Below are positions 1 through 64,000 of a stretch of DNA of 64,000 bases, in pieces. The position numbers and the translations under genes were made by a program. The notes beneath the pieces were generated by a model. That model saw only the letters and a program-made list of their open reading frames with translations, did no database searches and was not told where the DNA came from. This DNA is from Protoeuglena noctilucae (taxonomy: Eukaryota): NCBI GenBank assembly GCA_958009085.1, contig OY253678.1:496001-560000 (forward strand), in the 5' to 3' direction. Within the stretch, counting starts at the first letter, position 1. Each line of letters opens with the position of its first letter.

Positions 1-1301
1 CGCCCAGGCGGCGTACGAGTCCGACGGAGAGCACCTGCGACTGGACGACTCAGTGGAGCATGGGGCGGACGCGGTGCTGACGCTGGACGCGCAAGCAGGC
101 CGCGCGTCGGGTCGCGTGTCGAGTCGGGTGGGCGCCGACGCCGCTGGGCCTGTGTCGGTGGGCCCGAGTGGCGTGGACGCCCACGGCTTGCGGCGAGGCT
201 TGGCGGGACCCGCGGCAGGTCGAGGCATGAAGGACAGCGACGATGCGGGCTTGGGCGATGCGGCCCGAGCGTTTGAGTCCTTGACACTTAGCGACGGCAC
301 GGAGGGGGGCGCAGAGGCGACGCTCCTGTCCCCTCCCGGTCGCTTGACGCCCCTATCGCCGAGCTCTCCTCAACCAGTGGTGAGGGTCGAGCCTGCACCT
401 GCCTGGGCGTGTCGATGTTGGCATTGGAGTGTAGTGTTCCTCAGCAAGCGAATATGCATGACCTGTCCGAGTCCTCGTGTCCCCACTCTGGACCCGGCGC
501 ACCTGCATCCCTCGCGACCCCTTTGTCATCCCCCGTCGCGTGCCAGGATGGCATCGAGGCCGTGGACCTGACGCACGATCACAAGCCTGACCTGCCGGAG
601 GAGCTTCGCCGGATCGAGGACGCAGACGGCCGCGTGCTGCAAGTCACGAGCGGGAGAGGCGCACCCGGGCCATTCCGTATCTTCCTGCAGACCGGGTGGG
701 TCCCAGGGCTCTCCACGTCGCGTGCGTTCGGAGACGCCATCGCTCGGCGCGTCGGAGTCATCTCGAAGGTGAGCGAGGCCAGGCGGAGCTGCTGCCGTGC
801 GCCCATAACGCTCCCTGCTCTGCGCGCACAGCGTGACATGCCGCGCTGCGGTCCAGGGCGCCCCACGAGCGTGCCTCCACGTGCACCTGTCCCCGCAGCC
901 CGACGTGCGCGTGGTTGACCTGAGCCCCGCGGACCGGTGGCTGGTGCTGGCGACGGACGGCGTGTGGGAGGCGATGGAGTCTCAGGAAGTCGTGGACATC
1001 TGCGCCAGGCATCAAGGGTCACCCGCGGACGCCACCAAGGCGATCGGTGAGCTCACACGCCCGCACGCATCTTCCTATGAGCGGTGTGGAAGCGGTTTGG
1101 TGCTCTTGGGTCGCCTTGCTTGGCATCACCCATACTGCGCTGACGCCTGGTAGCTGCGGTGGCCCACACAGCCCCATACGACGGCCATTTCTCGTGCTTC
1201 CACTTCTCGCAGTGGCTGAGTGCCTGGACCGGTGGGCAGACGAGACGGACTCCTGGGAAATCGATGATATCACCGTCATAGTTGTCGAAATGTCGCTCTG
1301 A
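1..1301 (+). CDS. PP2C/PPM-family protein phosphatase (5'-truncated, spliced)
   Basis: Spliced exons give VDLTHDHKPDLPEELRRI, PGLSTSRAFGD, WLVLATDGVWE and IDDITVIVV, which are PP2C motifs. Introns at 769-898 and 1047-1212 are GT-AG. Confidence 0.92.
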
Positions 1302-1409
1302 CTGTCTGCCTTTCTAGACCTCGTAGGCGCACCCGCTCTTAGTCTAGCATCTAGCACAGCATAGCACCCGCTCGCTTCGTTGCAGCCTAGGACAGCCCAG
1401 CGCCAATGG

Positions 1410-2340
1410 TCACTGCAGGGCCGGTGGCGGATCCGCGACTTTCCCTGCCCCGCGGCCCCTCCTGTGCGTAGCAGTATGGACGCACTGCGCCACGAGCGTC
1501 CCGTTCAAGAGCAGCTGCAGGACGCTCGAGGCCAGCAGGAGGCCGTCCTGCGTGAGGGCCAGCGTCGTCAACACCCGCGCAGCGTTCCCTGCGAGCGGGG
1601 GCTGTGGGCTGTGGGCACCACCACGGTGCTCGGCCGGTGGCTCGTGCGTCACTGCGGGCCCTTCACCTGCGACGTTGAGCGCGCAGGTGGTTAGAGCGAG
1701 CTCCCCCGTGTTGCCGCGGCGGTGGTTGAGCACGATTTGCGGCACCCGGGAGCCAAACGCGACAATGAGGGTGGACCAGCCCTGCAGCGCGGCCAGCACC
1801 GCGGGGCTGACGAGAGGCGTGAGGAGCACGGCAAAGACCGCGGCGCAGGCCGCGGAGATGGCCGCAGCCGCGGGCCAAGGGACGGGCTTGAAGGCAAAGA
1901 AGAGGGCCATGATGACGATGTCTTGCACCCAGCAGCTCAGGACATCGCCCCACGACGAGAAGGCGTACCTGCAGTCACGGGCGGATGCGGGTAGCACGCC
2001 GGGGTCGCGAGAAAGCGCCCGGCAGCGGCGCAGGGCGATGCTCGCACCCCTTGCGGAGGTTGTAGGCGCTGGTGATGCCGTAGCTGAGCAGCTCGTTCAC
2101 ATGGGCTGTGAGGGAGAGGCCCTGCACGCTCCGGCTGCGCGCGATGCGGGCGATCTGCGGGACGCTTCGCACCAGCGATCCGGCGAGGACGCAGTATCCG
2201 AGCGCGTGCGCCGAATACTCTTGTGCCGGGGGCAGGGCTTGACGCGATGTTCGTCTCGTTCGGAGCGCCTTCGAGCAGCGCCTCGAGATTGGAGGCGGCC
2301 AGATAGCGGGATGGGACAGACGATGGGCGGGTGCCACCAT
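1410..2340 (-). CDS. PQ-loop repeat membrane protein, MPDU1-like
   Basis: Two PQ loops: RSVPQIARIARSRSVQGLS and GSRVPQIVLNHRRGNTGELALTT, plus AYNLRKGYAFSSWGD. Two GT-AG introns. Confidence 0.88.
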
Positions 2341-2804
2341 GGCTGTCCCTCGGGAACTGCGGGATGCGATGCGATCCGAATTGGTCGCGACCCAGCCGTG
2401 TAGGTCTCGAAAGCTGCTCACATGATATGCGATCAGCGAGGAGGATGGTCGAAGAGCGGGGAAGATAGAAAGGACAGCGTCAGAGGACGCCAGCGTGCTG
2501 TGCTGGTGTCAGCAGGCCTGCGTCGGCAACACCGCCTGAGTGGCAGTTCTCTTGACTAATGGCAACCCTAATACGTGTGGACACGAGGGCTTGCGCATTC
2601 ACGGAGATAGAGCTCTGCGGCTCAGGTCCCGGAACCCGGGGCCGCTTACGGCGCGAGATATGGCTTGTTGACATGGCGCTGGTCCAGCAAGTCGGGCGGT
2701 GCTGTACCGCTGGCTGCGTGTGGCGGCGCTTTGCGAGGGCACGCCAAGGTCCACCTCGTCTCGCGCCGGCCCGCGCTCTGGACCATGGTACTGTCTTCCC
2801 CCTT

Positions 2805-3639
2805 ATGCTAGCCACGATGGACGCTATGCAGCTGGTAAGAGCTAGCCGGTTTTCTCGGCGTGCGGCTCACCCCAGCCCTTGCTCAACGCTAGGGTTGTTG
2901 ACGTTTTTTCGCAGTCCACCTTGGACGACGTGGCCGCAGAGGGCGTCAATGAGCTGCCCTTCTTCCTCGCCATCTTCGCGCTGCCCTTTCTCCTGACCAT
3001 TCTGCTCACGCTGGCCGAGGACGCGGGGTGACGATGTGGCGCGCATGACGAGCGAGGTGCGTCACAATGGGATGGTCATTCATCGAGGCATTGAGACACC
3101 TCGCTCCGCCCGCAGCGACGGTGCTGGCGGCGCCAGCCAGCCGTCGCATTTCCAGGTGGAGGACGCGAACGTGAGGAGCGTCGTGCGCTCGAACGACGCC
3201 CACGTCCTGCGCGACCCGCGCCTGGTCAAGCTCGCGAGCCACGCGGCGGCTGAGATCGTCAACAGCATCCGCCGCGCCAAGAAGGTGGGTGTGGGGACCA
3301 TGGTCCCCGGGTCCCGGGCGCAAGCGGTCGTGACGACGGCCAATTCTGGCGTGCGGGAGGCGGCGTGCTGTGCTGGGCACCTCGGGTGAGGGTAGGAGTG
3401 AGATGGGAGGGGCTGCGGGTGGCGAATCCTCCCTCCTGTCCCTCCCGTCACAGACCGCGGAGGAGAGGAGAGCCAGGGCCCACGCTCCCGGCCTCGACGT
3501 CCCCGCTCTCACCGCCAGCCAGGACGGCGCCCTTGCCGCCGCGAAGACCGTCAGCGTCCGCGCCACGGCGCTGGAGATAACCCTGGCGGTGATTCGCGAG
3601 ACGCTGAGCACGTACCACACGATTGCCGGCGGCATGTGA
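2805..3639 (+). CDS. Hypothetical protein with one hydrophobic segment (4 exons)
   Basis: Phase-consistent GT-AG splicing gives MLATMDAMQL|STLDDVAAEGVNELPFFLAIFALPFLLTILLTLAEDA|...|TAEERR...TIAGGM*. No family recognised. Confidence 0.6.
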
Positions 3640-3959
3640 GCGCATGAGATGGAGAGACTGAGGTCTCGTCTGAGGCGGTCTTTTTAAGGAGCTCAAGGAG
3701 ACCTCACTGCCCTTTCGCTCATGTAAACGGGGAGGGCAACGTCGTAAGAGGGCCTGAGGAGCCACGTTATGTGAAGGCGGATGTTTGCGCCACGCCGGCA
3801 TAGTGTGCAGGAATTCAGTGAAGTTTGCGTTTCGCACAGCTTCGCTAGGTGTAGCCCTGCGCTGCGTAGGGGAGCAGGGCTGCGGCCGATGGCCTGCCCC
3901 AAGCGGGGCGAGCTCCGCCTGTAGCGCGACGACTGGAGTGACGTAGCGGCAGTCGTGGC

Positions 3960-6874
3960 ATGGAACCCACGGCCTTGCTGACGGGGGGCGCGACCTCCCT
4001 GGGCCTGTCTTTGGCGAGGGAGCTGTACGATGCAGGCTGGTGAGATGCGAGCGGCATGATGGCGGGCGGTGCCCCTTGCGTGAACCCATGCTTGCGCCGC
4101 CGTGGCCTGAGCCACGGGGTAGCGGCACCAGAGGCGCGACGCCGCAAACGCCCACCACTTTGTCCTTGTCGCAACCAGCGCGCTCCGCCGCGACCGGCTG
4201 CGTTGACGGCCACGTAGCCCGTGCGTTCTCGTGGGTTTCTCGCTCGACGCGCCGTCCAACGCGGCGCGTTCCCACTTCTGCGCGCAGGCAGGTCTTTTTG
4301 TTGGGGGACCTGCCCCTGGCCGATGTCGTCTCGGCCCACGCGGAGCACTTCGAGGGCGCGGAGCACAAGCATACTACTTCCGAGATGCGCTCGGAGGCCC
4401 CGACCGTCCCGGACAAGACTGGGAGCGAGATCTCGAGCCAGCCGCAGCTGCACGCCAAGGCCCTCCTTGACCGCCCCGTCGTGCCGCTGGTGCCGCTCAA
4501 GACCCACAGCTACGTTCAAGTGGACCTCAAGGACACCGCCGGCGTGTACAAGTGCGGCGATGCTGGCGCCCGCCGCGCGGACGATGGCCGACACCAACGG
4601 CCTGCCGAACCCTCCCGTCGCTGTCGCCGCAGGGCCGTCGCGGAGCTGCACGACCGCGGAATGAGGCAGGTGGACCTCCTCGTCGTCGGCTTGGATGAAT
4701 GCTGGCAGGGGTCGGCGACGCCCGCCCGCCTCGACGCTTGCGCCGCCGCCGTCACGCGTGGCCTCTCCTCCGCGCTCGTCACGGTCCACGCCGCGCTCCC
4801 CCTCATGACGGACTGCGCGCGTCCGAACCACGCCTCCGATCCCGCGCCGCTGGGTCGCAGGGCCCGCGCTCCTGCCCTTCGCGGCGTGGTGCGGCCTCCC
4901 GTCGTCCCCGCCGACCCTTCCGGTGAGACCCAAGGCCCACAGATGAGCTATGCAATACTTGCACGAGCCGTCCGTCGCACGCGAGCATAGGCGTCCCTTC
5001 CCTTCCAAGCTGTGCGTTGTGCATGCTGCCCAGCCAACCCCCTGCGCGCACCACCCCGTCGCCCGCAGGCACGTCGGCCGTGGACCCTGGCGTCGTCCAC
5101 GTAGGCCCCAGCACCTCCTTCGTCAGCGTCCGCACGCAGCCGGTCCCGGGGGTGCTCGGCCCGAAGGTCCTGGTCTACCGTCGCCGCCCGCGTGCGTGCC
5201 AGTCCGTAAAGGAGGCCATCAGCGAGGCTTGCGGGAGCGCCCTGGAGACTTTCGGCCACGCGCTGGCCATGGAGCTGGCCGGGAGGGTCGAGGTGCAGGT
5301 CGTGTGTGCCAGGACGGGGGACCGTGGCGCCTGGCCACCCCACGAGCAGGCCGCGTGCCTAATGGCCTCGGTCACCTCCCAGGTGCGTGAGCGGGTGGTA
5401 GGGCATGTCGCGCAGACGCTTTTGACTCCCCGCAGCGCCACGAGTCCAACGACGCCCGCGTGCTTGACCGCCGTCGCAGAAGAAGGTGGTCAACATCGGC
5501 CCGTCAGGGTCGGCGCCGGCCCGCGTGGGCGAGCAGGCTCGGCGATCGCAAGCGGGCACGTCGGGGCGCGGCGAAGCGCCAAACGGGGACCCCGGGCGGC
5601 AGGGGCCGAACCAAGGGACTCCGCCGTTGCCGTCACCGGCATCCCGCGACGAGGGCGCCAAGGGCTTTTTGCTGTGGGACGCCCCCTCGTGGCTCTTGGC
5701 GCCCACCAAGCCGGCGGTCTGGGCGCAGGCGTGGTCCAGCATGGGCCTGGGGTCGGGGAAGGCCCCCACGCCGCCCCCACCGCACCTGGGCCACCTCATC
5801 ACGCAGGCGTCGCGGCGCCAGTGCTTCCACCGCGCTGACTGGGACAACCCCCTGCGCAACAACGAGGGGCGGCCCCTGTGCCTGCTGGTGGGCGCGGACC
5901 GGCCGCTGGGCCGGGCGGCCGCCCGGGCCGTGGGGGCGAGCTACGACGTGCTGGGCATCGGGCACGACGTGCGGGCGCTCACGTACGCGTCGGCGGACCT
6001 GATCAACGCGGGGGTGGACAACCGGTGCCTCCGTGCGGACTTGAGCACGTACGAGGGCATGATGGGGTCCATGAAGGACGTGTCGGAGGCGATGGCGGCC
6101 ATGCAGCACGATCACGTGGGCGCCGTGCTGTATCTGGAGCACGTCACGTTCGCGGGACTGTTCGAGGAGATGTCCCTGCAGCACCTGCTCCTGTGCATCC
6201 GCGTCAACATGCTGGCGCCCATGATGACATCCATCATGCTCCTGCAGGTGAGGGAGTGGCACACAGCGACGCGTGACGCAGCGCGGAGATGGGCGGGGTG
6301 CACAGATGCTGGTGCCATGCTAGAGCAATGCTAGAGCGATAGCAAGGCCATCGTTGGTGGACGGTGGACTGCACCGGGACTGCTGAGCCCCACCGCCACC
6401 CCGCCACTGCAGTCAGGGAGGTTGGAGGAGGGCGCCAGGGTGGTCATGCTGTCGGACATCGCCGCGCGCGCCCCGTCGCTCGGAGCGAGCCGCGCCGCGT
6501 TCGCCGCGTGCAAGACGGGCCTGGTGCACTTTGCCCGGGGCGTCCGGCAGGCGGGGCAGGCGGGCGTGATGGCGGCGCGGCGCGCGCACTTTGTGGTGGT
6601 GGAGCCGGGCCTCGTGGACGTCCGCTTGGACGCCAAGGAGGCGCACGAGGCGATGGCGGCCGCAGTGGCCAAGGCGGCGGCCACCCACCGCTTCTGGCCC
6701 GCGCGGTGGATCGGGCGACGCGTGCCGATCCGGCGGCCCAAGGCCCATGTGCCCGTCGGCCTCCACGCGCGCCTGGGCACGTGCGCGCCCTTTTCCTTCG
6801 TGCGCTGGCTCGTCCCCACGGAGGGTTACAGGCCCTGGGAGGAGGAGGAGGGCGGGGAGAGCCCTGCGCAATGA
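3960..6874 (+). CDS. Protein with two tandem degenerate short-chain dehydrogenase/reductase (SDR) domains
   Basis: Domain 1: ALLTGGATSLGLSLARELYDAGW...VDLLVVG...ALETFGHALAMELAGRVEVQVVC. Domain 2: LLVGADRPLGRAAA...RVNMLAPM...FAACKTGL...VVEPGLVD. An in-frame upstream TGA fixes the start at 3960. Confidence 0.8.
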
Positions 6875-7153
6875 CGAGGCCCGGAGGAGGCCCTGCCGTG
6901 ACAACTCCGCCCCATTCATGCCCATTCATGCCTTGCGAGTTCGTTCCTGCACCCGAATTCGTGTGCTGCATCCGTGTGTGTGCCATGTCTGCATGCACTG
7001 CACCCTTGTATGACCCGCCCTGATCACGCTGTTCTTAGCCGTCTATCGTGGAGTTTCTTGCCCTGCTGTACCCTGCTCGCGCCCTGGTCCTGTAAGAGCG
7101 GCTTTGAAGAGCCCAGGCCACCTGTGAGAGCGGCGCTGTAGGCGCAGGCCAAC

Positions 7154-8865
7154 ATGACCCTCGGTGCGGTGGTCGCCCTCGCGGCCCTGCTCCTGCCAGG
7201 TGAGAACGGACGTCGGCCGCTTATCCAGGACACCACCTTCGTCGGAACCTGCCGCATTCGGTGCGCTGCGAGGCATGGAAGCCACCCCTGCAGTGGTGGC
7301 AGCGGCCACTGGCTATGGCCTGAATCTCCGTCCGGGCAGGACCATCCTGGCTGCATGCACGTTCCGGGAAGCGCTCTTCCCCGATGGCGAGTGGGTGCAG
7401 GTGACGAGGCACAGCAGAGCCGCAAGGCAGCATCCCTTCCATCCTGTGCCTCGCCTAGTGGGTGGGTGCAGGTGGGATGAGGCGCAGCTGGGTCCAGGGC
7501 AACAGAGTGGCAGTCCATCCCGCTCAGCAACCTGCAGCCCTCCCATCTGCCCCACTCAACAATCTGCATCTACCCCGCAGGACCTGACCCTGCCCGAGCT
7601 CGTGCAGATTGCCGTTATTCCTGGCGTCTACGTGCCAGATGACGTCGGCAAGACGCTCCAGGTCATCCTGAGCTTCGAGGGTACCCCGTGCAACAACATG
7701 ATCCCGATCGCCACCGAGGTGACGATGCATGGTCGCAGCCTTCTTGTCACCATCGTCGGCTCCATCGTGCCCCATCATGTGACCCGAGCTCGGTGCTGCC
7801 AAACGCCGCAACGCCACGTCATCGACCACCTGCCACTCTTAACCACCCAGACCGAAGCGATGCGCCAAGTGCTGACGGTGCCCCTGCCGTCGGGGACCGG
7901 GGAGACAATGATCCCCAAGAAAGACTGGGAACACATGGTTAACCAGGCTGACTTTGACAAGAACGGGGAGCTGGACGCGGTCGAGGTGAGGCTCCCGCCG
8001 CCACCAGGCGGCGAACGACGCCGGGCGTCGGCCGGTGTGGGGATGTGGGTGATGGATGACTGCAGCTGGCGATGCGAACAGCGTTGCGAACAGGGCCTAA
8101 CCCTGGGATGCCGTCAGGTTGCGAAAGGATGGCGCCTTGGCACATGCAGTTCTGGTGCATTGATCACGAGATCCGACGCGTCATCAGTGAGGACAAGGCA
8201 GACTTCGCTAAGGCCAACGTGGTGGACCTGCGTGACAAGGCACCGCTCGAGGTCGTCGTCTTGCTTCCCACCTACCAGCAACAGGTGTGACGGGGCAATG
8301 CAGCCCCCATGCCCAGGGCGGCCCTGCTGTGGATGGCGCACCCAGGCTGGGGTTGGAAGTTCAAGTGACATGCGAGTCACAGACCTACATGTCCCTGCGC
8401 TCACAGGGCGACGCCATCAAGGCCGAGGTCGACCAGACCTGCGCCGCAGCCCCGCCGTTCGCGCCACAGGCTGCGAAGGCGAAGACCCCCGCGACCGTCG
8501 CTGGCCAGCCGTCACCCTCCCCGGACCCCTCGCCCACCCCCGTCCCGGCCCCGACCACCGCGGCCGTCGCGCCCTTGCTACGTGCGCTGGAGAACAGCCG
8601 CGCCGCAGACCCCCCGCGGAATCCTTGCCCTTCGCCCAACCCGGCCTCCGACCAAGTGGGCGAGGGCCCCACCCCGAGTACTACTGGTGCCACCACACCC
8701 ACACCCACCGCGGCAGGTGTTACCAACCCCACCGTGGCAGGTGCCATGCCAGCTGCCACCGCGGTCGTGCCCCCGCCGGTGCCCGCCGCCTCGGCGACCC
8801 CCGTTGCCGGGGTTGCCCAGGCCCCCGCTGCCATGCCCCCTGCGACCCCGGCTGCTACGCCTTAG
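7154..8865 (+). CDS. Secreted protein with an EF-hand-like loop and a Pro/Thr/Ala-rich C-terminal tail
   Basis: Signal-peptide-like MTLGAVVALAALLLPVVAAA, EF-hand-like DFDKNGELDAVE and a PSPSPDPSPTP/TTPTPT tail. Five GT-AG introns. Confidence 0.7.
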
Positions 8866-8993
8866 GACGTCGGGCCGACCAACAGCCTTGGCTGGCAATG
8901 ACTTATGACTTGAACAGAAAGCGCGCTGCCACTGACACGACAACGGAGCAAAAATCGGAAAGCCAGCTGGGCGGGCCCAGGGGTTATGCCTCA

Positions 8994-9970
8994 TCACTCT
9001 TTGCCGGCACCCTCGTGCACACCGCCCTCGTGCGCGCCGTCCGCATCCGAGCGCTGAAAGTGATACTCCGTGAACTGCGGGGTGAACTTGCCCACAACGT
9101 TGCCCGTCTTGGACCGGTGGTGCGGGTCGCTTTCTTCCAGCTCCTCCTCACGCACGCGGTCGTTGAGGCCCGCGCTGTCCATCCGCGCCCACCACTTGCC
9201 GCCCTTGGCCTTATCGCCTTCCTCAACATCGCCGGTGTCGTCTTCGCCTTCTTCGGCGTCACCCGCTTCGCCGCCCTCGGCACTGCGGGGCGAGGGGCCA
9301 ACGTGCCAGGTCAGCGCAGGGCCCCGCGGCCAGCGGCCACGCCGCTACACGCTTGCGCCTGCGCTCACCTGACATCGCCAGCATGAGCGTCCATGTGAAG
9401 ACTGTGCGGCCTGCCGGGCGAGCCGGGCGCGCGCGGCGACAGGGCGCGGTTGGGAGACCCGCTCTCGGTGGACACACGCCTACCCGGGTGGGGCACGCTT
9501 CGGCGGGACGCGAGCCCTTCGCCACCCTTGGGGGATCCCACGGCGCCGTCAAAGCCCCCGGCACCGTCCCGGCCCGCGTCAGCAGCGCCCACGCTCTTCC
9601 GCTGAAGCTCCTTCAGCTGCGGGAGCGCCACGAGCGACGTATCGAGGGATCTCGAGCGCCCACATGAATAACACCGCATCCATCATCCCCAATCGATGCC
9701 CAAAGCCTCGTCACACCTTGCGCAGGCTCGGATCAGCGATGTTGTCGTACTCGTGCTCCTTCAAGTCCTCCGGCATCTCTCCTGGCCTGCGCGGGAGTTC
9801 ATAAGACACTCGATGAGCCACAGACGCGATCTGGTCAACCAAGGGTAGTCTTGCTTGGCGCGAGGTCCACCATTTGGTCAGCGTGGAAGTTGGAGGCCTG
9901 CTGTGCGCAGATCGAGGCCGAGGACGCACGCTCGCCTGGGCGTGTCCCAGCCAGGCATCAGGCTCCCCAT
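8994..9970 (-). CDS. Small protein resembling the plant At1g19530-type family (MGSLMxGWD...WW...LN...QF)
   Basis: N-terminus MGSLMPGWDT and C-terminal KWWARMDSAGLNDR...KFTPQF, joined through three introns. Confidence 0.65.
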
Positions 9971-10175
9971 GCCGACTGCAAGCTGGCGTCGAAGCGGTGG
10001 CACCACTGAGTTTAGTGTTGCTCGCTCAGCCTCTCTATGTTTGTGAGCCCTCGTGGAAGCTCTCTATACTTTGAAGCCCTCGCGGATGCCTCGCGCTTTG
10101 TTTTATGCGAAAGTGCGTCCGCTTTGCACGCAATCGTCGCCAATCACTATCAGGAACGCTGGCAGTGGCACTGCC

Positions 10176-13100
10176 CTACTTGTGGTGCGGGACGAGGAGG
10201 TTTGCCAGCCGGGGATCGCGCTTGAGCTTCTGATCCAGCTCAAAGAACTTCAGCAGCGCATCCTCATCGTGCTTCTTCTTCCGGTAATCCAAGATGTGAA
10301 GCTGCGGGCACGTCGGAGCAAAGCATGTCGTCCGCGGCCAGCTGCAGTGCGAACGCTCCCATCCGCAGTCGCTGAGAAGTCAAGCCTCCCACACTCCGCA
10401 CCTTGAACAGCGCCTGCTCCACCTCCATCTCGTGCTGCTCCTCGTCCGCCCGCTGCATCGAGTCCCGGTCTCGCTGGAACGTCGCCTGCTTTTTCTGCAG
10501 CGCCGCCGTCTCCTCCTCCAGCCTGCGCGGCGCCGACGCAGGTCCCTCAGCCACCTCGCCGGCGCGGCAGGCCTGAGCGAGGCCCGCCGACCCCGCCACA
10601 ACGCGTCGCATGCGCGGTGCCCCGCCGCAGCCCCTCACCTCCCGCGGATGATGGCCTCCCTCCGCAGCACCCGCTCCTTCAGGGCGTCTAGCGCCCGGCT
10701 GCGCACTTGCACCGCCTCCTGCTGCGACAGCGCCTTGCGGGGCTTGTAGTTGGGTGGCAGGTACGGCGCGAGGTAGTCGTGCTCCGTGGCCTCCTCGTCC
10801 TCTCCCTCCGCGTCCGACTCCTCCTGGTTCTCGCGGATGATGTCGTAGTACGGGACGTGCACGCCCCCGCTCTCCTCCTCCTCCCGCCGCACCATCATCT
10901 CCCGTATCTCCGCCTCCATGTCGCGCACAGCCGTCACCGCCTCCCGCTCCTCCTGCACCAGCTGCAGCGTCTCCTCCGCCAGCTGGGACTTCGACACGGG
11001 GCCCGCCGTCGGGTCCACCTGGCTGACCTCCGCGTCGCCCTTCCGGAAGATCTTCGAGGCACGGGTGATTTTACCCTCCCCGTAGTGGTAGTGCACCTGC
11101 GGGGGCGCGATAAGAGGCGACGTCAGTCTACGGCCACCACATATTCTCACTCACACCCTGGCGATCACAGCACGTTGCTCCTGCAAGCCCATCACTCCCG
11201 CCTCATCCCATGGGGTGCGGTGCAGCCAGTGCGACACGGCGGCCAGCAGCAGCAACATGCTGGCCAGTGGGATACTCCCATCCCAGAGCCCCTCCCTCGC
11301 CTCGATGCGGTCGTTCTTGGGATCGAGGCAGAAGCGCCTCTTGGCCACGTCCTGCCCCGCGGGCACGCTCTCGTCCCGCGAGAACTTCTGCGTGATCTTG
11401 ATGATCCCCTGGTGCGTCTCGGTGCGCATGTAGTCCTGCGCCGCCGTCCGCTCGGCCTCGCCCGCCTGCCGCGACACCATGTCCTCCGGAGACATATCCT
11501 TGTACCGCACCGACCGGTACTCCAGCCGGTCGTCGCGCCCACGGAACCACTCGGTCGTCTTGCGCCTCGGCAAGAAGGCCTGGGACACGACCCACTTGAG
11601 ATAGGTATACTCGGACTCGATGAACTCCTCCACGCGCTTCACCAGGCCGTCCTGCCGCGCCTCGGTCCAGTAGTGCGTCTCGCGGTACTTGCCGCGGATG
11701 CTGATGTGCGTCTTGAGCGCCGACGACGACCCCTCCGCGAAGTGCTCCACAACCTTCTCGCCCTTCTTGCCCCCCGGCTCCTCCGTCACGTACTCCCGGC
11801 GCTCCTTCAGCTTGTCCGCCCGGCGCTGGAAGAACTCCCACACCTCCGTCTTGGCCGTGCACTGCGGCGGGGGAGCAAAGGAGCGGTGGGCGGAGCAGCA
11901 AGTGCGGGCGTTGAGTGCAGCGGTCGGCGGGGTGACTGGGGGGCCGCCCTGGCACAGGGCCAGGCGGGGCCACAACTGCAGTACTCCGGGCTGACAGCGT
12001 GCACCACAGGCAACAGCCCACATGCAAGATAGAAGTCAGCTACTACTACTCCACATGGCGTCTATCACACAAGCGCAGGGCCACAGCATGGTATGGTTCA
12101 GCGCATGTCCTCGCCTGTACGTCGCTGAAGAAGGTGAGGCGCTCGACGCGTCCCTCGTAAGCCTTGGCGCACTCGCCAAAGTAGGCGAAGATCTCCGACT
12201 TGCACCGGTCATACATGACCACCTTGTGGCCGCGGGGGCACCGCGTGTCGAAGGCGTCGCGGGAGATGACCAGGCGCGGGACCCACGAGGGCGGCATGTC
12301 GATCACTTGGCCCTCCCGGTCCTTCAGCTGCTCCCCCGACACCACCGCCTCCATCCACAGCTCCGGGTTACGCACCGCAGCCGCGAGCACCCCCTCGCCG
12401 CCCCCCGCCTTCACCGCCGCCTCCACCGCCCCCAGCGCCACCGACCCCAGCCCCGGGGGCTGCGCCGCGAGGCCCACGTCGCTCGAGATGGCCTTCTGGA
12501 TCCGCTGCGCCAGCTCCTGCGCCCCCGGGTACATCTCCGGCTCGGCCAGGACGTCCTCGAACGGCGACAGGAGGAACTCCCACAGTTTCGGGTTGGACAG
12601 GTCCCACTGCACGTCGCGCGGGTGCGCCCTGCGACCAGAGCAGGGTGCATGGGTGGCGTCGCGGCAGGGGCGGGGCTGAGGGAAACGCCGCGTGTTTGGA
12701 AAACGCAACATCGCGTCAGAGACGCGAGGCACGGCTGTTTCTCAAGAACAGGATGGAAGCAGGGCAACGGCGCCATCGTCGCACGTGGCCGTTTGGCAGT
12801 GCCACTCGCCTGCTGTCCGAGTGGGGCTCTGGCATCTGCATGCACACCCAGAAGTTCTGGTGGTTCCAGACGAACTCGACGCCCTCGTAGGGGCTCGCCT
12901 CGGGGGCGAAGCACTCCCCCGTCGTGGGCTCGATGAAGAGGGGCGCTGTGACCCCGCGCTTCTTGGGCAGCAGCAGCACCCAGGCGTGCACGCGCCGCCC
13001 CTCGTGCGGGTCGCCCGCCTCCTCCTCCTCCTGCCCGAACTCCATCGCGAACTCCATCCGCCGCAGCTCGTCCTCTTTTGCCTTCCGCTGCTCGTCCTCC

Positions 13101-16100
13101 AGTACACTGTGGGCCCGACGCTCGACGGCCATCATCTCCCCGTTCGCACCGCACCATCTCAGCGGCTCGCTTAGCAGATGGCAGGATCGATGCTCTGACA
13201 CCTGTGCAGCTGATACGGGTTGCCCTCTGACGGGGTGGAGTAACCAACCCACGCCCCACTGCCACTGATCTAATGCACACAGAGCGGTGGCGTTGTGGTG
13301 TGGATCGGTTAGTCAACCCGTCAGAGGGCAACCCGTATCAGCAGCTGTACTGCCAAACCCAGATGCCCGTCGCATCCCGTCCCGCATCCTCACCGCGCTG
13401 CCTCCTGCTGCGCCGCCTTTGCGACCTTCTTGTCCTCATCCCGCCTCTGCATGGCCTCCTGGTAGTGGCTCTTGAGGTCCGGGAAGTCCTTCACCTGATA
13501 CTTGACCACCTGCACAGACGCTCAAGAGACAACACCCGATCTCACATGCACTCCCACCCGTGCGCAGCAGTTGCCACGGAGCTTCCCACGCTCCGCTCTT
13601 ATGTTACGCATCTAGAACAACATTCTGCTGCGCTCCTCGACGCCTGCAATTGCGATTTGCGGCCGCCTCTTGCCTGGGAGGGCTCCAGGCCCAGCAGCTC
13701 GGCCCCAGCGTGGCTCTCCTCCGCGGAAAGGGGCTCGCCGTCGCCCATCGTGGATCTCTGCATCTCCGACCGCTCCTCCTGCACCGAAACAACCGCACCG
13801 TTGGCCCTTTCTCGTCCCCGCTGCGCAACCCACGCGGACCATGCACTGCGACCCAGATCTGGCCGTCACCTGTGCGGCAGGCATGGCGGGGACCGTCGTC
13901 GCCGAGGGCTGCCCGGCCCTCTCCAGGTCCTTCTTGAGCAGCGGGCATATGTTGTGCGTCTGGTTGTTGAGCGTCACGTCTTTGGGAGCGTACCCCGCCA
14001 CGACATAGGCGTTGTAGCCAACGCCGAGGAGGATGGAGGCCAGGAGCACCGACATGTCGAAGCTGCGAGGGATCGGGGAGCGCGGATGTCGGCGCTGACG
14101 CGGAAACGGCGGCCATCGTCCCACAATGACAGTCAAGCGAGGGAGCGAAGAGCGGCACCGGTTCTGCCACAGGTGAGGCGCGAGGCGAGGATGCAAGAAG
14201 CGAGGCAGACCGCCTGCATGAGCGCCGCAGTGTGCTGACTCGCCATGCCCCTCTTACACCCCACCACCCCGCGCCTCACCAGTCGCCTGCCTGCCAGTTG
14301 ATCACGGTGAGGGGCGAAGGCAGGCACGACGGGAACTTGACGGGGTTCTCGAGTGGCTCGTACTTGATGAACTCGCTCACGAAGTGCGCCGCCGACTGGT
14401 ACTCGTAGAGCTTGTGGTAGGGCATTTCGGTGGGACGCAGCGTGGTGCACACAAGCTTCGGGACGCCCGCCTCGTTCTCGGGCATCAGGAAGAGCGGGCG
14501 GCGGTGCGGATAAAGCTCCCCGAACGTCCGCTGGAACTCCCGCGCGTACGCCAGCACCCGGGCCTCCTTGGGCGAGTTGACGGTGTAGGTCGCCGGGAGC
14601 GTGGACCGCAGCGTCGTGCGCGTGTGCTCCACGCGGCCGCGCTTGGGGTTCTCCTCCGCGGCGTCCGAGCCGATCTCCTTGTCCGGGAGGTCCTTGATCA
14701 TCACGTACTTGTAGCAGTCGTACCACAGCGAGTCTGCGGAGCAGAGAGCGACCCTCAGCGGTCACGCCCCCACTGCTGCAGCGAGTCAGCAGCCCATACC
14801 ATCGCACTCCACCAAACATACGGTGCCTGAAGCCCCGCCAGCGCCGCTCCCCAGCAGACACGAGAGCCTCGACACCCCCGGTCCCCACCACCCCTGCCAC
14901 AGGCAGGCTCACTCACCGCTTTCCGTGGGTTCCTCCTCCTCCCCCGCCCCGACCTGGAGCGAGTGGAGGTACCCGTTGGCGAAGACCGCGAACCGGTGCC
15001 GCTTGACCTCCAGGCAGGCGTCCATCTCGGTGTACTCCGGGGGGTTGCGCATGAGGAACTCCGTGGACATCTCCTCCGGGATCTGCAAGCGGTGCAGCTG
15101 CGCGCAAAGGCCGCCCATGTCGTCGAATCCGCCAAAGATGTACAGGTTCGCCTCGTGGGCCACCATCATGTGCTTGTGCCGCTGCGCCCCGGGCCGCCCC
15201 GTCGTCTCGATGTTGATCCAGTTGCCGGTCGTGGTGTCGTAGGCGTACAGGTCGTCCTGGACGAAGTTGCTGCGGCCGCCGTGGATGAAGATGTAGCGCC
15301 CGGAGACGGCGATGGCGGCGCTCTGGCGCGGAGGGGGACGTGGGCCAGCCGACCCCGGCTTGAACCACGTGAAGGTGTTGAGGTCCAGCATGTAGAGGTC
15401 GTTGTACGGCTTGGGAGAGCCCTTGCCGCCGAAGATGACCATGCAGTGCGTGTCCGGCATGTAGGCCGCGCTGGCGTTCTCGCGGATGCCCGGGGCGGGG
15501 CCCTCGGTCACCCTCTGCAGGGGCGACACATTGTGAGAGGTGAGCGAGGGACAACGAGGGGCCACGATGACGGCTGGCGGCTGGAAAGGCAAGCAGTACA
15601 GCTCTGTATATCAGCTGAACACTGAAGGTGGCACGCAGGCCATCACTTTGATGCCAGAGTTGTGGCTACCCTGGCCGTGCCACCATCAGACCCCGCCATC
15701 TGCCCTCGCTCGCCTTTTGCCACATGAAGGTCTCCAGGTCGATTGTCCACACGTCGTTGAGGCGCTTTCCCTTGGCGTCCCTGCCCCCGAACAGCACGAG
15801 CTGATTCCTGGCCTCGTCACAGATGATGCTGCGGACAGCACGGCACGGGACGCAAAGCTGAGGGAGTCCCTCGCGTCGCCGACATGTCTGCGCCATCCCA
15901 CAACTCATCTGGCGCCTATCGCAGAGCCTGCAAGAAGCACGGAGCCCGTGCGCCCGCACCTGTGCCCGTCGCGGGGTGGTGGTGCCTCCCCTTGCGTGAT
16001 GATCATGTTGAAGGACAGGGTCTCGAGGTTCAGCAAGTACAGGTTGTTGGTCTTGGACGCGCTCTTGATCTCCTGACCGCCCACCAGGGTGAGGTACCTG

Positions 16101-17440
16101 GGAGGGAAGCGGGCCAGAGCGTTGGTGGGTGTCAACTGCGCGACATGAGGCGCGGCCTTGCCAAGCGTGGTGTCTCCCCCGCCTCACTTCTTGTTGGCGA
16201 TGACCGCGGCGCCCTGCCTCACGAAGCACCGGTTGTCCTGTGCCCCGAAGGCGTTGTATGCCTCTGCCATGGCCGCCCGCTCCCGCCGGCTGACGTACCG
16301 CGTCTGGCGCACGCGCCGGCTCTCGTTGATCCGCAGCTTGTATTCCATGTACGGCCCCGACTCCTGCGATCACCGAAATTGATGTCCCGCTCACCCCGGG
16401 GACGGCCAAGCCAGACCAAGGGCCAAAGACATACAAATGGCGTGGCGGACCCACGACCATGCCCGCACCCCGCACGGCTACGCGCCCCAGCGCCTCACCT
16501 TGCCCACGGGCTTCATCCGCTCAATCTCCTCCTGCCTCTCCCGCTTCTCCTCCTTCTGCAGGAAAGCCATCATGCTGGCCAGGCCCTGGGGCCCGGACCC
16601 CGATGCCGCGTGGTAAGCTTCTGGCAGGTTGTTCTGGTCGATGGGGAAGTCCCGGAGTCCCGGGATGAAGCCCATGCTGGGAGGGATGCGCTGGAGGTTG
16701 TTGCGGCTGAGGTGGCAAGTCTGGAGGGACACGAGCGCGCCCATTGACTCCGGCAGGCGCACGAGCCGGTTGTTGGTCAGGTTCAGGGAGACCAGGGAGG
16801 TGAGCTCCCCGAAGTCCTCCGGCAGCGTCTCGAGGCCGCAGTCCTCGCAGTTGAGCCTCGTGAGGGCCGTGAGGTCGCAGATGCCGTTGGGCAGCGTCGT
16901 CAGCTCCTGGCCCTTCATGTCGGAGATGTCCAGGACCTTGAGGTGCCGCAGCGCAGAGATGGCCTCCGGGATGGACTTGAGGTTGTTTTTGCTCAGGTTG
17001 AGCTCCTGCAGCTTCGTCATCTGCAGCAGGACGTCCGGGAAGACCTCGATGCCGTTGTCGCGGAGGCTCAGGGAACGGAGCCGGGGCAGCTCGGCCAGCG
17101 ACGCTGGGATCGTGCTAAAGCCATTCTCCTCCAACTCAAGGCGATGCACGTTCGGGACCTCCGTCTTCAGGCGCAGCACGATGTGCTCCACCTTAATCAT
17201 GTTGCCCTTCTTCCTGCAAGGGCCCGCCGAGGCGGGGCCGGTCGCGATCAGATCAGGAGCGGACACGGCTGCGCACAGCGTGGGCGTCTCGAGCGCAGCG
17301 TGGAGCGGAGGGGGGGGCATGGCCAGCGCAGCCTGCACTCACTTCCAGGAGAAGGGCGGGAGGTTGCCCTGCGAGGGATCCCGTCGGCCCCCTGCCTTGG
17401 CATCCTTAATGGCATTCTCCAACGCAACTTCGAGCGACAT
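10176..17440 (-). CDS. DRC7: Dynein regulatory complex subunit 7 (CCDC135/FAP50) with N-terminal LRR and Kelch repeats
   Basis: LRR exon at about 17215-16500, Kelch exons at about 16365-14918, then PENEAGVPKLVCTTLRPT, GDCFDMSVLLASILLGVGYNAYVVAGYA, VHAWVLL, FIEPTTG, VEFVWNHQNFWV and C-terminal KLKRDPRL. The Kelch-DRC7 junction is phase-consistent. Confidence 0.9.
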
Positions 17441-18285
17441 GGCTTGTCACGGCGGTCGCCTGCCCCTGCCAGGGCGGCGGGCCAGGGTGTCCTGCGGCCG
17501 TGCGGAGGGGAGGGCGAGGTAAGGGACGCGACAAGCCCCGCGATACTTGAGGCAAAGTCAGGCACCACAGCATGGCGTCGGCGCGACCGTCTGGTGCACG
17601 CCCGCGGGCGAAAACGCACAGCAGCCAGCTCCGTGGGCAGCACTGAGCGCCCTCGTCCCTCCCGGGGTCTCAATTGATAGCAACTGAAAACCATACGTAA
17701 TGGAGCACAAGGCCACGATGTGGGAGTCGCGAGCGCGCCTTCCCGCGGGCGCGGAGTGCGGGACATCTGCCCACGCCCAGTTTCAGATCCCTCACCCCGC
17801 GAAGTCGTCCCCCGATGTCCTCGACGCTCCGCTGAAACAAAAGCGACTGTCTTCTTCACGCGGCGCGGGATGAACGGCTATCTCCCTCGTCTGCGGATCC
17901 ACAGGGGACGGCGGGCATGTCTGCATGCATACCGAGCGAGTGAATCCCGCGCGACTCCCCGACACGCGCGGGGGCAACCCAGCTGGACGATAGCATTCAT
18001 AAGTGCCACTTGACGCATCGGCCCCACCTCTGTTGCTCTGGAAAACCCGAAACCCAGGCCCACCCTTCGCACGACTGTCACACAGAGCGGGTGGTCATGC
18101 AAGACATGCGCTATGCGAGCAAAGCTGGCGTCGGGTGCACTCTCCAGGCAGCACCGTAGTCCACACAGACATTTCAGCGGCGTCACCGACACGAAAGTCG
18201 TCAGAACTCTGGACTCCTGGGCTGCCTCGCGCCGTTCCCGGCTCATCCCTGTGCACTGCTGCATAGGGGATAAGGTATTGTGGCA

Positions 18286-20129
18286 ATGTCGTTCGCGGAC
18301 GGTTACCGGCTGCCGGGGCGAGAGTCCCTCGCATGCACGTCCCCGACCAGCCCCTCCCGCGATGGGAGTGGCACTCGGACGGCCGACTGCCGACCGCATG
18401 AGGCCGGTGTTCACACAGCTGAGGGGTCGGATAGCATAGCGCGTGCCAGCTCGGCACTTTGTAGCTCGAGCTCAGCACCCACTTCGACGGGGCTCTCCCG
18501 GCAGCAGAGTCGCTCGCTGAAATCCGGCTCGAGCTTCCGGTACCACGCCTCAAACACGGGCGCGTGTCGGCGTCTCGAGGCCATCAAGGCGACGTTCGCG
18601 GTGCTTCTGAGCGATGAGTTTCGCTTACGGGCAGAACAAGGGGAGGGAGCTGAGGTGAGTTACGCCCTGCACGCGGCCGTCACGCCCCGAGCCGCATATT
18701 GCTTTGCCGATTGCCGATCGCCGATCGCGGTCGCCGCAGCACGCTTGCGATCGCTGCAGCGCATCGCACCCATCTCGCGACCAAGCACGTTTTCGACGCA
18801 GGTTGTGCAGGTGCTCAACGCCATGCCGGGCGAGCTCATGGTGAAAATGGTCCGCGAATGCGTGGCGGATGCGTGGCTGGTGGACGGGACCCTGGAGGAG
18901 CTGCAGGCGAGGCCGCGGCCATGCCTTTGGCCTGGATGCTCTCCTCGCAGCGGTCGTCACTCTGGCACCCATGCATGCGCATCGCAGGACCTGCTGGACA
19001 CGGAGGGAGTGCGGAGCGTGGACCTGCAGGGTTGCGAGGTGCGGGGCCGGCAGGGCAAGGTCCTGCACATGCGGCGCCCGGGCCTCACGCTTCGGGATGG
19101 CACGCTCGACCTGAGGGGCGGCGTCGTGCGGTGTTGGTTCCGGAGCGGGCGTGGGGGGGACGAGTGGGTGGGACTGCTGGTGCAGGGGGACGGCTGCAGG
19201 CTCGAGGGCGTGGCGGTGACCGGCGTGCGGGAGCCGGGGGTGGGCGTCGCGTTCCAGAACGCCCGGGGTTGCGTCGCGGAGGGGTGCCGGGTCGCAAGTA
19301 CGGCGGGCACGGGGATCTGGGTGGTGGGCGAGCGCAGCACGTTGGTGGCGACGGATTGCGAGGTGGTGGACAATGGCGGGCGTGGCGTCACCGTGTCTGA
19401 CGGAGCGACTGCGGTGAGACCGTGGGCGTCGAGCGTGGCTGCCAGGGCTTGTGGGCTCACGTTCATGCTACCACACTGGTTGCTGAGGATCGGCTGAGCT
19501 TGTGACACAAGCGGCAAGCCTTTCAGAGCAGCTGCGGGCTGTGTCCCTATCGGCCAGCCTGGCGCTTGGTGCCTGCAGGACCTCAGCCGTTGCTTGGTGC
19601 GTGCGAACAAGGCCATGGGGCTCGAGTGTGCGGGGTCGGGGAGCTCCCTGACGTCGACAGACACTCAAGTGGAGAAGAACCTCTCCTACGGGGCACTGGT
19701 CAGGGACGGCGGTGCGTGCGTCGTGCGGGATTCGCGAATGTGCGGCAACGGGCGTGACGGGGCGCTGTGCGTGGGGAGCGGCTCGACGCTGCGACTGGAG
19801 GTGCGAGCTCCACGGCTGTCGGCATGCTGAAGGAGCGAGTTGGGGTGCCGCTGGCTTCTCACGCTCTCCCATTGCGCTCGGGCGCTTGCAGGGCTGTGAA
19901 GTGTCTGGCAACGTCGGCAGTGGCGTCACAGCAGACGATGGTGGGGAGGTGTCTCTGGTGGGGTCGGGCAACCGACTGGAGGACAACGGCAACGACCCCT
20001 TCACGGTGCGCAGCCGCTGGGCTCTTAGACAGCCTAGCAGACGTGGCGTGAGGGGCGCTTCATAACTGCATCCGCCTGCGACTCCGTGCGCAGGCGATTG
20101 GCCAAGGGCACGTGCAGCAGGTCGAGTGA
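18286..20129 (+). CDS. Right-handed beta-helix repeat protein (start uncertain)
   Basis: Repeats such as CRLEGVAV, VAEGCRV..TGIWV, DCEVVDNGGRGVTV, DSRMCGNGRDG and GCEVSGNVGSGV across spliced exons. Confidence 0.75.
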
Positions 20130-20337
20130 CAGCACGATCTACATCCCCTCAATTGTGTTGCGGAGAACAGTGCGTTGGGCGCGGCAAATGGACAGTAGAG
20201 GCAAGGCATGGCCGGTGGAAATCCTCTTAGAACTCTGTAACCCTTCCCAAGGGAGGCAAGGCTTTCATGGACGCGACTGCTGCTCCTCGTCTCCCGGCTT
20301 GACCCGCCCGCCCCCGCCGTCGCCGCCGCGGCCCGCT

Positions 20338-22510
20338 TCAAGGCCCAAAGGCCCCGCCGGGGGTTCCTCCAAAAGCCCCGCCTCCGAATGCCCCTGCCCC
20401 CGCCGGCGTCCCTGCGAACCATGAGCAACCGTGACAAACAGGTCAGGGGCACCACCAGACTGCTCCCGCTCATGTAAGGCACACGGGTGCGTCACAGCCA
20501 GGGTGGCGAGGTGATATGGCGCCCAGCACCCGAGCGCATCACGCCTCACCCGCGGCCTCTTGTTGGCCCTGGCCCCCACCAGCTCCGTTTCCACCCTTTC
20601 GTCTGCGAATGGCCGCGGAATGGGGCATTCCCCACTGCCGGAGCGCGCGGGGGATGCCAGCTGTGCACACGGCAGCCGCTGCGCCTTGCGAATGGGATGC
20701 CAGCAACGCGCGAGGCAGCCGCTGCGCCTGTCACATGGGCTGTACCTTGCGTCGAAGTAGCTCCCGAAGATGCGGTCGCCGGCGCGAAAGAGGCCCCCCG
20801 AAATGCGTGCGTCGGGGTTCCCCTTGAACGCGCGGATCGCGGCGCCCATCACGTACGCACAGAAGAGCAGGTGGAGGCCCTGCAGCCATCAGAGACACAG
20901 AGCCGTCGCGGGGTGCGCGTGGGTTCACCAGAGCAACAGGTGAGGGTTGATGTGAGTGGGTGTGGGTGTGGGAGTGGATTATAATGGATGAGGGGACTAC
21001 CCCAATCATGTGGGGTGGGGATGTGTTCACAGCACGCAGATCGTGCCGCAGCTCCTACGGACGCTCGAAACGGCAATCCAGCCAGTCAGGCATAGGGCCA
21101 TGCAGCAAGTGACTCGCCCAGAGGATGATGTTGACGACAATAAAGACGATGGCCGTCAGGTTGCTGCCCGTGCGCACGAGGGTGAAAAACCCCGCCGCCA
21201 TCTTCCCGACGAGCGGAGGCGCCACGATGACCCACACGCACCACAGCATCTCCAGCGACTGCGGACACGCGCCACGGGAAACAGCATGGGCACAGAAGGG
21301 ACACAAATGGCCACAAACCATACGGACCATGCAGACTGGCTGCCACTTGTCGTGCTGTGGCGTGTGCATCATCAGAAGCACGCACCAGCAGCATGAAGAC
21401 GCGCATGTAGGGCATGAGGGCTCCGTCCGTCTTGGCGGCTCGGTAGAAGCCCCGGTACCACCCCATCCACGTGACCGGGATGGCCACGACCACCACGAGG
21501 AATGCGAAGAAGAAGTCCGCGATGGAGACCTTGGAGGCCTTGATCGACATCAGGACCGTGATGGCGAGCCAGTTCTGCGGCAGGGGGAGCGAGAGGGCGT
21601 GCGGGACGGGCGGGACGGGCGGGGCACCGGACTGGTCGCGCAATGCACGGGTGGCGGCCTCACGAAAACGAAGCAAGCGACGCCGCCCATCCAGTTGACG
21701 TAGCCCGCGCGCACGGCGGCCTGGTTGTGCACGGGGATGTCGTCGGAGATGGAGTGGTACGTGAAGGGCCGGCAGATGGGCCAGTTCTTGCGCTTAATGA
21801 CCACGCCGCCCTGCTCGAGGTCCCGCTCCCGACGCTGGAGGAACCGCTCCCTCCGCTCAAGCTCCGCCTCGCGCTGGCGGAGGGCGTTGTCGATGCGCTT
21901 CGCCTGCTCCGTCTGCGAGTGTTGCTGCTCGCTGCTGCTCGCGCTCCGCAGCCGGCCCCGCCCTGGCCTTGAAGTGGACATTTTGATACTTACTCAGCTC
22001 ACCTGCTCCATGGTAAGCTTGTCGATTGGATCCTCCGCGCGTGTCGCGGCTGGTCTCGGCTTCGCACCTGGGAGGTGACCCGGATCCGGCGCCTGCGAGC
22101 CCCCGGCGCGACCAGAGCCCCATCGCTGTGAGAACTGTAGGCGAATAAGGATCGTCGAAGCTGATAGCGAGAGAGCTTCCTGCAACTTGGCGCTAGAAAC
22201 GCTTTTGCCCCCCCACCTTCCCCGAACGTGCGCCCGTCGGAGGCTCCGTTACCGCAGCACGAGAGTTTCCCTCGCCACCTCCCCACGCGCCGCCCTGGTT
22301 GGCCCCCGCGGCGCCAGCGAACGGGTTGTCGTGGTTTTCGTGCAAATCAAGAACCTCTGCAAGCGCCGAGCATAAACAGTGCATGAAAGTCACTATTGAC
22401 GATGCAACGGCCAACGAACGCGTCCACAGAAGCCAGAAGCAGAGCCAACCTTCAAACCGCTCCCCCTCCGCCCCGCCCGACGGCCCCGCATGCCATTTGG
22501 GTGAGGACAT
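20338..22510 (-). CDS. SCAMP: Secretory carrier membrane protein (SCAMP)
   Basis: DNPF motif, coiled coil (EAELERRE), KNWP, YHSISDDIP, WYRGFYRAAKTD and four hydrophobic segments. Confidence 0.92.
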
Positions 22511-22775
22511 TGGATGGGACCGCCCGTATGGGCCGCCCGGGGCACCGGGTGAGCGACTAGGGCCGAACAGGAACCAGCAGCACCCCCACGTCGATGGCAG
22601 CGGGCCACCCAAGCCTCTGATGGTAGCTGAGCGAACGCTGTTGATGTATTGCTGACCATGGTCATCTAGTTCCCAGGCTTTTCCGCGGCGACGACGTGCG
22701 TCAGTCTTGCAGCGTCGCAAGCCGGCCAATCACATCTCTTTGAAAGCGAACTAAAACATCGCAACATCGCAGCAA

Positions 22776-25231
22776 TCACGCGTCCTTCTTGAGCGTCTCC
22801 ATCACTTTGCCGTACACGCGCTGGTTGTACGCCTCCTGCAGCCGCTCCACCAGCTCCATCTCCGTCGTGCCTCGGCCGCCCTGCGTCCACGGCTGCTCTG
22901 GTCATAGCACGTGCCCGGCCAGCGGCTGCTCGGAATCCATTCTATTCGATCCGCACCTTGATCTCCCCCTGGTGCAGCACGAGCAGCTTGCACCCGCGCC
23001 GGACCGCCAGCTCCTCCATCTGCAGCGGGTGCTCTGGCACGACGTCGGCCTTGCGCGCCTCCTTGAACTGCTCCCACTCCTGCACGGCCTCGATGAAGCT
23101 CTCGGCGTCGCGCTTGTCCTCGAAGCAGATGAGACGCCTGCGACGCCGGGCGGCGAGCGCAAGCGCGGTTTGGCATCCATAGCGGGCGACTTCCATGCGA
23201 GGCGGCCGCATACCGTGTGAACTGTTCCTGGCGCATTCCGAGGCGCGGCAGCCCCACCCACCCGGCGTACCTGTCGGGGTCAGCTTCCACCGACATGGAC
23301 AGGTCGACGATGAAGTAGCCCTTGCCCCCGTCGCCGTAGACAAACAGCGGGACGCAAAGGTAGCGCAGGGAACGGTACCAGGTGTCTTCCGTCGTCATCG
23401 CGTTCTTCACGTCCCCGGGCATGATCACCGTCAGCCCCGACCGCTCGTCGACCTCACCAGCCTCCTCGCGGGGCTTGGAGGCATCGCCGGGGGCCTGCAA
23501 ACCCACAAAACAATACAATTGCGGCCGCACCAAAGCAGTCGACGTGCTGGACCCGGCACCAGTTCATATTGCCGCTGTCAGCGGAAGCGAGGCTTGCCTT
23601 GGCACTCGACCCGTCCTTGGCGGCGGGCCCCGGGGCCTGGGCAGCGCCGTCGGCAGGGCTCGGGGCCGTGTGGGTCGCCGCGCTCTCCTTCGCGGCCGTC
23701 GGCGAGGCGCTCGAAGCCACGGGGCTCCCCGACGACTTCTTGGGCACCACCGTGCCCCACGGGTCCACCGGGGTCGCGCTGCGGCGGATGGGCTCTTTGA
23801 CCTCCTTGGTCCCCTGAGCGGGCTCCTGGGCCGGCGCCGGCGCCGGCGGCTTTGGCGACTTCGCGGGCGCGCCCTCGGCTGCCGCCACGGCGGCGCTCGC
23901 TGGCGCGCGGGTGGTGCTCGCATCCGCGTGGCCCTCGGCTCGCGGCTGAAGCTCCTCGTCGTCCTGTGGAAGCCTCAGCGGGACGCTGATGGACGGGGAA
24001 CCCTGCGCAGATGCACAGGCGAGGATGTTCCGAACTGCACCACAGCTGCAGCTGGACAAACCCTAACAGTCACGCATGCGCAACGCCTTCCTCAAAGGCG
24101 CCACCGAGCGGTCTGCCGCCTCCGGACGACCCAGCGACGCTCACCTGTCGGGGAATCGGCGACGGCGCACGGGGCAGCACCTGGGGTGCCTTCGCGGACG
24201 GGGCGGAGTTCCTGCCCTCGGCACGGCTTGGCTCAACCACCTTCTCGCGGGTCACGCTGCGGCTGTCCCGCTCGACCTCGGAGGCTGTCGGCACAGCCAC
24301 CGTCGATCCATTGGAGCTCTCGCGTGGAGACTCGGCCGGGGGTGCCTTTGCCAGGGACCCAGGGGCCGATCCTTGACTGCGGGTTCCGTTTGCCTCGGTC
24401 GCCTCGTCGCCACGCAGCCCACGGTCTGCGGAGCTCTCCGGGATCACGACTGTCGAGTCGTGGGACGGGCCTGGCTCGTCCTGGGCCTCCTGAGGCTTTG
24501 CTGATGCCAGGTCAGGTCGGCCCTCCTCTACACTCGACGCCGCTCCTGCGGCAGCAACGAACGGGACAGGGAATGGGGCGTCTCCGGTCTCGGCCGCGAA
24601 CGCAAGTCGGGTGACTTGTGAGCCCAGCCCGAGCCGCACCTTCCGCGGCCCCCGTCAACACCGCGCTCTCTCGCTTCTCGCGGAAAGCCGTCCCCGGCGG
24701 TGGGGTGACGACGATCGGGTCTGGAATCGCGAAGGCCACCGGGTCCCAGTTGGCTGAGGACGGGCGTCTGGGCCATTGAGGGCGACGTTCCCGCCTCGTG
24801 CGCCTGGGCGGCGGCGCCCTCGCCCCCGCCGGTGCGGTCCGCGGGCTNNNNNNNNNNNNNNNNNNNNNNNNNNNNNNNNNNNNNNNNNNNNNNNNNNNNN
24901 NNNNNNNNNNNNNNNNNNNNNNNNNNNNNNNNNNNNNNNNNNNNNNNNNNNNNNNNNNNNNNNNNNNNNNNNNNNNNNNNNNNNNNNNNNNNNNNNNNNN
25001 NNNNNNNNNNNNNNNNNNNNNNNNNNNNNNNNNNNNNNNNNNNNNNNAGCAACTCACCAACGACAGGTCCCAGAGCGTGTCGCCGGGCCGAACGACGATG
25101 ACGTCCGCCGGCGAGCGGCTGTCCCCTCTCACGGCGCCACAGGGAGCGTTCCCCGCCCGGCCGCGCCTGGGCAGGGCCGGGCCATGCCGAGGACGGCCGT
25201 AGCCCAGGGCGATCGGGCCCGTGAGAGACAT
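22776..25231 (-). CDS. Putative plastid protein: LysM start, low-complexity linker, C-terminal EMB1703-like domain (spans assembly gap)
   Basis: IVVRPGDTLWDLS is a LysM N-half just before the gap. The C-terminus reads WYRSLRYLCVPLF..GYFIVDL..LICFEDKRDAESF..LLVLHQGEIK. Confidence 0.65.
24848..25047. other. Assembly gap (200 N)
   Basis: Run of N characters. Confidence 1.
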
Positions 25232-25646
25232 GGGGGAGGCGCCGGGCAGGGATGGGCCGGCCACCGGAAAGATGCCTCGACGAAGAACCGAACGCGGTCG
25301 AGGGTTTCGCTAGAGGAACACGCGTCACGCGGCTCCCGGCGCCGAAACGGCTCAAGGCTCGCTGCTCGCGGGGGCCAGAAATGACGGCCGTCCCGACACC
25401 AGCGATCACAGTATATTCACGCCAGCGGTATCCTGCGGCGAGAAACCGGTTATGCGCGACACGCAGGCCGTCTGACCTTTGAAACGTCCCACTGACGGAC
25501 CAAGCGCCTTTCTTTTGCGCCCCCGTCAGTCTAGCTTGAGGTGTTTTGAGTCGTGGTGGCATCGTTGGCCAGCTAGCGAGACCGCGTCGACCGCAGGGCG
25601 AGAACTCATTCGCGGGAACCCTCCGCAGGCCATTTAGCTGCGTGAA

Positions 25647-27031
25647 ATGCAACCCGTCTTGTCCCCTTGCCCTCCCTTCGCCTCGGCCTCGGTGCCCAAG
25701 AGCCAATGCTCGCTGCTGGCAGTCCGGCGCGAGGCTCCGCGGAGAAACTGGGGACGCCAAGCGCTTGTGATCGCTCACGCGCACCCGCACGGATCGGGCC
25801 ACCCCTCAACGGCGTCGTCCGCGGGGGTGAAGACAGGTGACCCTTGCGCGGGCTTGTCGCGCTTCTTCAGGCAGCGCGCGGGGACATGCGAGGTCGTGTC
25901 TTATTCCTAAAGGCATCGCGCTGCATGGATGCATCGGCTGACGCTGCAGACGCCCGCGGGGATCCCTGCAGGCTTCATTGATGAGATGCGGGAGGTGGCC
26001 ATGCGTCTTCACACGCCGCGGCAGGCCCCCGGCCAGGGCAAGAAGGCGGAGAAGGCACCGGAGGAGAAGCCAGTGGCCGCGGTGAGCCTCCGGGAGTCTC
26101 TGGTCGTCGGCGGTCTACGTCAGAGCACAACCACACTCTCATCATCCGCTCTCCGCCCACGATTTCGCAGTGGAAGCCCACCCGCGAGGGCTACCTGCGC
26201 TTCCTTGTCCAAAGCAAAGCCGTGTACGACACGCTCGAGGGCATCATGGCTTCCGGAGTGCGTCCCGAGGTGAGCTGCCCGGCGAGCAGGGCAGCTGCCG
26301 CCGGGGAGCTGGATCCCGCGCTGGCGACGTCCGTCGATGATCCTCGCATGCAGTACGGGGTGTTCACCAAGACTGGGCTGGAGAGGGGCCCGGCGCTGGC
26401 CGAGGACGTTCAGTGGATGGCCGAGGCGTACGGGATGGCGGTCCCCGCCGTGGAGGAGGGCTCCTCGGGCGATACCTACTCCAAGTATCTGCAGGACATC
26501 TCCAAGAGCAACCCGCAGGCCTTCATCTGCCACTGGGTGAGCTGCGTGGGCCGCCGTGGACGATCGAGTGCGTGATGGGGAGTCTCCTCGCAGCCGAGCG
26601 GCCGGCAGAGGGCACACAGCGTGCAGTGCCTTGCACCCGCCCTTCCCGACTGCGTGTCCCTGCCACCTTCCACGTCGCAGTACAACCAGTACTTTGCCCA
26701 CACGGCGGGTGGCATCATGATCGGGAAGCGCATGTCGGCGGAGCTCCTGGATGGCAAGACGCTCAAGTTCTACGAGTGGGAGGGAGACGTCAAGGAGCAC
26801 CTCGCGAGGTGGGGCGCGGCTCGCGCCTGCAGCGCAGCGGTGTCGTGCGCTCAGTCCCCCCCCCTCACATACAACATGGGCCGTGGCGCTCGCAGGGTGA
26901 GGGAGCGGATCAACGAGGGCGCGGAGGGGTGGACGCGGGAGGAGAAGGACAAGTGCCTGGAGGAGACGGAGCTGTCGTTCAAGTACTCGGGCGCACTCTT
27001 GCGCGAGATTGCGGGTGGCGGTGGGCACTGA
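25647..27031 (+). CDS. HO1: Plastid heme oxygenase (plant HO1/HY1 type)
   Basis: Transit-peptide-like N-terminus, then GFIDEMREVAMRLHT, GYLRFLVQSK, TGLER, PQAFICHWYNQYFAHTAGG and CLEETELSFKYSG. Confidence 0.96.
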
Positions 27032-27319
27032 GGGTTGTTGCTGGCCCTTGCGGACCCTCGTTGTCGGACCCTCGTAGTGAACAGTGAAAACGGCAGGCTA
27101 TCTGGATCGACCCCTGTCTGCGCTGGCAGGCTTGCCCTAGTGGCTGGCAGCGGCTGGCGTCCTAGTTCTGCCAGCCCGGTGCGCTCACCCGAAGAAGTCG
27201 AAACAGGTCACTGCGGACGCCATCATCTCACGGCGAAGGGGGACTTTGTTCGGTGAAGATTTGCCAACGTACCCAGAGCTCCATTCGTCAGCATTTCAGG
27301 CCAATTCCTCGCGCGAGGG

Positions 27320-28336
27320 ATGACGTCGTCGTCGCTGGGAGTGTATCATAGGGCGATGGTGGCGAATCTTTGCAGATGTCGGGCTGGAGGTGCCGCCCGC
27401 GCCGAGGTTTGCAGGCTGAGGGCTGTGGCGCGCGATTCTTCGGGCAGGTGTGGCCTCCCGCCCGCGACGCTGCCCCTGTCACGCTCGCGATGGAGATTTT
27501 GTTTGCATCTGATGGAGGACAGAGCGCGCGCGCAGGGACGCGTGGCGCCAGGCGGCGGTGGGGCTGCTGGCTGGGCTGGTGGTGCTGGGGGGCGCTGGAC
27601 CGGCGTGCGCCAAGAGGGCGATGGAGGGCGTGAACAAGCCGGAGCTGCTGCCAAAGGAACCCAACGTGACCGTCATCGACATCGCGGGATTCTTGACAGA
27701 TGGCGAGGAGGCGCGCTTGACCCGGGAGATTGCAGCCATTGAGCAGGACACGGGCGTCAAGCTCAGGCGAGGGGCAGCGGCGCCTGACCCTGACCCGGCT
27801 GAAGGGCGGACGTGCCGCTGTGCACTCACAGTGGATGCGCTGTTCACGGAGAGGCCTCCCTCTCCGCAGGGTGCTGGCGCAGAACTACCCAGACACGCCG
27901 GGACTGGCTATCAAGGACTACTGGGGCGTCGACGGCGACACCGTGGTCATGGTCGCCGATCCCAACACGGGGAACCTGCTAAACTTCAACGTGGGCGACA
28001 ACGTCGGTGAGCACGCGTCTGCAGCCATGGTGGAGATGCCGGGGCGATGCACCTGCAGATTGCTGGCTTGGCCCATGATGCGCCGCTGCCGCTGTGACTG
28101 CCGCTGTGGCAGTTTTGGCCAAGGCCTCGCACGTCACCTGCTAAAGCGCAGACCTCGAGGTGCCGCGCAATTTTTGGTCGCGGCTGGCGGGCAAGTACGG
28201 CATCAGGTACTACTGGCGCGAGAAGGGCGAGGCAGCGGCCATCCTCAACGGCGTCAGCGCGATCGACACCTGCCTCCGGGAGCCGCAGGGCCGCGCGAAG
28301 TGCGTCACCGTGCAGGGGGAGTTCGGCGAGATGTAG
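27320..28336 (+). CDS. Thylakoid lumen 15.0 kDa TPM-domain protein (At5g52970-like)
   Basis: [59 protein letters not shown] and CLREP. Bipartite targeting sequence ending in A-x-A. Confidence 0.9.
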
Positions 28337-28654
28337 GTCGTGCCAGGCGTCGGGCACGCTCCTGAGACGATCTCACGCGCCACTGAACCGGTATCTCAAT
28401 GGCGGGCCTCGGAGCAGGCGCTCCCCGCGGCGCTGCACACAGCTCCGCCGCCCTGGCCGCATCTTCCCCCGCAACGCCGCCGCACAAAGTCGATATTGCG
28501 AGAGAGACCGAGCGGAGGGCGTGCCAATGCGGGATCTCGTGAAAGCGCGTTTCTCGCAGCACCCTGACCGAGTCTGACGGGGTCGGAGCGGGAGGCCCTC
28601 CAAGGACCCCGCGGGGCGGCCCCGCTCGCCCTCTTTCCCCGCTGGCGTCGCAGG

Positions 28655-29703
28655 ATGACGAAGGTGGGGCGCGGCGTCACGCCCCCGCGCGCAGTCCCCG
28701 CCGGGCCGACGCAGCGGTCGACGCCGCGGCGTGCGCGATGTCCGCCACGCTAGCAGAGCACATGTAGCATGCGTCGCCGTCCCGTCGGGCTCGCTCGCTG
28801 CCTGGCGGGTCGAGGGAGCCCGCTGGGGCCCCGGACCGGGCGGGGACCCGCTCGCGCGGCCCCGTCCGGCATAATGCGACCTCATACATCAAATGCTGCC
28901 GGTTCTGTGCGCCGCAGGAGATTGTGGTGGACGCCCGCGGGCACCTCCTGGGCCGTCTGGCCTCGGTGGTGGCCAAGCAGATTCTCTCGGGCCAGCACGT
29001 CACCATCGTGCGTTGCGAGGAGATTCTCATCTCGGGGGGGCTCACGCGCCAGCGGATGAAGTACGAGCGGTTCCTGGCCAAGGCGCACAACAGCAACAAG
29101 TTCCGCTGCGGTCCCTGGCACTACAGGCGAGGAGACGGCCGCGCCGTCCGGGGCACCGATTCTGCGGGGACTCGCTCCGCGCGCGGGGCGTGGGAGCCGG
29201 CCCCGCGGCGCGCCCGCGGCGCCCCCAGCGAGCCTGCGACGGCGCTCCGCGCTCCTGCAGGGCCCCCTCCCGCATGATGTGGCGGGCGGTGCGCGGGATG
29301 GTGCCCCACAAGACCTTCCGCGGCAACGAGTCGATGGGCCGCCTCAAGTGCTTCGAGGGGATCCCGGCGCCCTACGACACGCAGAAGCGCATGGTGGTGC
29401 CCGAGGCGCTCAAGGTCCTGCGCCTCCAGCACGGGCGCCGCAACTGCCGCCTGGGTGACCTCGCCACCAAGGTCGGCTGGCGCCACGGGGAGATGGTGGC
29501 CCGGCTGGAGGACAAGCGCAGGGAGCGCGCCGCCGCCTGGCACAAGGCGCGCCAGCCCCAGGTGCGGCCGCGGGGCCCGGCCCGAGTCAGACCGCTGTTT
29601 CCGGCCCGGCAAGATGCGCGTTGGAAAGACCTGGATTGATTCCTGACGCCCGCAGCTGGCCAAGGTCCGTGCGGCCTACAAGAAGGCGGACGCCCAGGTC
29701 TGA
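28655..29703 (+). CDS. RPL13A: 60S ribosomal protein uL13 (L13a)
   Basis: [47 protein letters not shown] and VVPEALKV. Introns 28664-28917, 29127-29260 (GC-AG) and one near the C-terminus. Confidence 0.97.
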
Positions 29704-29947
29704 GCGTCGACGTCTGGGGGAGGGCCGGGCGAGGGCGGGGCGGTGCGCGGGGACCACCGACTCTGACCGTTTGCCTGGACCGCTTGCTCACGGGGTGTGC
29801 GCCGCAAGCTGCGTGTCCCTTCCGCGTGTCCTCGAGGGCATGGCTGCGACTGACCAGGCAGGCATGGCGGGCGAGGCCGCGTCAATCGGCCCAATCGCCG
29901 TTGAATGGTGTAGGGGAGTGTGGTGCGAAGGAAAGGGGCGCGGCGAG

Positions 29948-31981
<2,034 letters not shown>

Positions 31982-32283
31982 TTATAGACAGGGGAGGAGG
32001 CGAGGTGGACCGCAGGCTCCCCTGCGGCCGTATTTTCGTGTTAACTTGAGGTTTGGTTTCCACGAGGATGATTTGATGGCATTCGTCTTTTGCCGAGGTG
32101 ACTTTTTCAAAGCTCGCCCATCCGCGGCGAGGGAAGACCTCGGCGAGCTCGCGGGCCCTTGGTCCGTGGGAATGGCGCACTGCGTCCAGGTCCGCGCGGT
32201 CAAATTGTCAAGGAAGGCACTGCCGTGCATATCTTGAGCCCGCAGGCACGTGGGCTCGTGCGGCCCGCGCAGTGCTTGTGTAG

Positions 32284-35152
32284 ATGGGGAGCACGGAGCC
32301 CGTGGAGCGCAAGGACCCCCTGCGCAGGGCCCCGGCGGTGACGTTTGCGCCCTCCACGGTGAGAGCCGCCGGGTTTGGCGGTTTAGATTGATGTGCTGCC
32401 GGGTGGGGGGCGCGAGAACCCGGCGGGCGCGATGGCCGTCCTCAGCCCGAGGAGGGCATACGTGGAGTGCGGCCCGTCCGGCGGCCCCGCCCGGCAGAGT
32501 CCCCGCGGCTGTTGGTGCTCGCAGAAGTCCGGGGATGGGGAGTTTTTGATCGACGGGCCCGAGCGCGAGGGCGGACCGCCCGCGCCGTGGGGGCCTGGGC
32601 CCCCCGTGCCGCCACCACCAGCGCGCTGGCGCGGCGACCCGGGCGCAGCGGCGGACGCCTCAGGGTGGTCAGGAGGACCTATGTTTCGCCAGGCATCCCT
32701 CGAGAGCCAGTCGAGCATCACCCAGGGCCGCCTGCACTCGGAGGGGGGCTTGGATGACGTCATGTCCAAGCGCATGTCAGGGGCCTTGTCGACGACCCAA
32801 TCGACCGTCACGCTTGGCTCCAACCCCCACGGCTACCCCGCGCCCCCCGCTCCTCCTCCCCGCGACCTCCAGCGCGCCGTCAGCGTCGAGAGCCGGTGAG
32901 TGGCGCCGAGCCCTCACACCCCGCGGCCATCGTCCTGGACCCCTGGGCCTCATCCCCCCCTGCCATCGCCGCCCGCGCAGCGTGAGCTCCGGGCGCCAGG
33001 CCCCTTCTCCGGCGCTGGCTGCTCGGCCGAGGTCTTTCAACCACCAGCAGACGCCCACGACCCTGGGGCTCGGAGTGCCGGCCGCCCCGCCTGCCCCGCC
33101 CCCGCCGCCCCCGCCGCCCCCGCCGCGGCAGCTCAAGCGCATGTCGAGTGGGATGGACGTGTTACTCCCGCCACCGCCGCCGCCACCGCCCCCGCGCCAG
33201 GCGAGTGCTCCGCCCCGCCCCTGGGGTGTCGTGCACACATCTCGCTCCACCCCAGACTGACCGGCGTGCGTGCGCGTCTGCAGGCACCCGCACCGCCCGC
33301 GAGGCAGCCCTCGCCGCCGCCCCGCCGCCCCGCGACGGCGACCGGGGACACGGCCGTCGACCGACCGGACCCCTCCACCACCAGGGACCCCTCTACCAGG
33401 GACACCACCACCAGGGACCCTAGCCTGGGCCTGTCGTGGCCGTCGGCAGTCGCCGCGCAGCGCCTCGCCTCCGTCGCGACGGCGCCGCTGCCGTCGCCGG
33501 CCAGCCTCGGCACGTCGAGGCGAGGGTCGGGCCGGGGCCCGCTAGCCAGGCCGTGCGCTCGGTGTGTACCGCTCAACACGGAGCAGAACTGACGGCTCGC
33601 GAGTCCGCCCTCCCGCGCAGGTCGCCTCGGGAAGGGGCCGCAGTCTGGACTTCCGGGGCGCCGCGTCAGGGGGACCTGCACAATGCGTCGGGGATTCTGG
33701 CGGCACCGGCCGGGGGGAGACCCCTGCCGGGCTTCCCCCGCCACGATGCCGCGCTGCGCTCCAGCAGCGCGGCGGAGACGGTCCACCTAACAAGCGACTC
33801 TCAGGTGCGTGAGGGCCAGAGGGTGTTCGCGCGGCTCGGCGTGCGTCGTGGGGCTTGCTGCACGCGCAGAGGGCCAAGGATCCCGGTAGTAGTGGGCAAA
33901 CACCTCTTGTTGCTTCCTCTCGTCTCAACCACGCAACCGCGTTGGACGTGAGCCGCTTCATGTGTGCTGCTGATCCGCAGGAGGGGGCGGACGACGACAT
34001 TGCGCGGAACCTCCCGAGTCTCTTCCCCGAGGACATTCTCCAGGAGCTGCAGAACGTGCTGCAGCCGGCGCTGTGGGGCAACAGCGCCCACGCGCCGGTC
34101 TCGCCGACGATGGTGTCGCCGACGCGGGACCCCGACCCCTACCAGCAGTGGGCGCCGGCGCCCGAGGGGCCGAGGGTGCCCGCGGGGCCACCCTCGGGTC
34201 TCTCCCGGGACGCAGCGGCGGCGCTGCGTGCGCTGGGGGTGACGGAGGAGCAGGCCATGACCCTTCTGCGCACGATGGGCTTCTCGGACGTCGACGCGGA
34301 CCTCCTGCATCGCCTCGCGGGGCACCAATCGACGGGCGCCGCGCGGGGCCTGCCTGGCCCGGGCAATGTCCCACCACCCGGGGCCGCCCGCGCGGGGGCA
34401 GTGGAGTCGGGGGCGGCTATGGGGGCGCGGCTGAGCCTGGCGCAGCTGCAGCAGGCCGCGGCAGCGCACGTCCTCGGCCAGGGTCCGCCCCCGCCCGGCC
34501 TGGTCCACCCCGGGCCCTTCCGCGCCACGCCCTTCGGCATCCCGGGGTCGCCGCGGCTGCCCATGCAGGCCGCGCCAGCCATGGGGCCACACGACGCGGC
34601 CGCGCGCCTGGCCGGCTTCCCGGCGATGCCCCCACATACGGGGCCGGGCATGGACCCCTCGGGGGTCGCCCTCCCGGGCCTGCATGCGAGGTACGCTCCA
34701 CCCTTGCTCCCGCAGCCCACATCGCCCGACTCTGACTGGCGCGTCCGTGCGGGTGAGTCGCCTCCGCCTGGTCGCGGCTCGCGGGCCACCATTAACCCGA
34801 TGTGGCGCTCCTGACGCTCCGCTCGTGTTGGCCAGCCTCTCTCATCCCAGCGCGCAGACATGCAAGTGCCCGTGCCAGCCTGCCTGCCGTCCTCCGGTGT
34901 GGTTGAGACCGCGCGAGCCTCCCTGTCGCCCCGCACGCAGGCGCCGTGCTCCTCCCGATGGTGTCTGCCTACCTGGGCGGCGTGCCAGAGCGCGTCGTCC
35001 GCGTCACCGCCATGCTGCTCGAGCTGGACGCCGCCCACGTGGTGGCCCTGCTGAGGGACGGGCCCTCGCTGGCGCAGGCCATCCAGGCGGCTCTGGTGGT
35101 GCTCGACGCGCCCACCTGTGCCTCGCACCACCCCTGGGGTCTCGACCCTTGA
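32284..35152 (+). CDS. Proline-rich protein with a UBA-like segment and a C-terminal MLLE (PABC) domain, no RRMs
   Basis: The last exon reads VRVTAMLLELDAAHVVALLRDGPSLAQAIQAALVVL. LLRTMGFSDVD resembles a UBA motif. Polyproline tracts; six phase-consistent introns. Confidence 0.75.
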
Positions 35153-35471
35153 CGAGCGGGGATGACGGCTTGGCTGTCATGGAGGACTGACCCCCGCACC
35201 CCTCCGCGGCTCTGGAAGAGGCCCACGCACTGCACACCTCTCATGCTCCCCCTCGCACGCTCCGCCGGGACGCCCGTTCCCGTGCCGTGGCCGTGCGCAC
35301 TGACAAACTCACAACGCGCGTGGTTTTTGATCCCGGTGTTGTCGGCGTGGCCGGCACCTCCGCATCCCCAGTTCCATCCCCCGTTTCCCTGCTTGTGCGC
35401 GTGGGACCGACCCTCGGCGGTGTGCCGGCAAGCAGTCCCCGCCCAACTAGTCAGTAACATGGTTGTCTCGA

Positions 35472-35692
35472 CATGCCGACGGCATTCTGCGCCTGGCATG
35501 TATTTTTATTGGCAGTGGGGGTCCCCTCCTAGCGTGTGCGCTGTCCCCCCACTGGATGCATGGTACCGAACCGCTCGCCAGTCGTGGCATTACCCGCAGT
35601 GCCATGCCCCCGGATGTGCGGGACTTGCGCAGCTGACGTCGCAAGCCTGCACGGGGCATGGCGCGTGGCGGTGGCAGGCTGGCGTCGGCATG
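35472..35692 (+). ncRNA. Candidate structured RNA element (three-way junction), class unknown
   Basis: Nested helices traced by hand: 35472-79/35685-92, 35497-504/35555-62, 35513-21/35546-54, 35576-83/35677-84, 35599-610/35653-64, 35616-22/35646-52 and 35624-29/35640-45. G-U wobbles favour the + strand. Confidence 0.35.
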
Positions 35693-36030
35693 ACGGGCCA
35701 CCCTGACACCTTGCAGCCTGCCGCTGCATCCTCTCCTTTTTCTGTTTGCCGGCCCTGAGCATCAGGCCGGCGCCCAGTAGCAGTCGCTTGCTTGCTCGCA
35801 CCGCAGCTCCCCGGCGCCGCGGGCTGGACGACCAGGCGCGAGTCTGTGTCACAGCACCCACTAATCCCACGGTGCCTCTTTGCAGGGCACCGCTCCTTTG
35901 CAAGCGGCCCGGTTTCCACTCTAGATAGTCTGGCTCTGGGATGGCCCGCCAGCCGGCCCTTAAACTAGCTCGCTTCGCCGAATTTGAACGTAGGTAGAAC
36001 GGAACGACACTGGCTCGCAGCAACAGCGCC

Positions 36031-36457
36031 TCAGTTGTCACCCTGCATGGCCACGTCCTTGCCGCTGCCCCTCGCCTTGCCCTTCTTCTTCGTCACGCCG
36101 CCGCTCGAAGCCTTCAGTGCGACCCCCTTGAGCTTCTTGCCCTTCCACGCCTGCGAGCCGAGCGAAGGGGGCGCGGCTGTGGAGGTGCGCGGGTGCGCCA
36201 GGAACGGACCGGCCTGCGCGCGCGGCCCACGCACCGGCTTGACGGCGCCCCCCTCCTTCGCAGCGTTCCGCTTCTGAGCCTGCTGCTGCGCCTTCTTCGC
36301 GCGAACCGCGACGCGCTTCTGGGGCGCGGGGAGCGGGCAACGTCGCGGCGTTGCGGCTTTGCAGCTGCCCGCCTGCTGGCGCCCCGCAACTGCCGAGACG
36401 CACCAGTTTTTGAAACGACTTCTTCTTCTGGTTAGGGTCGCCTCGACCGCGGCCCAT
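36031..36457 (-). CDS. Small Lys-rich basic protein (~85 aa, 3 exons)
   Basis: MGRGRGDPNQKKKSFQKL|KRVAVRAKKAQQQ...VKP|AWKGKKLKG...MQGDN*, joined by two GT-AG introns. Confidence 0.7.
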
Positions 36458-36656
36458 CTTGGGGACGGACACAGCCGTTTGGCCGGCCGCGAGGTCGCCT
36501 CGTGTGTAACGGCGTTGCCTGGGGCAGAAGAGAGATGTAATGGACGACAGCAGTTTCACTGAATCGAGAGGGATTTTTTTTTTGCCAATGATTCAAAGCA
36601 GCAACAGCAGGCCCTGAGGCTGTTAGGGTGCACCGGTCCCCCTGCTCTGGCGTGCG

Positions 36657-37371
36657 TCAAGCGGTGTCGGCGTTGCGCGTGAGGAAGTCCGGGTCCCGCT
36701 GGAACTTTTCCTGGAAGCGAGCCAACCAGCGGCCGAACAGGTCCGTGGGCAGCGAGACGGTTGTGCTGAAGGAGGAAAGGTACCGGTACAGGTCTGCGGG
36801 CGGGAGTGCCCATGCGTCATGTGGCCCCTCCCACCAGTCCGTGGCGGCACTGTCACCAGGCAGCGCCGTCAGAGCCTCACCCATGGCCACCAGCCGGGCG
36901 AAGTCCGCCTTCTCGGCCACTCTGGCGTGCACCTTGCCCTCCAGGTCCGACAGGGGCTCGACCGACACGCCGACCTGGACCACGCCTGGCCCGGGGGTCG
37001 CGTCCAGGCGAGGCCATCGCAGGGGCATCGTCTCGCTCGGATGCGCGGCGCTGACGCCTCCCCGGAACTGCCAGTCCTGTCCTCCCACCGCGACGTAGAG
37101 CGCCAGCCCACAGCTGCACGGGGAACGGGCCTGCTTCACTGGGGACGAAGCGCGCGACTGAGCGGCCTGGACAGCCTCCCCGAGGTCCTCGCCTGGGGTC
37201 GAGGGCGCCGGGCTGGGTGAGGAAGAGACACACGTCCCGCAGCGTCCCGTAGTCGGGGGTCACGGCGGTGCAGACATCGAGAACCCAGTGCGTGGCGTCA
37301 ATCTGGACCATGCTCGTGCTGGGGACAGGGTAGCTCTTCCCCATGAACATGATGGCGAACGCGCCGGCCAT
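36657..37371 (-). CDS. Hikeshi/OPI10-family protein
   Basis: QIDATHWVLD, VCLFL, LALYV, WQFRGGVSAAHPS, VGVSVEPL, DLYRYLSSF and WLARFQEKFQRDPDFL. Confidence 0.9.
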
Positions 37372-37726
37372 CTCTCTCGGCTATGCGTGCAAGCGGCGGT
37401 CGGCTACGCGCGTGCAAACAGCGGATGTGGACCCTTTCACACACGGGGGCCTCCCGTTGGTCCACGCACAGCGATCGCACCAGGGGGTGCCACGCGCACC
37501 GATCGCATCAGCTGGTGAGTCACGTGCAGGGGGGGAGGGACAGGGAGGAATCTAGGCAGGGTCAGGTGTGTCACTGGCACAGCGAACCTGCGCCAGACTC
37601 GACGGTTTCTCGACATAAGCCCTCGACGGTGCCCCCGAGGCTCACTGCCACATCGCTTCGCCCAAACGCACTCATCAGATCGCACTGCGACTCCAGGCTC
37701 GACGCCTCGGCCGGAAAAGACGCAAC

Positions 37727-38297
37727 ATGTCCCTCAATCCCGCTGCGACCGAGTTCTGGCCCCACGCCATGACCCAGGTGAGCGAGGTCGAGTCGGGAAA
37801 CGGAGGAGTGCGGTCCAGGGACCCGTCCGGCCGCTGGGGAGGCCGGACCGCGCTTCCCTGACGTGGAGCCCTAACTGCCGCGCTCGTTCTCCGCGCTTGG
37901 AGCCCCCCGTGCCTCGCCGTCTCGCCGGAAGTCAAGTTATGATACATTCGACTCGCCGCGCATCCCGACCACCCATCCGCGTCCCCGCTGCTTCCAGCTT
38001 GGGGAACCCCTCCCGAGAAGTCTTACTCCCCTGCAGGATATGGCGTGGGCCGAGGAGCTCGTCACTCGCTTCAGCTTCGACGACTTGGAAGAGGAGGACC
38101 ACATTGAGCAGGTGCGGAGCACGGAGACATGCATGCGGAGCACGGAGACATGCATCCAAAAATTCGACATCGCCACTGATTAACATGCGAGCCTCCTTCC
38201 CCTTCCTTCGCAGTGGCTTGACACGATGGCGGAGATTGAGGAGGAGGACGATGAGATGGAGGAGGCGCAGCGGATGGTCGTGGTCGCGGCCCAATGA
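37727..38297 (+). CDS. ~69-aa acidic microprotein with an N-terminal PAM2 motif (PAIP2/ERD15-like architecture); missed by the ORF track
   Basis: MSLNPAATEFWPHAMTQ|DMAWAEELVTRFSFDDLEEEDHIEQ|WLDTMAEIEEEDDEMEEAQRMVVVAAQ*, with two phase-0 GT-AG introns. Confidence 0.8.
38112..38155 (+). repeat. 21-bp tandem duplication at the 5' end of an intron
   Basis: tgcggagcacggagacatgca occurs twice in tandem. Confidence 0.85.
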
Positions 38298-38545
38298 CGC
38301 GCTCACAAGGGGACGTGGCCCAGGGGCAGATGATTGGTCGCCCTCGCTTCATGACGTTGTTCTCGTTGACCACTCGCGCTCACCATGATATCACGCGAGC
38401 TCCTCGACTTTGCTGCGCCGTGCCCAGAGTGTGCTCCGTTAGAGAAACCCCACAGCTAAGCTATTTTGTTCGCGCTGAACGAACACCTTTCTGAGCCCGG
38501 ATAGATCCTAGGGTCGCAGGGGAATCGTTCAACGCCTGACAGATC

Positions 38546-40030
38546 CTACGACTGGTGGGCTGCGGCGATGAGCCGCTCGAAGCGCTGGTACAGGGCGCGG
38601 TTCTGCGGCCCGAAGATGTCGCTGGCGATCGCCAGCGTCTCGGCCTTGGTTGCGCGGTTGTTGTTGAGGGCCTTGATCGCGTCGATGAAGCGCCGGAACT
38701 GGTCCTGGGGCAAGCTGCTGCGCGCCTCCCGGAAAAACGCCTTGCCGTCCTCCTGGTGGGGCGAGTCGGACACCCCGAAGGTCTCGTGCCCCGCGCGGCC
38801 CTCCAGCGGGACCACCGCGCCGCCCAGCGAGGCCTTGACGGTGGCCGGCGTCCCGGCGATGGACGCGGCGCCGAAGCCGTTGGACGTCACGGCCGGGCTG
38901 TCCACGCCCATGGCGTCGAAACCCGACAGCTGCGCGCAGGGGCGCGGGCGCGGGACCGCGTCACCGCCCGAGGGCAGCGCGTCGCGAATCGGAGGCATAC
39001 AGGCCAGGGTGGGCCGGCGGGGGTTGGCCCGCGCCCGGCATTGTGGGTGGCAGGTATAGGTCAGGGCTGGGTTCAACGAGCGCGTCCAGGCCGCCGAGCC
39101 TCGACAGGAAACTGACAGAGGCCACGGGCTCCCGGCAAGAACGGCGCCGTATCACCACCCAGCCCTGGCGTGGCTAGGAGACGCAAGCGCTCGCGAGGGG
39201 ATCGCCCGTGGCCGTCGCTTCGCTCGCTACCGAGATCAGGGAGGCGAAAACGCGCCGGGGTTTTGACTCACGTTCAGGACCGAGGCCCCCGCGGCCCCCA
39301 CGTGGTCGTCCGACACGGCCGACAGGATGCTCCGGCGCAAGTTCTCGTACTTGAGGGCCTCCCGCATGAGGCGGCGCACGGTCTCCTGCAGCGACTGCTT
39401 CTCGCTGACCTGCGGGGGCCTCGCGGGGTCTCGGCGGCTCGGCATCTCGACGCTGACTGGGAAGGGTGTGCGCCGCACTGCGCCCGCCGCCGCGCCCGCT
39501 GCCGCGCGCGCCGGTCACCAGTCGCGCGTTGTCTTCCGTCACGCGGCCGAGGCGCTCGGTGAGGTCCTTGTTCCGGGCCTCCAGCTCGCGGATGCGCGCC
39601 TCCAGGTCGCTGATGTCCTGTCGGGGACAAGGGGGGCGCGGCGAGGCTCACGCGCGGGCTCTTCCCGGTGAAAGAGGGGCGGCAACGCCGGCTTGAGGTA
39701 GAGAACTCTAGTGCGGTGACGATCACCGGCGACGGCGGACATCGCGGCCGCGAGCGGACCCGGCATGTGCGCGGATGGAAACCCATGGCCCCGCGTCACG
39801 GGCGGCTTGTGCACCCTCCAACGCGTCGATCGGGACGCATCCATCCCATCCGCGGCCACTTGCGGTCTCCGCACCTTTGCGCGGGTCCCTAGCTCGCTCC
39901 GGGCCTTCGCGACCTCCGCCTCAAGGGCGTGGATCTTCTTGCTGAACGCCTGCCGGATGACGTCGAACCCCACGTCCATCAGCCGGTCAGGGTCCGAGGG
40001 AAGCGCATTTTGCACCTCGATCGGCAGCAT
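38546..40030 (-). CDS. At4g15545/NAIP-like coiled-coil protein
   Basis: LPSDP, HALEAE and a coiled coil, then C-terminal DGKAFFREARSSLPQDQF...IK.LN...ETL..A..IFGPQN..LY..FERL. Confidence 0.85.
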
Positions 40031-40357
40031 GGTGCCCGTCTAGACTCCTGAATGCCACCCGTAACAACCACCCCGTCCTGCCCAGAGGCGACGAGCAGGG
40101 CAGCGACCAGCGTAACAAACGTGCAAGACGTGCTCGGGAGGAGAGAAGTTGCCTCAACTCTGCACCGTTGGCGACTTCGACGCGCGGGCGGCCCGAGGAG
40201 CGTGGTCTAAACGTCGATTTCTTCGCAAGCGCAGTGCGATGGTTCAAATCGTCAGCGGACACGTCCGTGGTCGTCGTTCGAAGGCCGCGCTCTCTGGTCT
40301 GGCGCGGCCCTGACGTTTCAGGGCCGTTTCACATGGAAACTAGGGCGCATGGACTGC

Positions 40358-43300
40358 CTACACGAGCTCCCAGTCATCCACGCCGACCCTCCGCGATGAC
40401 TCGACGCCCGCCTCGCTCAGGTCGTCGTCCTCGGCCACCACTGGCATCCTGCCCTGCGCCAGCGTCACCAGCGGCGCGCCCTCGCAGTCCCGCTGGGCCT
40501 CCGCGAGCTCCGCTTCCAACCTATCGAGGTCGGACGGCTTGCCCAGGTAGAAGCCGAACGCCATGGACGGATCCAGCCCGGCGATGGGCATGTGCCTGGA
40601 GGAACGGGGAACCGGTTGCGCCTCCCGATCGGCGACAGGCGGCGCAATCGATTGATGGCGATGGATTCAAGGCCACCACCAGGTCCTCGCACCTGACGAC
40701 GCTGCACTGGTAGGACGGGAAGCCCCCCTGCCGTGGATGCTGCACCGGCTGCACGTCGTGCGGGTCGAGGTAAAACAGCGAGTCCCCCTGGTACCCGACG
40801 AAGAACAGGCTGCTGCGGGGCCGGCCGCCCACGATGCCGACGCTCTGCGGACGCGGTGCCCCCGGGTTGGTCGGTCAACCCACGTCGCGACCCTCGAAAA
40901 AGACCCTCCGGCCCAAGCTACCACACGCGTCTGCACCTCACCTGCGGCATCCGCAGCAGCCGCTTGATTTGGGGGTAGTACAGCGGGTTGACCGTGCCGT
41001 GCCCACCCAGCATCACCGGGACTAGCAACACCAGCGGATGCCAGTCCCCGGAGCGCCCGCCGACCCCAGCGACCCCATCCGCGCGCCCTCGCCCGACGCC
41101 ATGCCCTGCGGCTCCTCGCCCCGTGCCGCACCCCGCCCCGCCGCCCCACTGCTCGCCCTCGCCGCCGCCTGCCTTTGCGCCGCTCTCCGCCTCCGCCTCC
41201 TCCCCCGACACCGCCTCCCAACACTCCTCTCCCCCCACACCCTCGCTCGACCCCACGCCCCTCGCCCCCAGCTCCTCCGCTGTCCCACCACGCCCCGGCG
41301 ACAACGCCTCACCTCGGTCCCCGAACTCCGACCCCTCCATCCCAGCCCACGAGGTCCCCGGAGATGGCGGCCACGCGTCGGACGGGCGCGCGTTCCCGCC
41401 AAACCCCTCCGCGCCCTCTATTGGGGTCTCCCCGTCGGGCACTGCCACCCGCGGGTTGACCCAGCCAGGGCTACCTGAACCCTCTTCTCCAGCAGCCTCC
41501 CCGGCCCCTCCCTTATCCCCAGGCGCTTCCCTGGTCGAAGCTGCGTCATCCCCCGGCACAGCTTGGGAATCTGACCCACCGCACCCCACATCCGCCCCTC
41601 CGCCAGGCTGACCACTTGCGCTGCCCTGGTCCCCCGTCGTTGCGACCGCCTCCCCGTCGCCACCCTCACCACTCGCACCTCCCTGGCCACCCTCGCCATT
41701 GGCCATCTCGGCCAAATCGAGGCCACCATTGCTGCGCACCTCCAGCTCAGGAAGCCCAAGCTCCCCTCCGCACACCTCAGGCGCCTGCGTCTCGACAGCA
41801 GCGCATGTCTCCGTCCCCGCACTGCCCTCCTCTCTCCTCGTCAGCCCTTCATCGGCGGTCTGCCCTCCCTCTTCATGCGCCGTCCCAGGCCCACTGCTAC
41901 CGCCCTCGCCGTCACCACCCTCCACATCCCTCTCTGCACCCGCCGCCCCCTCCTCCGCCATCCCATGCCCTTCCTGCTCTCCGCCCATTCCTGACGTCCC
42001 ACTCCCCGCCGCCATCTCCGCCCCAACGCCGTCGCACGATGCCTGGGCTATGGAACCCTCTCGCCCCGCACCCACCACGCCGTCCGCACCCGTCATCGCC
42101 TCTTCGTCCTCGCACCACCCTTGGTCCGCCACGCCCCTTTTGGCGAAGTCCTCCACGTCCCCTCGAAACACCACGGGCTGCCCGCCACCCTTCACCATGA
42201 GCGCCCGCAGACCCAGCTGCTCCTCAGCCCGGTTCACCGCGTCCTCGAGAGCCAGGCAGAGCTGCGTGACGTGACGAGCACGACGCAATTAGATCATGTT
42301 TCGGTCAGGAGTGGGTGGTGCTGCGGTAGTGCGTACGATGCATGTGCCAGCGTCCCCGACTCGCCTGGTACGGCCCGAGCCACTGCCCCGCGTGCACAGC
42401 GTGGCGCCGGCCAGCCGCAATGATGTGGTGAATGCTCAGGGGGCAGTCGCCTTGGACGCTGTCAAAGAACGCGGACGCAACCCGGACCGGGACATCCTCG
42501 CCCGGCCCCGTGCCGTGCCAATGACTGACCAGGGCCTGCGCGAGCAGCATCTGGCCGGAACGAATCGTGCACCCCCAGCCGGCGTCTGCGAAAGGCGCGA
42601 GGTGCAGATCAGGACGGCAATGGTGCTCACTGCATGCGTTAGCGATCCGCCACGCGGCCCATAAGGGTGAGGACACTGCTGCCTCACCTGACGTGAGTCC
42701 CGAGGGCGCCAGGGGCTCCATGCCAGTCCGGTACGTCATCCAGATGCGGGTCTGCAGGGTGCCTGCGACCCGGCGCTGCAGGTCGGCCTCCTCCGCTGCA
42801 CGCTGCGTCTCCTCCCGAGCCGACGCGGCCCCGGCCAGGCGCCGGCGCTCGTACATGCTCCTGTGAATGGCCGACCGACTGTCCACGAAACGCTCCAAAG
42901 ACGCGCTGCGAGGGGGCACGTGCCCATCCCCGTCCTCGCCAGCAGGGGCGACCGCCTCCTCCTCGGGGCTTGCAGCGTCGTGTGCCACGCCATGCAGCCT
43001 CCCTGAATCGATCGCGATTGCGGCGGGGTGCGGGGGAGCCGCCGCGGTGCCGTCCGCGCGCTCTTCCGCGTCGCCCCACGCCCATCGGCTCCACGTGCTC
43101 GTCAGTAACCAATCGCCCCATCCGGACTCGGAACCGCGTGCATCGCTCTTCTCCTCGGGGCGCCGAGGCAACGCGGCCGGGGACGGGCCGTCGGCGGGCG
43201 CCCCGGGGCCCGCCTGGTCCAAGGCCTCGTTGGCCGCCCCGCCCTGCGTCTCCGTGCTCGTCGTCGCCGGGGTCGTCGGCTCGTGCTGCGCGAAGCATTG

Positions 43301-43652
43301 TCCAAGGATCCACGCCGGCTCGGTCGGGCTCGGTAAGCCTGGCTGGCCCTGGCGGGGGAGGCACGGAGGGCGCGCTAGGGCGACGAGTCTCCCCGTGGCA
43401 TCGACGCGAGGTCACGGCCCGCAAGCCGCATCACCTGCCTCCACGCTGCGATATACAGGTCGCTGACATTCGAACGGCGCGGCGCGGCCCGACGACGCGC
43501 CAGCAGGGACGGGCCAAGCCCGGGACGTGGCCCGCGCCGCGAGAACGCCTCACCTGCACCATCTCCGTCAGGCGATGGATGTTGATGCGGTATGCCATGA
43601 CCGACATGGCCACGCGCAGTCGCGTGAACAGCGTCGCGTTCTCGTCACCCAT
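40358..43652 (-). CDS. ATG4: Autophagy cysteine protease ATG4 (peptidase C54)
   Basis: [58 protein letters not shown] and DPSMAFGFY. Catalytic Cys, Asp and His are present. Confidence 0.95.
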
Positions 43653-44079
43653 CACCGTGCGTCCCAGACCTAGCCCGCGGGCGGGTCTCGACGGGCCATC
43701 GCCCAGCAAGCCTCTCCTCCCAGGCAGCTACTCTTGTTGCCAGCAGACGCGTGCGCGGTGAGTCGGCTAGTTAGCCAAAACCTAAGCTCGGGGCTCAAGA
43801 AGGGTGCTTCCTGGCAACCGCCATCGCATGGCACTGGAAATGGGATGCATTTTCGCGTGCGCGTCGCCGGCGTCCCTGCGGCTGCTGCCAGAATCCGGCT
43901 AGGGTCTCCCTCTCGTCGAGCGGCGGCGACACGACGAAGTGGCCACCTCCTCCGGCACATTCCACTCATCCCTCTGCACAGGCGCAGTGCTGGCATTCAG
44001 GAGAGGCGGGAGAGGGACGGGGTCGCGCCGTGTCGATTAGCCTTCCGGGGTCCCCGCGCAGCGACACAGGACCGCAACC

Positions 44080-45348
44080 ATGGAGGACATCATGAGGAAG
44101 CGGCGCGAGGAGGCCGAGAAGGCCTATGAGGCCCAGTGGGACGGCGGGAAGGGGTCCCACCATCCGGACTACGACCCCTCCACGTTCGGGGAGGACGTGG
44201 TCAAGGCGTCCCGGTGAGGGCTCTAAGCGGGACCCCGCTTGGCTGTAAGGCTTTCTGATAGTACTTTGATGCCGATGAGTGCAGTTTAAGGTCCTGAAAT
44301 CCGCTGACTGAGGCTCCGAGAGAGGGGCGCGCGCTGCACCTCGCGGCCCCCGGCCGGCACGACCGCTCGCCGTCGCGGGATCTCCGCAGGGAGACGGAGG
44401 AGCTTTACAACGCCATCATCAAAAACGACGTCCGGTTGGTGTACAAGAAGATCGAGGAGGGGGCGGACGTGAACTTCGTCTTCGGCACGGCATACAAGTG
44501 CGGCCGCGCTGGCCTCGCCCGCAATGCATTGCCCACACGCAACAGGGGATAAGCCCGGAATTCCCCTCTCTTTGCGTCTGCAGGGCCCCGGCGGGGTACA
44601 CGCCCCTCATGGTCGCCGCACACCGGGGGCGCTTCGAGTGCGCCAAGGCGCTGCTGCGCGCCGGCGCCGACCCCAACTACGTCAACAAGGCTGGCGATGC
44701 CACCATCTTCTGGGCGATTGACGGCGGCCCCGAGATGACCAAGGTGCGGGCCAGAGCACAATGCAGCCCGTGCCTCCTCATCTCCTCACCCTTCTGGAGG
44801 GCCCCTGTGAACCACCATCTCTTCCGATCCGATTCCACTTGGGACCACACTGCTCCGAAGGCTTCCTGCCCGCACTGGAGGCCGCCAACACCCCTTGCCC
44901 CTACCCCCGCGCGACCCGCAGCTCTTCTACGACTACGGGGCAGACCTGGACGTGCGGACCCCGAAGGACTGGACCCCCCTGTCGTACGCCGTGGCCAAGG
45001 GCAAGTACGGGGCCACCGAGGACAAGGGCATTTACCCCGAGGACGTGCTCAAGTACTACGGCGCAACGGAGGTGAGCGAGCCCGAACGCATGACGTGAAT
45101 GCAACCACGACACACGCGCACCCGGTCCACTCGAGGCTCGAGGGACGAGACGCGAGCGGTCATTGCTAGTTAGGACAGGTAGCCAGGGGGCTTGGTTAAA
45201 AGAAGACGCGCATTCCCTCGCGCGCCTGCAGTATGGGTCCAAGCCTGTGGCCCTTGGGGTGCGGTCGCCCCGCGAGTCGTACAACCCCCGCGCGGAGGAC
45301 TTCATGCGGGAGCGTGGGTCGTACCAGAGCTACCCTGCCGAGCCCTGA
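44080..45348 (+). CDS. Ankyrin-repeat protein (5 exons)
   Basis: GADVNF, GYTPLMVAAHRG..CAKALLRAGADPN and GADLD..WTPLSYA. Confidence 0.88.
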
Positions 45349-45648
45349 CACCCGCACTTGCGGCAGGGCACCCCCTGCGGCTGTGCGCGTCTCCCATGCC
45401 GCCACGCGCGTTGCGCATAGCGCCGCGACTCTATTGAACAGCTGGGTTCCACTCCCTTTGTTTCAATCCCCACACGCGCAGCTGGGTGGCTGAGCACCTA
45501 CGCCGCTCAACAGCTGCCTCTCGGCTCACAGCGCCAGAGCCCCGGCCAGGCGGGGAAACGCCCAGCGCGTCGGCATGCGGCACGCCGCGGACCCGAGCTG
45601 GCACGAGGGCCACCCGGGCCCCTGTCCCCACGTGACGGCACGATCGAC

Positions 45649-46646
45649 TTAGGCCGCAACCTTGCCGTAGACGGGCTTGGCGAGGTCGTCCGTGAACTCC
45701 TGGAAGGGGCTCTTGACGTACTTGTTCTCGCGCCACATGTCGGGGGTGAGGAAGCTGTAGGTCCGGAGCAGGGCGCCGTAGGTGGCCTTGATCAGGTTGC
45801 CCAGCGTGGCCGTCTTGCCGCGGGCGCACGTGTAGCAGTCGACGATGCCAGCCATCTGCGGAGCCGACGACAGGGGTCGCGCTCGCGGGAGCGCGCGGGG
45901 GCGAGGCTTGGCGGGGGCGCAGGGAGGGCCGGCGGCAGTCTCACCTGCAGCACCTTCTTGGAGGCGACGGAGGCGACGATGCCGGCGCCGCGGGGCGCGG
46001 GGATGAGGCGGACCATGACGGAGCCGCAGCTGGCCGAGACCTTGAGGGGCACGGTGTGGGGCTTGCCCAGCTTGGAGCCCCAGTAGCCGCGGCGCACCGG
46101 GCACACGTTCATCTTGGCGAGGTTGATGGCCCCAAGGATGGACGTGGCCACCTCCTTGGCGCACTTGACGCCCAGGCCGATGTGGCCGTTGAAGTCCCCC
46201 ACCAGCACGAACGCCTTGAAGCGCGTGCGCTGCCCGGCCCGCGTCTGCTTCTGCACGGGCATGATCTTCATCACCTCGTCCTTAAGCGTGGAAGGGCCCA
46301 GGATCGTGTCGACGATCTGGTACTCCTGCGCGCGCGGGCGGGGCGCGGGCGCTCGTCACGGGGCGCGTCAGCAGCCGGGCCCTCCCAGGCCGCCGGGCGC
46401 AGCAGCGGGCGCGGACGGCGCGGCGGCGCGCACCTTGATGGGGATAGAGTGCAGGTAGATCTCCTCCAGCGACCGAATCTTGCCCATCTGCACGAGGCGC
46501 CCCAGCTTGGTGCACGGCACCCACTTCTCCTCCCCGTCATCCCTGCGCCCGCGGCGGCCACCCCGGCCCCGGCCGCCGAACCCACGCCCGAACCCGCCAC
46601 GCCCGCGCCCCTCGGGAGCGGGACCCGGAGCGGGAGCGTCACCCAT
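45649..46646 (-). CDS. RPS2: 40S ribosomal protein uS5 (S2)
   Basis: RGG-rich N-terminus, [39 protein letters not shown] and SPFQEFTD. Confidence 0.98.
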
Positions 46647-47499
46647 GCTTGTCTGCGCCGGCCAGGGGAGGGCAGAGGTCGGTCTCGGGGGTCCCGAGCG
46701 CGCACGCGGTCATGGACGAAAATCGCGGACGGATGGAGAACCTCAGGCACGACGAAGACCGCCGGGAAGGGCCAGACACGACCGAAACGACGCCGAGAGG
46801 GCCGGGGACAGCCGCTCGTGGCGCGCCGATCACGCAAAACGAGGGAAGCGACCCGTACGAGCGCGAGAACAGGGTCGCGGGGGCCCCGGGTGGAAATGAG
46901 CCCGGGCCCGACGGGCCCGCCCGTCTCGCGACTGAAGCAGCCTCGGGCCGATGCAAGCCCGCGCCCGCCATCCTCGCGACATAATGCCACCCCTGGCGCA
47001 CTGGGCGCGGTCGCCCGGCGCGGGGGCGAGCGGGAAAGCGGCGGGGAGGGCTCCCCGCGTGCCGGGGGACCCGATACGAGTCCAGGGCCAGCAGCGCGAT
47101 CCAAGTCGCGTGGGTGATCAGCGGTTGCCCGGGGACTCGCTGCGGCGCCTGCCAGCACAGGCACGCCGGCAGACGAGCCCAGGATCTCGTTCAGGCCGGC
47201 GGGAGGGCTTGCGACGCTCACCAGGATGCGAGGTCACTGACGCGGATGGGAAAAGGAAGGAACGGCGGCGCAAGGGGGCGCGGTTGAGGAGGGACAAAAA
47301 TCTGGCACAAAATCTGCCAGTCTGGACAAGGCGTCTCAACCAGGCACTCCCGCGACACGCCCTGGCCAGCACGCGAACGCAGAAGCATTTCTAGCGTATC
47401 TCGCTGAACGGCTGAGGCAGTCGGGCTTCCCGTGATCGGGGGCAGAGCGTGGCCAGCGCGGTGCCTGGGTGGACGCGGCGCAATGGCCCCGTGCACACT

Positions 47500-48090
47500 A
47501 TGAACTGCAGCTTACAATCGCGCCTGTCGGCGCCCGCCGTTGGGCCCCATCGGCGACGGAGGCGGGCCATCACTGCACATGGCTTTCAGGCGAGCGTGGG
47601 TGCCGGCGCCTGGCGACTGGGCGGTCGCTGGTGTGCTCTTCGCTTCCAGTTATATACCTACTTGTTAACCCGCAGGAAGCCATGATGGGCCTGGCCGTGG
47701 CCGCGTCGGTCGGGGCCCTGCTGGTGAACGGGTTGCGTGGCCCACCCGAGGTCTGCGACATGTGCGGGGGGAACGGTGGCAGCAAGTGCTTCGTCTGCGA
47801 GGGGACCGGGATGAAGCCGGGAGTTGCTCTCCAGGTCCGCGACGCCGGCCAGCAAGCCCAGCGGTGGCGTGCCTGGCCCAGACCCCCCATCCACAATGCA
47901 ATGCCTGTGGCAGTGCCCTGCCCATAGCCTGCACCGCCCGGCCTCTCTGCAGGACCTTGTCAAGAGCTCGGAGGGGAGGAAGAACGGGGGGGCACGGGGG
48001 GGCAACCCCCGCTCCTGTGTGGCGTGCGGCGGGACGGGGCTCATCTTGTGCCGCAAGTGCCAGGGTACGGGCTTCATGAAGCCCATGTGA
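47500..48090 (+). CDS. Small DnaJ-type Cys-rich zinc-finger protein (likely plastid)
   Basis: Four CxxCxGxG repeats (CDMCGGNG, CFVCEGTG, CVACGGTG, CRKCQGTG) after a transit-peptide-like exon and a hydrophobic segment. Confidence 0.88.
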
Positions 48091-48413
48091 AACACGAATC
48101 TACGAAGTGGCTTAGGAGCCCATAGCTTGCGTTCATAGTCGAGCCGGCCGTGAAGACATGGCAACCACACTGTTAGGAACTCAGGCAAAGGACTAACCAT
48201 GACTAGCAGCAGCGTCCATGCGCTAGCTACGCGAGCTCGGCACCTCATTAGCCCACTACCCCATCACATCACCCAAACTTGACACCCCGACGGGGAGACA
48301 CCTCGTCGCCATCGTCGCCCCTGCGGGACATGGGACAGCGCGCCTGCTCGCCGCCAACGCCACACTATGGCGACGCAGAGACACCGAACAGGACGCCCCA
48401 ACACGGAACGAGC

Positions 48414-48497
48414 AGGCCATCACACAGGCCATCACACAGGCAAGCGCACAGGCCTGGACACGAGCAGTCACACAGGACATGACACAGGCCAGGCGCA
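48414..48497. repeat. Degenerate 12-bp tandem repeat (~7 units, aggccatcacac-like)
   Basis: aggccatcacac aggccatcacac aggcaagcgcac aggcctggacac ... aggacatgacac. Confidence 0.8.
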
Positions 48498-48502
48498 AGC
48501 AC

Positions 48503-51500
48503 TCACTCGTCCTTCCCGTCCCCATCCTCGGGGCCCTGGAACCCCACGCCCCTCCTCTTGCCCTCTTTTGCAGGAGCTTTCTTCTCCGCGCCCTCGTCCT
48601 TTTCGTCAGTCGAGGCGAACCCCACCCCACCTCTTCGCGTCTCCTTGGCCCCATCGCCGTTGGACTCCGCGAACCCCACCCCGCCTTTTCGTGCGTCCTT
48701 GGCCCCATCGCCGTTTGCCTCAGCGAACCCCACCCCGCCCCGCCGCCCCTCGCTCTCCTGCTCGCTCCCCATCACCACCACGCGGCCGCCCCGCCGCGCG
48801 CTCGGCAGTGGCTCCGCTGCGCTCGCAGCCTCGCTCCCGTCGGGCGTCCCGGCCTCCGCCGGCGGCGTGTGCAGCGGCGTGCCAGCCTCGGCGGGCGGCG
48901 TGTGTGGCGGTGTGGCGACGCTGTGGGCACACGAAGCTCAGCAGGTGATGCATGGCGTAGGATGTGTGCAAAACATGGCTGATGGGAGCCACCAAGGTGT
49001 TGCACTATGCTTTCCACTGCCCCAGTCGCTCTGCCACCCACCCCCGCGCCCCTCCCTGCCCCACTCACTCTGCAACCGACTCGAGCGCCCCCGACACCGC
49101 CGGGGCCTCGGCCACGGCCGGCCCCGGCCCCCGCGCGCCCTTGTCGTCCTCGTCCGAGTCGTCGGCCCACTCGAGGTTGGCCGTGCTCTTGCGCCGCAAC
49201 GGGACGCACTCGTCCTCGCCCGCCGCCTCGGCCAGGGCCGCCAGCCGCGCCATGAGGTCGTTCCCGAACCCCTTGATCTTCCCCCGCTCCTCGTCCGTCA
49301 GCTGCACCGTCGCGCCCGCCTCCTCGAAGTCGTCCGAATAGTCGTCGTCGTCGTCCGAGGCCAGCTCACCCGGCGAGGGCAGCCGCGACTGGAAGCGCGA
49401 GGCCGCGCGGGAGGCCGCCCGGGACACGGCGCGCGACCTGGCGTCCTGGTCCCGCTTCTGCAGCACGACGTGGAGCTCGCCCAGGGCCGCATAGGCCTCG
49501 AACATGCGGCAGTTGGCCTTGCGCTTGGCGATGATGAGCTTGAGGTGCTCCTGGATGAAGGGCAGCTGCCGCATGGCCTCCACCAGGTCGCCCTTGCGCA
49601 GCACGAGGGCCTCGAGGAAGGTCGACGCCCGCACCGACGCGCATCGCCTGCCACCCGACAGCAGCGCCATCTCCCCCGCAATGTCCCAGCGGCCCATGTG
49701 CGCCACCACCTGCAGGTCCGACATCTGCGACGGGGGGCAGCGGACGTGCGGTGGATGGATGCCCGCGGTGTACGGGCAGGGCAAGGATCCGCAGCAGTGC
49801 GCCCGTAGGGTTGCCTGCATCAACACCCTACTCATCATCATCCCCAACCCCACCCCCGCTCCTCCCCTCGCAACCCCCACCCCCGCTCACCTCCTTGTCC
49901 CGCACCGCCTGCCCCACCGCCGCGGCGCTGGCGGCCGCATTGCGGATGAGGGTCTCCAGGTCGTTCCTCAGGTCGTCCTTGTCCCGGCCGAAGATCGGCG
50001 ACATGAGGTTGGGGTCGAACTGCAGCTCGGCCTCCTCCTTGAGCACCGACTCGAGTTCCTTTACGATCTCGTCCGCCGTGGGGTCGCGCCCCAGCCGCGT
50101 CGCCAGCGCCTGCGTCAGGCCGGCCATGCGCATGGCCAGGGGGCCGTCGTCGTCCGAGTCCTCCTCCTCCACTGCGGGGAGCGAAGAAAAGGGATGTCAT
50201 CGATGTCAGTTTCGTCAGAACACGTATTTCTGATGTTGGCACCTCCGCCTCCGTCTCCGCCCCCAAAACGGCCCCTCGGCGTCTCACCGGTCTCGAGCTT
50301 CGGCTCCCCTTCGCCATCCTCGCTGTCCTCCTCGTCCTCATCCTCGTCCTCCTCCTCCCTGGCGATGATGTTCCAATCCGCATTGCGACCCGACGAGTAC
50401 CGCGTGATCTGCCCGCGGCTGGCCGCCCGGGCCTGGCTGCCCGTGCGCTTCAGGCTCGTCTTGCGGGATATCTTGCCCGCGTTGGAGCTCGAGTTGGTGC
50501 GGCTCAGGCCGGACAGCGCCTTCTCGATTGCACGCTGGTTGCCCACCTCACCCGATCCCATCGACCCCATGGCGGCCAGCAGGTAGCTCCCGGTGGGCAG
50601 CTTGCCATCCGCGTCCGCCTGCCGCTGCTCCGCCGCGATGCGCGCGCTGCCCGCGCGGATGGCCTGACGGATATTGCCCGCAGTCATCGCCCCCGCGCCC
50701 TCTCCCTCACCCTCGCCAGGCTCCACGCCCAACGCCTGCTCCACCTCCGCCAGCAGCGCCCGGCTGCTCTCCCGCGCCGCCACCGCCTTCTGCCGCCGCT
50801 GCTCCGAGTGCCACGCGGCCATGTCTCCCCGCTCATCCACCGAAGCCGCACGCAGCCGCCGCGCCGCGCCATCTCCCGCCCCGTCCTTCGCCCCCGCGTC
50901 CACGCCTTCCCGGCCCGCCGAGGTCCCCGCGGCCGGCCCCACCGGCCCCGCCGGCTCGGCCTTCCTTGCGGACGTCGCCCCGTCGCGCCTCCCGCCCCTG
51001 GCTGCTGGCTCATGCGCATGCCCCGTGTCCTCCCAGGCCATCTGGGACTGACTCCGGGGGTGCGGAGCCGCGAACTCGGGCCGGAAGGGCAGCTGCTGGA
51101 CCTGCGCAGTGCCACGAGGGTGCAGCACGGTCGGTGTCCCGTCGTGCGAGAGTGGCCCAGGTGAGTGTGGCTCAGCGACCGCAAGGGTGGCGGTTGCGAC
51201 GGACAAGTGCAGCGCTGGCGTGGTCACCTGGGCAGCCAGGGCCTCAAACGCCCGTGCGCGTGCCGTGGAGCCTCGGGACTGCGAAGACGTCCGCGACTGG
51301 GGACCGCCGGCGCCTGCCGCCTGCATAACACCGCCATTGCCCAGGTGGCGCGCCGCGCGTGCGGAGCTGGCCGTGGACGTAGTCCCTCGGGACGTCCGGG
51401 ACCGGTGGGCGCCACCCAAACGGAACGCTGCGCTGTTGGCTGCAAGGGCGGGCGGGGCACGCACGTGAGGGGCGGTGAGAGCGCTGCGTGGGGTGCGACT

Positions 51501-53357
51501 CTGCCGCAGCCCGCCACCACGCGTGCCACCTCACAATATGTAGATGGACAGCAGTCGCGGCGGTGCAGGCGCAACCACCCATCCACACAACCACTACCTC
51601 GCTGCCCCGCCGCCCCTCACCCTGCCCGCTCGCCCCCGTGCCGGCGTTCTCGACGTCGATTCCCTTAAAGAAATCGTCGGGTGCCAGCTTCAAAACCATG
51701 GCCTTCCCCTTTAGGACGAAAAAGGCCGCGTCGCCCTCCTCGCCCTCACGCACCAGGAACTCCCCTGGCTGGAAGGTGCGGCGCTCCAAGCCGGGGAGGC
51801 TGCGGGGGCAAGGCGGGTGCGGCGATGGGCACATGCATTGGAAGAGAAGCGTGGTTACGAGAGACTCTCATGACCCTGCAAGCGCGCTCTATCATCTCCA
51901 CACCCACCCCTCCACACACAGCTCAGCCCCGCTGCCCCCCTTACCTGGCCAGCACGCGCGCCATGTTGGCGTCCAGCGTCTCAAAGGTTCCCTCCCCGTC
52001 CTCCGCCTCCTCGGCCACCCCCGGTGCCCCGACCTCGGGCGGCAGGTCAATGACGTTGCACCACTCATGCGCCAGCACGCCCTCCAAATCCAGCCGGTTC
52101 TTCCTCTCCTTGTCCAGCATCGTCGTCAGCAGCGACCGGAGCGCGTCGGACGTGGGCGGCGACTCCGGGAACACCAACGGGTCGTCCATAATCGCATCGT
52201 ACATGGCGTACACCGTCATTCCCGACTTCTTCCCGAACGGCAGCTTGCCGAAGATGAGGTGGTATAACGTCACGCCGGCGGCCCAGAGGTCCGCGGCCCG
52301 GCCCGAGTACTTCTCGCCCATGCAGACCTCGGGCGGGAGGAAGGCCGGGGTGCCGCTCGATCGGAGGAGCTCGTCCTTGATGACCGTGGATCGGGACTTC
52401 TCGTCGTACACCTGAGGGGGCAGAGGGAGAGCGGATGCATGTCTGGACCTCTTGGAGGGATTTGAGCACGTGCGAGGTGGGGTGGAGCGGTGCGGGGTTG
52501 GTGATGACATGCGCGGAGGGTGCGGGGTGGGCGGCAAGGCTGTCTTAAACAAAGAATCTCTCGGCTGCCCCGGTCAAGCCCCCTGCACCTGCAACCGCAT
52601 CACCCATGCCTGCTCTTCTTCAATAACACCCCGCACCTGCTTGCACACGACGCTGGACCCGAAGTCGATGAGCTTGACCACGCCGTCGCCCCCGAATGCC
52701 AGGTTGGCGGGCTTGACGTCTCCGTGGATGACGCCCTTGCTGTGGATGTGCCGCAGGCCCAGCAGGAGCTGGCGGAAGATGCCCCGGGCCACCAGCTCCG
52801 ATAACAGCTCCGTCTCGTCCTCGTACTCCTCCTGAACGGGACCGCCTTCCACGTACTCCATGACGACCATGATGGTGGGCGAGTCGGGGTCGTCGATCAC
52901 CTCGTAGATCTGCGGGGCGAGGTGCGGGGCGGGGGAGGGGTGACGGGGGCACAACACATGCGGAGAGCTCAGCACAGGAACAGGGAGGGGTGCGGGGCGC
53001 ACTGCGTGTGGGGACGGCGCAGAGTGGGACGCAAGCATCGCACTGGCCTCCTCGCAAGGACTCAGCTTACAAGCAGTATCAGTATCACTATAACTATCAC
53101 TATCACTATCAATATTAATATCACTGCCACCCTCTCACCTCCACAATGTTGCGGTCCATGAGGGACTCGAGCGTCGCGATCTCCCGCTTGATGGCAACCT
53201 CGGGGTTCTCCCCGCCGCCCATGGCCCGCGAATACGTCATCTTGCGGCGCTCCCGGTACACGGCCTTGACGGCCACCAGTCGGTACTCGCGCAGGTCCCA
53301 GCACAGGTTGACGTGGCCGTTGGCACCGGCGCCCAGGTGCTTCATCACTGGGGGGGC

Positions 53358-53416
<59 letters not shown>

Positions 53417-55344
53417 AGGAAGTGAGAGTGGAGGGGGACAGTCAAGGCGGCATGGGATCAGCGTAGTCGGCAGGGTTAAGAGAAAGGGCCTCACCGGCGT
53501 AATGGTTGACAAAGATCTTCTGACTGGCGCCCTCCCCGACTTTGCCCATGCGCAGCTTGTCCTCGTGCGCCACCACCGACTTGGCGTCGTGGCGCGAGGC
53601 CCCGTCGTCGCCGTCCCCGCTCGGGGTGCTGGGCCGCCGGCTCTGCGCCGGCACCTTCAGGTTGTGCACCGACTCGGCGGCTCCCCCGGCGCTGTCCGAG
53701 TCGTCCTCGTCGTCGCTCGTGGCCTTCAGGTTGCCCATCGAGTTTAACATGAAGGCGCCTGCGGGGAGGGGGCCGCAGATTACCGGTATGCAAGGGGAGC
53801 GGTGCGGCATGGAGCGCAAAGGAAGCAGAGGGCCCAGGCAGGTCAGAGAGGGACTGTGGACTGACAATTAGGTGAATGGACACGAGATCGCTCATTCGGG
53901 ACCAAGAGGAAGGCCCGTGGCCTGAAACTGCCTCAGGCGTGCGTGCCGTCTGTGCCATCGCTCGCTGGCCCACCCGCCCTCACCCACGCCGCCCGCGTCC
54001 CCCGGCTCACCTGCGCTCTTCTGGGTCTGCAAGCCCGTGCGCGGGCCGCCCCGACTCTTCCCCAGCAGCTCCTGGTTGATGGCGGTGAAGTCCACCTGGC
54101 CGGCGCCCAGCGTGGCGTGCAGCTCCTTGATCGTCGCCTCCACGCCCCCGTTCTTGGGGCTCAGCGAGTCCTCCGCGTCGATCTCCGCCCCGCCGATGCG
54201 AACCGTCACGCGCGGGTCGCCGATCGACCTCCGCCGGTGGAAGGACCGAGACGCCTCCCCGCTGCCCTCGCCGAACTTGACCCCCCCAGGGCTGCCCACG
54301 CCCGCCCCGTGCGGCGACGTCGCCCCGTCCGCGTCCGCGTCGGGGAACGTCAGCTTCCGCGCCGACGAGCCCTTCTTGTCCGGGGGCCTGACCTCAGGCT
54401 CGTCTGGGAACTGCGCCTTGCGCACCCCGGACGTCTTTCGCTCCCCAGCCGCGTCTGCCTCGTCGGGGAACTGCAGCCGCCGGGACGACCCTTGACTCCT
54501 GCGGTCCCCCGCGGCGCCCGTCTTGAGGGCGGAGCCCTTGGCGGACGAGCCCAGCAGGCGCTCGGTCCCGTCCTTGTCGGCCTTGTCCGCCTTGTCGGCC
54601 GCGCCCGGCCCGGCGAGCTCCTCCTGTGCGCTGCCGCTCGATTGGGCCTTGCGCGGGCGCTTGTCCGAGGCCGCGGACGGGCTGGGCTGCGCGGCGTCGT
54701 CCTGGACGAACCGCAGCTGCCGCGAGGAGGCCGTCTTGACCGTGTCTGGCCCCTCTTCCGCCAGCGCCCGGGTCCCGTCGGAGTCCATCGTCGCCTTCAG
54801 GCGCTGCGACGAGGAGCCCTTGATGGGGACACGCGCGGGGGAGCCCTCCGCGTGGCCTGAGGGCCGGGGCACCTGGGGCCTGCACGCACGGAACGCAGAC
54901 CACGGCTCGCTCGCGGCCATGCCAATCAACTGTCGGCGGAGGCCTGAGGTGGTGACGCGGGGGCGTCGAGAGCGTCAGGGCGCATTTGCGAGGAGCCGCC
55001 CACCTGCCAGATGGCACACGATGGCCGGCCTCCGTGGCCTTCCCTGGGGCCTGGGGCGGCTTGGCGTCTCCAGCCAGGACGGTGCCGGTGCTGTCGCCCC
55101 CCAGGACCTCCTTCCGCTGCGGCTCCGTGGCGCGCGCGGCGCGGTCCCTGGGCTCGGCGTCTCCATCGGAGGGCGACGTGCGACTGCCCTCGTTCTCGCT
55201 GCGAGCAGGGGCCACCTTGCCCGTGCCGTGCCCGCCGACGGGCTCTCCTCCGGTTGCGCCGACCTTTACGTCATCCGCCTTGTCGCCCGCCGGGCCGGAC
55301 TCGGGCTCGACGGCGTTCAGGCGCTTGGAGTGGATGCAGCCCAT
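48503..55344 (-). CDS. GRIK/SnAK-CAMKK-type Ser/Thr kinase with an N-terminal MGC acylation motif and a split C-terminal cNMP-binding domain
   Basis: Kinase motifs LGAGANG, VAVK, YEVIDDP, MEYVEGG, HGDVKPAN, DFG, GTPAFLPPE and DLWAAGVTLY. cNMP halves FQPGEFLVREGEEGDAAFFVLKG and GEMALLSGGRRCASVRA. Confidence 0.88.
53075..53122. repeat. Degenerate AT-rich hexamer microsatellite (actatc)n in a kinase intron
   Basis: agtatc agtatc actata actatc actatc actatc aatatt aatatc. Confidence 0.9.
53358..53411. repeat. Perfect (gagggt)9 microsatellite in a kinase intron
   Basis: Nine perfect copies just inside the intron's acceptor end on the minus strand. Confidence 0.95.
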
Positions 55345-55350
55345 GTTGTC

Positions 55351-55695
55351 TCAGTGCAAGCCCCTCCGGACGCGCGACACGCACGTCATCAGGCGCGCGA
55401 ACTCCTCCTTGCACTGATTGCGAGACACCTCGGGCAGCCGGGACGTCGCGCACGCCGCCTGGGGGCCGGGAGTCACAGAAGTGCGTCCCACAGTGACGCC
55501 GTGGGACCGGCGCCCACCCGCCGGGCGCGGCCGAGGCTGCGTGCGCGGGCCCCAAGGCCCGGACAACCCAAGCGGCGTCGTCTCGGCGGCACTCACGTAC
55601 GCGGCGGCCTCCTCGCGGCACTGAATAAGACCTTGGCGCACCAACTGCAGCAGTTTGCTACTCCCTCGATGGTCTTGCTTCCCAGCCGATGGCAT
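55351..55695 (-). CDS. NDUFAF8: 68-aa twin-CX9C protein, NDUFAF8-like complex I assembly factor
   Basis: Splicing out 55596-55459 (TAC|gtgagt...ccag|GCG) gives ...QCREEAAAYAACATSRLPEVSRNQCKEEFARLMTCVSR..., two exact CX9C motifs with the NDUFAF8-like CxxEAAAYxxC and CxxEFxxLxxC pattern. Confidence 0.8.
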   Translation of the reverse strand: MPSAGKQDHRGSSKLLQLVRQGLIQCREEAAAYVSAAETTPLGLSGPWGPRTQPRPRPAGGRRSHGVTVGRTSVTPGPQAACATSRLPEVSRNQCKEEFARLMTCVSRVRRGLH

Positions 55696-56202
55696 TGCCC
55701 GCTTTCACGATCTAGCCACGCTGCGGGGGGGAGGGCGGGACGGGTTCGCGGGCTGGCGACCGCGCGGCCCGGTCATTGCATGCCGGGGGGGCTCGGGACC
55801 CCCCAGCACTGGGCACCCCTGGGCCCCCCGCGGGGGACGAGCGCCGGCCACAATCAGCCGCCACGACAGCGTCCAGGGCTCCCTCCAAGGAAGGCCGAGC
55901 CCCACTGCCGCGGTCACCTCAATCACACTCCGAGGAGCCCAGGTCAAAGGGCAGCCACCGCTCGGCAACCAGACTCATTAGAAATACAGTGACGCGCACT
56001 GCGGCGGCGTCGCTTCGCTCCCGACCCTGTCTGACTGAGGGTTCGCCCCGGGCTCGAGGCAGGCAGCAAGCTGGCCCGTCCTGGCCGGGACCTTCCCATT
56101 TCGCGACAGGTTTGCTAGCTCGAGCGCATTGGCCCTGGCATCAGGCTCGGGTGCAGCGAATTCGACGACCAGCGACGTGCATCAGCGCGACGGGGGGCAG
56201 GA

Positions 56203-58209
56203 ATGCTGGGCCTGGAGGCAGTGGGTTTCAACTTGCACGATGGCTCCCTAGGTGAGCAGATGGCGTCAGCCGCGGTGGCCTCCAAACGCAAATTAGGGCC
56301 CTGCTCGTCCCGGCGAGGGAAGCGCCCCGCTGGCGGGCGATGGAGGCGAGCCCTGGCATGTGTGTGTCCTCTAGGAGGCGCGCCAATGGACGGGCAGCTT
56401 CTCGCCGCTGCGTTCGCATCCCCCAGCCGGGTGGGGCCTGGACGCGCGTAGGCATGAGCCTGCGAGAGGGAGGGGCACTGCTGCGAAAGCGAGCGCACTC
56501 GGCGACGCCAATTTGCGTCGAACAACCGAGTTAGGTCCCCGGGGCCCTGCATTCCCGCCGCCGGGCCCGTCTCAGCCTCGCTCGGAAGTGCAACGCGTGG
56601 TCGTGGTGCCTGGCGCCCCCCGGGGACGTCTCAAGCCATCGCAGCCTCGGTCGTTTCAAATGCTCCTGTGCGGGCGACATCCCTCGCTGCCGCACACAGC
56701 ACAGGCCCTCCCGCCCCTGCGTGCAGAAGGCATCGTGCGGGGGCACAAGGGGGGCCTCCTTCGGGCCGCGGATTACAACAACCTGGCGCAGTGCGAGAAT
56801 CTGGAGGACGTGAAGATGAACTTGGCGGGGACCGACTACGGCGCGTACCTGCAGAACGAGCCGGGACCCTTGCGGACGAGTGTGGTGGTTGAGCGGTGCA
56901 TGCAGGTGAGCGGGGAGCCCTCGCGCGCCCCCGCCTCGCCGGCTGCGGCGCGAGGGGAATTCGAGGGAGGCTGCGCCGGGCCGCATTCCCGCAGAAGCTT
57001 GTGGACGACTGGCGGTACATGCGTGCCCACGCGGACGAGCCCTTGGCCCAGTTCCTCGACTACTGCACGTACGGCTACATGATCGACAACGTGGTGCTCA
57101 TAGTCACGGGGACGCTGCACGAGCGGGACGTGCGGGAGCTGCTGGACAAGTGTCATCCGCTGGGGGCATTCGACAACATGGCAACAGGTGCGTGGCATGA
57201 TGCGCTCCCCCGCGCCGAGGGCGCTCCGTCTACGTCGCGCGACGGCGCTCCCGGTGCCGCTTGAGGCCGGCGGCGAAGGGAGGCCCTGCCCCGGCCCGCC
57301 CGCAGTGGCCGTGGCTTCGTCGATGAAGGAGTTGTATCGCCTCGTGTTGGTGGAGACGCCCCTGGCCCCCTACTTCAGCGAATGCCTCACGTCGGACGAC
57401 CTGGATGAGATGAACATCGAAATCATGCGCAACACGCTCTACAAGGCATACCTGGAGGATTTCTACAAGGTCAGGCCGGGCACGGCGCGGGGCGGGCTGC
57501 GGGGGAAGGGCCCCGTCAGCGCTGCCCGGCCGCGCAGCTGCACGCTCCGGGGAGCTCGTGGCGTCACACTCCACCTCCCCACCCCGTCCGCAGTTCTGCC
57601 AGAAGCTGGGGGGCGCGACTGCCAACATCATGGGGGACCTGCTGAGTTTCGAGGCCGACAAGCGCGCCCTGAACATCACGCTCAACTCCCTGGGGACGGA
57701 GCTGACGCGGGAGGACCGCCGCAACCTCTACTGCTCTTTCGGACTCCTCTTCCCCCAAGGGCAGTACGCCATGTCGATGGCGGAGGACTACGACGCGGTG
57801 CGCGCGGCGGCCGAGATGGTCCCGCAGTACCGGGAGTTCTTCCAGGGTGGCGCGGGGTACGGCGCGGAGTCGCACATGCTGGAGAAGGTGCGGGGTGCCA
57901 TTGAGGCCGGCCCGGCGTGGCGTGCGTCACGCTGGTGTCGTCATGGGGCCGTGCGCAGCAGCCGGGGTGGTGTCGTGCGCGGCAGCCGGCACAGAGTGCA
58001 GCCGTCTCCCTCCGCCTCCGCCGCAGCTGCTCTTCACCGAGGAGGTCAAGCGCTGCGTGCTTACGTTCGACCAGCAGTTCCATTACGCCGTGTTCTATGC
58101 CTACCTCAAGCTGCGGGAGCAGGAGATCCGCAACCTGATGTGGATATCCGAGTGCATAGCCCAGGGGCAGCGGAACCGCACCCAGGACGGGATCGTCCTG
58201 GTGCTCTAG
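56203..58209 (+). CDS. VHA-d: V-type ATPase V0 subunit d
   Basis: [62 protein letters not shown] and [21 protein letters not shown]. Confidence 0.97.
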
Positions 58210-58473
58210 AGGCTGTGGCAGCGCCGCCCCACGCGGAGGTGGCACAATAGGACATCTGGCGCCTGTTGAAGTTAGGGGAGTGTCGGCCCCGCCCTGACAC
58301 GCCGGCCTGCGGCCCTGGCAGCCGCCCCTGCCTCGCTGGCCCGTCCTGGCCCGAAGCACCCTCTCTGGCACCGGCGACTGGCACAGAAATTTCCTCGCTG
58401 CCGCCCCCCGAGTCCAATCCAGCTTGGTTCCTCCGCTCCTTCGCTGGTCTCCCGCCGCAGACAAGGTCCTGCG

Positions 58474-61420
<2,947 letters not shown>

Positions 61421-61991
61421 GGCCCGTCGGGCCCCACCAAGCGGCCCTCACGCAACGGCCACGTCACGACCCATGACCCCTCGCCCGCGGGGGTGGTGCG
61501 CCAGGCCCAGCCGTCCTTGGAGGAGCGGGGTTTTCGAGGCCCCCGCAGTAGCGCAGATGTAGCAGGTTCTCCCTGTCACCTTTCCTCCCCACTGAGCGCG
61601 GATGACACGCGGGCGTGGGAGCGCCTTCCTTGGATCGCCCCCGCCCTGGCCTTTTGCTAAGCGGGTGCGCTGCGCACGCAGGCTGCCGGCGTCCGGCCCT
61701 GCCGCGCATGCGCCCCGCACCTGCCCTCCCACGAACCCTTACGCCATTGGCGATCAACGCCTTTTCCCGGCCCGACCACGACGGCCTTCAAGACTCGCCG
61801 CACAGACGCTCTATGTAGTTGAGCGCCGCAATCAATTTTCTTAAAAGACGAGCGGGACGTAGCTGCGAGATGTCGTGCCCCACGCCGAGTGGGCCCAGGC
61901 CGGGTCACCTGTCACCCGGGTGGCCTAGGTCGGCCTATCAAGCGATGCATCGCCATGAGAAGTCAAGCGTCACTACGGTAGCCGCGACGGG

Positions 61992-64000
61992 TCACTTGGA
62001 CACCTGGAGAATGCCGTTTGGCAAGGCGCCATTCGCCAGCCCACCCGCATGCGCCGCGCCGTGCCCCGCCCCGGCAACCCCGCGGCCCCCCTTGGCCCCA
62101 GCGGCCACGCTCACCCCCGGAGCAGCCCCCTCCGGACTGCCGCCGCCCTTGCCCTCCTTGCCCGCGGACGCCGGCGCCTCCTCCACAGCGCCTTCCTGCC
62201 CGTCGGCCTCCTTCGGCCCCACGCTCCCCAGGTGAGGCTCCAGCTCCGACTTGCGCCTCGCCGCGATGGATGGCCCCACGTTCGCAGCCCCGGCGGCCGC
62301 CGCCGCCGCCCGCGCCGCCTCCTCCGCCCTCTGCGCGCGCCCCTTGGCAGCGAGCATGGCCGACCGCAGGTACTCGAACATCTTGCTCGTCTGCGCCGAG
62401 GGCGTCACGCGCTGCTGCCGGGCGTACGCCTGCATCGTCTCGACTGCCTTGTGCAGCGAGAAGAGCGCCTTGTCCGCCCCCAGCACCGACCCCGTGTGTA
62501 AATACGCGCGAGCCAGAAACAGCAGCGCGATGCCCGTCCGGGGGCTGTTGGGCCCGCTGGTCCTCTCCAGCATCTGCGTCTTCTCCTCCATCGCGATCAA
62601 GTCCTTGTCCGCGCCCGGCACCTGCTGCGCCGTCACGGACGCTGCGGGGGCAACGGCCACCAGCGCTTCATCGACTCCGCACGGCCAAAGCGAGACGCCC
62701 CTGCTGAGGCTGAGCACCACGCTGCAGGTGCAGCCAGGGATCCAAGCGTGCTCGTGGATAGAATCTCTATCCACCAGACGTGGCAGGGCCTCACCGGTGT
62801 TGCCCGGGACGGGGATGCCGCCCTTGAGCAGGTCGAGGCGAGGCGACGCGCGGAGGTAGGCCTCCACGGCCCGCTTGGCCCCGACGCCCACCACGACGAG
62901 CCCGTCGTCGCGCGCGCCCGCCGAGGGCCGGCCGAGCGGGGACAGCCCGGGCCGCCCGTTGGTGTCGAGGCCGCCGAGCCCGCGGCCCCCGTTTGCTGGC
63001 GAGTAGAGCATCCCCAGCACGTTCTCCAGATCGGACGGGCTCCCCGCCGGCATGGCGCGCGGGGTTTTGGACGTGAAGCCCTCGAAGAGCCGCATGGGCG
63101 AGCGGATGATGGCGGGCGACACCCCGCTCGACCCAAACAGCGGCAGGACGCCGCCCCCCAGCGACCCCTCGTGAACCACGGTCTCCCCGTCGACGCCCAG
63201 CGTCGGCAGCGGCAGGTCCAGCACCTTCGGCGTGTCCAGGATGCCGTCCGGCGACTTGGCGGAGACCCCGCCGTCGCCGTCGGCCCCGTCCTCGGGGTGC
63301 GACCCCTGCTCCCGGTCCCGATCCCGCGGGCCGCCCCTGGCCCCTCCCCGCCCCCGCCCTCGCCCCCGCCCTCGCGCCCTAGGCTCGGACCCCGGGGGTG
63401 TCGCCCCCACCGTCACCTCCTCGGCCACCTTCGCCCCCGCATGTGCCACCTCCTCCATGTCCTGGTCCTCCTCGACTGCCTCGCCGTCGAAGTCGACGTC
63501 GTCGTCGTCCTCGTCCTCGTCAAAGTCCCCGTACTCGAAATCCTCGTACCGCCGACTCCGGCGCACCACCCGCTCGGAGCCACGCGCCCCGCCAGACGTG
63601 CTGCGAGGCCCAGGGAGGCACACGGATCAGCGTGAGCGCGAGTCATCTCGCAGACGCGGCGAGCCAGCCGCACTCGCGGAGGCGCGCACCCGGCGAAGTA
63701 GGAGGGGTCGTCGTCGTCCCGCGCGGCACGCTTGCGAGGCCGGCCCGGCCCCCGCCGCGCGTCCTCCTGCTTCGACGCCCCCCCGCGGCGCTTGGGCGTG
63801 TCTGTCAGCGAGTCGTCGCGCCCGGATCGCCCGCGCTTGAGCACGGGCTTGCGGACGCGGCTGGTGCGCAGGGGCTGGTAGTCCGTGATGGGCCGCCCGT
63901 CCGGCCCCGGCGGGACAAAACCCTCGTCCTCCCATTCACGAAGCCCAAAGAGCCCTTCCAGGGGGCGTATGAAGACGGACATGGCTTCCTTCCGCTTCAC
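61992..64000 (-). CDS. Hypothetical nuclear protein with an AT-hook-like motif, acidic tract and helical C-terminal segment (5'-truncated)
   Basis: RRGPGRPRKR, DFDEDEDDDD, several S/TP sites and GIALLFLARAY. Open frames are joined by GT-AG introns. Confidence 0.6.

Follow-up and report, generated by a model that had tools for sequence, protein, structure and literature searches.

A probable bicistronic nuclear locus joining a twin-CX9C small protein and a cNMP-binding-domain kinase in a green-type alga

Exclusively bicistronic nuclear loci are known in green algae from the work of Gallaher et al. (2021; PMC7896298) and Duenas et al. (2024/2025; PMC11291117 and PMC11892635). In PMC11291117, the first open reading frame (ORF1) has a median length of 291-357 nt, and the two frames are separated by a median of 40 nt in Auxenochlorella, with an overlap of stop and start codons at some loci. 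The same paper describes a weak Kozak context at the ORF1 start and a depletion of ATGs, and it gives leaky scanning as the mechanism by which the second frame (ORF2) is reached. Strengthening the ORF1 context lowered ORF2 output in these algal bicistrons, and restoring a single AUG abolished ORF2 expression in a reporter (PMC11291117). The two frames of a pair are in the same frame in one case out of three, as by chance (PMC7896298). Among the cistrons that recur at such loci are small mitochondrial first ORFs of COA4-like, COA6, Cmc1-like and COX17 type (supplement of PMC11892635). A further small protein that bears on the present locus is NDUFAF8 (C17orf89), which takes part in assembling complex I and binds NDUFAF5 (Alston 2019, PMC7042492; Peker 2023, PMC10174193). 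NDUFAF8 stabilises NDUFAF5 and is required for the Q module to be assembled, and its twin CX9C is preceded by a weak, unprocessed, basic targeting stretch at the N-terminus.

The locus described here lies on the minus strand of a 64,000-nt window, which is the whole stretch of DNA that was analysed and in whose positions all coordinates of ORF1 and ORF2 are given (Table 1). A sequence-only reading of this DNA had proposed a spliced 68-aa twin-CX9C frame that ends in a TGA, followed by GACAAC and then, in the same frame, by the ATG of a kinase, and all of these elements are borne out by the sequence. The supposed green-algal setting is compatible with what we found, in that Pedinophyceae supply the best kinase relatives and uS5 is closest to plant ribosomes.

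Table 1. Features of the locus and its surroundings, in positions of the 64,000-nt window.
Feature	Position	Strand	Observations
V-ATPase subunit d first exon, divergent neighbour outside the locus	56122..56251	+	Contigs of runs X2 and X3, loose end at 56251, then GTGAGC; Pfam vATP-synt_AC39 on downstream pieces
Upstream region holding the predicted transcript start	55696..56121	-	Bounded by the divergent V-ATPase d transcript
ORF1 exon 1	55695..55597	-	99 nt, 33 codons; ATG 55695-55693; basic N-terminal segment and first Cys (residue 26)
ORF1 intron	55596..55459	-	138 nt, GTGAGT...CCCCAG (GT..AG)
ORF1 exon 2	55458..55351	-	35 codons (55458-55354) and TGA 55353-55351; Cys 36, 49 and 59; in-frame ATG at codon 57
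Spacer GACAAC	55350..55345	-	6 nt, from ORF1 TGA to ORF2 ATG; bridged by X2 contig
ORF2 exon 1	55344..55004	-	N-terminus MGCIHSK, low-complexity; codon log-odds +81 bits, +38.9 for the first 40 codons
Kinase intron 1	55003..54880	-	124 nt, GT..AG; joint in X3 record 17, shorter side only 24 letters; X1 and X2 contigs end at the borders; frame open across
Kinase exon 2	54879..54011	-	Disordered N-terminal region; codon log-odds +292 bits
Kinase intron 2	54010..53759	-	252 nt; joints in X2 (side 255) and X3 (side 83)
Kinase exon 3	53758..53495	-	RNA contigs, open frame
Kinase intron 3	53494..53348	-	147 nt, GT..AG; X2 and X3 loose ends at 53495 map to 53318-53347
Protein kinase domain exons	53347..52046	-	Pfam Pkinase on three ORF pieces; tblastn of P0003/P0004
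cNMP-binding domain, split by a long insert	51789..49467	-	N-terminal half ~51676-51789, C-terminal half ~49467-49715
TGTAA, possible kinase poly(A) signal	47512..47516	-	Inferred; one of six minus-strand TGTAA in the window

Once its intron is removed, ORF1 comprises 68 codons (207 nt including the stop). Because the length of the intron (138 nt) is divisible by three and no stop codon falls within it, the unspliced frame is open as well and would give a translation of 114 aa, in which the intron-coded insert interrupts the first CX9C helix. Codon log-odds gave exon 1 a weak coding signal of +7.0 bits, which was the best of its three frames and within the top 16% relative to random windows. 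Exon 2 scored +33.5 bits (top 5% of random windows), per codon equal to the kinase exons, with a GC3 of 0.94. The ORF1 intron was negative in all three frames, and the log-odds were negative for all introns of the locus. When the four introns of the locus were compared with the window by blastn in a search for introner-type repeats, self matches were returned and, beyond these, one match of 26 nt.

That the ORF1 intron is spliced, as had been predicted from the letters for 55596-55459, was observed in RNA run X2 and had no counterpart in DNA run X5, where no joint was found at this intron. The X2 contig (record 13) is 362 nt long, has 0 mismatches and joins 55167-55457 to 55596-55666, thereby skipping 138 nt; the shorter of its two sides measures 71 letters. 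The joint reads CT..AC on the plus strand, which is GT..AG on the minus strand, and this orientation places the transcript on the minus strand. The contig carries spliced ORF1 from codon 11 onwards, passes the spacer and ends 178 nt into ORF2, so that one RNA contig holds ORF1 and ORF2 together, probably as parts of one mature transcript. A contig from RNA run X1 (record 7, 55360-55740) passes through the same intron unspliced. Contigs that bridge the stop/start junction with at least 31 letters on each side came from one of the three RNA runs, all of which belong to one study. These are contigs, not single reads, and as such do not establish that their parts belong to a single molecule or where a transcript starts or ends. 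Stretches left uncovered in some runs (for example 56026-56126 in X1 and X2, and 55319-56025 in X3) are not evidence of absence. Further downstream, ORF2 is tied to the kinase exons by RNA contigs that join across, or end loosely at, kinase introns 1-3.

On the 5' side, upstream ATGs are present at 55776, 55781, 55978 and 56099, the nearest of which begins 81 nt 5' of ORF1. An X1 contig, which may come from either strand, covers 55721-56007; if it represents 5' UTR, three upstream AUGs (55978, 55781 and 55776) would precede ORF1, which weighs against the explanation preferred below. On the minus strand from 56100 to 53400 we found neither TGTAA nor AATAAA.

At the junction itself, ORF2 begins with ATG GGC TGC at 55344, in the frame of the ORF1 stop. 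The start contexts are gcaATGc for ORF1 (G at -3, C at +4) and aacATGg for ORF2 (A at -3, G at +4). The sequence-only reading had given these letters correctly; its description of the ORF1 context as the weaker one is less certain, since the ORF1 AUG has a purine at -3 and is thus, judged from these letters, not clearly weak. Between the two starts there is one other ATG, the in-frame codon 57, which has a weak context and opens a 12-codon in-frame mini-ORF ending at the ORF1 stop. This AUG could trap scanning subunits, and we counted it against the explanation that is preferred below. As had been claimed earlier, there are no out-of-frame ATGs in these 210 nt, an absence that on its own falls short of significance (1.66 expected, P about 0.19).

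The product of ORF1 is best characterised by its cysteines. After the splice confirmed by RNA they stand at residues 26, 36, 49 and 59 and form two CX9C motifs separated by a 12-residue loop, while translating all six frames of the window (127,996 residues, Cys 3.25%) yielded 0 contiguous twin-CX9C patterns. Each motif holds an aromatic residue, Tyr33 (Cys26+7) in the first and Phe53 (Cys49+4) in the second, and the first 25 residues of the protein include four K/R, one D/E and one H. In its pair of CX9C motifs with a short intervening loop, in its length (~60-80 aa in this family) and in carrying an aromatic or hydrophobic side chain within each motif, ORF1 resembles twin-CX9C (CHCH-fold) proteins such as COX17, CMC1, COA4 and COA6. 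The motifs of this family lie in a helix-loop-helix of about 35-45 residues, which the Cys spacing of ORF1 would fit. It differs from them in having no significant match to the Pfam CHCH model, and the likeness is here read from the sequence. In Pfam the unspliced translation matched CHCH best, with an E of 0.25 and a score of 12 bits where 27.2 is the cut-off, the single exons gave nothing, and neither type of query matched any other CHCH family model in Pfam significantly. Similarly, phmmer against 1.84 billion representatives gave 0 matches at E<=0.001, a search of 5.8 billion word-indexed clusters yielded 14 candidates with none at E<=10, and there were 0 matches among PDB sequences at E<=10. 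All of these homology searches were queried with the intron-containing translation or with single exons, and their sensitivity was lower for this reason. In the ESM Atlas, the matches listed in both searches were CX9C/CHCH-type clusters or unnamed small eukaryotic proteins, with scores of 0.78-0.86 that are at the level of leads; shuffled proteins also reach the range below 0.9. Taken with the splice and the codon usage, we rather favour the view, held as part of the preferred explanation and as firmly as that explanation itself, that ORF1 encodes a small protein of CHCH type, such as mitochondria import via the disulfide relay.

A more specific identity, NDUFAF8, had been proposed for this product, and our searches did not uphold it: HMMER, Pfam and PDB returned no match, and what pointed to it was a cluster named NDUFAF8 that was the second-nearest neighbour of ORF1 in the ESM Atlas, at 0.85 and thus under the 0.9 line, and that did not recur when exon 2 was used alone. 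The two proteins share the twin CX9C arrangement and are of similar length (68 aa for ORF1 vs 74 aa). Both have a basic N-terminal stretch, which in the human protein carries a net charge of +4 (4 Arg, no acidic residue) in 19 residues, whereas that of ORF1 includes one acidic residue. In either protein helix 1 includes a Tyr and helix 2 a Phe (human Tyr32 and Phe55 vs ORF1 Tyr33 and Phe53), at offsets from the cysteines that we take to be equal in the two proteins. No alignment-based similarity was demonstrated, and judged from these sequence features the ORF1 product is possibly NDUFAF8-like, a label that serves as a lead. Titles and abstract openings of the literature on NDUFAF8 with Chlamydomonas contained no report of an algal NDUFAF8, and one paper lists NDUFAF8 as not detected in Andalucia. 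The gene for the partner NDUFAF5 does not lie in the window. Bridging of the junction in one of three RNA runs, the weak coding signal of exon 1 and the lack of a detected ORF1 homologue were likewise counted against the explanation preferred below.

For ORF2, the sequence-only reading had announced a cNMP-domain kinase that starts with Met-Gly-Cys, and this proved correct: from the ATG, 564 stop-free codons run through exons supported by RNA into the Pkinase domain, after a disordered N-terminal region of roughly 490 residues, and the frame leads on to cNMP_binding in an order collinear with two known proteins. Position 54394, at which ORF2 had been taken to end, is the first stop of the unspliced frame only; ORF2 is spliced at 55004/54879 and continues. 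Pfam cNMP_binding was found on two separate pieces that correspond to profile positions 1-37 and 40-88, each of which alone is just under the gathering score. The nearest kinase relatives found were P0003 (1816 aa) and P0004 (1556 aa) of Pedinophyceae sp. YPF-701, both with PF00069 and PF00027. They resemble the ORF2 product in a long disordered N-terminus, in a kinase domain that is 47-56% identical along the central exon and in a cNMP-binding domain split by a long insert, all collinear with the window; their N-terminal regions are not alignable with that of ORF2. Exon 1 of ORF2 matched none of the longer proteins in the protein collection at E<=0.01, and the gene seems not to be annotated there.

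Like ORF2, P0003 starts with Met-Gly and has a Ser at position 6, whereas P0004 has no Met-Gly start. These residues in P0003, the closest relative of the same architecture, would fit a myristoylated free N-terminus and a separate initiation of ORF2, and they lend support to the earlier argument for separate initiation from the MGC start. The further suggestion that the kinase is of the SnRK1-activating type fared less well, as it goes back to CaMKK2 and CaMKK1 heading the PDB matches of the central kinase exon by a small margin (57.7 and 55.3 bits, vs 51.8 for GCN2 and 51.1 for MAP3K2). By PDB score the best solved relatives of this exon are CaMKK2 and CaMKK1, which belong with the CaMKK / GRIK (SnAK) kinases upstream of AMPK/SnRK1, and the ORF2 product differs from such kinases by its disordered N-terminus, its Met-Gly-Cys start and its split C-terminal cNMP-binding domain.

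The explanation that we prefer, with a probability of roughly 0.6, is that of a nuclear bicistronic locus in which the twin-CX9C ORF1 and the kinase ORF2 are carried by one minus-strand mRNA and ORF2 is reached by leaky scanning. The setting would be that of a marine, flagellate, high-GC green-type alga. A single minus-strand transcript is predicted to start between 55696 and about 56120 and to carry ORF1 and then ORF2. In this scheme 40S subunits would load at the cap, and some of them would initiate at the ORF1 AUG. The remaining subunits would scan on, past no out-of-frame AUG and past the one in-frame AUG of weak context at codon 57, and would then initiate at the ORF2 AUG, whose context with A at -3 and G at +4 is optimal. 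Leaky scanning is proposed here by analogy with the green-algal bicistrons in which it was demonstrated. Translation of ORF2 would yield a protein that starts with an acylatable Met-Gly-Cys and continues with the disordered region, followed by a kinase domain of CaMKK-like type and a cNMP-binding domain in two halves, and the products of the two frames would need no common function.

An unlikely, yet not negligible, alternative is that ORF1 is a regulatory uORF that throttles kinase synthesis, with a peptide that has no function of its own and a fortuitous CX9C spacing. The failure of every sequence search to find an ORF1 homologue would agree with this, as would the weak signal of exon 1 and the Atlas scores in the range of shuffled proteins, and the CX9C pattern was originally found by choosing a splice. 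However, the chosen splice was later confirmed by RNA, exon 2 has the codon usage of a coding exon with its GC3 of 0.94 and +33.5 bits, and fortuitous spacing has to be set against the 0 contiguous twin-CX9C patterns in the 127,996 six-frame residues. In addition, the named Atlas neighbours among the matches listed were of CX9C/CHCH type in both searches, and CHCH proteins recur as cistrons in algal bicistrons (PMC11892635, supplement). Granted a bicistronic RNA, ORF2 might also be reached by termination-coupled reinitiation, in which the 40S subunit resumes 6 nt past the TGA, and to this we give a low chance. The spacer falls within the range said to be most efficient (PMC11291117, citing its reference 55), the purine at -3 of the ORF1 AUG would suit such a mechanism, and the codon-57 AUG offers a 12-codon mini-ORF with the same stop. 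Against it, the lowered ORF2 output after strengthening of the ORF1 context in green-algal bicistrons is the opposite of what reinitiation predicts, and its efficiency falls with the length of the ORF, which is here 68 codons (PMC11291117, for both points).

Two overlapping but separate transcripts, one of them short, carrying ORF1 and extending into the kinase region, the other encoding the kinase and starting in or just upstream of ORF1, could have been merged into the bridging contig, and we consider this about as improbable as reinitiation. The nature of contigs, which show neither starts nor ends nor single molecules, leaves room for it, as does bridging in one run only, and the unspliced X1 contig and the cover far upstream (55721-56007) hint at heterogeneous RNA or at DNA in the library. 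On the other hand, the bridging contig reaches 178 nt into ORF2, and with only 6 nt between them an RNA cannot include the whole of ORF1 without entering ORF2. Moreover, the next 2 kb or so contain neither TGTAA nor AATAAA, the kinase start would sit within coding sequence at most a few hundred nt from the ORF2 AUG, and the overall pattern matches that of the published exclusively bicistronic loci (PMC7896298 and PMC11291117). That the TGA is read through or recoded to give a CHCH-kinase fusion protein is very improbable indeed. As such a fusion would demand, the ORF2 ATG follows the ORF1 stop in frame, 6 nt further on, but in-frame pairs arise one time in three by chance and occur in this same proportion among the published algal pairs (PMC7896298). 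The fusion would also bury the Met-Gly-Cys N-terminus, which the Pedinophyceae relative P0003 shares in the form of Met-Gly, and no readthrough context was identified. We conclude that the locus is real and probably bicistronic.

With leaky scanning from one bicistronic mRNA as the preferred explanation, the locus enlarges the set of nuclear bicistronic mRNAs of the green lineage by one well-defined case, outside the species in which these were described. It has an extreme 6-nt spacer and an intron within the first cistron, and as to mechanism it offers nothing beyond the published leaky-scanning bicistrons. ORF1 is absent from the protein collections searched, which illustrates why gene callers miss small mitochondrial proteins, and in algae it becomes a candidate for an assembly factor of complex I or of another respiratory complex. 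Proof of the link to NDUFAF8 would extend the known range of this factor beyond animals and fungi. A bolder proposal, for which we see only a slim chance, is that with ORF1 an NDUFAF8 orthologue is recognised for the first time in the green lineage, and that its obligate co-transcription and start-codon competition with a membrane-anchored, CaMKK-like and cyclic-nucleotide-regulated kinase set the ratio of complex I assembly factor to energy-signalling kinase. If this were true, altered scanning stringency would tip the balance in the cell between expanding its respiratory capacity and signalling.

Compared with the green-algal bicistrons, the present locus is alike in its small ORF1 (207 nt) and in its very short inter-ORF distance (6 nt). 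It may also resemble them in an ORF1 start context that is poorer than that of ORF2, here with a purine at -3 of ORF1, and in the few AUGs that come before ORF2. Further points of likeness are a small first cistron of mitochondrial type and the presence of both ORFs on one RNA, which in our case is a contig. It differs in its host, which is not Chlamydomonas, Chromochloris or Auxenochlorella, and in having one in-frame internal AUG. The published loci have long-read, Ribo-seq and proteomic support, whereas the present one is known from its sequence and from RNA contigs. Keyword searches of the supplements of Gallaher 2021 and of the Duenas papers did not find the pairing of a twin-CX9C ORF with a cNMP-domain kinase. 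The arrangement itself is a further example of one already described in green algae.

A 362-nt contig from one of the RNA runs (X2) matched the locus with 0 mismatches as 55167-55457 joined to 55596-55666. The 138 nt that it skips have CT..AC ends on the plus strand, which equals GT..AG on the minus strand, and this joint was absent from X5, the comparison run. The contig represents minus-sense RNA from which the intron has been spliced out, and in it ORF1 (the small twin-CX9C frame), spliced and present from codon 11 onwards, continues unbroken through the 6-nt spacer into ORF2 (the kinase frame), whose first 178 nt are covered. Splicing of 55596-55459, on which the sequence-only reading had staked its bicistronic locus, was thus observed in RNA. 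In all, eight runs contain all or part of the stretch, four of them recorded as RNA and all four metatranscriptomes from one study, labelled marine. We compared three of these with X5, which has the whole stretch near-identically, is of unrecorded kind, is probably DNA and may be what the window derives from. The stop/start was bridged with at least 31 letters on each side in one of the three RNA runs, by the single X2 record; records 6 and 7 of X1 overlap there without bridging to this extent, and X3 leaves ORF1 uncovered. A separate promoter or 3' end would not fit into the 6 nt between stop and start, and any RNA that includes the whole of ORF1 therefore extends into ORF2. A contig cannot prove that its sequence stems from one molecule, nor show where a transcript starts or ends; we put the probability that a bicistronic RNA exists at the locus at roughly 0.85.

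An X1 contig (55360-55740) crosses the ORF1 intron unspliced, and could be pre-mRNA, intron retention (possibly regulated) or library DNA carry-over. The intron is a multiple of three and holds no in-frame stop; the retained form would have 114 aa, with the first CX9C motif split by 46 residues.

Re-reading of the sequence, which has a G+C of 62-73%, bore out the coordinates and description of the locus, except that 54394, the far end given for the proposed locus, is merely the first stop in the unspliced ORF2 frame. Joining both ORF1 exons by script gave 68 codons, in which Cys 26, 36, 49 and 59 form two CX9C motifs with 12 residues between them; a contiguous twin-CX9C pattern was found nowhere in the six-frame translation of the whole window. 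Tyr lies at Cys26+7 and Phe at Cys49+4, presumably the same register relative to the cysteines as in the complex I assembly factor NDUFAF8.

Features of the locus and its neighbours, with codon log-odds where scored
Feature	Position	Strand	Codon log-odds	Basis or remark
ORF1 exon 1	ATG 55695, 33 codons, then GTGAGT at 55596	minus	+7.0 bits	sequence reading
ORF1 intron	55596-55459, 138 nt, GTGAGT...CCCCAG	minus	negative in all frames	sequence and X2 RNA joint
ORF1 exon 2	from 55458, 35 codons, TGA 55353-55351	minus	+33.5 bits (0.96 per codon)	sequence reading
ORF2 start	GACAAC, then ATG GGC TGC at 55344	minus		frame same as ORF1 stop
ORF2 exon 1			+81 bits	
Kinase intron 1	55003-54880	minus		joint in X3 alone, 24 letters on its shorter side
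Kinase exon 2			1.01 per codon	
Kinase intron 2	54010-53759	minus		joints in X2 and X3
Kinase intron 3	53494-53348	minus		X2, X3 loose ends at 53495 map to 53318-53347
uS5 (RPS2) gene	45795-46355	minus		just downstream of kinase gene, same strand
V-ATPase subunit d gene	56122-58250	plus		divergent neighbour, ATG near 56203
DRC7 (MORN and Kelch parts), LRR protein, tubulin-tyrosine-ligase-like gene	10638-17338, 29951-31298	minus		

The codon table behind these log-odds was derived from 1,560 codons lying in Pfam matches within the window; in a comparison with 20,000 windows drawn at random, ORF1 exon 2 ranked among the highest 5% and exon 1 among the highest 16%. A twin-CX9C protein is the most likely product of ORF1, and both ORFs are probably translated. 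Searches with unspliced or single-exon ORF1 queries found no homologues in Pfam, PDB, 5.8 billion clusters or 1.84 billion representatives. ESM Atlas scores for ORF1 all lay below 0.9, the tool's line, and serve as leads only: with the 114-aa query, the three nearest listed were fungal hypothetical proteins of 73 aa (0.86) and 77 aa (0.85) and a cluster named NADH:ubiquinone oxidoreductase complex assembly factor 8 (0.85), with other CHCH families at 0.79-0.83, and the exon 2 query listed CX9C/CHCH-type clusters (0.78-0.86), NDUFAF8 not among them. The NDUFAF8 reports (PMC7042492, PMC10174193) describe a twin-CX9C protein of 74 aa in which the N-terminal 19 residues are basic and the aromatic Tyr32 and Phe55 are important, features that ORF1 matches in part. 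We consider a CHCH-type product probable, and NDUFAF8 itself a reasonable but unproven guess, on the doubtful side.

From ATG 55344, the ORF2 frame is open for 564 codons across the tabulated kinase exons and reaches the first Pkinase exon, and ORF2 is the kinase's own N-terminus. Three pieces matched Pfam Pkinase and two matched cNMP_binding (49467-51789, minus strand; profile 1-37 and 40-88, ~2 kb of DNA apart). The best relatives among proteins of 327-2000 residues were P0003 and P0004, both from Pedinophyceae sp. YPF-701 and both carrying Pkinase and cNMP_binding, 56% and 47% identical over the central exon and collinear with the window, split cNMP domain included. In these relatives the domain is interrupted by some 220 and 400 residues, and a long insertion inside the cNMP fold looks conserved. 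The best solved relatives of the central kinase exon were CaMKK2 (57.7 bits) and CaMKK1 (55.3 bits), narrowly ahead of GCN2 and MAP3K2. A Met-Gly start with Ser at position 6 agrees with the myristoylation consensus; P0003 shares both with ORF2, and P0004 has no Met-Gly start. These features would fit a free, N-acylated ORF2 N-terminus.

The kinase's nearest relatives belong to a green alga (Pedinophyceae sp. YPF-701), and uS5 best matched what we take, partly from Arabidopsis-style names, to be plant ribosome chains (213 bits vs ~202 for animals). With the RNA runs labelled marine, a marine green alga would fit. The organism is flagellate, because DRC7 and tubulin-tyrosine-ligase genes lie in the window. 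There are 200 N from 24848 on, which presumably form a single stretch (24848-25047) and mark a gap in the assembly. The first exon of the V-ATPase subunit d gene ends at 56251, and GTGAGC follows; contigs of this gene reached a much higher depth (43-88) in the RNA runs. Since its start codon and that of ORF1 are ~507 nt apart, a bidirectional promoter region probably serves both the bicistron and this housekeeping gene.

Upstream of ORF1, an X1 contig covers 55721-56007, a region with short upstream ORFs of 19, 2 and 23 codons (ATGs at 55978, 55781 and 55776). Upstream AUGs begin 81 nt upstream of ORF1, and belong to the mRNA if this contig is 5' UTR. CCCCCCGCAG, resembling a 3' splice site, ends at 55721; the 5' UTR may be long or may contain an intron. 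TGTAA is the algal poly(A) signal. Neither it nor AATAAA occurs on the minus strand from 56100 to 53400, which is weak evidence, and the next plausible signal for the kinase transcript is the minus-strand TGTAA at 47516. The kinase transcript may end at this site and the uS5 transcript at the minus-strand TGTAA at 44409.

Two studies (PMC11291117, PMC7896298) report exclusively bicistronic loci in green algae. The first ORFs are small, the distances between the ORFs have medians of 183 nt and 40 nt, stop and start overlap in some loci, Kozak-like contexts are weaker at ORF1, ATGs are depleted before ORF2 and 5' UTRs are short; mutational data in PMC11291117 support leaky scanning and argue against reinitiation and IRES. 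Since our locus fits this description overall, leaky scanning past the ORF1 AUG would be the most likely route to ORF2. Position -3 is G in the start context of ORF1 and A in that of ORF2, and position +4 is C and G, respectively; the sole ATG between the two starts is ORF1 codon 57, which is in frame and has C at -3 but A at +4. The fit is less clean, however, in the purine at -3 of the ORF1 AUG, this internal AUG, the upstream AUGs, and ATG depletion before ORF2 that was not significant (P ~0.19).

A word search of the supplements of two green-algal bicistron papers did not find a twin-CX9C and cNMP-domain kinase pairing; the single kinase entry shown, Cre12.g541211, is partnered with a nitrite transporter. 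The PMC11892635 supplement includes cistrons annotated COA4-like, COA6, Cmc1-like and COX17-type. Published partners often do not act together, and the two products here need not do so either. Bicistrons of this kind are already known, and what is new here is the organism, the 6-nt spacer together with an intron inside ORF1, and the CX9C/kinase pairing.
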